Assembly (NCBI GenBank): GCA_964537525.1 | Contig: CAZIAB010000001.1 | Span: 425 to 64,424, forward strand | Length of the DNA stretch: 64,000 nucleotides | Direction: 5' to 3' | Source of the DNA: an uncultured archaeon | GTDB lineage: Archaea > Aenigmatarchaeota > Aenigmatarchaeia > QMZP01 | In this document: in pieces, positions 1 through 64,000 of the stretch | Layout of the letters: each line of letters starts with the position of its first letter | Position numbering within the stretch: the stretch's first letter is position 1 | Made by a program: the position numbers and the translations under genes | The notes under the pieces: generated by a model | The model's input: the letters and a program-made list of their open reading frames with translations, nothing else | Told to the model about the DNA's origin: nothing | The model's database searches: none

Positions 1-873
1 CGGCGAGCCTCTCATCCACCGTTGCTCCTGATTGGATGGTTTTCATGAGCTTGTCAGCAGCTTCCTTACCAACCTCTTCTGCAGGCTTTCCCCTCTCGCC
101 GAGGCCGTCCGTCCCGAGGATGCAGCCGGTATCGGTCTCTGCCCAGGCGACCATGCCAGAGCCGGGACAGTCCGCCTCAACGTAATGCGAATCCATCCCT
201 ATTTTCAGGCCGAGCGGTGCGAGAGCCTTCCTGAAGGAGGACTCCTGTCTCTCCGCTACCTTTGGCTTCTGGAGTTCCTTTGTCGCTATAGAGATTCCCT
301 TTATGGAGGTTACCTTCCCTGGCTTGTCAAGCAGGATTGGGTTAAAACCATTGGATTTCCTGACCTTTATCGAGACCCTGGCGCCTCCAACAGGGTAGAA
401 GCCGTGCCTCTCCATATCGATTTCGGCATTGAAGCCCATCCTGGAAAGGACAGGTAAGAGAACGTGTTTCGTATAGAGAAGGGGTGGTGCATACTTGCCG
501 AATGTCGCCCCTCCGTTTATCCTTATGGAAACATCCCCAGTGGAGTGGCAGGATGGAAGCTGTAACGACTGGAAGATAAGGCCCGTGCTGCCTGCCGTGC
601 CTATCCTGACGTCAACCTTATCGTTGCATATCCTTCCTGGCGAGAACTCGAGCTCCTCTGAGCCGAGCTTGTCTCCCTTAAGTTGCGCAGAACACATGGA
701 CGCGACCGCCCTTATCCCCTCAAGGTGCTGGAAGCTCAGGCCGGGCTTTGGCCTGTTGGCCCTTATGTTGAAGAGATGGACGGGCTTTCCCGTGTATGCG
801 GACAGCCCTACGGAGGTTCGGGTTATCTGTCCCCCGCCTTCCCCGCACGCGCCATCGACCTCTATCATCATGC
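1..873 (-). CDS. rtcA: RNA 3'-terminal phosphate cyclase RtcA, partial (C-terminus lies beyond the left edge of the window)
   Basis: I translated the minus strand by hand from the ATGATG at 868-873. It reads MMIEVDGACGEGGGQITRTSVGLSAYTGKPVHLFNIRANRPKPGL..., with the canonical RtcA N-terminal GEGGGQI(L)R motif and A/GRxKPGL. There is no stop before position 1, which is why it is missing from the ORF track. Confidence 0.8.
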
Positions 874-915
874 TTAATTCTTGCAGGGGGTGTTATAAAA
901 ATTGTCCGGGGTTTC

Positions 916-2166
916 TTAGACCTTTATCTTGTCGCCGTTCTTTGGGGCAATGCAGTCAAATCCCATTGCCCTGACGTCCTTCACCAGGCCGTCGGGGTTG
1001 TCGCCATGGACGAAGAGAACCCTTCCGGGATTGGATTTCTTTATGTATTTGATTATATGGCTGCGGTCCGTGTGGGCAGAGAAGTCCATCTGCTCAATCC
1101 TCATCTTCGGCTTGACGTTGAGCCCCTCGTTGACGTATCTTCCTGTATCGAGAAGTGTCCTCCCGACCGTCCCCTCGACCTGGTATCCGGTGAATATGAG
1201 CGAGCACTTCTCCCTGTTGTAGAGGTTCTTCATGTAGTAGGAGACAGGCCCACCGTTCATCATCCCTGCGGTGGTTATGACGATACATGGGTTGGCTATC
1301 ACATTCTTCCTCTCCCTGCTCCTGTTTATCTTCCTTGCCCTGCTGAAGGCCCTCTGAAGTTCATGCGGATGGCTCAGGAACTCCTTATTGTTGAGCATTA
1401 TCTCTGTTGCCTCTATCCCCATGCCGTCGAGGAATATGGGGAATCCCAGGTCGTGCAACATTAAGAGCATCTCCTGGGTCCTTCCAACGGCAAAGCTGGG
1501 TATCAGGGCAATCCCGCCGCCGTAAACGGTTTCCTGGACAGTCTCCCTCAGCCTGTCACGAAGCTTCTCCCTCGGGGGGTGGTCCTTGTAGGAATATGTC
1601 GATTCACAGATTAGAATGTCAATGTCCTTCTCAGGTAGTTTGGCCCCCCCGACGAGCTGGGTGTCCGCGAACTTCAGGTCCCCTGTGAAGAGGATTCTCT
1701 TCTTCCCCGTGTCCAGCATGGGAGCGGCTGCGCCGGGTATGTGGCCGGCGTCATGGAGCGTTATCTGGGAGTCCGCGAATTTGATGGGGTTTTTGTAGCC
1801 AATTTCCTTCCTCTTTTCCATGAGGCGCTCTACATGCCCGGGAAGGTATAGGGGGGGCTCTCCCCTCTTCTTCTGGACCTTTATGGAGTCGTGAAGCAGG
1901 AGATAGGATATGTCAAAGGTTGCCTGGGTGGCATGGACGCTGTTCCTGTAGCCATCCCTGTAGAGCTGCGGCAGGAGTCCGGAGTGGTCTATGTGACAGT
2001 GGCTCAGGAAGACCGCGTCAATGGATTTTACGTCGGGCTTTATCGGGAGGAGGGTGTCCTGGACCTCTATGCCGTATTCCCACAGGAAAGTCTCTTTTTG
2101 CGTCCTGAGCAGCATGCCCATCCTGCCAACCTCTCGGGCGCCGCCCAGAAAAGTAATCTCAACCAT
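916..2166 (-). CDS. beta-CASP / metallo-beta-lactamase-fold ribonuclease (archaeal aCPSF2-like short form)
   Basis: 416-aa ORF with the HxHxDH motif (SHCHIDHSG), later Asp/His ligands and a beta-CASP arrangement. It lacks N-terminal KH domains, so it is the short aCPSF2-type form. It sits on the same strand directly upstream of rtcA. Confidence 0.8.
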   Translation of the reverse strand: MVEITFLGGAREVGRMGMLLRTQKETFLWEYGIEVQDTLLPIKPDVKSIDAVFLSHCHIDHSGLLPQLYRDGYRNSVHATQATFDISYLLLHDSIKVQKKRGEPPLYLPGHVERLMEKRKEIGYKNPIKFADSQITLHDAGHIPGAAAPMLDTGKKRILFTGDLKFADTQLVGGAKLPEKDIDILICESTYSYKDHPPREKLRDRLRETVQETVYGGGIALIPSFAVGRTQEMLLMLHDLGFPIFLDGMGIEATEIMLNNKEFLSHPHELQRAFSRARKINRSRERKNVIANPCIVITTAGMMNGGPVSYYMKNLYNREKCSLIFTGYQVEGTVGRTLLDTGRYVNEGLNVKPKMRIEQMDFSAHTDRSHIIKYIKKSNPGRVLFVHGDNPDGLVKDVRAMGFDCIAPKNGDKIKV

Positions 2167-2209
2167 CAGTTACCACAATTATATTATACTTGCCGCCCAA
2201 ATAATAAAT
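2167..2209. promoter_or_regulatory. 43-bp AT-rich divergent intergenic region between the beta-CASP RNase and rbcL; bidirectional promoter candidate
   Basis: Sequence ttaccacaattatattatacttgccgcccaaataataaat lies between two start codons on opposite strands. TATA-like elements (atattata) are present on both strands. Confidence 0.45.
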
Positions 2210-3424
2210 ATGCCAGAATACGTAGACCTCACCTACAAGCCCAGGGACGAACTGATTTGCGATTTCTACGTTGAGCCCTCCCCAGGCCACACGCTGAAAG
2301 ATGCTGCGGAGGACATTGCGCTGGAGTCCTCGACAGGAACGTGGACTGATGTTAAGACCAATAAGCCTCTGTCCGATAGGCTGGCTGCAAGGACCTTTGA
2401 GATAAAGGGAAACCGGATTCGGGTGGCATACCACAAGGAGCTGTTCGAGGCAGGGAACGTCCCCCAGATGATGAGCAGCATAGCCGGCAATATTTTCGGG
2501 ATGAAGAGCGTGAAGCACCTCCGGCTGGAGGACATAGAGTTCCCCTCCTCCATAGTGAGGTGGTATAAAGGACCCCAGGTCGGGATGAGGGAGATAAGGA
2601 GGATGACGAAGATAAGGAAGCGGCCCATTGTCGGGACGATATACAAGCCGAAGCTCGGCCTGAACGCGAGGGAGCAGGGGGAGCTGGCATACAAGATATA
2701 TTCCGCGGGGATGGACTACAGCAAGGATGACGAGAACCTCGGCTCAATGGTCTTCAACAAATTCCAGGACAGGGTCGTGAGGGTGCTGGATTCTGTTGAC
2801 AGGATAAAGAGCGAGCAGGGCAGGACCGTTGTTTATGCGGCCAACATAACCGCCCCTGTGGGTGACATGCTCAAGAGGGCACAGTTCGTTAAGGACCACG
2901 GAGGCAAGTGCATAATGATTGACATCCTGACGGCCGGGTGGAGCGCGCTGGAATACATAACCAAGCAGAGGATGGGGATGATAATACACGGCCACAGGGC
3001 AATGCACGCAGCCCTCACCAGGGACAAGAGGCACGGCGTCTCCATGCTGGTGCTCGCGAAACTCTCCAGGCTGTGCGGTGTGAGCGCCCTTCACACGGGA
3101 ACAATCGTCGGCAAGATGGAGGGTGAGGCAAAGGATATCCAGGAGATAGACAGGTTCATGAGGAGCAGCTGGTACGGCCTGAAGCCGACCATGCCAATCG
3201 CGTCAGGGGGGATGCACCCGGGTCTCGTTCCGAAGCTGATAGATCTTCTCAGCACTGACCTGATAATAACCTTCGGTGGGGGGCTGTGGGGACATCCGGA
3301 CGGGCCGGAAGCAGGGGCAAGGGCAATCAGGCAGAGCGTTGACGCTGTTATGGAGAAGATCCCCCTGAAGGAGTATGCCGAGGGACACGAGGAACTCAGG
3401 AGGGCCATGGAGTTCTGGGATTGA
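2210..3424 (+). CDS. rbcL: Ribulose-1,5-bisphosphate carboxylase/oxygenase large subunit, archaeal form III
   Basis: MPEYVDLTYKPRDE... with GTWTDV, the catalytic-lysine region GxxIYKPKLGL, GMDYSKDDENL, HGHRAMHAA and GGGxWGHPDG motifs. Length of about 404 aa is typical of form III. The start was moved from the ORF-track start (2021) to the ATG at 2210, where RbcL-like sequence begins. Confidence 0.9.
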   Translation: MPEYVDLTYKPRDELICDFYVEPSPGHTLKDAAEDIALESSTGTWTDVKTNKPLSDRLAARTFEIKGNRIRVAYHKELFEAGNVPQMMSSIAGNIFGMKSVKHLRLEDIEFPSSIVRWYKGPQVGMREIRRMTKIRKRPIVGTIYKPKLGLNAREQGELAYKIYSAGMDYSKDDENLGSMVFNKFQDRVVRVLDSVDRIKSEQGRTVVYAANITAPVGDMLKRAQFVKDHGGKCIMIDILTAGWSALEYITKQRMGMIIHGHRAMHAALTRDKRHGVSMLVLAKLSRLCGVSALHTGTIVGKMEGEAKDIQEIDRFMRSSWYGLKPTMPIASGGMHPGLVPKLIDLLSTDLIITFGGGLWGHPDGPEAGARAIRQSVDAVMEKIPLKEYAEGHEELRRAMEFWD

Positions 3425-3456
3425 TTTATGTTGATGGGGGACCAATAGATAATCAT

Positions 3457-3990
3457 ATGTACGAAATCAGGATACATGGCAGGGGAGGTCAGGGGGTGAA
3501 GACCACTGCGCACGTGCTAGGTAGGGCAGGCTTCCTGTCAGGGTATGAGACGCAGGACTTCGCGGTTTACGGCGCTGAGAGGAGAGGTGCTCCTGTGGCT
3601 AGCTTCTGCAGGATGGACAGGAAGCAGGTGCTGTCAAGAGGCTACATATTCAATCCTGACGCGGTCATAATAATGGACCCCACCATAGACAAGGCAATCT
3701 CTCTGGATGGGCTGAAGAACAGGGGTATCGTGCTGGTGAATTCGGAACATAAGATTGAGGGATTCAAGGGAGCAAAATTCATAGACGCGACCAAGATAGC
3801 GATTGAGAGCTTCGGGAAACCGATACCGAGCATAGCGATACTTGGCGCCTTCATACGGCTGTCCGGGATGATTCCCATGGAGAACCTGAAGAAGGCTATA
3901 AAGACAGAGCTCGCAGAGTCAGACCATAAGGAGGCAATACCAGGAAACATAAAGGCCTGCCAAAAATGTTTCGAGGAGATTGGTGGATGA
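3457..3990 (+). CDS. porG: 2-oxoacid:ferredoxin oxidoreductase gamma subunit (PorG-like), stand-alone
   Basis: MYEIRIHGRGGQGVKTTAHVLGRA... followed by FAVYGAERRGAPV, the hallmark N-terminus of POR/KOR gamma subunits, in about 178 aa. No alpha, beta or delta subunits are adjacent. The ORF-track start at 3421 is a TTG that overlaps the rbcL stop, so I used the ATG at 3457. Confidence 0.7.
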   Translation: MYEIRIHGRGGQGVKTTAHVLGRAGFLSGYETQDFAVYGAERRGAPVASFCRMDRKQVLSRGYIFNPDAVIIMDPTIDKAISLDGLKNRGIVLVNSEHKIEGFKGAKFIDATKIAIESFGKPIPSIAILGAFIRLSGMIPMENLKKAIKTELAESDHKEAIPGNIKACQKCFEEIGG

Positions 3991-4358
3991 TGGACATATT
4001 CGGGATGATATTCGGCTGGAACTGGAAGGTCAGGAGGACGAGGAGAAAGTGGGACAGGCTGAGGGAGGACGCACTCAAGAAGGAAGGTCGCCTGAGAAAG
4101 CTTCTCCTCGAGAAGCTGGACCACACAGAGGAGACGCTCAGGATTATAGAGGAGAGGAAGCTGTCGAGGAAGGACAGGCAGAGGAACATGAAGATCGTCA
4201 TGTCCGAGCTCAATTACATCAAGGACCTGCTCGAGGGGAAGATAATAGAGCAGGAAACCGTCTACAGGAAAGATGACTACAAGAAGCTGCCTCAGGTGAG
4301 GCCACAGCCGGGACAGCAATACAGGTATCCATACCCCCAGCAGAAGAAGAAGGGGTAA
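3987..4358 (+). CDS. hypothetical small protein: hydrophobic N-terminus followed by a highly charged K/R/E-rich helical region
   Basis: ATGATG at 3987 overlaps the porG stop (GGATGATGG). The product reads MMDIFGMIFGWNWKVRRTRRKWDRLRED... and ends in a Q/P/Y-rich tail. No recognisable domain. Confidence 0.35.
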   Translation: MMDIFGMIFGWNWKVRRTRRKWDRLREDALKKEGRLRKLLLEKLDHTEETLRIIEERKLSRKDRQRNMKIVMSELNYIKDLLEGKIIEQETVYRKDDYKKLPQVRPQPGQQYRYPYPQQKKKG

Positions 4359-4398
4359 TCCTTTTAATAACAGGATACAAGTTCTATACGGGTGGGGC

Positions 4399-5274
4399 AT
4401 GAAGGTTGCAATCCTTGGACCGGGAAAGAATGCCATCGGATACACGACAAAGAGGCTGCTTGAGGAGGGAAAGAATATTAAGATGAAGCCGAGCCTCATA
4501 CCAATCATAGATATCAGGCTGGTGATAAAGAAGAAGCTTGACGCTGTTTACGAGAAGAAGAGCCTTTCTGATTTTGACTACATCCTTCCGAGGATTGATT
4601 CCAAGAGGGCAAGGGTGGGCTATCCTGTGATGAGATTCCTTGACGAGATGGGTGTCATGAAGCCCTACAACGCAGAAACCGTGATGGTGGCACACAACAA
4701 ATTCATAACCCTGGAGAGGCTGGTATCGAAGGGGATAGAGGTTCCTGAAACATATATGACGGGGTCAAAAAGTTCAGCACTTTCGATAATAAGCAGGCAT
4801 AAGATGCCGGTGATGCTCAAGCTCCTCTCAGGCTTCGGAGGGCAGGGTGTCATGTTGATGGAGAGCAAGGAGGCAGCAAGGTCTGCCATAGAGACCATGA
4901 GGACCCTGAAGCAGGAGATTCTCATTGAGAAATACCTCCCGAACCCGGGCGAGGACATAAGGGGTATAGTTGCCGGTGATGAGATAATCGCCAGCTACAA
5001 GAGGATTGCAGCAAAGGGCGAGTCGCGCTCCAACATAAAGGCAGGGGGCAGGGGCGTCGCGTTCAAGCTCACCAGCGAGATGGAGGACATCTGCATCAAG
5101 TCGGCAAATGCCATAGGTGCTAAAGTATGTGCAATCGATATGATAGATACGAAAGGAAAAATAAACGTCCTGGAGGTCAACATAAACCCCGGCCTTGAGT
5201 GCATAGAGAAGGCGACCAACATAAACGTCGCGCAGAAGATAATGGATTTCGTGAAGTCAGAAATCAGGGGATAG
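4399..5274 (+). CDS. ATP-grasp family ligase (RimK / glutathione-synthetase-like alpha-L-glutamate ligase family)
   Basis: 291 aa with ATP-grasp architecture: central K-containing beta-strand region, GSKSSALS, LSGFGGQGVMLMES, and a C-terminal E..N metal-binding region (INVLEVNINPG). Confidence 0.7.
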   Translation: MKVAILGPGKNAIGYTTKRLLEEGKNIKMKPSLIPIIDIRLVIKKKLDAVYEKKSLSDFDYILPRIDSKRARVGYPVMRFLDEMGVMKPYNAETVMVAHNKFITLERLVSKGIEVPETYMTGSKSSALSIISRHKMPVMLKLLSGFGGQGVMLMESKEAARSAIETMRTLKQEILIEKYLPNPGEDIRGIVAGDEIIASYKRIAAKGESRSNIKAGGRGVAFKLTSEMEDICIKSANAIGAKVCAIDMIDTKGKINVLEVNINPGLECIEKATNINVAQKIMDFVKSEIRG

Positions 5275-6219
5275 CTAGAGGTTCTCGAGGAGGAGCTCAA
5301 AATCCTCTGGGTTGACTATCGGTTTCTTGAACATCCTGGCATCCTCCCTTATCCTGGGACAGGCAGTATTTATCAGGGCCTCTATTCCCATGCCCTCGAG
5401 CTGGGAGGGAAGGAATTCGTTGGCGGCAAGGATGCATGCGGAGAGCCCTTTCTTCCCGAGTTTCCTCTTCATGGAGATTGCTGCCTTTATCCCCATCTGC
5501 CCGGGCTTGGTGGATACCATGATTCCGAAGCTCTTTGCGTGGGAGGCCTTTGCCACCTGAATCATCCTCATCCTCTCCGCATTCCTCTTCTCGTTCCTCA
5601 TGTCAACCAACTCCGTTGTTTCGTAATCAAGGAAGAGGACGGGCTTCTTGACGGCCATGGCGAGACCGACCGGGTGGAAGGTCCCTGTTCCCATGAACAG
5701 GAAGCAGTCAACCACGCTCTCCAGGGGGATTGCTGCAGAGAAGTCGCACCCAAGGACCTGGCCTGGATATCTTGCAACGCTGGGGCTTCCCAGAAATATC
5801 TTTTTTCCGCGGGATTCGAGGAATCTCCTCGCTTTCGGAAGGCCGGAAAGGTACTGGAGGGTCGTTACCAGGCAGAGCTTCTTGTACTCCTTCAGGTTGG
5901 GGAGATGCCTTTTCAGGAGGGCGGTCGGGTCATAATCAACCCTGTATTCCTCGTAGATTACTGGAATCCTCGTCTTTATCCCATAGTCAGAGTGCCCGAT
6001 GTGGAGGATGAGGTCGCAGCCGAGCATCCTGGCTTCATCCTCCCTGAGATCGCAGGCACCGTAGCAGGGTGGAAGAGATAGTATGGTTTCTGTCCCCGAC
6101 TTCTCAAGTTCCCTGCACAATCCGGTTGCTCCTGGCTTCAGACCCTCGGGGACCTGGACGAAGACCCTCCCGGGCTTCCTTGCCCTCACCTTGCTCAGAA
6201 CCTGTTCAAGCTCAATCAT
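5275..6219 (-). CDS. dph2: 2-(3-amino-3-carboxypropyl)histidine synthase, diphthamide biosynthesis (Dph2)
   Basis: 314 aa. It has the three-domain Dph2 pattern with conserved Cys in each domain (PPCYGACD, LVTTLQY...GQVLGCDFS, INTACPR). Its start overlaps the stop of the upstream CorC gene by 4 bp. Confidence 0.8.
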   Translation of the reverse strand: MIELEQVLSKVRARKPGRVFVQVPEGLKPGATGLCRELEKSGTETILSLPPCYGACDLREDEARMLGCDLILHIGHSDYGIKTRIPVIYEEYRVDYDPTALLKRHLPNLKEYKKLCLVTTLQYLSGLPKARRFLESRGKKIFLGSPSVARYPGQVLGCDFSAAIPLESVVDCFLFMGTGTFHPVGLAMAVKKPVLFLDYETTELVDMRNEKRNAERMRMIQVAKASHAKSFGIMVSTKPGQMGIKAAISMKRKLGKKGLSACILAANEFLPSQLEGMGIEALINTACPRIREDARMFKKPIVNPEDFELLLENL

Positions 6220-7448
6220 CTCTTCACTATCCTGACCTTCCTTATGGTCTTTTCATCAGAATCCTCGATTATTATCTTGACCTTCTTGAGGAATATTATC
6301 TCGCCCTTCTTCGGTATCTCGCCCGTTCTCTTCTGTATGAGGCCCGCTATGGTATCGAACTCCCTTTCCGGGAGGCCGAGGTCCATGTAATCATCCAGCA
6401 TCTCCACGGTGACCCGGGCATCAACCAGTAGCTCCGAGGGGCTTATCCTCTTTATGTAGATGCTGGGCTTCCTGCTCTTGTCGAAGATGTCCCCTACTAT
6501 CTCCTCCATCACGTCATCTACTGTGATGAGGCCCTTCACGTGGCCGAACTCGTCAACCACAACCGCGATGACAGTGCCCTTTGCCTCGAAATCATAGAGC
6601 AGGCTCGCTATCTCCTTTGTTGCCGGCACGAAATATGGCTTCCTGCTTATTTTAGAGATTTTGGTTTTTGTCTTGCCTGCCTTCAGCTTTGCCAGTATCT
6701 CGTCCACGTCCACTATTCCCACCACGTTGTCCTCGTTGTCCATGTAGACAGGATACCTTGAGTAGGGGGTCTTGACGATGAAATCGATTACATCGCCTAT
6801 GGTTTTGCTTCCGTCTATCATGAGCATCTCATCCTTATGGGTCATCACCTCACCGACGTGGGTCTTCTCGAACTTTATGAGGCTGTTCATCATCCCTGCT
6901 ATCTCCCTCTTTATTATCCCCTGCTCTGCCCCAATCGTCACTATGGTTTTTAGCTCCTCCTCTGTGAGCTTCTCGGAACCCTTCTTGCCGAATATCCTCA
7001 TCATTAGGTTGCTGAATGCCTCCAGGCTCCTCACTATGGGGAAGAGAATCTTGCTTATTATCTCTACCGTCCTTGCAACCCTGAGAGCTACCTTCTCTGA
7101 GTGGTGGGTGGAATAGGACTTGGGGGTTATCTCGCCGAACATCAGGACGAGCAGCGTCATTATTCCCGTCGCTATGCCGACACCAGCATCACCGAACATC
7201 GATGTGGCGACAGAGGTTGCGATGGCTGCTGCTGATATGTTGACTATGTTGTTGCCGACCAGTATGGTCACAAGGAGCCTCTCTGGATTCGACTTTATCC
7301 TCTGCAGCGCTTCGGCTCCCCTCTTCTTCTGCCTCACCAGCGTCTTGACCTTTATGCTGCTTACCGACATGAGAGCGGTCTCTATGCCGGAGAAGAATGC
7401 AGAGAGGCATAGAAGTATCACGAGCGCTGCTATCTGGGCTTCAAGCAT
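6216..7448 (-). CDS. CNNM/CorC-family divalent-cation transporter (DUF21 TM domain + CBS pair + CorC_HlyC C-terminal domain)
   Basis: N-terminal 4-TM DUF21 region (LEAQIAALVILLCLSAFFSGIETALMSVS), tandem CBS domains and a C-terminal transporter-associated domain. The ORF-track start at 7505 is a TTG, so I used the in-frame ATG at 7448 (MLEAQ...). Confidence 0.8.
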   Translation of the reverse strand: MLEAQIAALVILLCLSAFFSGIETALMSVSSIKVKTLVRQKKRGAEALQRIKSNPERLLVTILVGNNIVNISAAAIATSVATSMFGDAGVGIATGIMTLLVLMFGEITPKSYSTHHSEKVALRVARTVEIISKILFPIVRSLEAFSNLMMRIFGKKGSEKLTEEELKTIVTIGAEQGIIKREIAGMMNSLIKFEKTHVGEVMTHKDEMLMIDGSKTIGDVIDFIVKTPYSRYPVYMDNEDNVVGIVDVDEILAKLKAGKTKTKISKISRKPYFVPATKEIASLLYDFEAKGTVIAVVVDEFGHVKGLITVDDVMEEIVGDIFDKSRKPSIYIKRISPSELLVDARVTVEMLDDYMDLGLPEREFDTIAGLIQKRTGEIPKKGEIIFLKKVKIIIEDSDEKTIRKVRIVKR

Positions 7449-7505
7449 ACTATAATATTGTATTCCGGGGTAATAATGCTTTTGGTCTGGTGGATAGTTG
7501 GGCAA

Positions 7506-7555
7506 TAAGCGTTGCCGGGACGAATGCTTTTTAAATAGTTTCCTGCAACTTTCTA
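7506..7555. promoter_or_regulatory. divergent promoter region between CorC (-) and hmgA (+); TATA box ttttaaat at 7528-7535
   Basis: The TATA element sits about 22-28 nt upstream of the hmgA ATGATG at 7556. This is consistent with a leaderless archaeal transcript. Confidence 0.45.
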
Positions 7556-8827
7556 ATGATGTCTGATATTACGGAGAAAAGCTCTGAGATAAGCGGGTTC
7601 CACAAGCTCAGCGTGGACGAGAAGCTCTCTGCCATAAAGGATTTTGCAGGTCTCGATGAGGAGGACCTGGAAACCCTCAAGAAGACCGGGAGGCTCGGGC
7701 TGGACGTTGCGACCAGGATGATAGAGAACGTTGTCGGGACTTTCGAGTTCCCCTTCGGCGTGGCCACGAACTTCAAAATCAACGGGAAGGACTATCTAAT
7801 CCCCATGGTAATCGAGGAGCCGAGCGTCGTGGCAGCTGCTTCCTATGCCGCGAAGCTGGCAAGGCCCAACGGATTCGAAGCAGAAACTGACGAGCCGGTG
7901 ATGATAGGCCAGGCCCAGATAGTGGACATCCCGGACATGGAAAAGGCAAAGAGGGGGATAGATGAGAGGAAGGAAGCGCTGATAGAGCTTGCCAGGAAGC
8001 AGGATTCCATGCTGGAGAGGTTCGGTGGCGGGCCGAGAGGGATTGAGGTCAGGGAGATAGAGACCGATGCCGGAAGGATGCTTATAATCCATTTGCTTGT
8101 TGACGTCAGGGACGCGATGGGAGCCAACGCGGTCAACACCATGGTGGAGAAGATATCCCCTCTCCTCGAGGAGATTACAGGAGGGAAGGTGAGATTGAGG
8201 ATAATATCCAACCTCGCGACAAAGCGCCTCGCCAGGGCGAAGGCGGTCTGGAAGAAGGACGTCCTGGGAGAGGATGTCATAGAAGGGATAATCCAGGCAT
8301 ACAATTTCGCGGTGAAGGACCCCTACAGGTGCACCACCCACAACAAGGGTGTAATGAACGGGATAGATGCGGTCACCATAGCCACTGGCAATGATTTCCG
8401 CGCGGTCGAGGCAGGGATGCATTCCTACGCAGCGATTGACGGATACAAGCCGATAACAAGGTATGAGAAGGATGGAGAAGGGAACCTTGTCGGGAGCATA
8501 GAGCTTCCCATAGCAGTCGGAACGGTTGGCGGGTGCACGAGGACCAACCCCGTAGCGAAGGTATCGCTAAAGATGCTCGGCGTCAAGACGGCGCAGGAGC
8601 TTGCGGGGGTGATGGCCTCGGTCGGCCTCGCGCAGAACTTTGCCGCCCTGAGGGCGCTGGCAACAGAGGGAATCCAGAGGGGTCACCTCAAGCTGCATGC
8701 CACCAACCTCGCGATAGTCGGGGGAGCCTCAGGTGAGATGGCAGAGAGGGTCGCGCAAAGGATGATAGAGGAAGGGAACATCTCTGCCTCGAGGGCAGAG
8801 CAGCTAGTGAAGGAAATGGGCGAATAG
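7556..8827 (+). CDS. hmgA: 3-hydroxy-3-methylglutaryl-CoA reductase, class II
   Basis: 423 aa. ENVVGTFEFPFGVA, DAMGANAVNTM, GTVGG and HLKLHA motifs are present. Length and motif spacing match class II (bacterial-type) HMGR rather than the longer archaeal class I enzyme. Confidence 0.85.
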   Translation: MMSDITEKSSEISGFHKLSVDEKLSAIKDFAGLDEEDLETLKKTGRLGLDVATRMIENVVGTFEFPFGVATNFKINGKDYLIPMVIEEPSVVAAASYAAKLARPNGFEAETDEPVMIGQAQIVDIPDMEKAKRGIDERKEALIELARKQDSMLERFGGGPRGIEVREIETDAGRMLIIHLLVDVRDAMGANAVNTMVEKISPLLEEITGGKVRLRIISNLATKRLARAKAVWKKDVLGEDVIEGIIQAYNFAVKDPYRCTTHNKGVMNGIDAVTIATGNDFRAVEAGMHSYAAIDGYKPITRYEKDGEGNLVGSIELPIAVGTVGGCTRTNPVAKVSLKMLGVKTAQELAGVMASVGLAQNFAALRALATEGIQRGHLKLHATNLAIVGGASGEMAERVAQRMIEEGNISASRAEQLVKEMGE

Positions 8828-8873
8828 CCATTCTTATATTATATACAATTATAGAATAGTTAACTGTGATTCC

Positions 8874-10220
8874 ATGGACTACTCCATATTCAGGTCATAT
8901 GACATAAGGGGGGTGTACGGGGAGAACCTGACAGACGGGATGATGGAAAACATAGGGAACCTCATCTGCCAGTATTCTGAGAAGAAGGATTTCGTTGTGG
9001 CCAGGGACGGGAGGCTTTCCTCGCCCGCGCTCTCTGAAGCCCTCATAAGGGGTGTGAGGAAGGCAGGGGGGAATGTGACCGATGTGGGAGTAAACCCTCT
9101 AGGAAGCGGTTTCTTCCGTGCATGGAAGAGCGGAATGATTTTCCTCTACGTGACAGGCTCCCACCTGGGAAAGGAGCACAACGGCGTCAAGCTCTTCCGC
9201 CCCAACGGGGAGGGGTTCAGGGAAGAGGAGATAATGAGGATAAGGGACATGTACAAGGAGGGCAGGTTCATTGAGAGGAAGGAAGGGAAGCTTGAGGTGG
9301 TAGACAGCAGGAAGGTCATTGACGGGTATATTGACTATCTCCTGTCAAGGATAAGGCCAAAGAGGAGGATGAGGATTATCCTGGACTGCGGGAATGGTGC
9401 CGCATCCCTTATTGCAGGGAAGCTGTTCAAGAAGGCGGGATTCGAGGTGAAGGTCCTCTTCGGAGAGCTGGATGGGAATTTTCCCAACAGGCAACCGGAC
9501 CAGATGAAGGACCCGCTCGATGCCCTGAAGGAGGGTGTCAGGGAGCATGACTTAGGGATAGCGTACGACGGCGACGGCGACAGGATGACGCCGGTTGACG
9601 ACAGGGGGAGGAAGCTCGAGCCAGAGCAGACGTCATACGTTATCCTTTCGGAGGTGCTCGGGAAGGAGAAGGGTCCGGTGGTAGCGAACGTGGAGTGCAC
9701 GAGGATGCTGGACGATGTAGCAGGGAGGTTCGGGAGAAGAGTCGAGAGGATAAAGGTCGGCCACACCTTCCTTGCAGAGACCATCCACAAGCTCGGCGGG
9801 GCATTCGGGGTGGAGAGGTCAGGCCACTTCATGCTTCCCTCGTTGATTCCTTACGATGACTCCCTTGCCATATCCTATTACATGGCTTGCGTCCTTTCTT
9901 CGCAGGACAGGAAGCTCTCGGAGATTGTTGACGGGATGAAATCGTCCCCCTTTGACAGGGACGGCTTCGAGTGTTCTGACAGCGTGAAGTTCAGGGTTAT
10001 AGAGAACCTCCAGAAGAGGTTCGGTGAAGAGTTTGAGAGGGTGAACACGATGGATGGTGTCAGGGTCGACTTCCCGGACGGCTGGGTCCTGATAAGGGCG
10101 TCCAATACATCGCCCAAGATAAGGATAACGGTCGAGGCGGACAATGAGGAACGCCTCAGGGAAATAAAGGAGAGGTTCGCGAAGGAACTGAAGAAAGAGA
10201 TAAGCGCACTGAAGGGGTAA
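8874..10220 (+). CDS. phosphohexomutase (phosphomannomutase / phosphoglucomutase / phosphoglucosamine mutase family)
   Basis: 448 aa. It carries the active-site Ser loop (TGSHLGKEHNG), the metal-binding GDGDR loop (AYDGDGDRM), the sugar-binding GExSGH (VERSGHFM) and the phosphate-binding RASNTSP loop. Confidence 0.8.
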   Translation: MDYSIFRSYDIRGVYGENLTDGMMENIGNLICQYSEKKDFVVARDGRLSSPALSEALIRGVRKAGGNVTDVGVNPLGSGFFRAWKSGMIFLYVTGSHLGKEHNGVKLFRPNGEGFREEEIMRIRDMYKEGRFIERKEGKLEVVDSRKVIDGYIDYLLSRIRPKRRMRIILDCGNGAASLIAGKLFKKAGFEVKVLFGELDGNFPNRQPDQMKDPLDALKEGVREHDLGIAYDGDGDRMTPVDDRGRKLEPEQTSYVILSEVLGKEKGPVVANVECTRMLDDVAGRFGRRVERIKVGHTFLAETIHKLGGAFGVERSGHFMLPSLIPYDDSLAISYYMACVLSSQDRKLSEIVDGMKSSPFDRDGFECSDSVKFRVIENLQKRFGEEFERVNTMDGVRVDFPDGWVLIRASNTSPKIRITVEADNEERLREIKERFAKELKKEISALKG

Positions 10221-10267
10221 GTATATAAACCCCTGTCACAATTATCTTAAGCGCAGAAGGTGGTTTC

Positions 10268-10537
10268 ATGGAGCTAAGGGTTGTTGAAAAGGGGAAGGAA
10301 AAGCTGAAGGTGGAGGTCCGGGGAGAGACCCACACGCTGCTCAATGTCCTGAGGGAGAACGCGTGGAGGGCCGGTGCCGGGCAGTCATCATACATGATAG
10401 AGCATCCGTACATGGCAGAACCCAAGATAATAGTCAGGGCAAAGGACCCGAAGAAAGTCCTCACGTCAGCGGCTCAGGCAATGTCCGACGACTCGAAGGC
10501 ATTCCTCACAGCATTCAAGAGGGCGTGCAAGAGATAA
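10268..10537 (+). CDS. rpoL: DNA-directed RNA polymerase subunit L (Rpo11)
   Basis: 89 aa. MELRVVEKGKEKLKVEVRGETHTLLNVL...HPYMAEPKIIVRAK matches the Rpo11/RpoL fold signature. A GGTGG ribosome-binding site lies 6 nt upstream of the ATG. Confidence 0.8.
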   Translation: MELRVVEKGKEKLKVEVRGETHTLLNVLRENAWRAGAGQSSYMIEHPYMAEPKIIVRAKDPKKVLTSAAQAMSDDSKAFLTAFKRACKR

Positions 10538-10576
10538 TTATTTAAATACCACTATTAAATAGTGACATGTGATTAT

Positions 10577-12904
10577 ATGCCTGGAAAGCTGTCCGGAAAG
10601 GTTAACGTAAAGGAGCTTGCCATGAAATACTGGTGGGCTGTAGCCCTGGTCCTGATAGTTTCCAGCGCGTTCTGGATAAGGTCGTTCCCTGCGAGGTTCG
10701 GGGAACTTCAGGCGCTTGACCCGTTCTTCTTCTACAGGACAGGTGAGTATGCCCTGCAGAACGGTTTGAGCGTGAATTATCATGACGCCCTCAGATACTT
10801 TCCTGACGGTGTCAACACCTACCAGATAGAATACATGCTTCCCATATATCTTCCGGTCTTCGGATACCTCTTGGTTTCGGCCCTGGGGTCTCAGATGACT
10901 TTCCTCCAGTTCAGCATAATATTCCCTGCAATCCTGGGAGCGATATCCGTCCTTGTGATGTATTTCCTGGGCAGGGAGCTCTTCCAGAGCAGGCTGGCAG
11001 GAATTTCCTCGGCATTCTTCATGGCAGTGATACCTGCGGCCGTGACCAGAACATCCGCAGGGTTCCTTGAGAAGGAGCCTGTTGCCGCGATATTCATACC
11101 GCTTACAGCATACTTCTTTGTCAGGGCATTCAGGAGGAAGTCACTGATTGACGGAATAATGTCAGGTATTTCCCTTGCGATGCTGGGGATGTCATGGGGC
11201 GGCGTCCAGTATATATATGCCCTTTACGTCGGTTTCTTCGGTGTCCTGTTCCTTACGGGAGGGATTCTCGTGCTCCTTAACTACCTGTTCGGGGGCCTTG
11301 ACAAATGGGTAAGCTCGATAGAGTCGTGCTATGACGAGAGGATTATTTTCTCATTCCTTCCGCTGGTGCTCATAGGGATTCCGCTCCACTGGGTTTTCCC
11401 GCACAACATAACAACCAATGCCGTGGCTGTTCAGTTGTCATTCGCAGTCGCAGGCGTGCTCGCAGTCAGGTACGGCGTTGAGAGATTCAAGCTGATAAAA
11501 TCAGAACTTCTTCCTTACGTGATACCAGGGATAATGGTCATAGGGGTTGTTGGTCTCCTCACGGGCTCAATGTTCATAGACAGCCTTGCAAGAGACGTTT
11601 CTGAATTCACGGGCCTGATGACCTTCGAGAAGGGCGTTATAGGGACGACCGTTGCTGAGAACGCTCCCGGTGACTGGGCTGCCATACAGTCAACGACAGG
11701 AAACAGCTATTCTTCGGCTTACCTTCCGCAACTGTCTTCGGTGTCATGGTTCTTCTCAGCAAGCCTGCTCATGATTCTGGGCATTGGTGCAATACTCTAC
11801 AGGGTATGGAAAAGGAAGGACTGGATTCTCATCCTTCCTGCGATATGGTTCTTCACCAGCATATTCGCGGTATTCTATTACGTGAGGCTGGTGTTCCTCA
11901 TAGCTGTCCCCGCATCCCTCCTTTCCGGGTTCTTTGCATACTGGGTAGTTGACAAGTCAAAAAGGACAGGGGCGTACAAGCGAATGGCTGACGCAGGAAA
12001 GAGGTTCAACCCCATAGCGATTATCCTGGTTGCGCTCGCAATCCTGCTCGTAATGACGAACTTCGCAAGCGCCTATGCATACGGCATAAACCTGGGTCCC
12101 TCCATATGCTTCCCGAGATATAATTCCAATGACCCCTTCGATGTCGAGCCCTGCATCACCTATGACGAGAACGGCAACGAGGTCTTTGCAGACAACCAGC
12201 CATGGTATGAGGCATTCGCATTCTTCAGAGACCAGACTCCTGAGGACAGCGTGATACTTTCATGGTGGGACTTCGGCCACTGGTTCCATGCGAGGGCTGA
12301 GAGGGCGTCCGTCGCTGACGGCGGCAACCTCTTCGGCTCAACGATAAACGTCCCGATAGCGCAGTGGTACGTGGACGACGTCTCGAACTGGGACGATCAC
12401 GAGGAATGGATAAAGAGCAAGGGCGTTACTCACATACTCATGGATTACACCCTCCCCGGCAAGTACGGGGCAATATCGAAGATTGCATCAGACGGCGAGC
12501 AGATAATAGGATACCTCCAGATGAACCAGGCAGGCACGCAGCAGAGGGAAAACGACACCATCTACGTCTTCAGCAACGGGCCATATGAGATTTGGCTTCC
12601 GATGGGACCGGACGGAGGACTGTCAGGGACGCCCATGTTCCTTATCTCACAGAACGGGCAGTATTACCAGAGGAGTTACATAAACGAGGTTTGTACAAAC
12701 CAGGGAATACTGACCGTCGGGAACCAGACCCCGTCAATGCCAGGGTGTGTGGGGCTCGCGGACTTTGGCGTTTTCTACGTCCCCCCTGAAGCAGAGAACT
12801 CGATATTCAACAGCCTGATGTTCATGGAGGGCAAGGGCCTCCCTGTGAAGAAGGTCTTTGACAACAGGTACGTGAAGATATACGAAGTCGAATACGGCGA
12901 GTAG
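10577..12904 (+). CDS. aglB: archaeal oligosaccharyltransferase AglB (STT3 family)
   Basis: About 775 aa. A multi-TM N-terminal half is followed by the WWDYG motif variant (ILSWWDFGHWF) and a C-terminal soluble domain. The start is uncertain: GTG at 10562, ATG at 10577 or ATG at 10622. Confidence 0.8.
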   Translation: MPGKLSGKVNVKELAMKYWWAVALVLIVSSAFWIRSFPARFGELQALDPFFFYRTGEYALQNGLSVNYHDALRYFPDGVNTYQIEYMLPIYLPVFGYLLVSALGSQMTFLQFSIIFPAILGAISVLVMYFLGRELFQSRLAGISSAFFMAVIPAAVTRTSAGFLEKEPVAAIFIPLTAYFFVRAFRRKSLIDGIMSGISLAMLGMSWGGVQYIYALYVGFFGVLFLTGGILVLLNYLFGGLDKWVSSIESCYDERIIFSFLPLVLIGIPLHWVFPHNITTNAVAVQLSFAVAGVLAVRYGVERFKLIKSELLPYVIPGIMVIGVVGLLTGSMFIDSLARDVSEFTGLMTFEKGVIGTTVAENAPGDWAAIQSTTGNSYSSAYLPQLSSVSWFFSASLLMILGIGAILYRVWKRKDWILILPAIWFFTSIFAVFYYVRLVFLIAVPASLLSGFFAYWVVDKSKRTGAYKRMADAGKRFNPIAIILVALAILLVMTNFASAYAYGINLGPSICFPRYNSNDPFDVEPCITYDENGNEVFADNQPWYEAFAFFRDQTPEDSVILSWWDFGHWFHARAERASVADGGNLFGSTINVPIAQWYVDDVSNWDDHEEWIKSKGVTHILMDYTLPGKYGAISKIASDGEQIIGYLQMNQAGTQQRENDTIYVFSNGPYEIWLPMGPDGGLSGTPMFLISQNGQYYQRSYINEVCTNQGILTVGNQTPSMPGCVGLADFGVFYVPPEAENSIFNSLMFMEGKGLPVKKVFDNRYVKIYEVEYGE

Positions 12905-13366
12905 TTATTGTTGCTTGGTTTCTCCCATGAAACCGCCCTTCTTATAGGCAGCGTAGAATATCATCAGCAGGAGGATTCCTGCCACGATGAAGACAGAGTT
13001 CTCTGAAGAGAGCCATGGTATGTAGCTCTCCACGAAATCCTGCTGGCTCGAGACGAACACCAGGACCAGGGCCGCTATCACAGCAACAAGGGAGAAATCG
13101 ACCTTCTTGTCATCTCCCCTGAAGACGTTGAGTATGAAGCCCAGGACGAAGAATATCACGAAGAGGATTGCCGCGTAGGGGAGGATGTCCATGACGAAGA
13201 CCGTGACTGCCTCTGAGGTGAGGGTCACCGCGGCTATCGCGAGGGATATCATGCCCTTTACAGACGACTTCTTGAAGACGTTGGATACCTCGAGCGACCC
13301 ATATACCACTGCCAAAACGAAGAAGAACGGAATCGCAATCTCAACGAACGTTGCCATGATTATCAC
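12905..13366 (-). CDS. hypothetical integral membrane protein (about 5 TM helices)
   Basis: 153 aa, strongly hydrophobic. It overlaps the downstream gene by 4 bp (ATGA), so the two form an operon. Confidence 0.45.
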   Translation of the reverse strand: MIIMATFVEIAIPFFFVLAVVYGSLEVSNVFKKSSVKGMISLAIAAVTLTSEAVTVFVMDILPYAAILFVIFFVLGFILNVFRGDDKKVDFSLVAVIAALVLVFVSSQQDFVESYIPWLSSENSVFIVAGILLLMIFYAAYKKGGFMGETKQQ

Positions 13367-14073
13367 GCAGCCCTTTTGTGTCTTTCAGCCTTCTCAAATT
13401 TTTTTGATATCTCTTCTATGCTTCTCCAGTATTGCTTGCCCCTCTTTTCAACATCAAAATCTGCAACGCCCGTCTGGATTTTGCCCGACCTTGCAAAGGC
13501 TTTTATAAGTTCCTCAGTTTCTGTCTTCATGTTCCAGTATGCAGCTGTCAGCGCGCCTATGTCAGCGCCTGCCGGTGCCTTCTCAATCTTCTCCACTATT
13601 CCCCTGAGATTTATCAGCCTGTCGTTTATTGCCTTCTTCATGTCATTATAATCATCGCTAAGGGTTTCCCTGGCCCGTCCTGCCAGGTATCCTGCAATCC
13701 CCCCCATGGCAGCGGAGCCTGCTAGATTCCCTTTGCCGCCCCTCTTCTCCTTGAAGAGGAGGCGGAAGAAGAACACCCATGCACCGACTATTAGTATCAG
13801 TATAATCCACCAGAACTGGCTGAGGGGAATGAACAGGGTCATCAGCCCGTTAATGACTATCACGGCGTAGAGCGCTATTGATATGAGGAGGCGCAGCCCT
13901 CCCCTGACCTCGTCGAGTACGTACTGGAGGATGAGGTATATGATGAGGAGGATGAAGACGGTGGGGAAGAAGAAGAGGTTGAATATGGCGTCTATCTGGT
14001 TCGTGTAGTAGCACTGCACGACATTGCAGTCTATCCTGAGGACTTCAATCAGCATCTGTATGAGGTCTGCCAT
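13363..14073 (-). CDS. hypothetical membrane protein (4 TM) with a C-terminal cytoplasmic helical domain
   Basis: 236 aa. TM helices in the N-terminal half, a Gly-rich loop (GGKGNLAGSAAMGGIAGYLAG), then a charged helical tail. Confidence 0.45.
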   Translation of the reverse strand: MADLIQMLIEVLRIDCNVVQCYYTNQIDAIFNLFFFPTVFILLIIYLILQYVLDEVRGGLRLLISIALYAVIVINGLMTLFIPLSQFWWIILILIVGAWVFFFRLLFKEKRGGKGNLAGSAAMGGIAGYLAGRARETLSDDYNDMKKAINDRLINLRGIVEKIEKAPAGADIGALTAAYWNMKTETEELIKAFARSGKIQTGVADFDVEKRGKQYWRSIEEISKKFEKAERHKRAA

Positions 14074-14265
14074 GCTTTAATTTGAATTAGCAAGCTTATA
14101 TTAATTGGACATCCCCGGATTCGTGACCGGCAGTGATTGTGTGGCTGGCATGAAAGTGCTTGCCGGGCCGCGGAAGGAAAAAAACAACAATAAAAACGCA
14201 ATGATATAATTTTATTAAGAACAACGGATATAACATTAATAATACAATAATTAACAGTGAAGCCA
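14074..14265. promoter_or_regulatory. AT-rich promoter/leader region upstream of the surface glycoprotein gene
   Basis: Long A/T tract (ggaaggaaaaaaacaacaataaaaacgcaatgatataattttattaag...) with TATA-like elements about 60 nt upstream of the ATG. This is typical of strongly expressed archaeal cell-surface genes. Confidence 0.4.
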
Positions 14266-17200
14266 ATGGGACCGGTTCTTGTTCGCGGGGGGAAACTGGC
14301 AGTCCTCCTTCTGGCAGGACTCTATATTGCTTTTACTGTCAGTGTCCTTGCTGCGACAGGGAATATTGATGTGACAATAGCATCGACCAACGGCACTTTC
14401 ATAGGAGGCACGGTTGGATTTACTTCAACGACCAACTCGAGCGCGGGTAATGTAACTTGGCAATATCATAACGGTTCCCAGTGGGTTGACATATGCACCA
14501 ACACCACTTACGGGACAAGCTTTTCCAATACGAGTTGTGACGTTTCTGGCATAGCAGAGGCCTATTATAATTTCAGCGCAGTGGCGAACATTACAGATGA
14601 TAACGAGAGCCGTTCGGATTATCTGAACCTGACCGTTGACAACAACCCGCCTGACGTGGATTTCGCCGCGAACAACCCGACGCAGAGCAACTGGACCAAC
14701 AGCGGGGTCGTTACGTTCAACGTGACGATAGCCGACAACAACACGCAGAGCTGCATATTCGAGCTCAACCATTCGGCATGGGCAAGCGCTGTCAATTACA
14801 CCAATTCGTCCTCCGGCGGGTCATGCTCATACCGTTTCGCAGACCTCGGTGACGGGAACTGGACGTATATTGCGTGGGCGAACGACAGCGCATCCAATTA
14901 CAACAGCACGGAAACCAGGTGGATAGTGGTGGAGACCGAAGTTCCTTCCGTTACGGTCCACACCCCTGGCTCGACCAACCAGAGCAGCGTCCCGGTTCTC
15001 TTCAACTTCACTGTGGTGGACGAGGTCGCGGCAACGACCAACTGCACCGTGTGGTTCAACGGCAGCCAGGTCTACAATAACGATTCCGTCCTCGACAACA
15101 CCCCCACGGAGTTCAGCCTCGCTTCCCTCGGCAGGGGCGACCAGACGTGGAAGATTAACTGCTCTGATGCCAACTATACGTATGCTTCTGGAACCACGAC
15201 GTTCGGCCTGTATCCGAACGTGGCGATTGAGGATTTCTGGTGGTCGCACTCCTCGAACAACAATACTGCCATCGGGGACGACATCAACGCAACAGTCCTC
15301 GTCAACCTTACGGGAAGCTTCAACCTTACGGATAACTTCACCGTCAGGATAAGGCTTGATTCGGGGACGTGGTATTCCCAGAACGTGAGCAACACCACCC
15401 TCACCACAGAGAGCCCCTCCCTGCCGCTCACCTTCATAGACAACATAACCGTCTCCTCTGCAGGGAACCACACGCTAACTGCGCAGCTCATCCTTTACGA
15501 GTCAGAGGCAGGGGACTCTTCTGACAATACCGCAACGGCGTACGTCTATGCGGGATACGTAGTGGAGCTTGCCAATGTCTGCTACGACGGGACCTGCACG
15601 TATAACAATATAAATGAGGCTCTTGTCCCGCCGGGAGAGAACGTAACGGTGAACGTCTCTGTCCAGTACCCGAACGGCAGCTATGTGACATCGGGTCTCT
15701 CGTCAGTGAATTTCAAGGTCTATAACAGGAAGGACTCGGGTAGTGTCCCTTACAACCCGACCTGGACGAACTCGTCCATGGGAACGGTTCAGGGTGGCGG
15801 CGCGACCGGCCACTACAAGTTCAACTATATTATACCCGACCTCGTTTGGGGCTCCAATTATCACAACCTAGCGGACGCGCCCGGAAGGTATTACCTTTAC
15901 GTCAACGTCACCAACGGGAATTACGTCAACCCTGCAAATCTTGATTATGCCTTCTACAACATAAGCGCCGGATACCTCACAATCAGCTACAGCATACCTT
16001 CTGCGGTGACCGACCTCGAGGGGGAGGATTACAAGATTGCATATTTAAATATTACGATATCCAATGCGGACGGCACGCTGGCCCTGCAGCAGATACAGCT
16101 GATAGAGGACGAGTCAGACGGCGTAGAGGCCTTCACCTTCGGGACGTATGACGGGAGCCCTGACTGCGACAGCGTTAACATAACCAGCCTGGCCAATGGC
16201 TCCACCCACACCACCTGCAGGATGAGGATAAAGACCTCCAGCACCGGCGATGACCGGTGGACTAACGTGACCGCTGTGGCTCGCGACGCGAACAACAACT
16301 TCTATTATTACTCGCTCAAGAGGACTTTCGATATTGATGATTCCTATACGAGCGGTGATACAGACCCTGGAACCACAGGAGGGACGCCGAGCGGAGGGGA
16401 TGACTTCAACTTCGCGGTGAGCATAACCGACTACCCAGCGAAGGTCTATGCATACCCGGGAGGGAGCAACAGGACGAACGTCACAATAAAGAACTCCGGT
16501 GACACGGTCCTCGTGGCAAAGCTGAAGGTCACTGCTTCGGGAGTGATAGACAGCACCACCATAACCCCTGTGAGCTACAGCCTGAGCCCCGGCTCGAGCT
16601 GGAACTTCACCGTTGACTTCACCATGGCAAGCGACGCAGAGGTGGGGGAATTTACCGGGATATTCACGGCCTACATGTCAACCGACGCTGACACCAACGA
16701 CGCGAAGACCTTCAAGGTGGTCGTGCTCGCTACAGAGGAACTGGCAGGGCAGATAAATGCATCGTGCCGGAACAAGACGGCCATGGTGGAGGCCATGTTC
16801 GCGAGGTTCAGGCTGATAAACCCCGCGGCAGTCAACGACAGCAACTACACGGCCGTGAAGAATCTCATGGACAAACTCAATTCAACCTTCATGGAGCTGC
16901 TGGCTGCGGTGGACGCGGAGGACTGGACAACCGCAAACACCCTGCTTTCAAGCCTGCAGGCAGACATTGACAATGCAGAATCTGCTCTCGCTGACCTCGA
17001 GCTGGAGCAGACGATGTCCTGGGGAGGCAGCTGGTCAGGGATATGGTTCTGGGTGATAATAGTGATAGTCATGGTCATAGTGGTCGGGTTCGTTGCATAC
17101 CTCTTCTACCCGCAGAAGAAGGGCCTCGGCTTCGCCCCGCCAATGCAGAAGGGGGGCTTCTTCGACAGGCTGAACGGAATCTTCCACTCGGCCAAGACCA

Positions 17201-17433
17201 AGACAAAGAGCATAAAAACTCCGAAAATCAAGAAGGAGGAGCCCGAGCCGGAGGCCCCACCGAGATACATAGAGGGGTATGAGAAGCACGGCAGAGAGGA
17301 CTTCCGGTACGGGAAGCAATCGAAAGGGATAATCAAGAAGATAAAGGACAAGTTCAAGAAGAAGAAGCCCCAGAAGGACATGTCAGAGTTCTTCTCATCA
17401 GGCAGCACCGAGAGGATAGTGAGCGATTACTGA
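14266..17433 (+). CDS. cell-surface glycoprotein (S-layer protein candidate): signal peptide, very dense N-x-S/T sequons, C-terminal TM anchor and K-rich cytoplasmic tail
   Basis: MGPVLVRGGKLAVLLLAGLYIAFTVSVLAA signal peptide. Sequons occur throughout (NGTF, NSS, NVTW, NGSQ, NTTY, NTSC...). The C-terminus has a TM helix (IWFWVIIVIVMVIVVGFVAYLF) followed by a basic tail. It lies immediately downstream of aglB. The ORF-track start at 14257 is GTG, so I used the ATG at 14266. Confidence 0.75.
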   Translation: MGPVLVRGGKLAVLLLAGLYIAFTVSVLAATGNIDVTIASTNGTFIGGTVGFTSTTNSSAGNVTWQYHNGSQWVDICTNTTYGTSFSNTSCDVSGIAEAYYNFSAVANITDDNESRSDYLNLTVDNNPPDVDFAANNPTQSNWTNSGVVTFNVTIADNNTQSCIFELNHSAWASAVNYTNSSSGGSCSYRFADLGDGNWTYIAWANDSASNYNSTETRWIVVETEVPSVTVHTPGSTNQSSVPVLFNFTVVDEVAATTNCTVWFNGSQVYNNDSVLDNTPTEFSLASLGRGDQTWKINCSDANYTYASGTTTFGLYPNVAIEDFWWSHSSNNNTAIGDDINATVLVNLTGSFNLTDNFTVRIRLDSGTWYSQNVSNTTLTTESPSLPLTFIDNITVSSAGNHTLTAQLILYESEAGDSSDNTATAYVYAGYVVELANVCYDGTCTYNNINEALVPPGENVTVNVSVQYPNGSYVTSGLSSVNFKVYNRKDSGSVPYNPTWTNSSMGTVQGGGATGHYKFNYIIPDLVWGSNYHNLADAPGRYYLYVNVTNGNYVNPANLDYAFYNISAGYLTISYSIPSAVTDLEGEDYKIAYLNITISNADGTLALQQIQLIEDESDGVEAFTFGTYDGSPDCDSVNITSLANGSTHTTCRMRIKTSSTGDDRWTNVTAVARDANNNFYYYSLKRTFDIDDSYTSGDTDPGTTGGTPSGGDDFNFAVSITDYPAKVYAYPGGSNRTNVTIKNSGDTVLVAKLKVTASGVIDSTTITPVSYSLSPGSSWNFTVDFTMASDAEVGEFTGIFTAYMSTDADTNDAKTFKVVVLATEELAGQINASCRNKTAMVEAMFARFRLINPAAVNDSNYTAVKNLMDKLNSTFMELLAAVDAEDWTTANTLLSSLQADIDNAESALADLELEQTMSWGGSWSGIWFWVIIVIVMVIVVGFVAYLFYPQKKGLGFAPPMQKGGFFDRLNGIFHSAKTKTKSIKTPKIKKEEPEPEAPPRYIEGYEKHGREDFRYGKQSKGIIKKIKDKFKKKKPQKDMSEFFSSGSTERIVSDY

Positions 17434-17437
17434 ATTC

Positions 17438-18466
17438 TTATTCAAGGATGTCCATCAGGGGGAAGTCCATGTCCAGTCGGGATGTATCCATTCCCTCAAG
17501 GGATTTGAATATATTGTCTATTTGACTGTTGTTGAGCGACTTGTATAGTTCCCTGAACATCAGGCCTGCCCTTATAGACCTGCCGATGGTTTTGTGCCAG
17601 CGCTCCTCGTACCTGGAAAGGAAGGCTTCCGAGAAATCGTTATTCCTGAAGGCCTCCTTCAGGACGTCTGCTGCTATCCTCCCGCAGGCCATGCCATAAA
17701 CTATCCCGCCGCCTGACCAGGGCTTTGTCTGGGACGCCGCATCGCCAACGAGGAGCGTCCTTCTGAAAGAGGTCCTGTGGAGACCGAAGGGTATGGAGCC
17801 AGCCCTCCTCTCGAAATCACCCAGTTTGAAAAATCTCTTCAGGACGGGGAAGGAGCTCCCTGCCCCGAGCATCCCGTATTCCGTCCTTTCTCCGCGCGGG
17901 ATTCTCCAGAGGAATCCATCCGTCCTTTTTTTATCAAACCATAGCTCCACGAAATCCTCCTCGCCCGGCTTGTCCTCTATGGCGATTATCCCCGGGACGC
18001 TCTCTGAACTTTGCCCGAAGTGCCTCCTTACGAGGGAATTTGGCCCGTCCGCTCCTACGAGGACCTCTGAGCGGAGCGTCCCTCCGCTGGTGGATACGGA
18101 AACACCCTCCCTTGTGACAGACACCTTGTTGACACTGGTCGCGAGAAGCTTTTCTGCCCTGCTCCTTTCCAGAAGGATGCGGTCAAACCTCTGACGGTCT
18201 ATCACGTAGGCAGCAATCCGCTTCTTCATCAGCTCCAGCTTCCCTCCGCCGGGAGAGTGGAGGACTGCTCCTTTGACCGTATGCTCTATGCATCCAGAGG
18301 GACGGAAGAACCTGTCAACGTTCCTTGATACGAGGCCTGAGCACTGTATCGGTCTTCCTGGCTCCTTCTTCTGGTCAATCAGCAGGGTGTCCAGATTTCT
18401 GCACTGCTCTGATACACAGGAGCCGGAGGGCCCTCCACCGATAACAATAATATCGCGCTTCTCCAT
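17438..18466 (-). CDS. geranylgeranyl reductase family FAD-dependent oxidoreductase (digeranylgeranylglycerophospholipid reductase-like)
   Basis: N-terminal dinucleotide-binding motif (IIVIGGGPSG), GADGPNS and GDAA motifs; about 342 aa. The ORF-track start at 18487 is TTG, so I used the ATG at 18466. ttataaat-type TATA boxes lie upstream on the minus strand. Confidence 0.8.
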   Translation of the reverse strand: MEKRDIIVIGGGPSGSCVSEQCRNLDTLLIDQKKEPGRPIQCSGLVSRNVDRFFRPSGCIEHTVKGAVLHSPGGGKLELMKKRIAAYVIDRQRFDRILLERSRAEKLLATSVNKVSVTREGVSVSTSGGTLRSEVLVGADGPNSLVRRHFGQSSESVPGIIAIEDKPGEEDFVELWFDKKRTDGFLWRIPRGERTEYGMLGAGSSFPVLKRFFKLGDFERRAGSIPFGLHRTSFRRTLLVGDAASQTKPWSGGGIVYGMACGRIAADVLKEAFRNNDFSEAFLSRYEERWHKTIGRSIRAGLMFRELYKSLNNSQIDNIFKSLEGMDTSRLDMDFPLMDILE

Positions 18467-18539
18467 AACATTTATAAGCCTTTTCAATATTTATAACCTA
18501 AAACAAGAGTATGTTATAGGCTTCTTCAGAGTGAATACC
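18467..18539. promoter_or_regulatory. AT-rich divergent promoter region between the geranylgeranyl reductase (-) and secF (+)
   Basis: tttataa / ttataaat elements on both strands lie within 73 bp between two divergent start codons. Confidence 0.4.
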
Positions 18540-19394
18540 ATGGCAAAGGGCAAAGGCGTTCTGGCTTCAAAATCAGTAATAATCATTCCTGTAATGATTC
18601 TCCTGCTCTCTGTGGGTTTCCTTGCATACGGTTACATGCAAACGGGGGAGTGGTTCCAGCGTTCCATAGAGCTGAAGGGAGGGACCCTTATAACCGTGAA
18701 CAGCCCCTCGGGATTCAGCACAGGCGAGATTACTGAATCGCTCGAGAGTGCTTACGGAACCATTGTCTTGAGGGAGCTTAGGAGCTTCTCGGGGTATGCG
18801 ATGACCATAGAGGTCTCTTCTGACGTGAATCCGGACGACGTCATCCGGACTCTTGGCTCGCTGGGAGTGGACGTGACAGACTCCTCCATAGAGACGATAG
18901 GACCCTCGCTCGGCGAAGCGTTCTGGTTCCAGGCGCAGCTCGGGATAGTAATCGCCTTCATATTCATGGGGATAATAGTCTTCGGGATATTCCGGACCCC
19001 TGTCCCATCCATGGCAGTCATGATGGCTGCGGTTTCTGACATAATAATCACGCTCGCCATGATGCAGGTCTTCGGCATTGAGCTCTCGCTCGCGAGCTTT
19101 GCCGCACTCCTCATGCTGATAGGTTATTCGATTGACACTGACATACTCCTCACGACCAGGATACTGAAGACAGAGGGTGACCTGAACGGGAAGATATGGT
19201 CGGCATTCAAGACAGGAATCACCATGACCGGGACAACCCTGGGGGTCCTGGTTGCAATACTGGTTACAACGTCATCTGCTGTCCTGTTCGGGATAGCGTC
19301 CGTCCTCGCGATAGGCCTCGTGATAGACATCATCAACACATGGCTGCAGAACGCGACTATACTGAAATGGCACGCAGAGAGGAGGGGGCTTTGA
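18540..19394 (+). CDS. secF: protein-export membrane protein SecF
   Basis: MAKGKGVLASK... with an N-terminal TM helix, a small periplasmic domain and the C-terminal SecD/F 5-TM bundle (LIGYSIDTDILLTTRI). The ORF-track start (18273) is upstream non-coding sequence, so I used the ATG at 18540. Confidence 0.8.
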   Translation: MAKGKGVLASKSVIIIPVMILLLSVGFLAYGYMQTGEWFQRSIELKGGTLITVNSPSGFSTGEITESLESAYGTIVLRELRSFSGYAMTIEVSSDVNPDDVIRTLGSLGVDVTDSSIETIGPSLGEAFWFQAQLGIVIAFIFMGIIVFGIFRTPVPSMAVMMAAVSDIIITLAMMQVFGIELSLASFAALLMLIGYSIDTDILLTTRILKTEGDLNGKIWSAFKTGITMTGTTLGVLVAILVTTSSAVLFGIASVLAIGLVIDIINTWLQNATILKWHAERRGL

Positions 19395-21193
19395 TGCTCA
19401 AGTACTGGAGGGTATGGCTTCTCGTGGTGATGGTATTCGCATCTGTAATGGCGATAGGTTTCAAGACCTACCCATACGGAAGGGATGCCGTGGAGATAGT
19501 CTATGTATCCAACGATTCTTCTGCGAGGGGAATCCTCGAGCAGGGCATGTTCATAACGAACATCAACGGTGAGAAGATACCTGACATCGGGACATGGAAC
19601 CTGATAACATCGGGAATCAGGGACCGGAACGTGACGCTCAGGGTCAACGGGAAGAACTATGAATTCTACGTTAATGAAACCATGGGAATAGACGCGATAG
19701 ATATAGAAAGGACCAACCTCAATTTCGGCCTTGACCTCAGGGGAGGGACGAGGATTATCCTTAAGCCAAAGGAGAACGCAACCAAGGAGACCATGGACCA
19801 GGTGATATCAACCCTCCAGACAAGGGCGAACATATACGGGCTCAGGGAGATGAACTTCTTCTCCATAAGGGGAGCGGACGGAGACTATTACCTGCAGATA
19901 GAGGTCGCGGGTATAAAGAGGGACATAATCGATGAGCTGCTCTCGGCGCAGGGCAGGTTCGAGGCAAAGATATCGAAGCCGGTTGAGATATCCGGGGGGT
20001 CGGGGACAATCCAACTGGTCTCTGAATCATTCCCGGTTACCATGGCAGGCAACGATACGATAATGATTGGGGGGATGGCATATGAGCAGGGAGACAGCTT
20101 CACTCTCGGCGGGATAGAGTTCGAGTACGTGAACGCAACTGACACGAGGCTCTTCCTCATGGGAAAGGCTTATGACGGCGATGACATAGAGCTCATATAT
20201 TCCGACCCGCAGAGGTCTGGCATCATGCCCATACAGGGAGGTTACAGGTTCTTCTTTGGCGTGCTGGTCTCTCCTGAGGGCGCGCAGAGGTTCGCTGACA
20301 TAACCTCCGGCGTGCAGAGCTACCTGGACCTTGTCGGTGGGGAGAGATACCTCGAGAGTGAGATATTCCTTTACCTGGATGAGCAGCTCGTATCGAGCCT
20401 GAGGATATCGTCAGACCTCGGCGGAAGAATAGTGCAGGAACCCCAGATAACGGGGAGCAGGGTGGAGCAGGAGGATGCGATACAGGAGAAGCTGAGGCTC
20501 CAGGCGATACTGAGGTCAGGCGAGCTTCCCACCTCACTGGAGACCGTCTCCGTAGGCGTTATATCACCCGCCCTCGGGGAGGAGTTCTTCAACTCGACCC
20601 TGTATGCGGCTCTCTTTGCTGCCGGCGCGGTCATAATAATAATATTCGTGAGGTACAGGAGCCTTAGGATTTCCATTCCCATGGTATTCATCGGGTTGTC
20701 AGAGGTCGTGATAATACTGGGGATATCCGCGGCAAATGATGCGATGATATGGCTGGTTGCCCTCCTCATAAACTTCCTGATAGTTTCCATTTCATGGTGG
20801 AAGAAATTCGAGATTGACATATACGCGTGGATAGGGGCGATACTGATACCTTTGCTGGGAATGGCGACATGGACCATAGACCTCCCGGCGATAGGCGGTA
20901 TAATCGCCGCGATAGGAACGGGCGTTGACCACCAGATAATCATAGCTGACGAGACCCTCAGCAGGAGGAGCGGGGACAAGAGGGACTACACTGTGAGGGA
21001 GAAGATAAAGAGGGCGTTCTTCATAATATTCGGCGCGGCAGCTACCACCATAGCCGCGATGATTCCGCTGATGTCGATAGGGATAGGGTTCGTCAGGGGC
21101 TTCGCGATAACCACCATAGTAGGCGTCCTGGCAGGCATCCTCGTGACGAGGCCAGCCTACGCGAGGATAATAGAGGCCATGAACAAGGAATAG
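19394..21193 (+). CDS. secD: protein-export membrane protein SecD
   Basis: MLKYWRVWLLVVMVF... with an N-terminal TM helix, a large periplasmic domain and the C-terminal SecD/F TM bundle. Its ATG overlaps the secF stop (ATGA), which indicates translational coupling. Confidence 0.8.
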   Translation: MLKYWRVWLLVVMVFASVMAIGFKTYPYGRDAVEIVYVSNDSSARGILEQGMFITNINGEKIPDIGTWNLITSGIRDRNVTLRVNGKNYEFYVNETMGIDAIDIERTNLNFGLDLRGGTRIILKPKENATKETMDQVISTLQTRANIYGLREMNFFSIRGADGDYYLQIEVAGIKRDIIDELLSAQGRFEAKISKPVEISGGSGTIQLVSESFPVTMAGNDTIMIGGMAYEQGDSFTLGGIEFEYVNATDTRLFLMGKAYDGDDIELIYSDPQRSGIMPIQGGYRFFFGVLVSPEGAQRFADITSGVQSYLDLVGGERYLESEIFLYLDEQLVSSLRISSDLGGRIVQEPQITGSRVEQEDAIQEKLRLQAILRSGELPTSLETVSVGVISPALGEEFFNSTLYAALFAAGAVIIIIFVRYRSLRISIPMVFIGLSEVVIILGISAANDAMIWLVALLINFLIVSISWWKKFEIDIYAWIGAILIPLLGMATWTIDLPAIGGIIAAIGTGVDHQIIIADETLSRRSGDKRDYTVREKIKRAFFIIFGAAATTIAAMIPLMSIGIGFVRGFAITTIVGVLAGILVTRPAYARIIEAMNKE

Positions 21194-21264
21194 TGGGTTT
21201 CTGGTTTTTGCTTGTGGTGATGATAAACTTTATTACGTGCGTGACACAAGTATAAACAGGTGAT
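21194..21264. promoter_or_regulatory. secD terminator-like T-run followed by a ppsA promoter with TATA box tataaa at 21251-21256
   Basis: tggtttctggtttttgcttg lies directly after the secD stop. The tataaa element is about 10 nt upstream of the ppsA TTG start at 21265. Confidence 0.35.
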
Positions 21265-23559
21265 TTGTTGGGATTCATATTGTGGTTCGATGACATAGGT
21301 AAGGACGACATCGAGAAGGTCGGGGGGAAGTGCGCGAACCTGGGGGAGATTGCGGACATACACGTACCGACGCTTCCCGGCTTTGCAATAACGGCAGGCG
21401 CCTATGACCACTTCATAAAGGGCGCGGGCCTGGGGGACCAAATAAAGAAGAGCCTTGAGGGGCTCGACGTAAAGAACCTGAGGGACCTGAGGAGAAGGGG
21501 CGCTGAGATAAGGAAGAGGGTTGCTTCTGCAAGAATCCCTGATGACCTCAGCAAGGAGATAATCGGTTCCTACAGGAAGCTGGGCAAGAAGCTCGGGAGG
21601 CCGAACCCCTTCGTTGCTGTGAGGTCCTCGGCGACTGCAGAGGACCTTCCGGGCGCCAGCTTTGCAGGCCAGCAGGACACATACCTGAACGTCTCGGGTG
21701 AGAAGGATCTTCTCAGCAGGGTCAGGGACTGCTTCGCTTCCCTGTTCACTGACAGGGCAATATCGTACAGGGTCGACAAGGGGTTTGACCACCTGAAGGT
21801 CAAGCTTTCCATAGGCGTCCAGAAGATGGTGAGGAGCGACGTCGGCTCATCGGGCGTGATGTTCACGATGGACCCGGATTCGGGGTTCGATGGCGTGGTG
21901 GTGATAAACGGGACGTACGGTCTGGGAGAATATCTCGTCCAGGGAAAGGTCACTCCTGACACATTCATAGTCTTCAAGAAGACCATGAAGATAATAGAGA
22001 AGAGCATCGGGAGCAAGAGGGTCAAGCTGATTAGGGGCGGGAGAGGGAACAGGGAGGCAAGAGTTTCCGAGGAGGACAGGAGCAAGTTCTGCATAACCGA
22101 TGAGCAGGTAAAGAAGCTCGCAGAGTATGCGATGATGATAGAGGATCACTACAAGAGGCCAATGGACATAGAGTGGGCAATAGACGGCGAGACAGGAGAG
22201 CTGTACATAGTGCAGGCAAGGCCCGAGACCGTCCATTCGGCAGGGAAGAAGAACATAATAAGGGATTATGTCCTTGAGGAGAAGGGCAAGGTAATCGCCA
22301 CAGGAGGCGCCGTGGGAAGGAAGATAGGCGTGGGGAAGGTGAACGTCATCAGGTCCTCGAAGGACATATACAGGTTCAAGGTCGGTGAGGTCCTGGTAAC
22401 AGAAATGACAGACCCGGACTGGGAGCCCATAATGAAGATAGCGTCCGCGATAGTGACTGACAGCGGGGGCCAGACAAGTCACGCCGCAATAGTATCAAGG
22501 GAGTTGGGTGTCCCGTGCATAATAGGGACAGACAACGCAACAGAACTCCTCAAGACGGGCATGGAGGTAACCGTAGACTGCTCAACCGGCGAGGGAAGGG
22601 TCTTCCGAGGGTTCCTGAAGTTCAGGATAATCGAGAAGGACGTGAGCAGGATACCGAGGACGAGGACGAAGATAATGCTTAACATAGGCGAGCCTAGCAG
22701 GGCATTCAGCCTCGCCAAGCTCCCGGTTGACGGGGTGGGTCTCGCGAGGGAGGAGTTCATAATAAGCAGCCACGTGGGCAAGCATCCCCTTTATCTCCTG
22801 GAGAAGGGCATGGGTGACGTTTACGTACAGGCCCTCGCAACCGGCATAGGAAAGATAGCCGCTGCCTTCTACCCGAGGCCTGTCATAGTGAGGTTGTCTG
22901 ACTTCAAGACGGATGAGTACGCCAACCTCAAGGGCGGGGAACATTACGAGCCAAAGGAGGACAACCCCATGCTGGGATGGAGGGGAGCGTCGAGATACTA
23001 TGACAAGATATTCTCCCTGGCATTCGAACTTGAGTGCAAGGCCCTCCGGATGGTCAGGGAAGACCTGAAACTGGACAACGTTATAATAATGGTCCCCTTC
23101 TGCAGGACCGTGGAGGAGGCAAAGAGGGTGAAGAGCGAGCTGTCCAGGTTCGGGCTGGACAGGAAATCCGGATGTGAGATGTACATGATGGCAGAGCTGC
23201 CGAGCAACATAATCCTTGCCGATGAGTTCGCAAAGCTCTTTGACGGCTTCTCAATAGGCTCGAACGACCTAACCCAGCTAACCTTGGGGCTTGACAGGAA
23301 CTCTGACAAGCTCTCATACCTCTTTGACGAGAGGAACGAGGCTGTCAAGCGGCTTATAGAGATGCTGATTAAGAAGGCCCACAAGAACAAGCCAAGGAGG
23401 AGTGTTGGCATATGCGGGGAGGCCCCCTCAAACTATCCGGATTTCACCGAATTCCTCGTGAGGACAGGGATAGATTCGATATCTGTGGAGCCTGACGTCG
23501 CTCTCAAGACAATCCTGCTTGTGGACAGGGTCGAGAAAAAAATCAGGGCAAAAGACTGA
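21265..23559 (+). CDS. ppsA: phosphoenolpyruvate synthase (pyruvate, water dikinase)
   Basis: 764 aa. N-terminal ATP-grasp PEP-utilizer region (GGKCANLGE), central phospho-His swivel domain (GGQTSHAAIVSRELGVPCIIG) and a C-terminal PEP-binding TIM barrel. An apparent TTG start; no in-frame ATG is seen upstream. Confidence 0.85.
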   Translation: MLGFILWFDDIGKDDIEKVGGKCANLGEIADIHVPTLPGFAITAGAYDHFIKGAGLGDQIKKSLEGLDVKNLRDLRRRGAEIRKRVASARIPDDLSKEIIGSYRKLGKKLGRPNPFVAVRSSATAEDLPGASFAGQQDTYLNVSGEKDLLSRVRDCFASLFTDRAISYRVDKGFDHLKVKLSIGVQKMVRSDVGSSGVMFTMDPDSGFDGVVVINGTYGLGEYLVQGKVTPDTFIVFKKTMKIIEKSIGSKRVKLIRGGRGNREARVSEEDRSKFCITDEQVKKLAEYAMMIEDHYKRPMDIEWAIDGETGELYIVQARPETVHSAGKKNIIRDYVLEEKGKVIATGGAVGRKIGVGKVNVIRSSKDIYRFKVGEVLVTEMTDPDWEPIMKIASAIVTDSGGQTSHAAIVSRELGVPCIIGTDNATELLKTGMEVTVDCSTGEGRVFRGFLKFRIIEKDVSRIPRTRTKIMLNIGEPSRAFSLAKLPVDGVGLAREEFIISSHVGKHPLYLLEKGMGDVYVQALATGIGKIAAAFYPRPVIVRLSDFKTDEYANLKGGEHYEPKEDNPMLGWRGASRYYDKIFSLAFELECKALRMVREDLKLDNVIIMVPFCRTVEEAKRVKSELSRFGLDRKSGCEMYMMAELPSNIILADEFAKLFDGFSIGSNDLTQLTLGLDRNSDKLSYLFDERNEAVKRLIEMLIKKAHKNKPRRSVGICGEAPSNYPDFTEFLVRTGIDSISVEPDVALKTILLVDRVEKKIRAKD

Positions 23560-23560
23560 T

Positions 23561-24199
23561 TCAGAAGCCGCCCAGTATGTCCCTTAGAACATCCTCTGGC
23601 TTTTCTGAATCCAGGACAGCGGAGGATACCAGAACACCGCTTGCGCCGAGCGCCAGGGCGGTCATGACGTCCTGGCCGGAATTAACGCCTGCCAGCACCC
23701 TTACTGCGGGGTTTGCGGTCCTGACCCTGCCTATCGTTTCTTCCAGGAGGTTACTGGAACCCGAGAACGGCAGTCCCTCCGCAGGCTCAAATGCAATGTA
23801 GCTCGGGCTCATGCCCGCTATCTGCTCCGCATGCCCGGCATCTGGCGCGAATACGACTGTAGATAAACCCACGTTCTTGGCCCTTTCAATCCTGTGCTTT
23901 ATATCATCCATGGAAAGGCTCCTTTCCGAATGGCTTATGAATGTCCCCTTTGCCCCTGCTGCCTTGACTGCCTCGGGAAGGATGTGACCCGTGCCCTGAC
24001 CGTAAGGGATGGGGTCTATGTGCTGTGCAAATACCTCGTTCTTGTAGGAAAGTGATTCTATGTCGGTCGGCTGCGCAGCAAGGACAATCCTCACTCCGCT
24101 GTCCTTTGACAGCCTGTTGGCTATGTCAGCGATGTACCTTGCCTTCCTGCCTATGCCCTGCTCATGAGCCTTAAGATTAACTATAAGAAGCTTCTCCAT
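23561..24199 (-). CDS. tpiA: triosephosphate isomerase, archaeal short form
   Basis: 212 aa. NLKAHE, the ISHSERS catalytic His/Glu region and a C-terminal phosphate-binding loop. It is convergent with ppsA, and the two stops are 1 nt apart. Confidence 0.85.
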   Translation of the reverse strand: MEKLLIVNLKAHEQGIGRKARYIADIANRLSKDSGVRIVLAAQPTDIESLSYKNEVFAQHIDPIPYGQGTGHILPEAVKAAGAKGTFISHSERSLSMDDIKHRIERAKNVGLSTVVFAPDAGHAEQIAGMSPSYIAFEPAEGLPFSGSSNLLEETIGRVRTANPAVRVLAGVNSGQDVMTALALGASGVLVSSAVLDSEKPEDVLRDILGGF

Positions 24200-24284
24200 T
24201 CACAATTGTTGTATCGCTGATTAATAAGCTAATGTTATCTTAACGTGAACGGTTCGGTTGGTTTTATAAAGCAGTGATATGTAG

Positions 24285-27200
24285 TTACGTCTTTGAGCTG
24301 AGCCTCTTTATCATGCTTATCTCTTCTTTCCTCGTCGTGGGGATTGCCGCAGGAGCGTTTATCTCAACAGGCGTTCCAGAGACTTCCGGGTAGACAATCT
24401 TTATCTCCTTCTTATTTTCGGTCTGAATCTCCTTCCATGCCCCAAGCTGGCCTGCCAAGTAGTCGACCTTGTTCTTGAAGGCATCCATCTCAGAATCCAT
24501 TATGTCCTCGTTTGTCTTTATCCGGGTCTCTATCTCGTCCCTGAGCTCGCTGACCTTCTCTTCCACGTCCTTGCCGTAATCCTTGATGCTACCGAGCCTC
24601 GTCCTGAGTTCTGTCACGGTCTCGCTGAGCTCCTTTATGGTCTTCTCTGATTCGGACAGTCTCTTTACCATTTCCTTCTGCCCCTCCGACATCTTCTTCA
24701 TGGATTCCACGCCCATCTTCTCTATGCTCTCGCTGAGCTTCTCCTCTATGCCGGGCATGCTGGCAAGCTCCCTGCCGAAGTCCTTTATGGTTTCCTTTGT
24801 CCTCATCTCAAGGTCCCTCGATTCCCTGAGTATCTTGTCAAAATCCCGCTTTCTTCTCTCTTCTGAGAGCTCGATGTCGCCAGACATCTCTGAAATCTCC
24901 TTCTTGGCCTCGGCAAGGACCAGCCTCTTGTGGTCATCTAGCATGCTTCTCGTCCTCGTCTCGTGTTCCTTTGACAGGGATACCATATCCGATTCCATCC
25001 TGGATATTCTCTCCCTTTCTGCAGACAGCTCTCCCTGAAGGCCTCTTATCTCCTTCAGGTATGCCTTTCCCTCATCCTCCAGCGTCTCCATCTTCTCTGT
25101 CATGTCCGAGAGGGAGGATATCTTTCCTGCCATCTCCTTTATCCTGGCAGAATTGCTGCCAAAGACCTTGAGCAGGGAGTCCATCACGGCAAGCTTCTTT
25201 CCAATCTCGTCTATCTCCCCTGCTGACATGTTTGAGATGTTTTCGAGGTTCGCGAGGCCTGATATCCTCTCCTTTATCCCGTTAATATCCTCAAGGCCGG
25301 ATTCTGTCTTCTTGGTCAGGGCAGAGATGCTGGATGATAATGACTTCTCCAGGACGGCTATCCTGCTGTTGAGGGAATTCTGGATGTCCTCCTGAGACGC
25401 CTTCAGCAGGCCAATGTCAGCTGCCGTCTTGTTGATTAGTTCCATGCCCTCGTCCAAATCAGAAGAGAGCTTGCTGTCCGTATCCATCCTTCCGGATTCG
25501 ATGTCATCGATCCTCTTGCTTATTGACTTCACGGTATTGATGAATTCTGATTCCTTGACCGTTCCCTTCCCGAGTCCCTCGCCCATCTTCGATAGGTAGG
25601 AAACCCTCTCCTTCATGACCCCAACATCTGCCATCATGCCCTCTGCCATTGCCAGGCTCTTTGCGAGGCTGCCTGAAACTATTGCCTGCGCCTTGAGCTC
25701 GTCATCAATAGATATCAGGTTCTCAGAGAGCTTGCTGAGCCTCTTCTCGTTGCCTGACACGTACGAATTGAGCTTCTTCTCCATGTCCTTTACCCTTGCG
25801 AGCCATGCCTTTGTATCATTGGTGTTCATGCCTGCCTGTTCCTTCCTTGCTTCCGCTATGTCCTGGGCCAGTTGCTTTATCCTGTCGTTTATTCCGGACT
25901 GCAGGGAGAGGTATGTTTCTTTCTGGTCACTTGAAAGCTGCTTCGCTCTCTCTTCAATCTTATTCTGGAGGGACAGGTTCATTTCCTTCTGGTCATCAGA
26001 GAGCTTCTTTGTTTTTTCGTCAATCTCGTTCTGGAGGGACAGGTTTATGTCTTCCTGTTCCCTGGAAAACTGCTTCGCCTTCTTGTCAATCTCAGAGCGC
26101 AGGGATGCAAGGATTTCCTTCTGGGATTCAGAGACCGTCCCTATGTACTTCCTCTGGTCACCTATCTCCTGCCTGATTGATGAGATGTCCTGGAAAATCC
26201 TGTCAAGCCTGGACTCCTTCTTGCTGTCCTTCCCTCCGAAGACCTTCTCCAGGGCAGCTATCCTCTGCCTCCCCTCGGACAGGTTCTCCTCAAGTGACTT
26301 GAGCTGCTTTGAAAACATCCGGAAAATCTTCGAGTTTGACTCGATGTCCGTTATCCTCGCCACGAGGCTTTCGACGTCATCATGAAGGGAAACGACATCT
26401 TTCTTTTGCTCCTCTGCCATCCTTCTAATCGTCTGGTTAATTTCAGAACGAACGGATGAAGGAACAGTCTTCTGTTCATCTGACAGTCTTCCGAGGATTT
26501 TCTTCTGTTCCCCAATCTCTTTATTGATTGCCTTGGAGTTCGAATCAATGGTTGCCATCCTTTCCGTGATTTTCTTGATGTCGTTCATAAGGCCAGGGAA
26601 GGTTTTCGTGTCCGATTCCATCCTGGTTATCCTTGTCATCAGCTTCCCGACGTCATCATGAAGGGAGGATGCATCTGTCTTCTGTTCACCTGCCATTTGC
26701 TTAATCCTCTGGTCTATTTCGGAGCGCATGGATGAAGAAGCGGCCCTCTGTTCATCTGACAGTCTTCCGAGGATTTTCTTCTGTTCCCCAATCTCCTTGC
26801 CGAACATCTTCGTGGCCGATTCGATACCACCTATCCTCTCCCTCGTGCTTTCAATCTCGTCAATGATTTCCGGGAGCGGCTTGGTTCCCATCTCGAGCGC
26901 AATCACCCTTCCCTTGACGTCATCAAGCTCCACGATTGCCTTGGGGAGGAGCTTTATGTTAGCAATCATCTCCTTTATCTTCTGCACCATGTCCATTGTC
27001 TTGGGTATCTGGCTGACGACCGCCTCCATGCCGATTACCCTCTCCTCGAGCTCATCAACGGATTTGGTGTTGTCAGAGACGTCAGCTACGAGATTCTCGA
27101 GCTTCGTGAGCCTGTCCCTCATCGAGTGCATGCTGTCAACGCTCTGCTGGACCGTCTTTGAGAATGACTCAAGCCTCACGAGCGTCTTTGAGAATTCACC

Positions 27201-29606
27201 TATGTCAGAGTCGTGCTTCCCTACCGCATCAATGAGCGGCTTGAGGGATGACATCTTTTCAGATAGTTTCTTTATCTCAGATTCGTGGCTGGATATTGAC
27301 TTTATCGGGGCATCCAGGGCAGCCAGCCTCTGGTTTATTGCCTTTATCTCCTTCTCGTGCTCGGGTAGCATGCCTATGTCAGCTATCCTGTCCTTTATCC
27401 TTGCTATGAGCTGCTGGTTCTTCGAAACGTCTGAGACCGCGAGGTCGAGCGCGACGACCCTCTCCCTGAGGGAGGCGATGAGCCCTGAATTCTCTGATGC
27501 CTGCTTTGAGACCGAATCGTAATCAGACGAGAGGGTTTTGGAATCAGAGAGTGTCTGCTGGATGGCTGACTTCATGCTCTCCATGTCAGACATTATTCCC
27601 GGGATTGCTGAAGCGGAATCCTGCAGGGAGGTCATGTCCTTCTGCATCCTGTCGAACCGCTTCTCCTGTGACTTCGAGTATCCGTCCATCTCAGAAGCCA
27701 ATCCTGAAAGGCGCTTCATCTCGTCAGAGATCCTTGAGAGCTGCTCGCCTTTCTCCTTGTCAATCCTCTTGTCCATCTCAGACCTTATGCTCTTTGATTC
27801 CTTGGCGAGCTTTTCATCGAGCATCTTCGAGAAGCTGTCAATGCCGTCAAGCCTCGAGCGGACAACATCTATCTCGGCAAGCGCGTTCCTCACGTCACCA
27901 ATCTCCCTGTCGAGCCTGTCCAGCCGGGATTCCTTCTTCTTGTCCGTCACGCCGAATTCCTTCTCTATGGCAGCTATCCTCTGCCTCTCCTCGGACAGGT
28001 TCTCCTCAAGTGACTTGAGCTGCTCTGCAAGGGACTGGCTCCTCTCTAAAAGAATCTCCTTTGCCTCGTTTATCTTGCCTATCGAATCCTCAACAGATGA
28101 GAGCCTCTTAGGGACCTCCCTGGTCATCGCGTCAATGTTCCGTGTCCTTTCACCGAGGGTTTCCAGAACACCCTGGTTATCCGATATCTGCTTGGAGGCG
28201 AGCTCCATCTTCGTCAGCCTCTCCCTCAGCTTCGCTATGGCATCAGAATTCTCCTCGAGGGTATCTATCCCTGATATCTGCTCCCTTATCTTCGCTATTA
28301 CCTCGGCGTTCGCCTTTGCCTGACCGGCTATGGCCTTGAGGTTGCCGGACATCCTGCTGTCAATCTCTGCAATCCTCTCGGATATTGCCTTCCTGACGGT
28401 CTCCTGGGTCCTGTCCATTATCTTCTCGTCAGAGGCCAGTTCCATGATATGCTTCTCTATGCTTGCCCTCTCAGAGGCGAGCATCTTGTCAAGCGAGAAG
28501 AGCCTGTTCTCCGAGTCCTCGAGCCGCTTGTTGAGGTTGGAGAAAAGGTCAGAGAACTCTGAACGGCTGACCGAATTCTTGGCAAAGCCGGTGAGCATGG
28601 ACTCTGCCTCGGACAGCTTCTGCTTGATTATCTTTATCTCAGAGGGCGCGTCCTCGAGCAGCCTGGATATCCTGGATAGCTCCGAGTCATGGGATTTCTT
28701 GTACCCCCTCATCTCCTCCTCGAGGTTGGATATCCTGTTTATCTCTGTCCTGAATTCCATCAGCTGGGCCTTGTTGTCATCGAGCCTCTTCTGGTCAAAG
28801 TCCTTCCTCATGGAATCGGCAGCCTTCTGCAGGTCCTTCAGGAGCTCTGACCTCAGCTCTGCGAGGGAATCGCCCTGGAACCTGGAGAGCTTCCCGAGCT
28901 TTGAGTCAAGCGTTTTTGAGAATTCCTCTGTGCTGTCTGCCCTCTTCCTCAAAAGCTTTATCTCCGCCAGCGTTCCCTCCAGGTCGGCCACGTTCTGGCT
29001 TATCTTGTAGAACGCGCTGTCCTGGGTCTTCTTGTATGCCCGGAATTCCTCCTCTATGCCGGCTATCCTCTTTATCTCCTTCCTGAACTCTGACATCTGG
29101 GACTTTATGTCCTGAACGCGCTTCTTCTCGAAATCATCCTTTATGGAGTCAATGTTCCTCTCCAGCTCCCTGACCATCTCCCTCCTCGTCTCCTCCAGCG
29201 ATTTCGATTGGTCGCGGAGGCTTGAACGCAGGAGGTTTACTGATTCGAGGTCCTTCTGCATCATGTTAATCTGATTTATTAGAGAGTTTATGACAGACTC
29301 GTCCTTGTCGCTTCTTTTCTTCTGCGAAGAAATCTCCTTCTCGATTCCGTCTATTGACCTGAGCTCGACGCCTATCTCTGCGAGCCTCTCCTTTATCGGT
29401 TCTACCTGGTTCTTGACGAAATCCATTATCTTCTGGCTCGCCTGCTGGTATGATTCCTGCATCCTGCTGAGCCGTTCGGAAAAGGAGTTGGACCTGGCTA
29501 TGAGCTCTTCCTTCTCCTTCTCGAGCGCGGCTATTATCCTTCTCTGCTGCTCCTCGTTCTTCTTGAGGCGGACCACCCCTGCCTCAAGCTCGCTGAGTTC
29601 CTTCAT
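24285..29606 (-). CDS. giant cytoplasmic coiled-coil protein (1773 aa) built from ~90-aa repeat units; no TM helix, no P-loop
   Basis: Essentially a continuous heptad-like E/K/R/L/S-rich sequence. Recurrent units have the form F-D/E-x-K-R...E-F-R/K-x-E-I-x-R-I...LEEE-x-R-x-Y-KK-x-x-DS...IK-x-L-R/K-K-R-x-D...FSK-x-LDSKLGKLS. There is no Walker A motif or SMC hinge. It overlaps the upstream 838-aa gene by 4 bp. Confidence 0.7.
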   Translation of the reverse strand: MKELSELEAGVVRLKKNEEQQRRIIAALEKEKEELIARSNSFSERLSRMQESYQQASQKIMDFVKNQVEPIKERLAEIGVELRSIDGIEKEISSQKKRSDKDESVINSLINQINMMQKDLESVNLLRSSLRDQSKSLEETRREMVRELERNIDSIKDDFEKKRVQDIKSQMSEFRKEIKRIAGIEEEFRAYKKTQDSAFYKISQNVADLEGTLAEIKLLRKRADSTEEFSKTLDSKLGKLSRFQGDSLAELRSELLKDLQKAADSMRKDFDQKRLDDNKAQLMEFRTEINRISNLEEEMRGYKKSHDSELSRISRLLEDAPSEIKIIKQKLSEAESMLTGFAKNSVSRSEFSDLFSNLNKRLEDSENRLFSLDKMLASERASIEKHIMELASDEKIMDRTQETVRKAISERIAEIDSRMSGNLKAIAGQAKANAEVIAKIREQISGIDTLEENSDAIAKLRERLTKMELASKQISDNQGVLETLGERTRNIDAMTREVPKRLSSVEDSIGKINEAKEILLERSQSLAEQLKSLEENLSEERQRIAAIEKEFGVTDKKKESRLDRLDREIGDVRNALAEIDVVRSRLDGIDSFSKMLDEKLAKESKSIRSEMDKRIDKEKGEQLSRISDEMKRLSGLASEMDGYSKSQEKRFDRMQKDMTSLQDSASAIPGIMSDMESMKSAIQQTLSDSKTLSSDYDSVSKQASENSGLIASLRERVVALDLAVSDVSKNQQLIARIKDRIADIGMLPEHEKEIKAINQRLAALDAPIKSISSHESEIKKLSEKMSSLKPLIDAVGKHDSDIGEFSKTLVRLESFSKTVQQSVDSMHSMRDRLTKLENLVADVSDNTKSVDELEERVIGMEAVVSQIPKTMDMVQKIKEMIANIKLLPKAIVELDDVKGRVIALEMGTKPLPEIIDEIESTRERIGGIESATKMFGKEIGEQKKILGRLSDEQRAASSSMRSEIDQRIKQMAGEQKTDASSLHDDVGKLMTRITRMESDTKTFPGLMNDIKKITERMATIDSNSKAINKEIGEQKKILGRLSDEQKTVPSSVRSEINQTIRRMAEEQKKDVVSLHDDVESLVARITDIESNSKIFRMFSKQLKSLEENLSEGRQRIAALEKVFGGKDSKKESRLDRIFQDISSIRQEIGDQRKYIGTVSESQKEILASLRSEIDKKAKQFSREQEDINLSLQNEIDEKTKKLSDDQKEMNLSLQNKIEERAKQLSSDQKETYLSLQSGINDRIKQLAQDIAEARKEQAGMNTNDTKAWLARVKDMEKKLNSYVSGNEKRLSKLSENLISIDDELKAQAIVSGSLAKSLAMAEGMMADVGVMKERVSYLSKMGEGLGKGTVKESEFINTVKSISKRIDDIESGRMDTDSKLSSDLDEGMELINKTAADIGLLKASQEDIQNSLNSRIAVLEKSLSSSISALTKKTESGLEDINGIKERISGLANLENISNMSAGEIDEIGKKLAVMDSLLKVFGSNSARIKEMAGKISSLSDMTEKMETLEDEGKAYLKEIRGLQGELSAERERISRMESDMVSLSKEHETRTRSMLDDHKRLVLAEAKKEISEMSGDIELSEERRKRDFDKILRESRDLEMRTKETIKDFGRELASMPGIEEKLSESIEKMGVESMKKMSEGQKEMVKRLSESEKTIKELSETVTELRTRLGSIKDYGKDVEEKVSELRDEIETRIKTNEDIMDSEMDAFKNKVDYLAGQLGAWKEIQTENKKEIKIVYPEVSGTPVEINAPAAIPTTRKEEISMIKRLSSKT
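25899..26160. repeat. 4 tandem copies of a 66-bp in-frame repeat (22-aa units QKExxLSLQNxIxExxKxLSxD) inside the 1773-aa coiled-coil gene
   Basis: ctgGAGGGACAGGtt... units recur at 25899, 25965, 26031 and about 26097 with the same period. The protein repeats are EQEDINLSLQNEIDEKTKKLSD / DQKEMNLSLQNKIEERAKQLSS / DQKETYLSLQSGINDRIKQLAQ. Confidence 0.7.
26400..26950. repeat. two direct copies of an approximately 276-bp in-frame repeat (about 92-aa units) inside the 1773-aa coiled-coil gene
   Basis: An identical 49-mer, tctgttcatctgacagtcttccgaggattttcttctgttccccaatctc, occurs at 26471 and 26747. The encoded units are INKEIGEQKKILGRLSDEQ(R/K)...SEI(D/N)Q(R/T)I(K/R)(Q/R)MA(G/E)EQK...SLHDDV..L..RIT..ES(D/N)(T/S)K. 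Confidence 0.7.
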
Positions 29607-32119
29607 GATGACAGCTCCTTTATTATGCTTCCAACCCTCTCCCTCTGCTCCCTGACATCCCTCTCGAGCTGGCGCCTCTCAGCCATGTTCTGCTTCAGGG
29701 CCTTCTCGAGTTCCTTCATGTCAAGGTTTATTTTCTCCTCCAGCACTCCATAGAGGGACCTTATCTCCTTCACCTGCTTGTCTATCATCGATATCTGGCT
29801 GACTATCCTCGATATCTGGTCCGAGACCTTCTCCCCGCTCGCGTCCATCCTCGAATCGAAAGCCTTGCTTATGTCATTCAGCTCGTCCGTCCTCTCCTTC
29901 AGGAACTTTATGTCAGTCAGCGCGCCCTGGAGGGTCGTCAGGTCGTTCCTGAGTGCATCGAGCCTCGACTCCTGTGAGGTGTTGGTTGCCTCGAGGGTCT
30001 CCTCCAGGGAAGCGAGCCTCTTGAAGTCTGCCTTTATCTGGTTCAGCTGCTCCTGCCTGTCAAGCATCCTTTTTTCGTCAATCTCCTTTGCCATTCCCTT
30101 CAGGCTCTTCTCGAGCGATGAATGGAGTTCGTCGCTTATTGCATCGAGCCTCTCCTTCTGGTATTGTATCATGTCGCTGAACTTCTTCTCGAGCTTCTCT
30201 GAGAAGCTCTCTACGTCAGACATCCTCGGCCCGAGAGCCAGGGCCCTTGAGATATTATCCTTCATCTTGCCCATCTCATCACTGAGCCTCTCGATTCCCT
30301 TGTCCATGACCTTCTTGCTTGCCCTGAGCTCCTCCTCGAGACCGGACACCCTCTTGGTCTCTGACTTGAACTCCTCGAGCTGGTTCTTGGAGTCAATCTC
30401 CCTCCTCTTGTCCATCTCCTTCTTTATATCAGAGACCTCGCTCTTTAGCTCCTTCTTGAGAGAATCTCCCAGCTTCGAGATGCTCTGCTTCTGCCCCTCC
30501 AGCAACTCGCTGAACCTGGCCTCCTGAATGGTAAGACGCTGCGCTATCGCGGATATGTCCTCGCGGTTCGTGGCGAGCTTCTCCGAGAGCCCGCTTATCT
30601 CAAGTCCCATTGATTCTGAACGCTGGACAACCATGTTCCTTGCCTCGAGGAACTTGTTGATTGCGATATCCTGGTTGTCAATCCTCTTGGGAAGGGTCTT
30701 CGTCTCTGACCATATCGTGTTGATGTTGTCCCTGGTCTCCTCGTTCCTCTTGACCTGCCTCTCGTGGAACTTCTTCAGCTTGTTTACGTCTGCCTGGAGA
30801 CCCCTCTCTATGGAGGACATCCTCTTCTCTAGCCAGACCTTTATGTTCTCAGGCGCCTCTATGTTCTTTATTGCCTCGTAGAGCTCATTCTCTCTCTTGT
30901 CAGAGAGCTTCATCCTTTCGTCAATCAACATGTCCCTCTTTTCCAGTTCAGCGAACCTCGGCTGTATCAGGGAGAGGAAGGTCTTGTGGATGTCCTTGTC
31001 AATCTTGTCCATGTCCTTCTTCTGGATTTCCCTGAGGTCCTGGTATATCTTATCGGTGACGCTCTCTATCTTCTTCTTTATGTCATCTCTCAGGCCCTTG
31101 ACCCCATCGGAGAGACGGTCCTCCTGCTCGTCCATGTCCTTGGAGAGCTGGTCCTTGTCTGACCTGAGCTCTGCTATGTCCTCCCTGAGCTTCTGGAGGT
31201 TCAGGACCTCCTCCTTGAGGTGGTTGAGCCTGACGTTGAAATCATTGACCAGGTCCCTCATGTCCCTTACCTCGTTCACGGCAGGGTCGAGCTTTGTCTT
31301 GAGCTTCTTGCCTACCAAATCCGGTATCACCTGCTCTATTATCTCGTCGCTGGAGAATATCAGCTTCCTGAGCTTCTGGACGTTGTCAGGCCCGAGCTTC
31401 TGGTTCAACTGCTCGTATCTCTCCTCAAGGTCAGGGAACCTCTCGAGTATCTTTGACTTGTCCTCCAGGTTGGAAACGCGATAATCCAGCTTCTTGCTGG
31501 TGTTGTCAATGTTCCTTGCAATCTCCGAGATTGCCTTCTTCAGGTCGAATATCTGCGACTGGAAATCGACTTCCTCACCGAACGAGGCCAGTTGCCTTCC
31601 TGCTGCTCCGCCACCCCCGCCCTGGGGAAGGGGCTGCATTGCCTGCTGATTGAGCCTGTCCGCGAGCTCGGTTAATTTCGCTTCCATGTCAGAAAGCTTG
31701 CCGAGCTTACCCAGCTCTTCTGACATCGCTGAAAGCTTTGAATCAACCTTCTTCTTTATCATCTCTGACAATTCTTTCTTCATCCCCGATTCATTCTTTG
31801 ATGAAGAATTCTGCGCAGAGGCTTGGGCTGGCTGGGGATTCGTGCCGGTTTGTTGCGGCTTTTCCTGAGCAGCCGCATGGGAGGATTTAAGCCCCTCCTC
31901 GAGATTTTGCGCGGCCTTCCCGAGGTTCGAGAGCCCTCCGGAATCGTTTTTCTCTCCCTCTGGCGATTCGCGGACTCCCTTGGTGACCTCTTCTATTATG
32001 CTAGCGAGATTCCTGTTTTTCTCGAGAAGCTCGAGCTTTTCGCTTTCCAGCTTCCTGATGTTGTCATCTTCCTTGTCAAGCTCCTTCTTCATGTTACCGA
32101 GCTTCTTTTCGCCAGCCAT
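29603..32119 (-). CDS. cytoplasmic coiled-coil protein (838 aa), paralogous repeat architecture to the 1773-aa protein; N-terminal region with Q/P/G-rich low-complexity inserts
   Basis: A continuous coiled-coil. It contains the same type of ~90-aa units as the 1773-aa protein (e.g. EIDEKRMLDRQEQLNQIKADFKRLASLEETLEATNTSQESRLDALRNDLTTLQGALTDIKFLKERTDELNDISKAFDSRMD). Q/P-rich and GGGGG low-complexity stretches occur near residues 80-190. No TM helix or P-loop. Confidence 0.7.
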   Translation of the reverse strand: MAGEKKLGNMKKELDKEDDNIRKLESEKLELLEKNRNLASIIEEVTKGVRESPEGEKNDSGGLSNLGKAAQNLEEGLKSSHAAAQEKPQQTGTNPQPAQASAQNSSSKNESGMKKELSEMIKKKVDSKLSAMSEELGKLGKLSDMEAKLTELADRLNQQAMQPLPQGGGGGAAGRQLASFGEEVDFQSQIFDLKKAISEIARNIDNTSKKLDYRVSNLEDKSKILERFPDLEERYEQLNQKLGPDNVQKLRKLIFSSDEIIEQVIPDLVGKKLKTKLDPAVNEVRDMRDLVNDFNVRLNHLKEEVLNLQKLREDIAELRSDKDQLSKDMDEQEDRLSDGVKGLRDDIKKKIESVTDKIYQDLREIQKKDMDKIDKDIHKTFLSLIQPRFAELEKRDMLIDERMKLSDKRENELYEAIKNIEAPENIKVWLEKRMSSIERGLQADVNKLKKFHERQVKRNEETRDNINTIWSETKTLPKRIDNQDIAINKFLEARNMVVQRSESMGLEISGLSEKLATNREDISAIAQRLTIQEARFSELLEGQKQSISKLGDSLKKELKSEVSDIKKEMDKRREIDSKNQLEEFKSETKRVSGLEEELRASKKVMDKGIERLSDEMGKMKDNISRALALGPRMSDVESFSEKLEKKFSDMIQYQKERLDAISDELHSSLEKSLKGMAKEIDEKRMLDRQEQLNQIKADFKRLASLEETLEATNTSQESRLDALRNDLTTLQGALTDIKFLKERTDELNDISKAFDSRMDASGEKVSDQISRIVSQISMIDKQVKEIRSLYGVLEEKINLDMKELEKALKQNMAERRQLERDVREQRERVGSIIKELSS

Positions 32120-32415
32120 CCTGAATCATACCCCCTGGAAACGGTTCTTCCCGGATACTGCAATTTTTGAGGAAAATTAGAAAGTTTTTTCCGGGTGAAA
32201 ATTTCCTCTGGAATTCTCATAGTAAATAATTATAAAGGGGCTATATAAATCAAAAAGGACTGCTTTTTATATGTTAATACTATTATGCTGATATTTGTTT
32301 TTTTCAGAAAAATCGCCCAAAAAAAGATACTGTGTATACGACTTTTTGGGGGGTAAGCCTCATTTTTCGTTTTTTACGGAAAATTTTATATTACACGCAT
32401 ACAATACTTTATTGC
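32120..32415. promoter_or_regulatory. about 300-bp markedly AT-rich divergent intergenic region
   Basis: Composition here departs sharply from the surrounding ~50% GC. It contains ttataaagggg, ctatataaatc, ttttatatgttaatactattatg, poly-T and poly-A runs, and TATA-like boxes on both strands. It sits between the 838-aa coiled-coil gene (-) and a hypothetical gene (+). Confidence 0.4.
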
Positions 32416-33072
32416 ATGATAAAGAAAGAGAAGATAACGGACTACAGGAACTTCTGGCTCATCTGGCTCAGCTGCGCAGGGAAACCAGACAAGGGAGAAT
32501 CGCTTTTCGGGATACAGAATGCATGGGACATCAAGACAAACTATCTCTATCATCATGAGACCGGTCTCGGAAAGCCCTTGTACGTGCATATGATAAGGAA
32601 AAACTACATCCGCAAGGAAAAGACAAAACTGGTCCCGAATTTTGCCTGGATAAACGAGTACATAAAGGAAATCGTTGGTGAGGGGGTGGGCAATACATGG
32701 TATCCGAGCGTCTTCATCGGCGGGCGGTGGCCGATTGTCCAGAGCTTCATAGAGAAGAACGCGAACGTGCTTTTCAGCATGGAGAACCTGAAAACTCTCT
32801 ATAAGGAAGATAGGAACATACTTGGCGAGTCCGGTCGTCACATCTTTACAGACATTTTCCTTTACGTAATCTTTTCGAACATGATACAATTCTGTAAAAA
32901 ATACCACGCTGACATCGTATTAAGAATCCTTTCTACTTTCATATCAGTGTTCGCAGACAGGGACCTGCTCAATTACATAAGGAAGATGCACAGCCAGATC
33001 GGTGATAACGTACCAGTATTGATATCCAATGAAGCAGAGATGAACAGGCTCATGTACCCATTTAAGTGGTGA
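32416..33072 (+). CDS. hypothetical protein, aromatic-rich (W/Y/F), no recognisable domain
   Basis: 218 aa from the ATG at 32416 (MIKKEKITDYRNFWLIWLSCAGKPDKGE...). The ORF-track start at 32332 is GTG and lies inside the AT-rich tract. The ORF is uninterrupted, but I recognise no homology, so confidence is low. Confidence 0.4.
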   Translation: MIKKEKITDYRNFWLIWLSCAGKPDKGESLFGIQNAWDIKTNYLYHHETGLGKPLYVHMIRKNYIRKEKTKLVPNFAWINEYIKEIVGEGVGNTWYPSVFIGGRWPIVQSFIEKNANVLFSMENLKTLYKEDRNILGESGRHIFTDIFLYVIFSNMIQFCKKYHADIVLRILSTFISVFADRDLLNYIRKMHSQIGDNVPVLISNEAEMNRLMYPFKW

Positions 33073-33263
33073 CCCGCTCATGTCTTTATTATTTTCAGTG
33101 AACGCTTTTGCCACCAACCATCGCTCGCCGCAGTTACCCTGTTGTATCAATGCGGCATTCTAGTGGTTAATTGGCGACATCCTTAACTGTAAAGGGGTTC
33201 TGTAACCTGATATTTATAAAGCTAAAGCCTGAATATAGAGTATCTGGGCTTGAAGGTGGTGCA

Positions 33264-34037
33264 ATGACCAGGATAATAGGCATAGTTTCCGGGAAGGGGG
33301 GAGTCGGTAAGACCACCGTAGCTCTCAACATAGGAACCGTCCTCGCAAAGAAATACAAGAAGGACGTCATAATAGTTGACGGCAACATGACGACATCCCA
33401 CCTCGGTCTGTACATGGGGATGTACTATTATCCAATATCGCTCAACCACGTCCTTTCAGGGGAGGTCGTGATAGACAAGGCAATGTACGACTACAGCATC
33501 CCCGGGGTGAGGATAATACCCGCCTCACTGTCACTGGATGACCTGAAGGGGATGGACGTTTCTGAAATGAAGAAGCACGTAAAGGAACTGTTCGGAAAGG
33601 CCGATTTCGTCATACTCGACGGGGCGCCGGGGTTCGGAAGGGAGGCCATGGCAACCATCAGAGCGTCTGATGAGGTACTCTTCGTGATGACGCCGTTCGT
33701 CCCGCCGCTGATGGACGTCATCAAGTGCTACCAGGTCGCCGAGGAGCTGGGCGTCAGGTCTCTGGGCGTCGTCCTTAACATGACCGGTGAGGGGAGGCAC
33801 GAGCTCGGCAAGCAGGAGGTCGAGCAGCTGATAGAGCTTCCTGTGATATCCATGATACCGAGGGACAAGGAGGTCCTCAGGAGCCTCTCTGCAAAGCTTC
33901 CTGTAACTGACATGAGCCCCAACACCAAATCCAGCAGGGAGCTTGACAGGCTGGCGGCATACATAGCAGGCGAATACTACACCCCGCCCGGGATGGTTTC
34001 AAGGCTCTCTGGCCTGTTCAGAAGGCCAAAGGCCTAA
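33264..34037 (+). CDS. minD: MinD/ParA-family P-loop ATPase (archaeal MinD-like)
   Basis: MTRIIGIVSGKGGVGKTTVALNIG... with a deviant Walker A (GKGGVGKT) and a Walker B region (FVILDGAPG). About 257 aa with no DNA-binding extension. A GGTGG ribosome-binding site lies 7 nt upstream. Start moved from the ORF-track start (33171) to the ATG at 33264. Confidence 0.85.
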   Translation: MTRIIGIVSGKGGVGKTTVALNIGTVLAKKYKKDVIIVDGNMTTSHLGLYMGMYYYPISLNHVLSGEVVIDKAMYDYSIPGVRIIPASLSLDDLKGMDVSEMKKHVKELFGKADFVILDGAPGFGREAMATIRASDEVLFVMTPFVPPLMDVIKCYQVAEELGVRSLGVVLNMTGEGRHELGKQEVEQLIELPVISMIPRDKEVLRSLSAKLPVTDMSPNTKSSRELDRLAAYIAGEYYTPPGMVSRLSGLFRRPKA

Positions 34038-34241
34038 TATCATTAGCAGAATGGATTTCAATAGTTTTCTGGTTGCTCCGTTGTGCCCCGAGGGGTATCG
34101 GCTTTTCAAACCCAGACCGCACCCAGAACCAATATAAGCAATGCTTGGTTCGAATTCTGGGAGCGAAAGCTATGGTAAGCCGAGAATAGTTTCTTATATC
34201 ACAATGAACATATTATTAATAGTCGCTGTAATGGAAATGTA

Positions 34242-34790
34242 ATGCTGATGGGCATGGCAGGTGATATAGGATCCACTATAAGGAAGAACTCGATTTCTGT
34301 AATCGTGATGCCGAACACGGCCTATAACGAGACCCTGAAGGACATAGTGAGCGCTGCGCTGGATAAGCACGGCTCGCTCTGTTACATATCGCTCAACAAG
34401 CCATACAACAGCGTGATGACATATCTGAAGAACAAGGGGATTAGTTCTGAGAACATAATATTCATAGACGCGGTGACGAAAAAGCCAGAATCCGATTCAG
34501 ACCAGGTGATATACGTTTCTTCGCCGACAGCACTGACAGAGATTAACATAACCATGAACAAGGTCCTCGAGGCAGGCGGGATAAAGGCCGTCCTCATAGA
34601 TTCCATATCGACGCTTCTGCTCTACACAGAGGAATCGGTCGTCCTGAAGTTCGTGCATTCAATCGTCTCGAAGATGAGGAGCGACAGCAATGACTGCATA
34701 ATGGCTGCCATAGAGGACGAATCCACAAGAGAACTTATAGATGACATGTCAATGTTCGTTGACGAGATTCTGGAGCTGGGCAGGAAATGA
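34242..34790 (+). CDS. inactivated KaiC/RecA-like domain protein (P-loop-less KaiC-like; probably the family catalogued as DUF835)
   Basis: 182 aa. It aligns to the RecA/KaiC core (LCYISLNKPYNSVMTYLKNKGISSENIIFIDA ... KAVLIDSISTLLLY ... KFVHSIVSKMRSDSNDCIMAA), but the Walker A position reads VIVMPNTAYNE with no GxxxxGK[TS]. It is a clear paralog of the ORF at 44715-45332. Confidence 0.6.
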   Translation: MLMGMAGDIGSTIRKNSISVIVMPNTAYNETLKDIVSAALDKHGSLCYISLNKPYNSVMTYLKNKGISSENIIFIDAVTKKPESDSDQVIYVSSPTALTEINITMNKVLEAGGIKAVLIDSISTLLLYTEESVVLKFVHSIVSKMRSDSNDCIMAAIEDESTRELIDDMSMFVDEILELGRK

Positions 34791-35701
34791 ATCCAGTAAA
34801 AGGCAAGACCGGAGGGTCAGGGGCCTCAGAGAAACCCGGGGAACCGGAGATAATCAAATCAATAGTCCTGGATACGATATCAGAGCTAATTATATATCAG
34901 GACACTGAGATGAGGATACTCTGGGTGAACAAGGCTGCTGCGGAGTCAGTGAAGAAGAATCCAGGGGAGCTTGCAGGGAAGCACTGCTACGAGGTCTGGC
35001 CCGGGCACAATAAACCCTGCGTTGGTTGTCCTATCATGAAATCACTGAAGAGCGGGAAGCAGGAAACAGGTGAGGTGACCACCCCTGATGGGAGGGTCTG
35101 GATTATCAGGGGATATCCTGTAATCGAAAACGGGAAGATTGTGAACATGGTGGAAATCGTGCTCGAGATGACCGAGCAGAGGAAGATAGAAGAGAGATAC
35201 AGGAGCCTGGTCGAGCTTGCTCCTGACGGTATAATCAGCGCGGACACGAAAGGGAACATCATTACGTGCAACGATGCCTTTGCAGAGCTCTCTGGCTACA
35301 GGAAGGATGAAATTGCCGGGAAGAATTTCGTGAATCTCCCGACGCTTAGAAAGAGGGACCTGCCAAGGTACATCAAGCTCTTTGCTTCTGTCGTTCGCGG
35401 GAAAAGGCCCGGGCCGTTTGAGTTCGAGTGGGTCCATAAGGACGGCTCTGTCAGGATGGGCGACATCCGCATCGGGGTATTGAAGAAGGACGGGAAGATA
35501 ACAGGCATCCAGGCAGTCATCAGGGACGTTACGAACAGGAAGAAGGCAGAGGAGAATGTTAGCAAGAGAACAGAGGAACTGGAGAGGATAAACAAGCTCT
35601 CCATCGGAAGGGAAGTCAAGATGTCAGAACTCAAGAAAAGGCTAGGGAGGCTTGAGGCTCTGCTGAAGAAGCACGGGATTAGTGAGAAGGATGTGGATTA
35701 G
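34787..35701 (+). CDS. double-PAS-domain signalling protein with a C-terminal coiled-coil
   Basis: Two PAS-like segments (ISELIIYQDTEMRILWVNKAAAE... and APDGIISADTKGNIITCNDAFAELSGYRKDEIAGKNF...) followed by a helical K/E-rich tail. The first PAS carries an HCYEVWPGHNKPCVGCP Cys cluster. The start overlaps the upstream stop (ATGA). Confidence 0.75.
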   Translation: MNPVKGKTGGSGASEKPGEPEIIKSIVLDTISELIIYQDTEMRILWVNKAAAESVKKNPGELAGKHCYEVWPGHNKPCVGCPIMKSLKSGKQETGEVTTPDGRVWIIRGYPVIENGKIVNMVEIVLEMTEQRKIEERYRSLVELAPDGIISADTKGNIITCNDAFAELSGYRKDEIAGKNFVNLPTLRKRDLPRYIKLFASVVRGKRPGPFEFEWVHKDGSVRMGDIRIGVLKKDGKITGIQAVIRDVTNRKKAEENVSKRTEELERINKLSIGREVKMSELKKRLGRLEALLKKHGISEKDVD

Positions 35702-35703
35702 GG

Positions 35704-38700
35704 ATGAACGTCTACAACCTTTTGCCTCTGGTTGCTTTTTCTTCAAACATTGCGCTTGCCCTTTACATACTGTACAGGAATCCCGGGGACAGGCTGAACA
35801 GGATATTCAGCATCGTGCTTTTCTCGGTGGCGGTCTGGTCAATCGGAGAATTTCTATCCTTCACGTCAGCAACGCCTGAGATGTCCGTCCAGCTTTATAC
35901 GATTGCGTGGTCAGGCTCATTGCTGGTTCCGGGCGTGCTGCTGCATTTCTTCCTGGAGTTCACAGGGAGCAGTATAATTAAAAGGAAAAGGAACATACCT
36001 CTTCTTTACCTGCCATATGCGTTCTTCCAGTGCATGGTGATTTTCATGCCAGGCCTCCTGGCGGAATCTGCAAGCGCCACATACTGGGGATACGGATTCG
36101 TGCGCGGGATTCTTTACGTCCCTGTCGTGTTATACCTGCTGGGTTATACGATTGCAGGGATCCTTGCATGCTACAGGTTCTATCTCAAATCCGCAGGCAG
36201 GGTGAGGAATCAGGCAAGGCTCCTCATAATTTCCATGGTCTTCTCGCTGATAGGTGGCATCATAACCGATGTCTTCATGCTGAACGTGGGGTTCGCGGCG
36301 TTCCCGCCCCTGACAACGACATTCTCGACCTTCACTGGGGCGATAATAGCCTATGCAATAGTCAGGCACGGGCTCATGTCTCCCATGAGTTTCAGCATAC
36401 GGAGGAAGACTGCCACGGTCTTTTTGCTGTTCATCATAGCCTTCTGTGCTTTCACGTTTTCCCTGGAGAGCATCTTCTCAGCGAGCGTTGTAGAGGTCCA
36501 GGCCAGGGAGCACCTTGAAACGATAACCCAAATCAAGACGAACTGGATTGATTCTTACATGGGTGACAGGGAGAGCGACATCAAACTCCTTGCATCATCA
36601 TCATCTGTCAGACAGGCATTCAACGGGAAACTTGGCATAGAGATCCAGCTCGCGAAGGACAGCATAAAGCAGAAAGCGATTGAAGTTGCTGGCCAGGTCG
36701 ACGATTACATCAGCAGCCATCCCGGCATGACGGTCGGGGAGCTCCAGAACGACCCGGCGTTCCAGGAGATTGCGGTCCAGCAGGTCGGGGAGACAGGATA
36801 CACGGCACTCACTGATTATGATACCCTGATATGCAGGTTCCATAAGAACCCCGACCTCGTTGACGTTGATTTGCATTCCTTTGCTGAAAGCCTTCCCGGG
36901 TTCTGGTCTGTAATGTCAGAGACAGAAGGAGGAAATGAAGCAGAGGGCTTCTATGACTGGGAAGAGCCTGACGGCAGCATGAAGGAGAAATATATGTATA
37001 TCACGATTCCCATGAGGAGAACAGCCGACGGTGTGGGGGGGCTGAGCGTTGCGGCAACGACCTATCTTGAGGAGTATGAATCCACGATGAAGCTGGCAAA
37101 GGAGTATGAGGATTATTTCCTTGGTTTCATGGAGAACTATGATTATCGTGAGATGTTCCTGATAAGTGCGGGTGGCGAGGTCTGGTGGGCAGCAAGAGAA
37201 AAGAGCGGAATTGGGAAGGACCTTGATGAAGAGCCTTACAACCAAACGGCGCTTGCACGCGTATACAGGGAATCCAGGAACGAGGGCAGGGCTTTCTATG
37301 ACTATGAAATTGATGTGACGGGCGAGGCGTCATTCTTTATTTCTTTTCCCGTTTACATAGAGGACAGGCTCGCTGGGATAATCGTCCTGCAGACAGGGAC
37401 GGAAGACATTGACAGCATCCTGGAGGACAGGACAGGCCTCGGGGAAACCGGGGAAAGCTATCTCGTGGGTGCGGATTACCTCATGAGGTCAAACTCGAGG
37501 TTCCATGAGGAAAGCACGATACTCAGGCTGAGGGTTGATACGGATAACGCAAAGGACTGCTTCCTTCATAAAACCCTTCGTGAAGAAGAAATCGGGGAAA
37601 TGCACGGGGAGATAAAGATAACCAGCAACTACATGGGAACGAGCGTCCTTGGGACGCATGAATACATACCTGAAATGGATTTGTGCCTCCTCGTTGAAAT
37701 CAGCGAGTCAGAGTTGTTCGCTCCCATAAGCGAGATGCAGCAGGGCTTGTTGATATACTTCATCATCATCGTGGTTCTGGGTGCGTTGGTTTCTATTCTC
37801 GTATCCAGCTCTATAACGAAACCCATAATCCGGCTAAGGGATGCCGTGGTTGAGATTGGCAGGGGAAAGCTCAATACCAGGATACTGGTCAATACAGGGG
37901 ACGAGATAGGCGAACTTGCATCTGCTTTCAGGAAGATGACAGGTAACCTGAGGGATTCGCGCAGGGAGATAGAGAAGCGTGCCGAGGAACTGGAGAAGAG
38001 CGTCCATGAGAGGACTGAGCAACTTGACGTGAGGGTCAAGGAACTTACGGACACCAAGACTGCCATCCTTAACATGATGGAGGACGTTGACAAGACCAAC
38101 ATGGAACTGATGAATACCCAGAAGCAGCTGAAGAAGAGCCTTTCTGAGCTGGAGGAGGTCGATGTCAAGAAGAACCAGTTCATCTCCATAGCCGCCCATG
38201 AGCTGAAGACCCCGCTCACGTCGATACATGGATTCTCACAGCTCCTGCTAAACAAGAATGTCGCAGAAAAGGTTGATATGAGGAACAAATACCTCAAGAT
38301 AATGGACCACGAAACCAGGAGGCTTGCAAACCTCGTTGATGACATCCTTGACCTATCCAGGATAGACATGGGGACAATGAAATTCAGCCTTGATAACGTT
38401 GACATGAACGAACTGCTTGACAGCATCAGGAAAGAGGCGGACGTGCTCATAAAGAACAAGGGCCTCCAGCCTGAATATGAGATAAGCAAGAAACTGCCGA
38501 AGGTAAGGACAGACCCTGAGAAGCTGACGCAGGTGCTGATAAACCTGATAAACAATGCCGCGAAATATACCCCAAAGGGCAAGGTAACGTTAAAGGCCTT
38601 GAGGGAAGACCACAGCGTGCGTTTCGTCATAAAGGATACCGGCATAGGGATACCGAAAAACAAGCAGAAAAAGATATTCGAGAGGTTCTACCAGATTGAT

Positions 38701-38955
38701 TCTTCATACACGAGGAGCGCCGGGGGAACCGGTTTGGGCCTTGCACTCTGCAAGGAGTTCATAGAGATGCTTGGCGGTGAGATATGGGTGAACAGCGAAC
38801 CTGGAAAGGGGAGCGAGTTCCATGTCCTACTGCCAATCAGGGCCACCCTCAAGAAGGGTGCCAAGGAGAGAGCGAGAGAAAGCCTAATGAAGGCCAAGAT
38901 TGTTTTGCCTGATGCGGAAAAAGCTACCTTGAAACAGCCCACTCAATCCTCCTGA
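35704..38955 (+). CDS. sensor histidine kinase: N-terminal 7-8 TM domain, large extracytoplasmic Cache-like sensor domain, TM, HAMP, coiled-coil, HisKA, HATPase_c
   Basis: 1083 aa. About 8 TM helices in residues 1-250, a roughly 450-aa extracytoplasmic region, a TM helix (LLIYFIIIVVLGALVSILV), a HAMP-like region (IRLRDAVVEIGRGKLNTRI...GDEIGELASAFRKM), the H-box FISIAAHELKTPLTSI, an N-box LINLINNAAKYT and G-boxes DTGIGI / GGTGLGLALC. No receiver domain. Confidence 0.85.
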   Translation: MNVYNLLPLVAFSSNIALALYILYRNPGDRLNRIFSIVLFSVAVWSIGEFLSFTSATPEMSVQLYTIAWSGSLLVPGVLLHFFLEFTGSSIIKRKRNIPLLYLPYAFFQCMVIFMPGLLAESASATYWGYGFVRGILYVPVVLYLLGYTIAGILACYRFYLKSAGRVRNQARLLIISMVFSLIGGIITDVFMLNVGFAAFPPLTTTFSTFTGAIIAYAIVRHGLMSPMSFSIRRKTATVFLLFIIAFCAFTFSLESIFSASVVEVQAREHLETITQIKTNWIDSYMGDRESDIKLLASSSSVRQAFNGKLGIEIQLAKDSIKQKAIEVAGQVDDYISSHPGMTVGELQNDPAFQEIAVQQVGETGYTALTDYDTLICRFHKNPDLVDVDLHSFAESLPGFWSVMSETEGGNEAEGFYDWEEPDGSMKEKYMYITIPMRRTADGVGGLSVAATTYLEEYESTMKLAKEYEDYFLGFMENYDYREMFLISAGGEVWWAAREKSGIGKDLDEEPYNQTALARVYRESRNEGRAFYDYEIDVTGEASFFISFPVYIEDRLAGIIVLQTGTEDIDSILEDRTGLGETGESYLVGADYLMRSNSRFHEESTILRLRVDTDNAKDCFLHKTLREEEIGEMHGEIKITSNYMGTSVLGTHEYIPEMDLCLLVEISESELFAPISEMQQGLLIYFIIIVVLGALVSILVSSSITKPIIRLRDAVVEIGRGKLNTRILVNTGDEIGELASAFRKMTGNLRDSRREIEKRAEELEKSVHERTEQLDVRVKELTDTKTAILNMMEDVDKTNMELMNTQKQLKKSLSELEEVDVKKNQFISIAAHELKTPLTSIHGFSQLLLNKNVAEKVDMRNKYLKIMDHETRRLANLVDDILDLSRIDMGTMKFSLDNVDMNELLDSIRKEADVLIKNKGLQPEYEISKKLPKVRTDPEKLTQVLINLINNAAKYTPKGKVTLKALREDHSVRFVIKDTGIGIPKNKQKKIFERFYQIDSSYTRSAGGTGLGLALCKEFIEMLGGEIWVNSEPGKGSEFHVLLPIRATLKKGAKERARESLMKAKIVLPDAEKATLKQPTQSS

Positions 38956-39301
38956 TGAGGTCATTGTTGTCAAAGGGTTTCGTGATGTAGTCAAGAATCA
39001 TCAGTTTCTTGAGGGTGCGGTAATTGATTTCCTTTGATTTCAGTATGGTAAGGAAGACTATCTTCGTTTTCCTGGTTTTCGGGGTTTCCCTTATCTTCTT
39101 CGCGACATCGGTTCCCTTCATACCGGGCATCATTATGTCAAGCAGTAGAAGGTCTGGCTTCTCATTCTCGATAATTTCGAGGGCTTCCCTGCCATTGCCC
39201 GCAGTCACTACGTCAAAGCCCTTTGAATCGAGCAGGTCCCTTATCAGAATTAACAGATTCTCTTCATCATCAACGACCATTATCTTTTTCTTCTTGGGCA
39301 T
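38924..39301 (-). CDS. stand-alone CheY-like response-regulator receiver domain protein
   Basis: 125 aa. IMVVDDE, the phospho-acceptor D in LLLLDIMMPG, and T/K positions (FLTILKS...ITKPF). No output domain. Its 3' end overlaps the histidine-kinase 3' end by about 30 nt in a convergent arrangement. Confidence 0.85.
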   Translation of the reverse strand: MPKKKKIMVVDDEENLLILIRDLLDSKGFDVVTAGNGREALEIIENEKPDLLLLDIMMPGMKGTDVAKKIRETPKTRKTKIVFLTILKSKEINYRTLKKLMILDYITKPFDNNDLIRRIEWAVSR

Positions 39302-39326
39302 GTCATGTCCTGAGATGCAGAAGATG

Positions 39327-39698
39327 TCATCCGATAATCTTCTTGATTCTCTTCAGTAAATCGGCGTTGTCAAATGGTTTCGTGATGTAATCCGAGACTC
39401 CCATCTTCTTCAGCGTGTCTTTTCCGGATTCAGAGAACTTTGCAACGGTCAGGAAGGCGACTTTCAGGTCCTTTGTCCCGGGGTCTGCCCTTATCTTCTC
39501 GCAGACCTCCCTGCCGCTCATCCCGGGCATCATCATGTCGAGGAGGACCAGGTCAGGCTTGGTCTTCTTCAGTTTCTCCAGGGCTTCCCTGCCATTGCTG
39601 ACCGCTATCACGTTATATCCCTCGGCCCCCAGGATTGCCTTTATCAGCTCAAGAAGTGAAGACTCGTCATCCACTGCCATTATGGTCTTTGACATCAT
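39327..39698 (-). CDS. stand-alone CheY-like response-regulator receiver domain protein (tandem paralog)
   Basis: 123 aa. IMAVDDE, LVLLDMMMPG, FLTVAKF...ITKPF. Paralogous to the adjacent receiver. Confidence 0.85.
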   Translation of the reverse strand: MMSKTIMAVDDESSLLELIKAILGAEGYNVIAVSNGREALEKLKKTKPDLVLLDMMMPGMSGREVCEKIRADPGTKDLKVAFLTVAKFSESGKDTLKKMGVSDYITKPFDNADLLKRIKKIIG

Positions 39699-39791
39699 TT
39701 ATATTTGTTTATGTTTTATTTAAATCTGAATTCCGGCGTCTGTTTTATAAACCGGTCCGCCAATATATTAATTACTATAGTAGTGGTGATT
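39699..39791. promoter_or_regulatory. AT-rich divergent promoter region between the CheY pair (-) and the KaiC-like gene (+)
   Basis: ttttatttaaat and gttttataaacc TATA-like boxes. A GGTGA ribosome-binding site lies 5 nt before the KaiC ATG. Confidence 0.4.
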
Positions 39792-40646
39792 ATGGCAGGG
39801 GTCAAGGCAAAGATAGACATCTCCAAGATAAAGAAGGCCGTGAAGAAGGAATTCTCAGAGAAGGGAAGCAAGACAGAGATTGTTACAAAGGTCGGAAGGG
39901 AATACATAAAGACCGGCATAAAGGGTTTCGATGCGCTGTTCGAGATAGGGATACCCAGGGGAGCGATAGTTCTGGTTGCAGGTGGGCCCGGATCTGGGAA
40001 GACGACGCTCTGCCTTCACATGATAATAAATGCCGCGAGGGCAGGAAAGAAATGCCTTTACATGTCATTCGAGGAGTCAGAGGAGAGGCTCTTCCAGCAC
40101 ATGGAGGACTTCGGCTGGGTCCCGAAGGCGGTGGACAAGAAGAACCTCCTGATAAGAAGGTTCAGCTCCTTCGACATATCAAAGGCCATAGACGCCATGC
40201 TGGCTAAACAGAAAGGCGAGCTCATGATAGACTTCGAACCCGTCATCCTTCCGAAGGGCTTTGTCCCGGACTTCGTGATAGTGGATTCTGTCAGCTCTAT
40301 ATCGTCCAACTTCATCGGCAGGGAGGAGAGCTACAGATCATACATAGAACATTTATTCAGGTTCTTCGAGGATAAGGGCTCAACGACATTCATGATATCA
40401 GAGACCGACCAGAACACGGTCTCCTACAGCAGGACCGGCGTCGAGGAATTCCTCGCAGACGGCGTCGTGGCCCTCTACAACATAAGGAGGGGTGACGTGA
40501 GGGAGATGGCCCTTGAAGTGATAAAGATGAGAGGGACCAAGCACAAGAAGAAGCTGGTTGCGACAAAGGTGGTTGGCGGCGTCGGGATAGAGGTGTATCC
40601 GGAGCAGGAAGTGTTCGGTGCGACAGAGGCAAGGCAGATAGGATAG
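39792..40646 (+). CDS. single-domain KaiC/RadA-like ATPase (RecA superfamily) with intact Walker A and B motifs
   Basis: About 284 aa. GIKGFDALFEIGIPRGAIVLVAGGPGSGKTTLCLHMI (Walker A), CLYMSFEESEERL, DFVIVDSVSS (Walker B region), TTFMISE. Start moved from the ORF-track start (39705) to the ATG at 39792. Confidence 0.8.
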   Translation: MAGVKAKIDISKIKKAVKKEFSEKGSKTEIVTKVGREYIKTGIKGFDALFEIGIPRGAIVLVAGGPGSGKTTLCLHMIINAARAGKKCLYMSFEESEERLFQHMEDFGWVPKAVDKKNLLIRRFSSFDISKAIDAMLAKQKGELMIDFEPVILPKGFVPDFVIVDSVSSISSNFIGREESYRSYIEHLFRFFEDKGSTTFMISETDQNTVSYSRTGVEEFLADGVVALYNIRRGDVREMALEVIKMRGTKHKKKLVATKVVGGVGIEVYPEQEVFGATEARQIG

Positions 40647-40659
40647 CCGTTAAATTATT

Positions 40660-43600
40660 ATGGTATTTCATACTCGCAGATTGCTGGCATTCGCTTTTCT
40701 GTTTTTGGCAGTAACACCTGGTCTGGTGATGGCTGCCCCGAGCGTGAGCCTGTCCTCGCCCGATGACGGAAATGTATCGTTGTCCGGGAGCGTGGCGTTT
40801 GAGTGCAATGCCACGGCAGACTCGCTGACAGAACTCGCTCTGTATACAGACATCATCGGGGGCTGGTCAGCATATGAGACTGCATATTACGGACAACTGT
40901 CCGAGGATTCCAACACGCTTCTGTTGTGCAACTTCACCGGATATGCGTGCAGCGATTCCACGGGAACGGATTCCGGGACATCCATAACGGCGGGCAAGAT
41001 AGGGGGCGGCGTCTTCGTGGACGGGACCGACACGCTAACCTTTTCCAGTGCAGGCAACTTCGACGTGCTGGAGGGCTCGATTGAGATGTGGGTGAAGCCA
41101 GAGGGCAACCTGAGCGGGCAGCACTGGCTCTTCATCGTTGCGCAGAGCCCGAGCGTGCACACGACAGAGTACAGGCTATGGATAGCGGATGACGTCCTGT
41201 ATTTCAGGTTCATGGACGAATACGAATCCCCGTCCAGCGTGTGGAGGGACGTTTCCTCGTGGAATCCCGGGGAGTGGCATCATGTTGCAGCTACGTGGAA
41301 AGCAAGCACGGATTCGATGGAACTTTATGTTGACTCTAGCACGGGCGGGAATTCCTATAATATCGGCGGTATGGGTTACATGGGCTCCATGGGTGACACC
41401 ATGTACGTGGGAAGCTACAAACTGGGTTCAGGCCAGTTCAACGGAACGATGGATGAGTTCAGGATAAGCGATTACGAGAAGAGCGCATCAGAGATAAACG
41501 ATTCCTACATGACCGGCCTGACCAACGTGACCTCCGCCGGCGGGCAATGGACCGTCAGCGGGATAAGCGACGGGACGTATGTGTGGAACTGCATGGCAAC
41601 TGACAACGCATCGGTTACTGGATGGAACGACACGAACAGGACCCTCTACGTGGACGCGTCCAGCCCGCCTGTCGTAAATTCAGTTACAACGGTCCCGAAC
41701 ACGACTGACGGGCTTGACCCGGGCATAGACATAAACGTCACCGCGAACATAACGGACGTGAGCGGAGTCAATGCGAGCATACTCATGTACAGGAGGTCAG
41801 GGACGTCTACGTGGAGCAACGTGACCATGAACAACATAACCCCAGACATCTGGAACGGTTCCTTCCCGGTTCCCCTGCCGCCGGGTACGTGGGAATACGC
41901 GATATGGTACAACGACAGCAACTCTCACTCGAACCAGACAGCCGTAATGAACGTCTCCGCTGAGTATGATTATTCCTGGTCATTATCGCCCTCTTCCATG
42001 GGAACCACTTACATTGTCGCAGGAGAGACCGGAACTCTCGGGGATCTGCATATAACGAACACGGGCGAATATCCGCTGAATTTCAACATATCGTCCACGT
42101 GGGGGGACACATCATTCAACGTATCAGACCCGGACAGCTTTGACATAGGAGTAGGCCAGTCGAGGACCATAAACGTGACGGTGACGGCCTCGGTGACTCC
42201 TTACGAATATGCAGTCAATATAACGATAGGCTGCACGACTCCGGGAGCGAGCACGACCTCCTCTGTGGTGGATGCCTCCCTGATATCTTACGTGGGCGGG
42301 CCCCAGCTCACGGTGACTATAACGAACCATCCCGTTTCCGTCCTTCAGAGCCAGTCGAACATCGTGTTCAATGCGACCGTGAAGAACATAGGTAACGAGA
42401 CTGCTAACGGCACGTGGATAAACTGGACGTTCCCGGCGGGGTGGTCAAACTCCTCGGGGAACGTGACATACTTTGCAGGGAACATAGCGGCAGGCTCCAC
42501 GTTCTACTCGAACATCGTCATGTACACCTCGTCTTCTGCTGCGGCAGGGGTGTCGCAGGTATACCTGAACGCGAGCTCCAACCAGACCTATAACGGCTCT
42601 GACAGCACCCTGATCGGGATATCCTGCAGCAGCTCTGACAGCGTCTGCGGTTCGGGGTGCACCTACCTGACCGATTCCAACTGCGCTGCCCCGGGGGGCG
42701 ACGGGGGGAGTTCCGGCACCTCGGGCACCGTGGTCTCGGGCGGGGGCAGGGCATCCTATTACAGGCTTGACCTGAAGCTTCCCGCAAGGCTTGACCTTTT
42801 CAGGGGAGACATAGAGGACGTCGAGATAGTCGTGATGAACACCAACAACGTCGGGTTTTCAGAGCTAACCCTTTCATCAGGGGGTTACAGGTCAACCCTG
42901 ATATCCCTGTATTCGGGCATCCAGAACGGGACGATTGAGGCGAACTCTGAGATGCCGTTCACGCTGCGCATAAACGTTCCCGGCTACATGGCATACGGGG
43001 AGTATCCTGTAACAATCACTGCCACTGCATACGGGGGCCTGAACACGACCGTTGAGGGCTCTGCAACAATAAGGCTGCTCGTCCACAGCGTTGATGAGAA
43101 CGAAACAATCTCACTTTTCAGGGAAGCACAGAAGGCAATCGGGATAATGAACAGCGCGGGCATCCCAACCAACAGGACGTCAAGGATTCTCGAAGCCGCG
43201 TCCTCATACCTCGATGACTGGAATTATGACAAGGTAAAGGAACTTTCCCTGCTCATACTGGGATACAAGAACAGCTCGCTTGCCGCGAGGGCAATGCTCG
43301 GGGAGCTGGACGAGGGTATCTGGTATGCAGAGAGGTATGGCCTTTCTTTCCCTGAAACCACCAAGCTCAAGTCGCTTGCGTATTCGGCGCTCGCAAGGGA
43401 GGATTTCCAGAGGGCCGAAGATAGGTCTGAATCCGCGCTCCTCACGCTCGCGGTGGAGACGGGCACGGTTCTCCCGCTATTCATGTTCATTGAGAACAAC
43501 TGGCTCCTTATAATCCTCTCCTTTGCCGGGCTATCTGTCATCATGTTCTTTGGCAGGAGGGTGGTTATCCTGTCCCTAATAGAAAGGAGAATAAAGCGCC

Positions 43601-44718
43601 TCTCCGAAGAGAACGGAATCCTTGAGAAGCTGATTTCAGTTTCCAGCTCTGATTACTTCATAGAGAAGAGCATAAGCAAGGGGGAGTATAAGAAGAGTAT
43701 GGATGAATACAGCAGGAAATACTCAGTAAACAAGAGGGAGGAGATACGGCTCAGAGTCAGGAAGATGCTCCTCAAGTCGCGCGGCAGGAAGGCTGCGGAG
43801 GGAAAGAGGATGGAGATGTTCAGGGAACTGATGGCCGAGACGCAGAACAGGTACTTCAGGGAAAGGAAGATTTCCAGGACAGTATACAATTCAACGATAA
43901 GGGAGATATCCAGGGAGATTGCTGACCTGGAGAACAGGAAAGGTGTTAGCACCTCGCTGAAGGCTGCCGTTTCCATAATGATCATCCTGTTGCTTGTGCC
44001 CATGGGGGTTGGTGCAACTCCGCAGCAGGACGCTCTCGGTGCGATAAATGCAGCGGAGGGTCAGATTTCAGACATGGAATCCCTGGGCCTTGGAACGGAA
44101 TATGCGAACGGCACCCTGAACGAGGCCAGGTTCCTATACAACGAGGGCTATTACGCCGGGGCGCAGTCCCTTGCAGAAGAGGTAGGAGATATAAAGGAAT
44201 CTGCTATAAGGGTGGACGGGCTGGTTGATGAAGTGGAGTCAAAGCTCTACGACGTCGGCGCGCAGGGAATAGACGTGTCCGGTCCGTGGGGGCTCTTCTA
44301 CCAGGCAATGGATTCGCTGGAAATGGAGGATTTCGTCACGGCAGAATCGCTTCTTGAGGAGGCATATGAAAAGCTGGACGAGCTCGAGGAGCGCGCCTCC
44401 CTCGAGAGGGCACTCGGAAGCAGCGACACCATGGGCATCGTGGTGAACAACTGGGAATGGTTTTTCTTTTTCCCGGGGCTGTTCGTTTTATGCTTCCTCA
44501 TTACGCGCAAGCTGACATCCAAGGCATTCATCAGGAAGAAGATTAAAAGGCTGGAGAGGGAGAGGGATGACATATCGGGCATGATAAAGGAGGCCCAGAA
44601 AATGTATTTCCAGGATGACAGCCTCGGAAAGATAGAGTATGAGAGCAGGGTGGACAGGTACAATGAGAGACTTGTAGACGCTAAGAAGAACCTGACCGCC
44701 ATGAGGAAGAGGCTTTAG
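40660..44718 (+). CDS. giant surface protein (1352 aa): signal peptide, N-terminal ConA-like/LamG lectin-fold domain, long N-x-S/T-rich beta-rich region, then a duplicated [TM helix + cytoplasmic SHOCT-like coiled-coil] module at the C-terminus
   Basis: Signal peptide MVFHTRRLLAFAFLFLAVTPGLVMA|AP. LamG-like core (GSIEMWVKP...WHHVAATW...LYVDS...GTMDEFRI). Dense sequons. Near the C-terminus, TM(LLIILSFAGLSVIMFF)-IKRLSEENGILEKL...SISKGEYKKSMDEYSRKY is followed by a second TM(WEWFFFFPGLFVLCFLI)-IKRLERERDDISGMIKE...LGKIEYESRVDRYNERL. Confidence 0.75.
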   Translation: MVFHTRRLLAFAFLFLAVTPGLVMAAPSVSLSSPDDGNVSLSGSVAFECNATADSLTELALYTDIIGGWSAYETAYYGQLSEDSNTLLLCNFTGYACSDSTGTDSGTSITAGKIGGGVFVDGTDTLTFSSAGNFDVLEGSIEMWVKPEGNLSGQHWLFIVAQSPSVHTTEYRLWIADDVLYFRFMDEYESPSSVWRDVSSWNPGEWHHVAATWKASTDSMELYVDSSTGGNSYNIGGMGYMGSMGDTMYVGSYKLGSGQFNGTMDEFRISDYEKSASEINDSYMTGLTNVTSAGGQWTVSGISDGTYVWNCMATDNASVTGWNDTNRTLYVDASSPPVVNSVTTVPNTTDGLDPGIDINVTANITDVSGVNASILMYRRSGTSTWSNVTMNNITPDIWNGSFPVPLPPGTWEYAIWYNDSNSHSNQTAVMNVSAEYDYSWSLSPSSMGTTYIVAGETGTLGDLHITNTGEYPLNFNISSTWGDTSFNVSDPDSFDIGVGQSRTINVTVTASVTPYEYAVNITIGCTTPGASTTSSVVDASLISYVGGPQLTVTITNHPVSVLQSQSNIVFNATVKNIGNETANGTWINWTFPAGWSNSSGNVTYFAGNIAAGSTFYSNIVMYTSSSAAAGVSQVYLNASSNQTYNGSDSTLIGISCSSSDSVCGSGCTYLTDSNCAAPGGDGGSSGTSGTVVSGGGRASYYRLDLKLPARLDLFRGDIEDVEIVVMNTNNVGFSELTLSSGGYRSTLISLYSGIQNGTIEANSEMPFTLRINVPGYMAYGEYPVTITATAYGGLNTTVEGSATIRLLVHSVDENETISLFREAQKAIGIMNSAGIPTNRTSRILEAASSYLDDWNYDKVKELSLLILGYKNSSLAARAMLGELDEGIWYAERYGLSFPETTKLKSLAYSALAREDFQRAEDRSESALLTLAVETGTVLPLFMFIENNWLLIILSFAGLSVIMFFGRRVVILSLIERRIKRLSEENGILEKLISVSSSDYFIEKSISKGEYKKSMDEYSRKYSVNKREEIRLRVRKMLLKSRGRKAAEGKRMEMFRELMAETQNRYFRERKISRTVYNSTIREISREIADLENRKGVSTSLKAAVSIMIILLLVPMGVGATPQQDALGAINAAEGQISDMESLGLGTEYANGTLNEARFLYNEGYYAGAQSLAEEVGDIKESAIRVDGLVDEVESKLYDVGAQGIDVSGPWGLFYQAMDSLEMEDFVTAESLLEEAYEKLDELEERASLERALGSSDTMGIVVNNWEWFFFFPGLFVLCFLITRKLTSKAFIRKKIKRLERERDDISGMIKEAQKMYFQDDSLGKIEYESRVDRYNERLVDAKKNLTAMRKRL

Positions 44719-45332
44719 CCGGGCGGGAGCTCGGGGGTGTCGAGACCGGACAGGCCGTAAGGCCAGACAGCACCTGAATCGTGGCTTATCTTCCCTGGCT
44801 CATCGGGGGGTTTTCCTTCCCTGTCCATGGCCGTAAGGTCCTTTGTTTCATCAGCGAACATGACTAAATCGTCTATGAATTCATCAACGTTGACTTCGGA
44901 AACGGTATCCCTCGAAATCATGTAAACAATCTTGCCGGGATTCCCTGCCTTGACGCTGTTGGTGAACCTGAGCACGGATGATGGCTCATGGTATCTGAGG
45001 AGGCAGGATATGTCATCGAACACGAAGGCGTTGCACCTCTTCTTCATCCTGAGTATTGCCCCGGAAATCTCATCAATCGCAGAGGGTGAGGATATGTATA
45101 AGCATCTCTCTGTGGATTCCTGGCTCGAATAGTGGCTGCTGAGGGTGTCTATGAAGCAAAGACTCTTTGCGTCAATGCCGTTCTTTTTCAGTGTTTTCAT
45201 TGCAGAAGAAACAGTATCACTGAGGCACACGTAGCATATCCTATGGTTCCTGAGCTTCTTGATGATGTTCGTTTTCTTGAAATGCTCATCAGACCTTATG
45301 AGGAAAATGAAGAGCCCGTTCTTATCAAACAT
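44715..45332 (-). CDS. inactivated KaiC/RecA-like domain protein, paralog 2 (no P-loop)
   Basis: 205 aa. ICYVCLSDTVSSAMKTLKKNGIDAKSLCFIDT...CLYISSPSAIDEISGAILRMKKRCNAFVFDDISCLLRY...KIVYMISRD aligns to the ORF at 34242 and to the KaiC core, but lacks Walker A. It ends in a P/G-rich tail. Convergent with the 1352-aa gene, overlapping it by 4 bp. Confidence 0.55.
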   Translation of the reverse strand: MFDKNGLFIFLIRSDEHFKKTNIIKKLRNHRICYVCLSDTVSSAMKTLKKNGIDAKSLCFIDTLSSHYSSQESTERCLYISSPSAIDEISGAILRMKKRCNAFVFDDISCLLRYHEPSSVLRFTNSVKAGNPGKIVYMISRDTVSEVNVDEFIDDLVMFADETKDLTAMDREGKPPDEPGKISHDSGAVWPYGLSGLDTPELPPG

Positions 45333-45377
45333 TGCAACACAAGTATTATTTGGTTTCCGGATGACTTAAAATTATGC

Positions 45378-48300
45378 TTACTTCAGTGCATCCCTTATCT
45401 TCCTGTCAATCTCTCCGACCTTTTCCTCGCTCCTCTTCCTCATGCTCTCGAATGCCTCCTTTGATATTATTCCTGACTTGTACTGGTTCTCAAGGAGCCT
45501 TAGCATCCTCTGGTTCTTCGCCTTCTCTGTCCTCAGAACGTCCACGTCGCTGCTGGGCCTGACGGCTCCTGCAACCTGCCTCGCCTCGGACAGCCTTCCC
45601 TTGAGAAGAATCTTCAGGTTCCTGGTCATCCTCCTCATGAAGATTACCAGGACTGCTATTACCACTGCAAACACTATGATAAGTATGACCCACCATGGAA
45701 GGAAGCCGCGCGACAGTATGTCATCGAGCAGGTCCTCTGCCTCCCTTATGAGCTGCCATGCATTGTATACAGAATCGAGCGCGGCATCGTACAGCTCCTT
45801 CTGGAGGTAGTTCTCGGCGAGCTCTATCTCGTTCTCTATGTCCTTTATGAGGTCTTCCACGGGCGAGACGTCGTACCCCGATGCCTTCGCGCTCTCTGTC
45901 CTTGTCTTGAGCTCCCTGAGCTTGGCCTTGAGCCTGACGAGCTCGAAGTCTATGAGCTCCTTCCTGGAGGTGAAGACGAAGAGTGTGAATACCTTGCTGT
46001 CCTTTGACTGGTTGGAATCCGCGGTTATCATGACCTCGTGCTGCCCGGATGCTATCCCGAAGGGGACGAGTATCTTCATGGTGAAGGTTGCCTCCTCTCC
46101 CGCTGCCAGAGTCCCTATGTTCCTCGGTTCGATGATGAACCAGTTTTCCTCTGTCGAGCGGGCGGTCAACTGGACGTTGGTGGCGGGGGAGTCGCCGGTA
46201 TTCTTGACGAGTATGTTGACGTACCTTATCACACCGACCTCGACACCCACCTCCCTGTCGTACTCTGTTATGTTCAGCCTGGCCTGGCCGCCGCCCCCTC
46301 CGGGCCCTGCCTCCTCTGGCGCGCCTCCCTCCTCTCCGCTCGGCGGGGGCGGGGCAGGTGCCTCGCCTATGACGTCAAAGGTCCCGTTGGCAGTGGCATA
46401 GAGGTTATTGACCGTGTTGTACGTCACCTTCACGTTGAGCGTGTAGGTTCCCGGCGGCTGGCTGGTGAATATGTAGGCGCTGACAGAGGGGTCAGTGCTC
46501 GCATCGAAAGTCTTGTTCTCCCCCGCGCCTATGTTGGCTGAGAAGTGCTGGTAGTCCCAGGTCTGCCCCTGGCCAGAGACCCAGTATTCTATCAGGACGT
46601 CAAGGTTGTCAACGTCGCCCTTGTTCTCGGCGTAAAGCTCGAAGTTGAGGATGTCCCCTGGCTCGACCTCCTTGTTTAGTATGTTGACCCCGACGTCGTA
46701 GGGCCCTCCCAGGGAGACCCTTATGTAATCATAGGCAACCGTGTAATACCCTCCTATGGTGGCATTGAGTATGACGTTGTATACCCCGACCGGTGCCAGG
46801 GGCGGCATGGCATAGTTGTAGGTATAGACTCCCACCGACTCCCTTGTCATGCTCGCCTTCGTGGTGCTGAAGTACGGACTGTTGACGGGGTTCAGCACGT
46901 TCAGGTTTATGCTGTCCGGGTCCGTGAGCATGCCAGAGCTGTCAGTGAACCACATCACGAACTTCATGATGCTGTTCTGGTACCAGAGCGGGTAGATTCT
47001 CATGTCAGCGTGTATGCCGTAGCTCGGCGGGTGGTCGGTCATGGTGAAGGTGTAGTTCTGGGTGCTGTTGACGTAAAAGCCGACCTGCGTCTCGTAATAT
47101 GTGGAGTTTACGAGGACCGTGTAGTTTCCTGCCGGATAGCCGTAGGTGGGGAAGTCGATGTATATCCCCGCGTAATCGTTCCTTATGAAGCCGTCGCTCT
47201 CTGTCAGGTATGACTTGTTGAAGATTGTCTCGTTATCAGGGTTTAGTATCACGACTTCGACGGTGACGTTGCCTATATTCTGCTCGCCTGAAGATTCCTT
47301 TGCCCTGTAATAGACAGAGCCCTGGTATCCCTGGTTGCTGTATTCATCGCTCAGGGTGAACATTATCGGGCTCAGTTTCGTGTATACGTAGAAGGTGTCG
47401 CTTCCTGTCTCATTCTCGCCCAGGTCGTCCTCTGCATACACCCATGCCGTGTAGTTTCCGATGTAGGTGGTGTTGCCCCACGTGGAGGGATAATATGCAT
47501 ACCAGCACGAGGTGCTTCCCGGACCGCTTCCGGTGCATCCCCCCCAGTAAAGCCTGGTCATCGAGACGGTGTTGTTGGTCCCGTCGGGCCTGGTCACCGT
47601 CACGTTGATGGGCATGAGTATCGGGCGGTCGGACTGGGCCGTGACGTTTGAGTATATGAGAACGCTCCCCAGCTGCTCTGCGTAATCGGGTATGACCTCG
47701 ACGTCCACGATGGGCTTTATGTAGGGGCTCAGCAGGATTGTCACGTCGATTTCATCGGGCTCGGCAGAAGCGTTGGTTGCATTTATCGTGTAGTTGGCTG
47801 TCCATGTGCTCTGGCCCGCGATTCCGCTGACGTTGTAGTAGAACGTCAGCTCGTACTCATCATCCGAATCTATGGCGAAGGCCGTGGAACTGACGTTGGT
47901 GTGGTTTACCTCCGCGGGGGTGACGCTGAAATCAATCAGCACGTTTCCTGTATTGTTAACTAGAACCATGCAGGCGACTCCCACGTCAGGGCTCTGGGAG
48001 TGCTCGCAATAGGTCTCATTCACGTACCAGCTGGCGTTGACAGGGACTGTCAGGCTCACGTTGAGCGAGAAGTTCCCGGCGTTGTTCGATGTTATGTTGA
48101 GCGTCCCGTTGTAGGTTCCCGGCGGGTATGCGAAGGGGACGGTGGCATTGAGCAGGATTTCCTGGGACTGGCCTGTGGAGAGGTCGTGCGGGCCTTCTGA
48201 TGAGAGAGTGGCAGATAAGCTCCCGGGACCTGTCAGGTTCAGGGTGACGTTATAGACAACGTCATTCCCTGAAGAGAGGATAGTCACATTGCCGAAGCTG

Positions 48301-51296
48301 CCGGAGGTCCCATGCTCGAGAGAGCCCGTGATATTTTCCTTGTCAACCTCCAGTGTAACGTTCGGTGTTACGGTGACGTTGACAATGCTCCAGTTGTACA
48401 TCGTCCCTATGTCAATCTCTTCCCAGCTAACGGTGACGTTTATGGTATAGTTTCCCGCAGGCGTCCCGCTCATCACGGTGACGTTGTACGTAACGTTGCA
48501 GGAAGAATCAACTGACACGTTGCCGCAGTCATATGACGTCCCCCCTGTCGCGTTCAGGTAACCGAGATCCATCGAGAGGTTTATCTCTGTGTCGAATGCC
48601 GTAACTGCCCCTATGTTAGTCGTGTTTACAGAGAGGTTGAAGGAATCGCCGGCATACCAGTTCACGATGTCCGTGGTGAAGTTGCCGGGCGTCACGTTGA
48701 TTGAGACATTGGTTCCGGAAACTATCACAGTGAGATTGATTAGATGGAAGTCGCTGGTGGTTGATACGTTCAGCGTCCCGTTGAAGATTCCCGGGGCCTG
48801 GTCCGAGGAGACGTTCACGTTAACCGTGACGTCCTGGTCAGTTCCGGGATTTATGTAAGATATCGGACCGGCAGGATTGAATATGAACTGGAAGTCATCC
48901 AGACCAGTCACGGTGAAGTTGACGTCCTCAATCCTGTAGTTTCCCGTGGAGTTTATGTTTATCGTGCCCATCTGCTTCTCGAACCCGGGACCCACCCTGA
49001 CAGAGAGATTATCGGTGTCAACGAGCATTATTGGGTTCTGGGCTATCGTCACGTTGAAGAGGGTGTAATTGTAGTCAGTGGAAGCGTCTGGATTCGTCCA
49101 GTCTATCGTTATGTTGAATTCATAGGTCTCGTTGGTTGATGCCGCAAGCGCGGTTAAGTTGAAGTGCCTGACACAGCTCAGGTCTATGAGGACGTCGCTG
49201 CAGGAATAGAAGGTCTCGTTGGAGGAGAAGTTCTGGGGAACGGACATGGTGATGTTGGTATCGTATGCGGTGCCGTTGCCTATGTTGCTCATCGTGACCG
49301 TGAGGATAAAGCTTTCGTTGTCGTACCAAGTAACGTTGGTAAGGACCTTGGAAACGGGACTGGGTGTCACCGTTGCGTTGGTAGTGGGAGCTTCGACAGC
49401 GAAGTTGTCGTAATCCGTGCCGTTGTTCCCGTCCCTGATTGCCGTGCAGTTCAGGTAATAGAGGCCGAGCCCGCTGGGCGCGGTGAAGTTTATGCTGTAG
49501 CTGCCGTCACCGTTGTCCGTTATGTTATCCACGTTCGTCTTGTCCCCGGGACTATCGGAATGGTAATATGTACAGTTGACGTCATCTGCCCCTGATATGT
49601 TGGTATCCTGCCTGTAGTTCTTTACCCATAAAGTTGCATTTACTTCCCTGTCAGGTAGGCCGGAGGGGTTCAGAATCGTGAGCGAAGCATAGAACTGGGC
49701 CGTGACGTTGAATGTGTGGTAGGATTCATTGAGCAGGTATCCGTCATGGTTGTATATCCTTGCTGTGTAGTTCCAGTAGCCCTCCGCGGACGTGCTTGGG
49801 AGGGTATAGAGGTTTGACCAGACACCGTCCCCTGCTGCCTGGTCGCCGTGGCCGGAATCGCTGTCATCATAGAGGACAATCGTAACATCATCAGCCGTGG
49901 ATGGCGTTCCCATGTCAAGGGTCGCGTTGGTGTGGTTGGTGAGGTTCCACCCGTCAACCGTGACGTTTACCCAAAGAAGGACGGTCTCGTTCCTGTTGTA
50001 TATGGTGTAGTTTGTTTGAGGGTAGGAAGCTATTATCCATTTCTCTGCAGCGGATTCCGTTATCTCCGGCGCGTACTGGAGGTTGCTCCTGACGTTCGTC
50101 ACCAGGCTCGGTGTCCTTGCGGAATGGCTCGATACGAAGACCGTCTTAGCCCATATGGAAGAGCCGGGGGACATGGTGGCCTCGGGGTTCATCCTGATTC
50201 CAATCCTGCCCAGCGCGGTGCTGTTATCGGCATAAAGGCTGGACGTGCTGGAGTTCTCCAGGATTATCCCGGTTATGTGGCTCGCCGAAAGGTAGGTGGC
50301 CATGATCCATGAGAAAGGGTTGGTCGAGTTCTTGTCCAGGATGTTGTAGGTAGAACTGTACGCGAGGCTCGCGTCGAATGCAGGGGCCCCTGCATCTGCG
50401 CTCCTGTTCACTGAGTACGTGGCATTGTTGGTTATGTTGTACTCGAGCCTGTACCAGGGAATGGTCGGGTAGAAGTAGTATTTCTTCGTTATGAGGGTCT
50501 CGTTCGTAACGTTGTCGATCTGTCCCCAATATACCTCGTCACCCGTCTGGGTCACGGTTATCCTCACATTGCCTACCACTGCATCCATGCTCATGTTGAG
50601 GTCCCAGCTGAAGTTGTGGCTCCCGTTGGTGAACGCCAGGTATTCCCTTGTCCTCTGGCCGCTGCTGCTGTATATGAACTGCTCCTCTTCGTGGGCGATG
50701 TCGTAGACCCTGTAGAGGCCTGAGGTGTTCTCCCCGCGCCTCGTGTCGAAATAGAACAGGTAGTTGGTGTTATTTATGTAGAACTCGTCACCGGAGGGGT
50801 TGAACGTTATGTTGTAGCCGAGCTCCTGGTAGCTCCAGGTTCTTTCCTGTTTCTGGCCGTTCTGCACGGTATCAAAATACAGGTAGAAATTCCTGTCCTT
50901 GCTCTCGTTGTACCATGTCGTCCCGTTCAGTATGAATATTACCTCGCCGTTTGCTGATGCCGCTGCATCATAGTCTCCGTTGGGGTCGAACTGCACAGGG
51001 AGCTCTTGCAGGACAGCGCCTGTGGAGACGTTGTATTCAACCAACCTGAGGGAGAGGTTATCGAAGGTTCCTGAGGCTGACATGTTCTCGAGCAGGTAGG
51101 TGAAGTTCACCTGGTACTCCACGGGCCAGTCGGTCCTGTTCTCGCCCGAGGTGTTTATGTCGAGCCTTATCCTGTAGTGCCAGGACGAGTTCCACCAGAC
51201 GTCATTATAGTTCTCTGACCTGGTAAAGCTGTTGCTGATGATAAACCCTGCCAGCACAATCGCCAGCATCAGTGCCAGGCCAATTCTTTTATTCAT
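45378..51296 (-). CDS. giant surface protein (1972 aa): signal peptide, very long N-x-S/T-saturated beta-rich ectodomain, P/G-rich linker, CARDB-like domain, helical stalk, TM helix, cytoplasmic SHOCT-like tail
   Basis: MNKRIGLALMLAIVLAGFIISNSF signal peptide. About 7 sequons per 100 aa where I counted. The APAPPPPSGEEGGAPEEAGPGGGGG linker is followed by LNITEYDREVGVEVGVIRYVNILVKNTGDSPATNVQLTARS (CARDB-like), a coiled stalk and TM (WWVILIIVFAVVIAVLVIF). The C-terminal ...LLENQYKSGIISKEAFESMRKRSEEKV matches the SHOCT consensus. Confidence 0.75.
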   Translation of the reverse strand: MNKRIGLALMLAIVLAGFIISNSFTRSENYNDVWWNSSWHYRIRLDINTSGENRTDWPVEYQVNFTYLLENMSASGTFDNLSLRLVEYNVSTGAVLQELPVQFDPNGDYDAAASANGEVIFILNGTTWYNESKDRNFYLYFDTVQNGQKQERTWSYQELGYNITFNPSGDEFYINNTNYLFYFDTRRGENTSGLYRVYDIAHEEEQFIYSSSGQRTREYLAFTNGSHNFSWDLNMSMDAVVGNVRITVTQTGDEVYWGQIDNVTNETLITKKYYFYPTIPWYRLEYNITNNATYSVNRSADAGAPAFDASLAYSSTYNILDKNSTNPFSWIMATYLSASHITGIILENSSTSSLYADNSTALGRIGIRMNPEATMSPGSSIWAKTVFVSSHSARTPSLVTNVRSNLQYAPEITESAAEKWIIASYPQTNYTIYNRNETVLLWVNVTVDGWNLTNHTNATLDMGTPSTADDVTIVLYDDSDSGHGDQAAGDGVWSNLYTLPSTSAEGYWNYTARIYNHDGYLLNESYHTFNVTAQFYASLTILNPSGLPDREVNATLWVKNYRQDTNISGADDVNCTYYHSDSPGDKTNVDNITDNGDGSYSINFTAPSGLGLYYLNCTAIRDGNNGTDYDNFAVEAPTTNATVTPSPVSKVLTNVTWYDNESFILTVTMSNIGNGTAYDTNITMSVPQNFSSNETFYSCSDVLIDLSCVRHFNLTALAASTNETYEFNITIDWTNPDASTDYNYTLFNVTIAQNPIMLVDTDNLSVRVGPGFEKQMGTININSTGNYRIEDVNFTVTGLDDFQFIFNPAGPISYINPGTDQDVTVNVNVSSDQAPGIFNGTLNVSTTSDFHLINLTVIVSGTNVSINVTPGNFTTDIVNWYAGDSFNLSVNTTNIGAVTAFDTEINLSMDLGYLNATGGTSYDCGNVSVDSSCNVTYNVTVMSGTPAGNYTINVTVSWEEIDIGTMYNWSIVNVTVTPNVTLEVDKENITGSLEHGTSGSFGNVTILSSGNDVVYNVTLNLTGPGSLSATLSSEGPHDLSTGQSQEILLNATVPFAYPPGTYNGTLNITSNNAGNFSLNVSLTVPVNASWYVNETYCEHSQSPDVGVACMVLVNNTGNVLIDFSVTPAEVNHTNVSSTAFAIDSDDEYELTFYYNVSGIAGQSTWTANYTINATNASAEPDEIDVTILLSPYIKPIVDVEVIPDYAEQLGSVLIYSNVTAQSDRPILMPINVTVTRPDGTNNTVSMTRLYWGGCTGSGPGSTSCWYAYYPSTWGNTTYIGNYTAWVYAEDDLGENETGSDTFYVYTKLSPIMFTLSDEYSNQGYQGSVYYRAKESSGEQNIGNVTVEVVILNPDNETIFNKSYLTESDGFIRNDYAGIYIDFPTYGYPAGNYTVLVNSTYYETQVGFYVNSTQNYTFTMTDHPPSYGIHADMRIYPLWYQNSIMKFVMWFTDSSGMLTDPDSINLNVLNPVNSPYFSTTKASMTRESVGVYTYNYAMPPLAPVGVYNVILNATIGGYYTVAYDYIRVSLGGPYDVGVNILNKEVEPGDILNFELYAENKGDVDNLDVLIEYWVSGQGQTWDYQHFSANIGAGENKTFDASTDPSVSAYIFTSQPPGTYTLNVKVTYNTVNNLYATANGTFDVIGEAPAPPPPSGEEGGAPEEAGPGGGGGQARLNITEYDREVGVEVGVIRYVNILVKNTGDSPATNVQLTARSTEENWFIIEPRNIGTLAAGEEATFTMKILVPFGIASGQHEVMITADSNQSKDSKVFTLFVFTSRKELIDFELVRLKAKLRELKTRTESAKASGYDVSPVEDLIKDIENEIELAENYLQKELYDAALDSVYNAWQLIREAEDLLDDILSRGFLPWWVILIIVFAVVIAVLVIFMRRMTRNLKILLKGRLSEARQVAGAVRPSSDVDVLRTEKAKNQRMLRLLENQYKSGIISKEAFESMRKRSEEKVGEIDRKIRDALK
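46285..46365. repeat. GC-rich low-complexity tract encoding a Pro/Gly/Ala/Glu linker in the 1972-aa protein
   Basis: ggccgccgccccctccgggccctgcctcctctggcgcgcctccctcctctccgctcggcgggggcggggcagg on the plus strand. It corresponds to APAPPPPSGEEGGAPEEAGPGGGGG in the minus-strand product. Confidence 0.6.
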
Positions 51297-53060
51297 TCAT
51301 CCACCAAGAAGCTTCTTCGTTTTCTGGAATGCCTCCCTGCTTATCAAACCGCTCCTGAAGGATTCCTCAAGCTCCTTCAGCATCATCTCCCTCCTGGATA
51401 GCTTCTTTCCTTCTGTCTCCATCCGTTCCGCTTCCTTTTTCCCTGCTTTCTTTGGCTGCTCCCTTGCAGGCTTTGCTCCTTCCTTTACACGTTCTCCTGT
51501 TTCCGCTGTTTCCATGGGATTCTCTGGAGCGGTTTCCTGCTCACCTTCCACTGCAGGCTCTTTTGCCTGTTTTGCATGCTCGCCTGTTTCCGTAGGCTCT
51601 TCTGCAGGAGACGGCGCGGAAATCTTTCCTTCGGGGGCGGGGGCGCCGCTCCTCTCTCCTGCTATCTTCTTCTCAATCTCCTTCAGCCTGTCAAGGTTCA
51701 GCTTCTTTGCCTTCTCGTATTCGTCCTTCTTGAGGGTCCCTGCCTTGAACTGCTCCTCCATCATCTCGAGCACGGAATTTATCTCATCCTTCTGCTCCTG
51801 GTACTTGACGAGCCTGGGCGATTCCTGCATGCCCGTGTCTGCCATGGCTGACATCCTTGTCTCGAGGTTGTCCCTCATCTCCTCTAGTTCTTCCTTTGTC
51901 ACCAGACCTGACGTCTTGGTGTTGACCTCGTCCATACCCTTCATCATCTCCTGTATGAGCTCGCTGGCAGTGTCCTGCTTTGCCTTGTAGAGCATGAAGT
52001 CCTCAAGGCGCTTGTTCAGCTCCATGAATATCCCGTCAATCTTGTCACCCACCCTCTTGATTCTCTTTTCTGTCTCGTCTACCATTATCATCCTGCTCGC
52101 TATGTTCTTGCTGAACTCGACCACCTTCTCGAGGCTTCCCATCTCGCTGAGAACGGATTCGACCAGTCCCACCTTCTTTATTATAACTGACGTGATTTCG
52201 TCCAGCTTCTCTATCTTGGCCTCGTTCTGCTTTATGTCAGAGTCCAGCTTCGTGAGCAGCTTGGTGAACCTCTCTGGCTTGAGCGTGGCCATTGTCTCGT
52301 TCATGTCCTCTGTCTTCATTGCCACGTCGCTGAGCCGCCCGTCTATGCTCGCTGTGCTGGACCTCAGTTCTCCCAGCTCCTCCATTATTCTCCTCACGGT
52401 ATCTGCATTGCCGTCCTTCTCGTCCTTCACGGCGTCCAAGAATGCCTTGAGCTTCTCGAGCTGGACCTGCATCTTCTCCACCCTCGGAAGGACCTCTATA
52501 CCAGATGGCCTTATCTCGTTCACGAGCCTGGTTATGATGTTCTTTATGTCAGCGGTGTCTACCGTTCCTACTGCCGCCATGTCCTTTGAAATCTTCTTTG
52601 CCGGCTCAGGAGGTGCGGCGACCGGTTCAGCGGAGGGAAGCTCGTCCCCGCCAAGACCCTCGCCCGGACCGGGTTGTGACATGGGGATTATGGGTTCATC
52701 ATACTTCTCCTCCTTTGATTCCTTTGCAGGTTCTCCTGTATCCGATGGCTTGGCCTTCCTTCCTTTCTTCGGTTTCTTGGCCTTGCCTTTGGCTTTCTTT
52801 GGTTTTTCTTCCATTTCTCCTTCTTCCGGTACCTCTGCGGGCACTGCAGCAGCGGGAGATTCTTTATCAACCTCCTCCTCGAGCTTCGCTATCTCTGCCT
52901 TGATTTCATCGAGCTTCTTCTGGTTCTTTCCCTTTACCTCATTGTAATGCTCCTCGCTTATGCTTGCCTCGTTGTATGCCTCTTCCAGCGAGGACAGGAG
53001 CATCTCTATGTCCTCCTTCTGTTTCTGCATCTCAACGAGTTTTTCCTTCTTTCCGGGCAT
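51297..53060 (-). CDS. cytoplasmic coiled-coil protein (587 aa) with three SHOCT-like motifs (N-terminal, internal, C-terminal), a lysine-rich low-complexity linker and P/A/E-rich spacers
   Basis: N-terminal ...LEEAYNEASISEEHYNEVKGKNQKKL. Linker KPKKAKGKAKKPKKGRKAKP. Internal ...EEQFKAGTLKKDEYEKAKKLNLDRL. C-terminal REMMLKELEESFRSGLISREAFQKTKKLLGG, which is a near-consensus SHOCT motif. No TM. Its stop abuts the start of the 1972-aa gene, and it lies 12 bp downstream of the giant ATPase-fusion gene. Confidence 0.65.
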   Translation of the reverse strand: MPGKKEKLVEMQKQKEDIEMLLSSLEEAYNEASISEEHYNEVKGKNQKKLDEIKAEIAKLEEEVDKESPAAAVPAEVPEEGEMEEKPKKAKGKAKKPKKGRKAKPSDTGEPAKESKEEKYDEPIIPMSQPGPGEGLGGDELPSAEPVAAPPEPAKKISKDMAAVGTVDTADIKNIITRLVNEIRPSGIEVLPRVEKMQVQLEKLKAFLDAVKDEKDGNADTVRRIMEELGELRSSTASIDGRLSDVAMKTEDMNETMATLKPERFTKLLTKLDSDIKQNEAKIEKLDEITSVIIKKVGLVESVLSEMGSLEKVVEFSKNIASRMIMVDETEKRIKRVGDKIDGIFMELNKRLEDFMLYKAKQDTASELIQEMMKGMDEVNTKTSGLVTKEELEEMRDNLETRMSAMADTGMQESPRLVKYQEQKDEINSVLEMMEEQFKAGTLKKDEYEKAKKLNLDRLKEIEKKIAGERSGAPAPEGKISAPSPAEEPTETGEHAKQAKEPAVEGEQETAPENPMETAETGERVKEGAKPAREQPKKAGKKEAERMETEGKKLSRREMMLKELEESFRSGLISREAFQKTKKLLGG

Positions 53061-53072
53061 GTCTTACACCTC

Positions 53073-56000
53073 CTATTTAATGGTTCCTCCAATCTTCCGG
53101 ATCCTGTTCCTGACAGAATCCATGTATGTCTTGGCCATCGTGAACATCGTTTGCCTGACCTTGTCCTTGGCCAGCTTCAACTCAAACTCAATGTCAGTCA
53201 CGTCAAGTCCCCTTGACTTCAACCTCGCAACCTCCATCTCGATTTCATTGAGCTCGGTGTCGTACTTGACATAGGTGTTTATCTCGACCTCCGAGAGCCT
53301 TCCGACGTCATGGAGGAGCGGCCTGAACTCTATGAAATAGGGCTTTCCGTGGTTGAACTCGGCGTTCTGGAACATTCCAGTCCCTGTCTTGAGCTTGGTG
53401 ATAGTTGAAGCATACTCTGAGCCGTACTTCTGCTTGACCCTCCTGATGTCGCCCGTGTATTTCGTTCGCATCTGTATCTCGTTGGATATGTTGGCCCTGA
53501 TGGCCCCCTTGAAGTCCATGAGTACCTGCGATATCAGCCAGATGCCAATCCCCCACTTTCGGAACTCTCTGCAACCCCTCTCCAGCGCTACATAGCCGCC
53601 CTTCCCGCCATACTTCGGGAGAAGGCGATGGACCTCATCGTAGACAATGAAGAGCTTCAGCTCCCTTGCCTCTGGCCACGGTATCTTGAATATGTCGCTT
53701 ATCGTCCTCCTGACGAATGTGTCAAGCTGGGCCGGGTCCATCTTGTCTATCAGGACTACCGTTATCTCCCCGGGCACCATGTAGTTCCTGACGTCTATGC
53801 TGGTCTCGGGGTCTGTTATCTTGATTAGCCTCCCGGGGAACCTCTTGGCGTCCGTAGGCTTAAGGCCGAAGTTCGGGTAGAGGTCAAGCATCTTCTTGTC
53901 CCTGCAGGGCCTCAGGAACCCTGTCCACTGCGCAGTGGGGTCGAAAACTATGATGGGAATCTTCCTCTTCAGGAGCTCTTCCACGGCAATCATCGCAGAG
54001 ACCGTCTTGCCCGCTCCTGTAGAGCCGGCGGATATGCCGTGGGTCTGGAGCTGCCTCACGTCCATGTACGCATTGACGTCTGTCTCTGCAATCCTTCCTA
54101 TGAGGAATGAATCTTTCCCTGCCTGCGGGAGCTTCTTCATGTCCATCGGGAATATGTATCGCGACTTCTTCTTGTGCTTCTCCTTCCACCATCTCCATGC
54201 ATAGAACCCGCCGTATACGGCAGGAATCATCATGAACATTATCAGGTATGTCACCCATGACATGAAGACGTTCCTCAGGGCGACGAGCAGTCCGGGAAGC
54301 TCGGTGACCTCGAACGCATCCGAGGCGAACGCATATTTCGTCCCGTACCAGTATGAGACGTTTGCCTCTATCACGTACCTGTCATACGGCGTCTCATAAG
54401 GTATCGTGATGTTCCTCCTGAAGGCATACTTCTGCTCGACGCCCACGGTCTCCTTCATGGTCGTGATAATCTCGTCCGTGTTGAGGTTCTTTATCTTGTA
54501 TTCGGCGACTATGTCCTCGACCGTCGCGGTCTCTCCCATGTTGACGAGCGTTACCTCGAACCTGAACTCCTCGCCTGGAGCGACGGTCTTTGTCAGGGCC
54601 TTTATGGCGACGTCGAGCAGGGGTATCGGGACCTGGACCACGTTTATAGTGACCGGCGTCCTGTAGGTCTTGTTGAGCTCCACCAGGTGGGTTATTATGT
54701 CGCCCGTGTATATCCCCGGTGCCGTATTGGGCATGCTGTAGAGCTTTATCTTTATCTGCTCTGTCTGGCCGCCGGCAACCGTTATCAGCGGCCTCTCTAT
54801 GGTTACCATGTCCCATATGGGCGAGCCTGCCTGCACGCTGGTCTCAACTGTTATGGGGGTATTCCTGTTGTTCCTGATTTCCATGGAGTGTATCTCATAA
54901 TCCCCCTGGTCAAGGACGACGTATATCAGCGTTGAATCTATCTCTATCTGTGGCGCCCCTCCTGCCGCCCCTGCTGCTGCCCCGGCACCTGCCCCGGCAC
55001 CGCCGGCCGCGCCTCCGCCCCCTCCTCCTTCTGCCGGCGGAGGCGGCTCAGGGATGATTATCGGGCAGTCAGTGGGGCAGTTGGCGTTGGACTCTCCGTA
55101 ATCATCATGACAGATCCTGTCACCGCAAATGTACTGAGCGAGGACGAATGCCCCTGTCATCGTGGTCGAGTTCGCTGTGACTATTCCGCTCGACGTGTTG
55201 ACGTCCGTGTCGAGCCTCGTCCACCCGGTCGCGTTGGTGCATCCGCTCAAAAGGACCCAGGACGAGCACCTGTATATCCCGAGCGACGTGAGGGAAAAGT
55301 CGTTCGTCTTGCACGTTCCTGCCGTGTAGCACTCTTCAGAGGTGAAGTTCACCGTTCCGTAGGTGTAGTTGAGCTGGCTGGTGTTTATCCAGACACCCTT
55401 GAGCGACTTGGTCGGGAGGCGGACGTTCGGTATTTCACCGAACATGTATGGGTTGTAGACGTCATCCTGGAGGTATGTGTTGTAGAGGGTCGCGGTCTCG
55501 TTGAGGAAGTCCGTCCTTATGTCATAGGCCCTCATGTCAATGGTCTCGTTGTAGTATCCGCCGAGCGTGGCGTTGCTGGCGAAGTTGAACAGGACCGTGG
55601 ACTCTCCGGGTACGAAAAGGGTGAAGTCTACTGATATCGCGGGCTTGTGTATCTTCTCCTCGTCCTTCGTATAGCCGTGGAATATGACCGCAGGGTATAT
55701 CTCGAAGCTCGTGTTGGTCGAGTTGCAGTTACCGGAATAGTCGCACGCGGTGGTGCTCGCGTAATGGACCCCAACCTGGCTTGTGTTGGAGAAATACTGG
55801 CGGAAGGTGTAGATATCACCGGTCATGTAAAGGTAGGTCATGTCGTAGACCTGCGTTGAGATGTCAGGGTATGTTATCGTCAGGGTCGCGTTCTTCACTC
55901 CTCCTGTATCGGTCGCGTTCGTTATTATCTCCACTGTGGAGTTGGACGGCACCTTGGCGGGAACGTAGAGGCTGATGAGTGGGGGATAGGGGTCCTGGTA

Positions 56001-59000
56001 TATTATGGCCTTTGTCTCATAGTCAGAGAGCACGAGGCTGTAGTTCGTGTAAATCACGGTCAGGTTCAGGTCATATCCCCTTGCCAGGGATATGTTCGGG
56101 GCCGTTATGTTCATCCCCCAGAGGTTCGTCGTGTTGGAGAAGGTCAGGTTATTGAACGTCATCTGCTGGGACCAGGTCGCGTTCCTCATCACCAGGGTGA
56201 AGTTGAGGTAGTTGCTGTCGTTCAGGGGAAGGCCTCCATAGGTCACATTGGCATAGACCCAGGTGCTCTGGCCGGGGGTTATGTTTATGGTCGGGCTCGT
56301 CTCGGTGGGGCTCGTTATGTTGAGGGAATAGGGATGGACGCGGAGGTAGACAGTCGTGTATCTGGTCGGCGGGTCGGCGCTGACATTCTGCGTGGTAACG
56401 AGCCCGGAATAGTTGGTGAACGACGCGACGAAGGGCGCGGTGTAGTTTATCCTCAGAGTCTCGTAGTTTCCTATGGGCATGTAGAGCCTGGTGGCGTTTA
56501 TCCCTATGTAAGGGTAGATGTCGCCTGACTTGACGATGTCCAGTATCACGTATGCGTTGCCTATATTCTGTATCTCTATGTACCCGAAGGTGCCCGAAGT
56601 CTGGTGGCTTACCGTGACGTCAATCACTGGCGGGGTCTGCAGCCAGGAAAGGTTGAGAGGGACATTCACCACCAGGGTCACGGTGTCAGTTGAAAGGCCG
56701 GAGGCGTTGGCCTGGAGCGTCCCGAAGTACTGGCCCGTCTCGTACATCATCGGCACCCCCACATCAACGTTTACGTATTCATAGTCTCCCGGCTCTATCA
56801 GGGATATGTTGACGGGGTAGTAGGTCTGGGTGAAGTTCGAGCACACGGTACCGGAAAGGCAGTGGAAGGTTATGTTTGTGGCGTTGGCGTTTCCTATTGA
56901 CTGTATGGTCATGGTGCTGTTGTATGAGTTCCCGCCCATTATCACGTATGAAAGGTTTGCCTGGACTATGTCTATCATGGGATTCGGGAGGACGTTCACT
57001 ATTATGGAGGTCGTGTTGCTTCCTGCAGAGGAGTCAAGGTTGGTCCAGTTGGAGCTTATGTTCACGTAATACTCGCCAGGTAGCGTGCCGTTGACTATGT
57101 ATATCCTTGACTCGCCCGTGCCAGAGCTGTATTTCATTATTGTTCCCACGGAGAAGGTGTTCGGTATTGAGGTCCAGCCTGACGGGATGCTTATGTTCGC
57201 ATTGACGCTGTATGCGCGGGCGTATTCAGGCGACAGGGTGAAGTTGACGTCGAACGAGCTTCCGGTGTATAGCCTTACGTCAGAGATGTTCACGTAAGTA
57301 ACGTTGGGCTCTATGAGCATGGGGGTATTGGCGGCCCCGAGGACAGGGACCTTTGCGGTGCATCCCCAGAGTCCTGCGGTGTCGTTCGCGCAGACGCTGA
57401 TATTGTGGTAGCCTCCCGATGTTCCGTTATAAGTGACGTTGTAGACCGGCTTCAGCGCGCCGCTCATGTACTGCTTCAGGATGGTCCCGTTCGGGAGGGT
57501 CACGTTTATCCATGCCGTGCTCACGTCGAAATTGTCTGTTATGCGAGCGGATATGTTCACGACCTCGAACCCTACCTCGAATACCATAGGGGTTATGTTG
57601 ACCTGGGTTATGTTCGGGGGTATGTCCGTGACATTAAGATAGAAGTCTGTCCCGTATTCGTTCGGTGTTGCGGTGGTGTTCCTTGTCAGCAGGTTGACAT
57701 AATAGAGTCCCTGCTGCTGTCCGGAAAGAATCTGGTAGTAGACCGAGACGTTCCTCCTGGTCTGCTTGTCAAGGTCGAAGTAGCTCGGTTCCGTATAGAC
57801 AAGGTCTGTCCCATTGCCGAGCTTGTAGACCCTGAAGGCGGTCTTCCTGTTGCCGGTGTTGTAGACGCTTATGTTGCCTATGAACCCTGATGTATTGAGT
57901 AGGGCAAGGACCTTTGTGAAGTTGGTCGGGGTCCTCCACCACGAGGTGTTGAGAGGAACGGTTATGTTTATCATGGAATCGTCGGTCCCTGCGTTGCTCG
58001 TGGTTGCCCTCAGGTACGTCCAGTAGTCATCGGGGTCCTGGCCCGCGGGTATGATTGCGGTGAGCTGGACAGTGAAATTGTATCCTGCTGCGAGGAAGCC
58101 CTGGGTCGATGGGATTATCGTTATCTCGCACTCCGGGCATTCTGTCGCGAAGTTGCCTGCGGCGTCAACGAGAGCGAGCTCTATGTCCTCCACCGCGTCG
58201 TTGCCCGAGGAAACGACCGTCACGCTCCCTATATAGGTCGTCTTGTCGTGCGGGGTGGTGTTGTGCAGGTAGCTGGGCGTTATCTCCACCACCGGGTTGG
58301 AAGAGACGTCAAACATGGTGTAGTTGCTGCTCATGTTCGTGGTCAGTTCCGGGTTGGTCCACGAGGCATTGACCCAGAGCTTTATAAGCATCGGGGGCGT
58401 TCCCTCAGGGACCCTGACATGGAGGTCCCACGTGCAGTTATCCCATGGGGCCATGTCGCCGCACGACTGGAAGGTGTCGTTGATTTCTATGGTGTCGTTG
58501 GGCTCATCGTAAGCAATCAGCTCGACGTCATACATGTTCGCCGGGCCCTCGCTGGTGAAGTTGACCACGAGGTCAACCTCGAAGTCATTGGACTGCGTTA
58601 TGCCATTGACCAGGACCTCATAGGTCGTGTAGACCCTGCCCCACGACTTGCCCCAGACGGAAAGGTTGCCCGCGTAGCTGTAGTTCTTGTTGTATTCCCA
58701 GCCGAGGTCCCTGGCCCAGACCGTGACGGCGTGCTCACCGTCTATCAGCGGGACATAGGTGAGCCTGTATAAATCTCCGCTGGGGGTCATGTTGGTCATG
58801 GTGTGGTTGTGGATGCTGCCGTTCGGGAGCTCTATCTGCGCCCAGACCAGGTCGACCCCTATATCGTCTGTCACGTTCGCCGTTATGTTGGTGTAGTTCA
58901 GGTTCGCCTCGAGGCTCACGTTCGGGATGGCCGATACGTTGGTTATGACGGGGGGTGTCACGTCGCGGACGTAGAGGCTTCCCTCTGCCTGGTCCGTGTG

Positions 59001-62000
59001 GACGATTATCTCCATCTCAGGGGCATCCGTTATGTTGCACTTGAAGGTTATGTTACCCTTCTGCACGGGCTCGAATGTGTAGTTCGTATAGCCCGTGCTG
59101 TTGGTGGTGAAGTTCTCTATGAACTGGTAAGGCTGGCTGTACCAGTGATACCAGAGATCGACGTCATAGTTCGGGATGCCGTTCATGGATTCCGAGTCGA
59201 TGACCCTGCATATGGTAGTGAAATTTATTGGGTAGGGGAGCTGCGTCCCGTTCGTTGGGTATATCCACTGGACTATTGAGAGGCCGGAAACTATTATGGT
59301 CACGTAATCCTCGCCGGATGCGTAATAGGTCTTGCTGGCGTTGGCCTTGATTGTCCGGTTTCCGGTCGCCTGGTTGCTCAGGTTTAGCGGCCTGGAGATG
59401 CCATCGCCAAGGTAGGAGCTTTCATTCCACCAGAGAGGGTTGGTTGTCGCGGTCATGTCATTTCCCATCTCGTCTGTTACGTCAACCGTAAGCGTCACGG
59501 TCTCGTTCTTTGCGTATGCGGTGTTGTTCTCAGGGGATGTTATGTTGAGGATAAGGACGCCCCTCACCTCGAGGTATGTTTCGTAGGTGTCGGAATCCTC
59601 TAGCCCGCTCTTGGTTGCATTGATGTATACGGTGTAGTTGCCGGGGTTGATGGTGTCAGTGACGTTATAGGTGATGTTGCAGTTGCCCACGGAATTGGTT
59701 ATGCAGAAGTCTATGAAGCCGGTAGAGTTCCAGAACGTGACGTTCGCCCCTGCCGCATTGCCCACGTTGGCGTCCTTAACGTGCACGTCTATCTCTGTCT
59801 CGTGCGGGCTATAGCTGTCGTTCCTGTATATCCATGCCTCCGAGAGGTCGATGTCGTCTATCTTGAGCTGTCTCCTCACCCTTATTATGGACGTCCTGTA
59901 GCTCATGTTCGTCGTGGTGTTGTAGTAGAGAGTGCTGTCGTTGCCTATGGTGCAGGTTATGTTGTAATAGTCAGGACTCTCGAGCCCGGTGTTCCAGTTC
60001 CACGTTGCCTCGCCAGTCCCGTCGCTGTCGTCGCTGTCCTGGTATGTGCCGTTCTTGTAGAAGGACACGTTGTATCCCGTTATTACCTGGTTGGTGTTGT
60101 TGTCCCGGACGTAGCACCTCAAGGTCACCCACGTCCCTGCATCGACCTCTGTCCCGTTCGCTGGCAGGATGTTATAGACCCAGCTCCATCCATAGACAAG
60201 GACGCTGGTCTGGTTGTTGCCCAGGTCGAAATACTGCCTCGTGGCGTTCATCCTCAGTATCTCGGAGCCGAGGACGTAGTTATAAGGAACGAGCCACGTC
60301 GAGTTATACCACCCCTGGCTCCCGTCAGTGGTGTCGTTGATAAGAATCCAGCTCTCGTTGAACCAGTAGGCATGGGAATCGCTTATCTGGTTGCCGCATT
60401 CGTCGCCTACCGTGAGGTTCAGCGTTTCCGTGACGTTCCTGTTGAGGACCTGGCCTGAGGAGGGGCTGGTGGTGTTCACGTAAAGCTGGCCGTAAACGGT
60501 GAGGGGCCTCGCCGACGCGTTCAGCGGCTGGTAGCATGAGTCTGAAGTCCCTCCAATCCAGTACTGGACCCCGACATCGGAACCGCAGTCAGGAGGATAG
60601 TCCACAGAGCACCTCCCGCTGTCCGCGGTGGTGCAGTCCATCTCCACGGTGTAGTTGGCGTGGTCCTCTGTGACCCAGACCTTGCCGTCCGTCCCGTTGG
60701 GGTATTCTCCCTCGTCGTAATCGTAAATCACGAATTCGAGGAAGGCAGTCTGGGAGCCGAGCCTCCTTACGGTAGAGTTGGAACTGCCCAGGCTGAAGCT
60801 CACGTTGTCGGCCTCTATGGTGAAGTTGTAGGGCCCTATCTCGTCGCTGAAGTTGAACTGGTCAACCGTCATGAACCTGTACTGGTTGACGCCCATGTCA
60901 GCGCACGTGAACTCCTGGTAGAAGTATACGTATTTCCCGATGAGGTTGTTCTTGTAGGTCTCGTTTATAAGAGTCCAGTTGGTCCAGTCCCCGGCAGTCT
61001 GGTTCCATATCCTCTTCCACAGGGTCACGTTGTTGTAGTTGCCGTCATTGTCGGTCACCCTCACGGCAAAGGTGAACGTCCTTCCCCAGCCGTCAAGCGT
61101 CGGGCTGACGCTCGGGTTGGAGAGCACAGGGGCAAGCCCGAGGAAGAACTTGTTGATATAGAAGGACTCGTTGTTCCCGTAGAAGGTCTTGGAAACCACC
61201 ATGCTCAGGTTATACCAGCCTGTCCCCCTCGCTGTGTCGAGCCATGTAAAGTTATACCAGCCTCCGCCCTCGGACCATGAGCCGTACGAGCTTGTGTTGT
61301 GTATCGGGTTCGTGTTGCTCCTGTTGTAGTAGTTGGGGAATATCATCATGCTGTATATGACATTCGCGTCCGCAACCATCTCGCAGTCATCGTTTATGGT
61401 GCCGTTCATTATGACCGGCTGGCCCCAGAGGAATCCCTCGCCGTTCGGGTAATGTATTACCGGAACCAGGTTGCTCTTTATCGTAAGGTTGTATTCGCTC
61501 GAGTTGGCTGACTTGAAGCAGGTATCGTTCTGCAACCCTCCGGAGCCACCCTTCCATATCTGGTTTCCTGTCGTGTAGTTGCATTCCTGTATTGGCGCGT
61601 CCGTGGGGAAGAAGTAGCTTATGTGGCCGCTTCCGTTGGAGACCGTGGTTATTCCCGGGTCCCATGAGGTCGGGTCTGATGCGTTGGTGGTTACCCAGAA
61701 GCTCGCGTTCACGTTCGAGCCCGCGGTCATGCCCCTGTCAGTGTCCCATATGCGGAGGGAAAGCTCCTGCTCGTCGCTGCCGTTCCTCCAGACGTATTCG
61801 TCGTCTCCCATGTAATACTGGACCTGGACGTCGTCCTTCTCCACGGTGTAGTTGACGGGTGAGGTCTGGTTCTCCAGGGCAGGTATCCTCGTGTCCTGCG
61901 CGTGGAAGTAGTATTCCCATGTATCTATGTTGTTGCAGTCGGTTTCCTGCCACGAAAGTATTGCGTTCTCCGATATCGGACCGTAGAGGGTGGTAGTGTT

Positions 62001-64000
62001 GACCGGCGAGCCCCAGAATGCCTCCCCGTATTTCCTCACGAAGAGCTCGAGCGTCACGTTGTCGAGGTCCTCGTCGGTAACGTTGACGCTGAAGTAGAAC
62101 CTCTCGCCCCACCCACCCGGATTCGTGAGGGGAAGCGTATCATTGAGGACAGGGGTAGTGCTCACAAAGAAGTGGTCTGCCTGATAATCAGTTCCGTTGT
62201 AGTAGAAGTTGCTGAATGATGTGGTTGTCGTTGAATACCACCTTGCCAGCTTACCTGCCGTCCCCCAAGTGCAGTTGTAGTAACCGGTCGTCTGGTTAGT
62301 TACTGGTGTGCAGGAGAAATTCGCGCTGCTCTCGTGGGTAAGCGTGAAGGACGCGTTCACGTCCTCCCTGAACATGTCGCAGTCGTCGTCAACGAACACC
62401 TCCATGGTGACGTCCTCCACCCCCCTCTCGAAATCGTCACCTATGCTGGGCTCTGTTATGTCATTGTACAGGTTGCCCCAGATGCTCATGTTGTATTCTG
62501 GGGTGACGTTGTTGTAGTAGCACGAGTCGGTTATCTGCGCGTACCACGTCTGGTTCCCTGGCCTGTAGACAGGGACGTCGCAGCCGGGGTCGAAGTATAT
62601 GTTTGAATATCCGGAGGTGTTAGTGGTGTTGTCTGTCCCGTAGTCGTATTCAGAGCCGTTATAGGTGACGTAGAGCGTCACGTTGTAGCCGCTCCCTATC
62701 AGCTCGTTCTTTATCAGGTCCGTTATGTTGACTGTTACGAGTGCCGTCTGGGTCCCTGTCCTGTTGGCGACCGAGTGAGAGAAGACGCGCTCTATCTTCG
62801 CAATGTCTGTGGTTATGTTGGGACCGGAGACGTTGTTCGTGTAGTTCGTGTTGGTGCCGTCCATTATCTTGAAGTGGAAGAGGTTGTCGTCACCTATGTG
62901 GCTGCAGTCGAAGTTCCCAACGCTCAGGTTGCACCAGTCCCTTCCACCTATTATCGTGGTGTTGTTCATGAGTACGTAGGACGACCCTCCGTTGGTGGAT
63001 ACGTAGAGCTCGCAGGTCACGTTGTCCTGCTGGGTGTCCCAGATATAGGTAGAGTATTCGAAAACGTCACCCCATCCGCTCTGGTTGGGAGTCAGGCCGG
63101 TCTGGTTTATCGTGGGCGGCGTATTCAGCAGGAATATCCAATCGTCCCAGACAGTGGAGTTGCTGTTGTACCAGGGCTTGCTGGAGTTGAGCCTTATGTC
63201 CCAGTACCCGCCCATGTGGAACGAGGTGTCCCACGTGTAGTTATACCAGCCGCTTCCCTCCTCCTCAGGGGAGTAGGACTCCCATTCATCGAGGGGCGAA
63301 CTGAAGGAGATGTCGGTTGCTGCGGAATCCTGCATGTCGCTCATGCCGCAGTCCGTGGTGACGTTGAACCTGGAGATCACGGAGTCACCCACGGCAATGA
63401 TGTCATCCTCATCCGGAAGTTCCAGGTTGTTCTTAAGCTGGCCGATTATGCTCATGTTGTAGCTGCTTCCGAAGGCAGGGGTGTAATAGCATTCGTCCTC
63501 GGACGTTATGTTGGCCCTGAACCTGTGCGTGCCCGCCGTGTAGAAGGGAGTGCACAAGGGGTCAAAATAGATACCCAGGTCACCGCTGGAATTTGTCTGG
63601 TTGAGCGTTCCTGAATCCCAGTCATTCAAATCAGTTCCGTTGAGGTTGACGAATATTGTTCCGTTCACCCCTCCGCTGGTTATGATGTCGCTGCCGTTGT
63701 CAAGGTCTATGAAATAGAATGCGAGGTAGCTTGTCTCAGAACCCTCCCTGTTGACCATGGAGTTTATGCTAAAGCTCCTTGGTATCGCGGTAAGCCTGTC
63801 CTTGAGCATGTCAAAGCTTCTCGTGTCCGTCGTGGACGTGTCGCCCCACATGTCAGTCGCGTTTATCTTGAAGTAGTTCGTTCCCACGTCATCGCACTCA
63901 AAGCTCATCGTCAGGTTGTACTCCTGCTCTCCGCTGGGTGTCAGCGTGAGGTTCGTAACGAGGGTCCAGTTATCTGTTGAGTTGTAGGACTTCCATAAAT
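53073..64000 (-). CDS. giant surface protein (more than 3640 aa, N-terminus beyond the window edge) fused by a single TM helix to a C-terminal cytoplasmic HerA/FtsK-superfamily (DUF87-like) P-loop ATPase domain
   Basis: The reading frame stays open to position 64000 (hand translation upstream of the track start gives ...LWKSYNSTDNWTLVTNLTLTPSGEQEYNLTMSFE...). Thousands of residues are N-x-S/T-rich. Near the C-terminus: a CPTDCP segment, then a PEPPPPAEGGGGGGAAGGAGAGAGAAAGAAGG linker, two CARDB-like domains and TM (WVTYLIMFMMIPAVYGGFYAWRWW). The cytoplasmic part has Walker A (GISAGSTGAGKTVSAMI...IPIIVFDPTAQWTGF), Walker B (LFIVYDEVHRLLPK) and a HerA-type arginine-finger region (REFRKWGIGIWLISQVLMDFKGAIRANISNEIQMRT). 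It ends in a coiled-coil with the SHOCT-like ...LKSRGLDVTDIEFELKLAKDKV. Confidence 0.8.
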   Translation of the reverse strand, partial: LWKSYNSTDNWTLVTNLTLTPSGEQEYNLTMSFECDDVGTNYFKINATDMWGDTSTTDTRSFDMLKDRLTAIPRSFSINSMVNREGSETSYLAFYFIDLDNGSDIITSGGVNGTIFVNLNGTDLNDWDSGTLNQTNSSGDLGIYFDPLCTPFYTAGTHRFRANITSEDECYYTPAFGSSYNMSIIGQLKNNLELPDEDDIIAVGDSVISRFNVTTDCGMSDMQDSAATDISFSSPLDEWESYSPEEEGSGWYNYTWDTSFHMGGYWDIRLNSSKPWYNSNSTVWDDWIFLLNTPPTINQTGLTPNQSGWGDVFEYSTYIWDTQQDNVTCELYVSTNGGSSYVLMNNTTIIGGRDWCNLSVGNFDCSHIGDDNLFHFKIMDGTNTNYTNNVSGPNITTDIAKIERVFSHSVANRTGTQTALVTVNITDLIKNELIGSGYNVTLYVTYNGSEYDYGTDNTTNTSGYSNIYFDPGCDVPVYRPGNQTWYAQITDSCYYNNVTPEYNMSIWGNLYNDITEPSIGDDFERGVEDVTMEVFVDDDCDMFREDVNASFTLTHESSANFSCTPVTNQTTGYYNCTWGTAGKLARWYSTTTTSFSNFYYNGTDYQADHFFVSTTPVLNDTLPLTNPGGWGERFYFSVNVTDEDLDNVTLELFVRKYGEAFWGSPVNTTTLYGPISENAILSWQETDCNNIDTWEYYFHAQDTRIPALENQTSPVNYTVEKDDVQVQYYMGDDEYVWRNGSDEQELSLRIWDTDRGMTAGSNVNASFWVTTNASDPTSWDPGITTVSNGSGHISYFFPTDAPIQECNYTTGNQIWKGGSGGLQNDTCFKSANSSEYNLTIKSNLVPVIHYPNGEGFLWGQPVIMNGTINDDCEMVADANVIYSMMIFPNYYNRSNTNPIHNTSSYGSWSEGGGWYNFTWLDTARGTGWYNLSMVVSKTFYGNNESFYINKFFLGLAPVLSNPSVSPTLDGWGRTFTFAVRVTDNDGNYNNVTLWKRIWNQTAGDWTNWTLINETYKNNLIGKYVYFYQEFTCADMGVNQYRFMTVDQFNFSDEIGPYNFTIEADNVSFSLGSSNSTVRRLGSQTAFLEFVIYDYDEGEYPNGTDGKVWVTEDHANYTVEMDCTTADSGRCSVDYPPDCGSDVGVQYWIGGTSDSCYQPLNASARPLTVYGQLYVNTTSPSSGQVLNRNVTETLNLTVGDECGNQISDSHAYWFNESWILINDTTDGSQGWYNSTWLVPYNYVLGSEILRMNATRQYFDLGNNQTSVLVYGWSWVYNILPANGTEVDAGTWVTLRCYVRDNNTNQVITGYNVSFYKNGTYQDSDDSDGTGEATWNWNTGLESPDYYNITCTIGNDSTLYYNTTTNMSYRTSIIRVRRQLKIDDIDLSEAWIYRNDSYSPHETEIDVHVKDANVGNAAGANVTFWNSTGFIDFCITNSVGNCNITYNVTDTINPGNYTVYINATKSGLEDSDTYETYLEVRGVLILNITSPENNTAYAKNETVTLTVDVTDEMGNDMTATTNPLWWNESSYLGDGISRPLNLSNQATGNRTIKANASKTYYASGEDYVTIIVSGLSIVQWIYPTNGTQLPYPINFTTICRVIDSESMNGIPNYDVDLWYHWYSQPYQFIENFTTNSTGYTNYTFEPVQKGNITFKCNITDAPEMEIIVHTDQAEGSLYVRDVTPPVITNVSAIPNVSLEANLNYTNITANVTDDIGVDLVWAQIELPNGSIHNHTMTNMTPSGDLYRLTYVPLIDGEHAVTVWARDLGWEYNKNYSYAGNLSVWGKSWGRVYTTYEVLVNGITQSNDFEVDLVVNFTSEGPANMYDVELIAYDEPNDTIEINDTFQSCGDMAPWDNCTWDLHVRVPEGTPPMLIKLWVNASWTNPELTTNMSSNYTMFDVSSNPVVEITPSYLHNTTPHDKTTYIGSVTVVSSGNDAVEDIELALVDAAGNFATECPECEITIIPSTQGFLAAGYNFTVQLTAIIPAGQDPDDYWTYLRATTSNAGTDDSMINITVPLNTSWWRTPTNFTKVLALLNTSGFIGNISVYNTGNRKTAFRVYKLGNGTDLVYTEPSYFDLDKQTRRNVSVYYQILSGQQQGLYYVNLLTRNTTATPNEYGTDFYLNVTDIPPNITQVNITPMVFEVGFEVVNISARITDNFDVSTAWINVTLPNGTILKQYMSGALKPVYNVTYNGTSGGYHNISVCANDTAGLWGCTAKVPVLGAANTPMLIEPNVTYVNISDVRLYTGSSFDVNFTLSPEYARAYSVNANISIPSGWTSIPNTFSVGTIMKYSSGTGESRIYIVNGTLPGEYYVNISSNWTNLDSSAGSNTTSIIVNVLPNPMIDIVQANLSYVIMGGNSYNSTMTIQSIGNANATNITFHCLSGTVCSNFTQTYYPVNISLIEPGDYEYVNVDVGVPMMYETGQYFGTLQANASGLSTDTVTLVVNVPLNLSWLQTPPVIDVTVSHQTSGTFGYIEIQNIGNAYVILDIVKSGDIYPYIGINATRLYMPIGNYETLRINYTAPFVASFTNYSGLVTTQNVSADPPTRYTTVYLRVHPYSLNITSPTETSPTINITPGQSTWVYANVTYGGLPLNDSNYLNFTLVMRNATWSQQMTFNNLTFSNTTNLWGMNITAPNISLARGYDLNLTVIYTNYSLVLSDYETKAIIYQDPYPPLISLYVPAKVPSNSTVEIITNATDTGGVKNATLTITYPDISTQVYDMTYLYMTGDIYTFRQYFSNTSQVGVHYASTTACDYSGNCNSTNTSFEIYPAVIFHGYTKDEEKIHKPAISVDFTLFVPGESTVLFNFASNATLGGYYNETIDMRAYDIRTDFLNETATLYNTYLQDDVYNPYMFGEIPNVRLPTKSLKGVWINTSQLNYTYGTVNFTSEECYTAGTCKTNDFSLTSLGIYRCSSWVLLSGCTNATGWTRLDTDVNTSSGIVTANSTTMTGAFVLAQYICGDRICHDDYGESNANCPTDCPIIIPEPPPPAEGGGGGGAAGGAGAGAGAAAGAAGGAPQIEIDSTLIYVVLDQGDYEIHSMEIRNNRNTPITVETSVQAGSPIWDMVTIERPLITVAGGQTEQIKIKLYSMPNTAPGIYTGDIITHLVELNKTYRTPVTINVVQVPIPLLDVAIKALTKTVAPGEEFRFEVTLVNMGETATVEDIVAEYKIKNLNTDEIITTMKETVGVEQKYAFRRNITIPYETPYDRYVIEANVSYWYGTKYAFASDAFEVTELPGLLVALRNVFMSWVTYLIMFMMIPAVYGGFYAWRWWKEKHKKKSRYIFPMDMKKLPQAGKDSFLIGRIAETDVNAYMDVRQLQTHGISAGSTGAGKTVSAMIAVEELLKRKIPIIVFDPTAQWTGFLRPCRDKKMLDLYPNFGLKPTDAKRFPGRLIKITDPETSIDVRNYMVPGEITVVLIDKMDPAQLDTFVRRTISDIFKIPWPEARELKLFIVYDEVHRLLPKYGGKGGYVALERGCREFRKWGIGIWLISQVLMDFKGAIRANISNEIQMRTKYTGDIRRVKQKYGSEYASTITKLKTGTGMFQNAEFNHGKPYFIEFRPLLHDVGRLSEVEINTYVKYDTELNEIEMEVARLKSRGLDVTDIEFELKLAKDKVRQTMFTMAKTYMDSVRNRIRKIGGTIK
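54955..55050. repeat. GC-rich low-complexity tract encoding the Pro/Gly/Ala linker of the giant ATPase-fusion protein
   Basis: cctgccgcccctgctgctgccccggcacctgccccggcaccgccggccgcgcctccgccccctcctcctt corresponds to PEPPPPAEGGGGGGAAGGAGAGAGAAAGAAGGAP in the minus-strand product. Confidence 0.6.

Follow-up and report, generated by a model that had tools for sequence, protein, structure and literature searches.

Physical contact with a host is essential to DPANN archaea. SPEARE-type proteins are the leading candidates for the passage of material between the two partners; discussion of them has so far been nearly confined to nanohaloarchaea. Hamm 2019 (PMC6642349) described nanohaloarchaeal SPEARE proteins with the same topology as the protein reported here; protein was detected by proteomics, the ectodomain carried at least one laminin-G domain together with other adhesion domains, and homologues were noted in Aenigmarchaeota, Woesearchaeota, Micrarchaeota and Altiarchaeales. 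Known members measure 5,998 aa in Ca. Nanohaloarchaeum antarcticus (NAR1_1133), up to 8,553 aa in Ca. Nanopetramus SG9, and 9,409 aa in Ca. Nanohalococcus (SVXNc_0300) (PMC6642349, PMC10266531). The cytoplasmic domain was given a new annotation by Reva 2023 (PMC10266531), as a VirB4/TraG-like ATPase with a coiled coil behind it; transmembrane (TM) helix, ATPase and coiled coil occur in this identical order in the nanohaloarchaeal giants, and the gene downstream of the giant gene encodes a VirB4-type ATPase. The family is not described in the archaeal 'dark matter' papers PMC4158269 and PMC6393860. The predicted archaeal secretion system of Makarova (arCOG01314/arCOG02884; PMC5898192), which has MoxR and vWA proteins and no HerA-type ATPase, is unrelated.

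We analysed a 64,000-nucleotide stretch of archaeal DNA (the window) encoding a giant protein that ends in a HerA-like ATPase domain. The first-pass annotation had regarded such an ATPase tail on a giant adhesin-like protein as undescribed; the architecture is, however, already known from the SPEARE literature (PMC6642349, PMC10266531), and the window protein is a further member. Features of the locus are collected in Table 1.

Table 1. Features of the giant gene and of the genes downstream of it
Feature	Position	Strand	Basis
Giant extracellular region, visible-frame aa 1-2940	55179..63998	-	N-X-S/T-rich, beta-rich
Membrane-proximal Cys segment, C2958, C2963, C2974, C2978, ...YICGDRICHDDYGESNANCPTDC	55065..55178	-	Cys positions
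Flexible linker, Pro-rich then Gly/Ala-rich	54957..55064	-	translation; model pLDDT <50
Ig-like beta-sandwich domain 1, aa 3018-3121	54636..54947	-	AlphaFold2 model
Ig-like beta-sandwich domain 2, aa 3128-3231	54306..54617	-	AlphaFold2 model; sub-threshold Pfam Nis1
Single TM helix and cytoplasmic basic extension GLLVALRNVFMSWVTYLIMFMMIPAVYGGFYAWRWWKEKHKKK	54165..54293	-	sole hydropathy peak
RecA-like P-loop ATPase, FtsK-HerA superfamily, closest to HerA/DUF87	53325..54110	-	motifs, Pfam
Walker A GSTGAGKT	54003-54026	-	
FDPTAQW motif (in IIVFDPTAQW)	53925-53954	-	
Walker B (in FIVYDEVH)	53628-53651	-	
Arginine motif REFRKWG	53550-53570	-	
C-terminal three-helix tail	53094..53291	-	helices 569-594, 600-614, 618-634, pLDDT ~90 (AlphaFold2)
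587-aa cytoplasmic all-helical operon partner	51297..53060	-	AlphaFold2 model, synteny
1,972-aa second surface protein, frequent third operon gene	45378..51296	-	sequence, Pfam
205-aa ORF, 45 nt downstream of the 1,972-aa gene	44715..45332	-	conserved only in L005

Integrity and family of the giant gene

The minus-strand frame was open from position 63998 to a TAG codon at 53073-53075, giving 3,641 codons with zero internal stops and bearing out the annotated open frame of at least 10.9 kb. The frame runs out of the window, and the N-terminus of the gene lies beyond the window edge. In the closest relative, the 85%-identical orthologue L005, it stays open for a further 203 codons upstream, to the contig end, and in most of the best 80 loci the whole 10-kb upstream flank remains in open frame. 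Complete giant relatives (for instance P0181, P0185, P0191 and P0215) have signal-peptide-like N-termini.

The fusion might be an assembly or annotation artefact, in which a separate small DUF87 gene is joined to a surface-protein gene by a frameshift or chimera. The closest database matches do include many 'DUF87 domain-containing' proteins of 400-800 aa, and the gene is called as two pieces in loci L001 and L004. However, both splits coincide with runs of N, that is, with scaffold gaps, within or just past the low-complexity Pro/Gly-Ala linker, and short matches such as L002 and L003 begin at contig ends. One uninterrupted frame spans ectodomain, TM helix and ATPase, not only in the window but also in dozens of independent assemblies, and the cluster-representative search returned giants with the ATPase at their C-terminal end, including the largest described below. 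Against the L005 orthologue, dN/dS stayed well under 1 over the entire ORF, at 0.03 for the ATPase and 0.08-0.20 for the ectodomain. The artefact reading, whose probability is negligible, is therefore ruled out, and with it the frameshift that the first-pass annotation had named as a possible refutation. The gene is under purifying selection, with the ectodomain changing faster than the rest (61-64% identity at aa 501-1000 vs 97% in the cytoplasmic module). Genuine and very large, this archaeal gene encodes a surface protein with one TM helix and a HerA-like ATPase. Databases under-report the fusion because SPEARE-type genes are split where a scaffold gap falls in the Gly/Ala linker.

That the giant protein belongs to the SPEARE family, with its TM-ATPase architecture, is nearly certain. 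BLASTP with the Ca. Nha. antarcticus SPEARE, whose sequence was taken from SI Fig. S18 of Hamm 2019 (PMC6642349), gave an E value of 2e-105 at 31% identity over 763 collinear residues. Like SPEARE, the window protein is giant and mostly extracellular, with one TM helix near the C-terminus, then a conserved cytoplasmic P-loop ATPase and a helical/coiled-coil tail; the final ~760 residues of the two align collinearly, and giants occur alongside short paralogues of ~650-730 aa. Unlike SPEARE, it comes from an Aenigmatarchaeota-like phylum-level lineage and has a non-halophilic amino-acid composition; its ectodomain is unrelated in sequence and extremely rich in sequons.

The nearest named relatives are Aenigmatarchaeota. 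The family is near-universal among Aenigmatarchaeota-like genomes, and relatives are encoded by no fewer than 572 species genomes. At 50% identity they form 364 clusters (E <= 1e-30); among the best 150 of these, 64 exceed 2,000 aa, the longest reaching 7,665 aa. A TM-helix-plus-motor module on a very large ectodomain is the common form of the family, and ectodomain, TM helix and DUF87 domain were found fused without a break in dozens of genomes. Short forms of ~725 aa, almost lacking an ectodomain, also exist. An origin on a mobile element or plasmid was set aside, given this near-universal occurrence and the archaeal housekeeping genes present in the window (RuBisCO III, HMG-CoA reductase, diphthamide synthase, AglB and SecDF).

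Ectodomain, membrane helix and motor

The ectodomain contains diverged super-repeats, detected by self-BLAST with E values down to 7e-25: four of ~325 aa (aa 1-1300), two of ~310 aa (aa 1122-1616) and two of ~440 aa (aa 1675-2575). The first 700 aa of the visible frame had just 8 database homologues, all partial. N-X(not P)-S/T sequons numbered 194 in aa 1-3230, against 56 ± 6.5 in 500 composition-preserving shuffles, in line with the sequon-rich extracellular region that had been annotated; the last 411 aa held only 1. A gene for the AglB/STT3 oligosaccharyltransferase lies within the same window. Pfam gave a match to NPCBM_assoc at aa 2362-2431, below threshold, and none to Laminin_G or to protease-like or toxin-like regions in the visible 3,641 aa, a difference from the described SPEARE proteins. 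The N-terminus, which lies outside the window, could still carry a laminin-G domain.

Close to the membrane, the Cys-containing segment is kept in the short ~725-aa members (P0041, P0053 and P0056) and, by alignment, in the Ca. Nha. antarcticus SPEARE. It is followed by the Pro/Gly linker already recognised in the translation, PIIIPEPPPPAEGGGGGGAAGGAGAGAGAAAGAAGG, and by two beta-sandwich domains modelled by AlphaFold2 with pLDDT ~90. The two domains had been annotated as CARDB-like. Their number stands, but Pfam CARDB matched neither of them, and they are therefore best described as generic Ig-like sandwiches.

A single 19-residue window exceeded a Kyte-Doolittle value of 1.6 in all 3,641 aa (aa ~3237-3265). 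It is directly followed by RWWKEKHKKKSR, and the AlphaFold2 model shows the region as one long continuous helix (model residues 235-277). Basic residues flank the helix on its C-terminal side, where the ATPase lies, and sequons are nearly confined to its N-terminal side. Hydropathy, basic flank and sequon asymmetry thus agree with the single hydrophobic helix first annotated, with the extracellular part outside and the ATPase inside; neither additional TM helices nor an external ATPase, the arrangements held to contradict that annotation, were found. On these topology indicators the giant protein is a type-I membrane protein, with a cytoplasmic ATPase and an N-glycosylated ectodomain that measures 3,200 aa or more.

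The ATPase carries every motif that had been read from it: GSTGAGKT, IIVFDPTAQW, FIVYDEVH and REFRKWG vary little or not at all among 47 family members. With the full protein, Pfam gave DUF87 (PF01935) 30.7 bits (cutoff 23.2) and HerA_C (PF05872) 26.8 bits (cutoff 22); a 640-aa piece scored 35.2 and 33.0 bits, respectively. All 47 relatives matched DUF87, and HerA/DUF87 outscored the VirB4 and VirD4 families in every comparison. The P-loop domain matches DUF87/HerA, rather than the different P-loop family that would have contradicted the first-pass annotation, and the HerA/VirB4/FtsK clade proposed there is supported; the motor is closest to HerA. NCBIfam HerA equivalogs scored only 14.8-23.6 bits vs cutoffs of 800-970, below the level of the orthologous group. 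Weak NCBIfam matches to CedD and TraD lay around Walker A. The VirB4 N-terminal domain (PF03135) had no match in the window protein or the relatives searched, and the FtsK/SpoIIIE motor (PF01580), unmatched in the window protein, matched 18 of the 47 relatives weakly. An FtsK gamma or DNA-recognition domain is absent from the giant protein, and no protease or nuclease family matched it in Pfam or NCBIfam. The three tail helices span aa 3570-3635 and align with the SPEARE C-terminus; the tail is the counterpart of the nanohaloarchaeal 'coiled-coil domain at the tip' (PMC10266531).

The window protein was compared with the HerA translocase/helicase (Sulfolobus 4d2i, Deinococcus 7f6d, Thermococcus 9x1l) and with the defence ATPases DndH/DptH, Nezha and HerA-DUF. 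It shares the Walker A, Walker B and arginine motifs of HerA as well as the two Pfam matches above cutoff. It differs in being membrane-anchored, HerA being soluble, and in having a TM helix and ectodomain in place of the N-terminal HAS-barrel. HerA systems further have a NurA, Mre11, Rad50 or Sir2 partner, which the window protein lacks; neither NurA nor any other nuclease was found among the window ORFs scanned. VirB4 and VirD4/TrwB of type IV secretion, FtsK/SpoIIIE, EccC/EssC of the T7SS, and CedB/CedD from the Ced system for DNA import in archaea are ring ATPases coupled to DNA or protein transport across the envelope, with N-terminal or multi-pass anchors and no giant ectodomain. The window protein resembles them as a membrane-tethered P-loop ATPase of the FtsK-HerA superfamily; unlike theirs, its anchor is a single helix continuing from an extracellular chain of more than 3,000 aa, and it has none of the family-specific accessory domains (VirB4 N-domain, FtsK gamma, EccC tandem ATPases).

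Possible functions

We propose, tentatively and at somewhat less than even odds, that the protein couples host adhesion to an ATP-driven hexameric translocase. Blended into one figure, our confidence in SPEARE membership and in this mechanism comes to about 0.7. For hexamerisation, host binding, translocation and its substrate we infer the following scheme. The variable ectodomain would attach the symbiont to its host by binding the host cell's surface. The conserved membrane-proximal module would then form a ring, its collar made of six TM helices and twelve Ig-like domains; ring assembly is proposed because, to our knowledge, every structurally characterised HerA/VirB4/FtsK relative assembles in this way. 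Each subunit would contribute only one TM helix, which is little to build a channel from. Where the two cells touch, the ring would then spend ATP on translocating a polymer, which may be DNA or a polypeptide, at the symbiont membrane or through it. The ring would work with the coiled-coil protein, which is cytoplasmic and co-transcribed with the giant, and many genomes would supply the second surface protein of ~1,970 aa as a further partner.

The mechanisms floated in the first-pass annotation, namely extrusion, signalling or translocation, would overlap with ideas already in print. Two published proposals for nanohaloarchaeal SPEARE proteins assign other roles to the same parts. In the first (Reva 2023, PMC10266531) the giant is a channel, an effector 'straw' resembling a type IV secretion system (T4SS), through which the VirB4/TraG-like domain pumps effectors into the host. 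Besides having been proposed in print, it gains from Pfam matches to T4SS-DNA_transf in 25 of the 47 family members, to AAA_10 in 11 and to TrwB_AAD_bind in 10. We nevertheless consider it unlikely: the HerA/DUF87 scores noted above are higher than those of the T4SS families, neither PF03135 nor a second VirB4-like or related ATPase nor other T4SS components were found among the large ORFs of the window, and the ectodomain consists of beta-sandwich-type repeats with no predicted conduit. In the other proposal (Hamm 2019, PMC6642349) host DNA enters through a pore formed by the ectodomain and is cut by a cytoplasmic type III restriction-like domain. Matches to ResIII in 19/47 family members and to DEAD in 23/47 agree with it, as does the fact that HerA, FtsK and TrwB relatives are DNA translocases. 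The general lack of nucleotide synthesis in DPANN archaea points the same way. These matches are, however, limited to the shared P-loop, with no nuclease domain present, and the fold is HerA-like rather than that of an SF2 helicase; Reva 2023 likewise concluded against a restriction-type domain (PMC10266531). As a whole, DNA uptake with degradation is very improbable. We reject its 'restriction endonuclease' half and keep its import half in the adhesion-translocase explanation.

The protein could also be an adhesin or envelope fibre whose ATPase has no part in transport between cells but serves a housekeeping role at the membrane, for example FtsK-like chromosome clearance at division or the control of fibre position and turnover. 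Near-universal presence in Aenigmatarchaeota-like genomes, a location among housekeeping genes, the co-occurrence of ParA/MinD-type ATPase genes at 29 of 84 loci and the short forms nearly devoid of ectodomain are consistent with such a role. Yet a fast-diverging ectodomain is covalently tied to the motor in hundreds of species, which argues that the functions outside and inside the cell are linked, and both the missing FtsK gamma or DNA-recognition domain and the missing PF01580 match tell against an FtsK-like motor. We judge this fibre reading to be quite unlikely, and retain adhesion coupled to translocation as the preferred explanation.

Genes downstream of the giant gene

The gene for the 587-aa protein begins 12 nt past the giant-gene stop, preceded by GAGGTG, and a homologue lies directly downstream of the giant gene in 68 of the 74 loci with enough downstream room. 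In the AlphaFold2 model, whose pTM of 0.22 is too low for fold searching, a long coiled coil occupies the centre (aa 191-386); three helical hairpins are also predicted, as are disordered linkers of acidic/basic character. Pfam and PDB searches gave no match, and the earlier description as a SHOCT protein finds no backing at Pfam cutoffs. The ATG of the 1,972-aa gene comes immediately after the TGA of the 587-aa gene. Its product is a surface protein, as annotated, with a signal peptide, 109 ectodomain sequons, a P/G linker, an NPCBM_assoc/CARDB domain (NPCBM_assoc 65.3 bits in Pfam) and one TM helix, followed by a SHOCT-like cytoplasmic tail that scored 19.1 bits, under the cutoff of 27. A full-length homologue was found downstream on the same strand at 28 of the 52 loci with sufficient room. 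Operon conservation with the coiled-coil partner, and often with the second surface protein, is therefore evident from the sequence comparisons.

In nanohaloarchaeal loci the gene at this position encodes a VirB4-type ATPase rather than a coiled-coil protein, and the systems may therefore not work identically. What the window adds to the known SPEARE architecture is a motor closest to HerA and two partners: a coiled-coil protein that is conserved and a second, large surface protein that is often present as well. No description of conserved coiled-coil or ~1,970-aa surface-protein partners was found in the published literature, and their linkage to the giant gene is possibly new. The partner proteins are concrete targets for co-folding, pull-downs and cryo-ET. 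A bolder and more doubtful idea is that the SPEARE-like giant, the ~590-aa coiled-coil protein and the ~1,970-aa surface protein form a DPANN-wide chromosomal apparatus for cell-to-cell transport. Such an apparatus would be of its own kind, often with a ParA/MinD-type ATPase nearby, and would have only the motor fold in common with T4SS, Ced and FtsK. If so, genome-reduced symbionts would use it to draw DNA, nucleotides or proteins out of the host cell, or to inject such molecules, and it would be the missing molecular basis of DPANN-host exchange.

The 205-aa ORF farther downstream corresponds to the KaiC-like paralogue of the first-pass annotation. It had no Pfam match, and its tie to KaiC-like proteins is remote, through distant paralogy with the ORF at 34242-34790, which is itself weakly KaiC-like; that the 205-aa ORF belongs to the system is doubtful. 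An adjacent, separate gene on the plus strand (40660-44718) bears a Laminin_G_3 domain.

The giant open reading frame and its integrity

Translation of the long continuous frame described in the first-pass annotation gave 3,641 sense codons, running on the minus strand from 63998 with no stop before the TAG at 53073-53075. The frame is open at the window edge, so the N-terminus lies beyond it, and residues are numbered from the first visible codon. The first ~3,230 residues are high in Thr, Asn, Ser and Tyr and low in Lys, and contain 194 N-X(not P)-S/T sequons, against 56 ± 6.5 in shuffles of the same composition; the last 411 residues contain one. On self-comparison the ectodomain consists of diverged super-repeats (four of ~325 aa, two of ~310 aa and two of ~440 aa). 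The sole segment of the whole protein hydrophobic enough for a membrane helix lies at aa ~3237-3265 and is followed by RWWKEKHKKKSR. The sequon counts and the single hydrophobic segment agree with the sequon-rich exterior and single membrane helix noted earlier. As an AglB/STT3 oligosaccharyltransferase is encoded in the window, N-glycosylation is plausible in the source organism.

The nearest database proteins are apparently separate 'DUF87' proteins of 485-620 aa. These entries are short because their contigs are gapped (loci L001 and L004) or end within the gene (L002 and L003, where the gene begins at the contig end). In L001 and L004 the giant gene was called in two, as an upstream piece of at least 4,020 or 3,798 aa and a DUF87 protein of 500 or 598 aa respectively, with only a run of N between them. 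Runs of N at the Gly/Ala linker therefore split the giant gene, and the fusion is under-reported in public annotations. For most of the 80 best loci, no stop interrupts the frame anywhere in the 10-kb upstream flank (>3,900 aa). The closest orthologue, in L005, is 85% identical overall; identity is 97% in the cytoplasmic module and 61-64% at aa 501-1000, indicating that the ectodomain diverges faster. Against this orthologue, dN/dS is 0.03 for the ATPase and ranges over 0.08-0.20 in the ectodomain, so the frame is evolving as coding sequence throughout. A sequencing frameshift, with the ATPase really a separate small gene, had been raised as a case against the fusion; this and a chimera are excluded by the N-run gaps in the split loci, the open flanks, the giant relatives and the low dN/dS.

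The segment at aa 501-1000 (window 60999-62498) stands out from the rest of the protein, where identity to L005 is 81-97%. Its dS is raised (1.4), which points to recombination or an exchange of repeats more than to simple positive selection.

The C-terminal module and the SPEARE family

The last 640 aa were modelled with AlphaFold2 using 46 homologues (mean pLDDT 88.5). The model contains a disordered Gly/Ala linker, two beta-sandwich domains, a single long helix across the hydrophobic segment and a basic extension, a RecA-like alpha/beta domain and a three-helix tail. The motifs GSTGAGKT, IIVFDPTAQW, FIVYDEVH and REFRKWG, picked out beforehand, are all present in the translation. Pfam matched aa 3300-3406 to DUF87 (30.7 bits, cutoff 23.2) and HerA_C (26.8 bits, cutoff 22). 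Comparison of the module gave values of 24.7 for Sulfolobus HerA (4d2i), 23.4 for the DndH/DptH C-domain, 22.0 for Deinococcus HerA, 21.7 for VirB4 (4ag5), 17.9 for TrwB, 16.6 for FtsK and 16.5 for EccC. When the PDB was searched by sequence, HerA proteins and the HerA-like helicase YjgR rose above noise, all other matches having E > 0.2. Among 47 aligned members, Pfam matches were to DUF87 (47), HerA_C (42), T4SS-DNA_transf (25), ResIII (19), FtsK_SpoIIIE (18) and AAA_10 (11). The PDB matches and Pfam profile indicate that the module forms its own branch within the FtsK-HerA superfamily, with HerA nearest, in keeping with the HerA/FtsK-type (DUF87-like) ATPase first proposed. It is not an orthologue of the HerA repair helicase: NCBIfam HerA equivalogs scored ~15-24 bits against cutoffs of 800-970, and the HAS-barrel is absent.

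The first-pass annotation knew of no such fusion; however, SPEARE proteins of up to 8,553 aa have been published from Nanohaloarchaeota, with detection by proteomics and similar intracellular sequences in Woesearchaeota, Aenigmarchaeota, Micrarchaeota and Altiarchaeales (Hamm et al. 2019, PMC6642349). Versions of 8,880 and 9,409 aa carry, in order, a signal peptide, ~75 Ig-like domains, a transmembrane helix, a cytosolic 'VirB4/TraG-like ATPase' and a coiled coil (Reva et al. 2023, PMC10266531). We took the Ca. Nha. antarcticus SPEARE sequence from the SI of Hamm 2019 and aligned its last 752 aa with the window protein (E 2e-105, 31% identity, 763 positions). Collinearity holds over the last ectodomain segment, the Gly linker, both Ig-like domains, the transmembrane helix, the ATPase (~45% identity by eye) and the tail. 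This alignment identifies the window protein as a SPEARE-family member. The feature is real and its anatomy was read accurately, and the protein adds to a published family rather than being a new kind of protein.

With one genome scanned per species, at least 572 genomes had a relative, almost all DPANN among the matches listed (Aenigmat-, Micr-, Nano-, Woese-, Parv-, Undin- and Nanohal-archaeota labels). When cluster representatives were searched exhaustively, 364 clusters reached E ≤ 1e-30. The best 150 of these include 111 longer than 1,000 aa, 64 longer than 2,000 aa and 9 longer than 5,000 aa (maximum 7,665 aa); the ATPase is at or near the C-terminus in most, with a further C-terminal extension in some. 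Short forms of ~730 aa, such as L070 and L077, occur as paralogues alongside a giant copy in the same genome. Several complete relatives have a signal-peptide-like start. Four giant relatives (P0220, P0242, P0288 and P0306) start with a conserved 'MV.KKYIKR.G..YGPYYYESYR..GKV', which is not signal-peptide-like and hints at other N-terminal anchoring or topology in some members.

Operon partners and a proposed mechanism

The 587-aa gene starts 12 nt past the stop of the giant gene, with GAGGTG ahead of it, and its TGA is followed directly by the ATG of the 1,972-aa gene. Of 74 loci with room, 68 encode a homologue of the 587-aa protein directly downstream of the giant gene, and 28 of 52 go on to encode, in the same orientation, a full-length homologue of the 1,972-aa protein. 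Neither Pfam nor the PDB has a relative of the 587-aa protein, whose predicted structure is helical throughout: three helical hairpins and a long coiled coil at the centre, together with disordered charged linkers. The 1,972-aa protein is made with a signal peptide and contains 109 sequons, a P/G linker and an NPCBM_assoc/CARDB domain; it crosses the membrane with a single helix, and its cytoplasmic tail matches SHOCT below threshold. We found no published description of this conserved partner set. The downstream gene reported for nanohaloarchaea encodes a VirB4-type ATPase (PMC10266531), whereas here it is the coiled-coil gene, a difference worth following. Laminin-G, the adhesion domain that has been reported within SPEAREs of nanohaloarchaea, is encoded in the window by a separate gene.

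The topology indicators, family membership, intact and strongly constrained ATPase, faster-evolving ectodomain and conserved operon were shown computationally, and a mechanism can be proposed alongside them. The cytoplasmic domains would form a hexameric ring, because every characterised relative (HerA, VirB4, TrwB, FtsK, EccC) behaves so. Such a ring would bundle six transmembrane helices and set twelve Ig-like domains as a collar beneath six long glycosylated arms. What is known of DPANN biology and of SPEAREs suggests that the arms would bind a host surface and the ring would move a polymer at the contact site. This polymer could be DNA or protein: the closest folds, HerA and DndH, are DNA motors, and VirB4 is nearly as close. 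We put the probability of a distinct, DPANN-wide type of transport apparatus at about one in four.

A T4SS-like straw is one rival to the proposed mechanism; Reva et al. 2023 (PMC10266531) proposed a secretion 'straw'. DNA import plus restriction is another, but its nuclease half is rejected: the same authors dismissed the endonuclease annotation together with that of a protease, and the 'restriction endonuclease' label on SPEAREs arises from ResIII matches in family members. The role of the giant protein could also be mainly adhesive or housekeeping. Possibly new are the strength of the HerA assignment, the finding that giant forms are common in the nearest relatives, the annotation artefact by which these forms are hidden, and the two conserved partners, a coiled-coil protein and a second surface protein.

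The wider neighbourhood

Features of the window, and scaffold gaps in two related loci
Feature	Position	Strand	Remark
RuBisCO large-subunit homologue	2021-3424		housekeeping context
Diphthamide synthase	5275-6219		housekeeping context
HMG-CoA reductase	7556-8827		housekeeping context
AglB/STT3 oligosaccharyltransferase	10562-12904		
1,058-aa ORF	14257-17433	+	no Pfam match at E ≤ 1e-5
Two adjacent large ORFs, 1,773 aa and 838 aa	24285-32119	-	sub-threshold coiled-coil-type Pfam matches (DUF7310, Baculo_PEP_C)
Signalling island	32332-40646		includes the ParA/MinD-type ATPase and 246-aa ORF
246-aa ORF	32332-33072		signalling island
ParA/MinD-type ATPase	33171-34037		signalling island
KaiC-like 182-aa ORF, weak	34242-34790	+	signalling island
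Double-PAS protein	34787-35701		signalling island
7TM-Cache-HAMP histidine kinase	35704-38955		signalling island
Two receiver-only response regulators	38924-39301, 39327-39698		signalling island
KaiC-family ATPase	39705-40646		signalling island
1,352-aa protein	40660-44718	+	Laminin_G_3 and NPCBM_assoc domains; convergent with operon
205-aa ORF	44715-45332	-	conserved in L005 only; no Pfam match
1,972-aa gene	45378-51296	-	
587-aa gene	51297-53060	-	
Scaffold gap (N run)	L001 9849-9859		in or just past Gly/Ala linker
Scaffold gap (N run)	L004 ~9903-9912		in or just past Gly/Ala linker

The RuBisCO homologue, HMG-CoA reductase, diphthamide synthase and AglB/STT3 mark the window as chromosomal archaeal DNA and not a mobile element. 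Among 84 related loci, the 1,773-aa ORF has no homologue and the 838-aa ORF one weak partial match (L010); a ParA/MinD-type ATPase occurs near the giant gene in 29 of the 84 and the 246-aa ORF in 11. The L005 orthologue of the 205-aa ORF matched the weak KaiC/DUF7504-like 182-aa ORF with 29% identity (E 2e-15), and the 205-aa and 182-aa ORFs are therefore distant paralogues.
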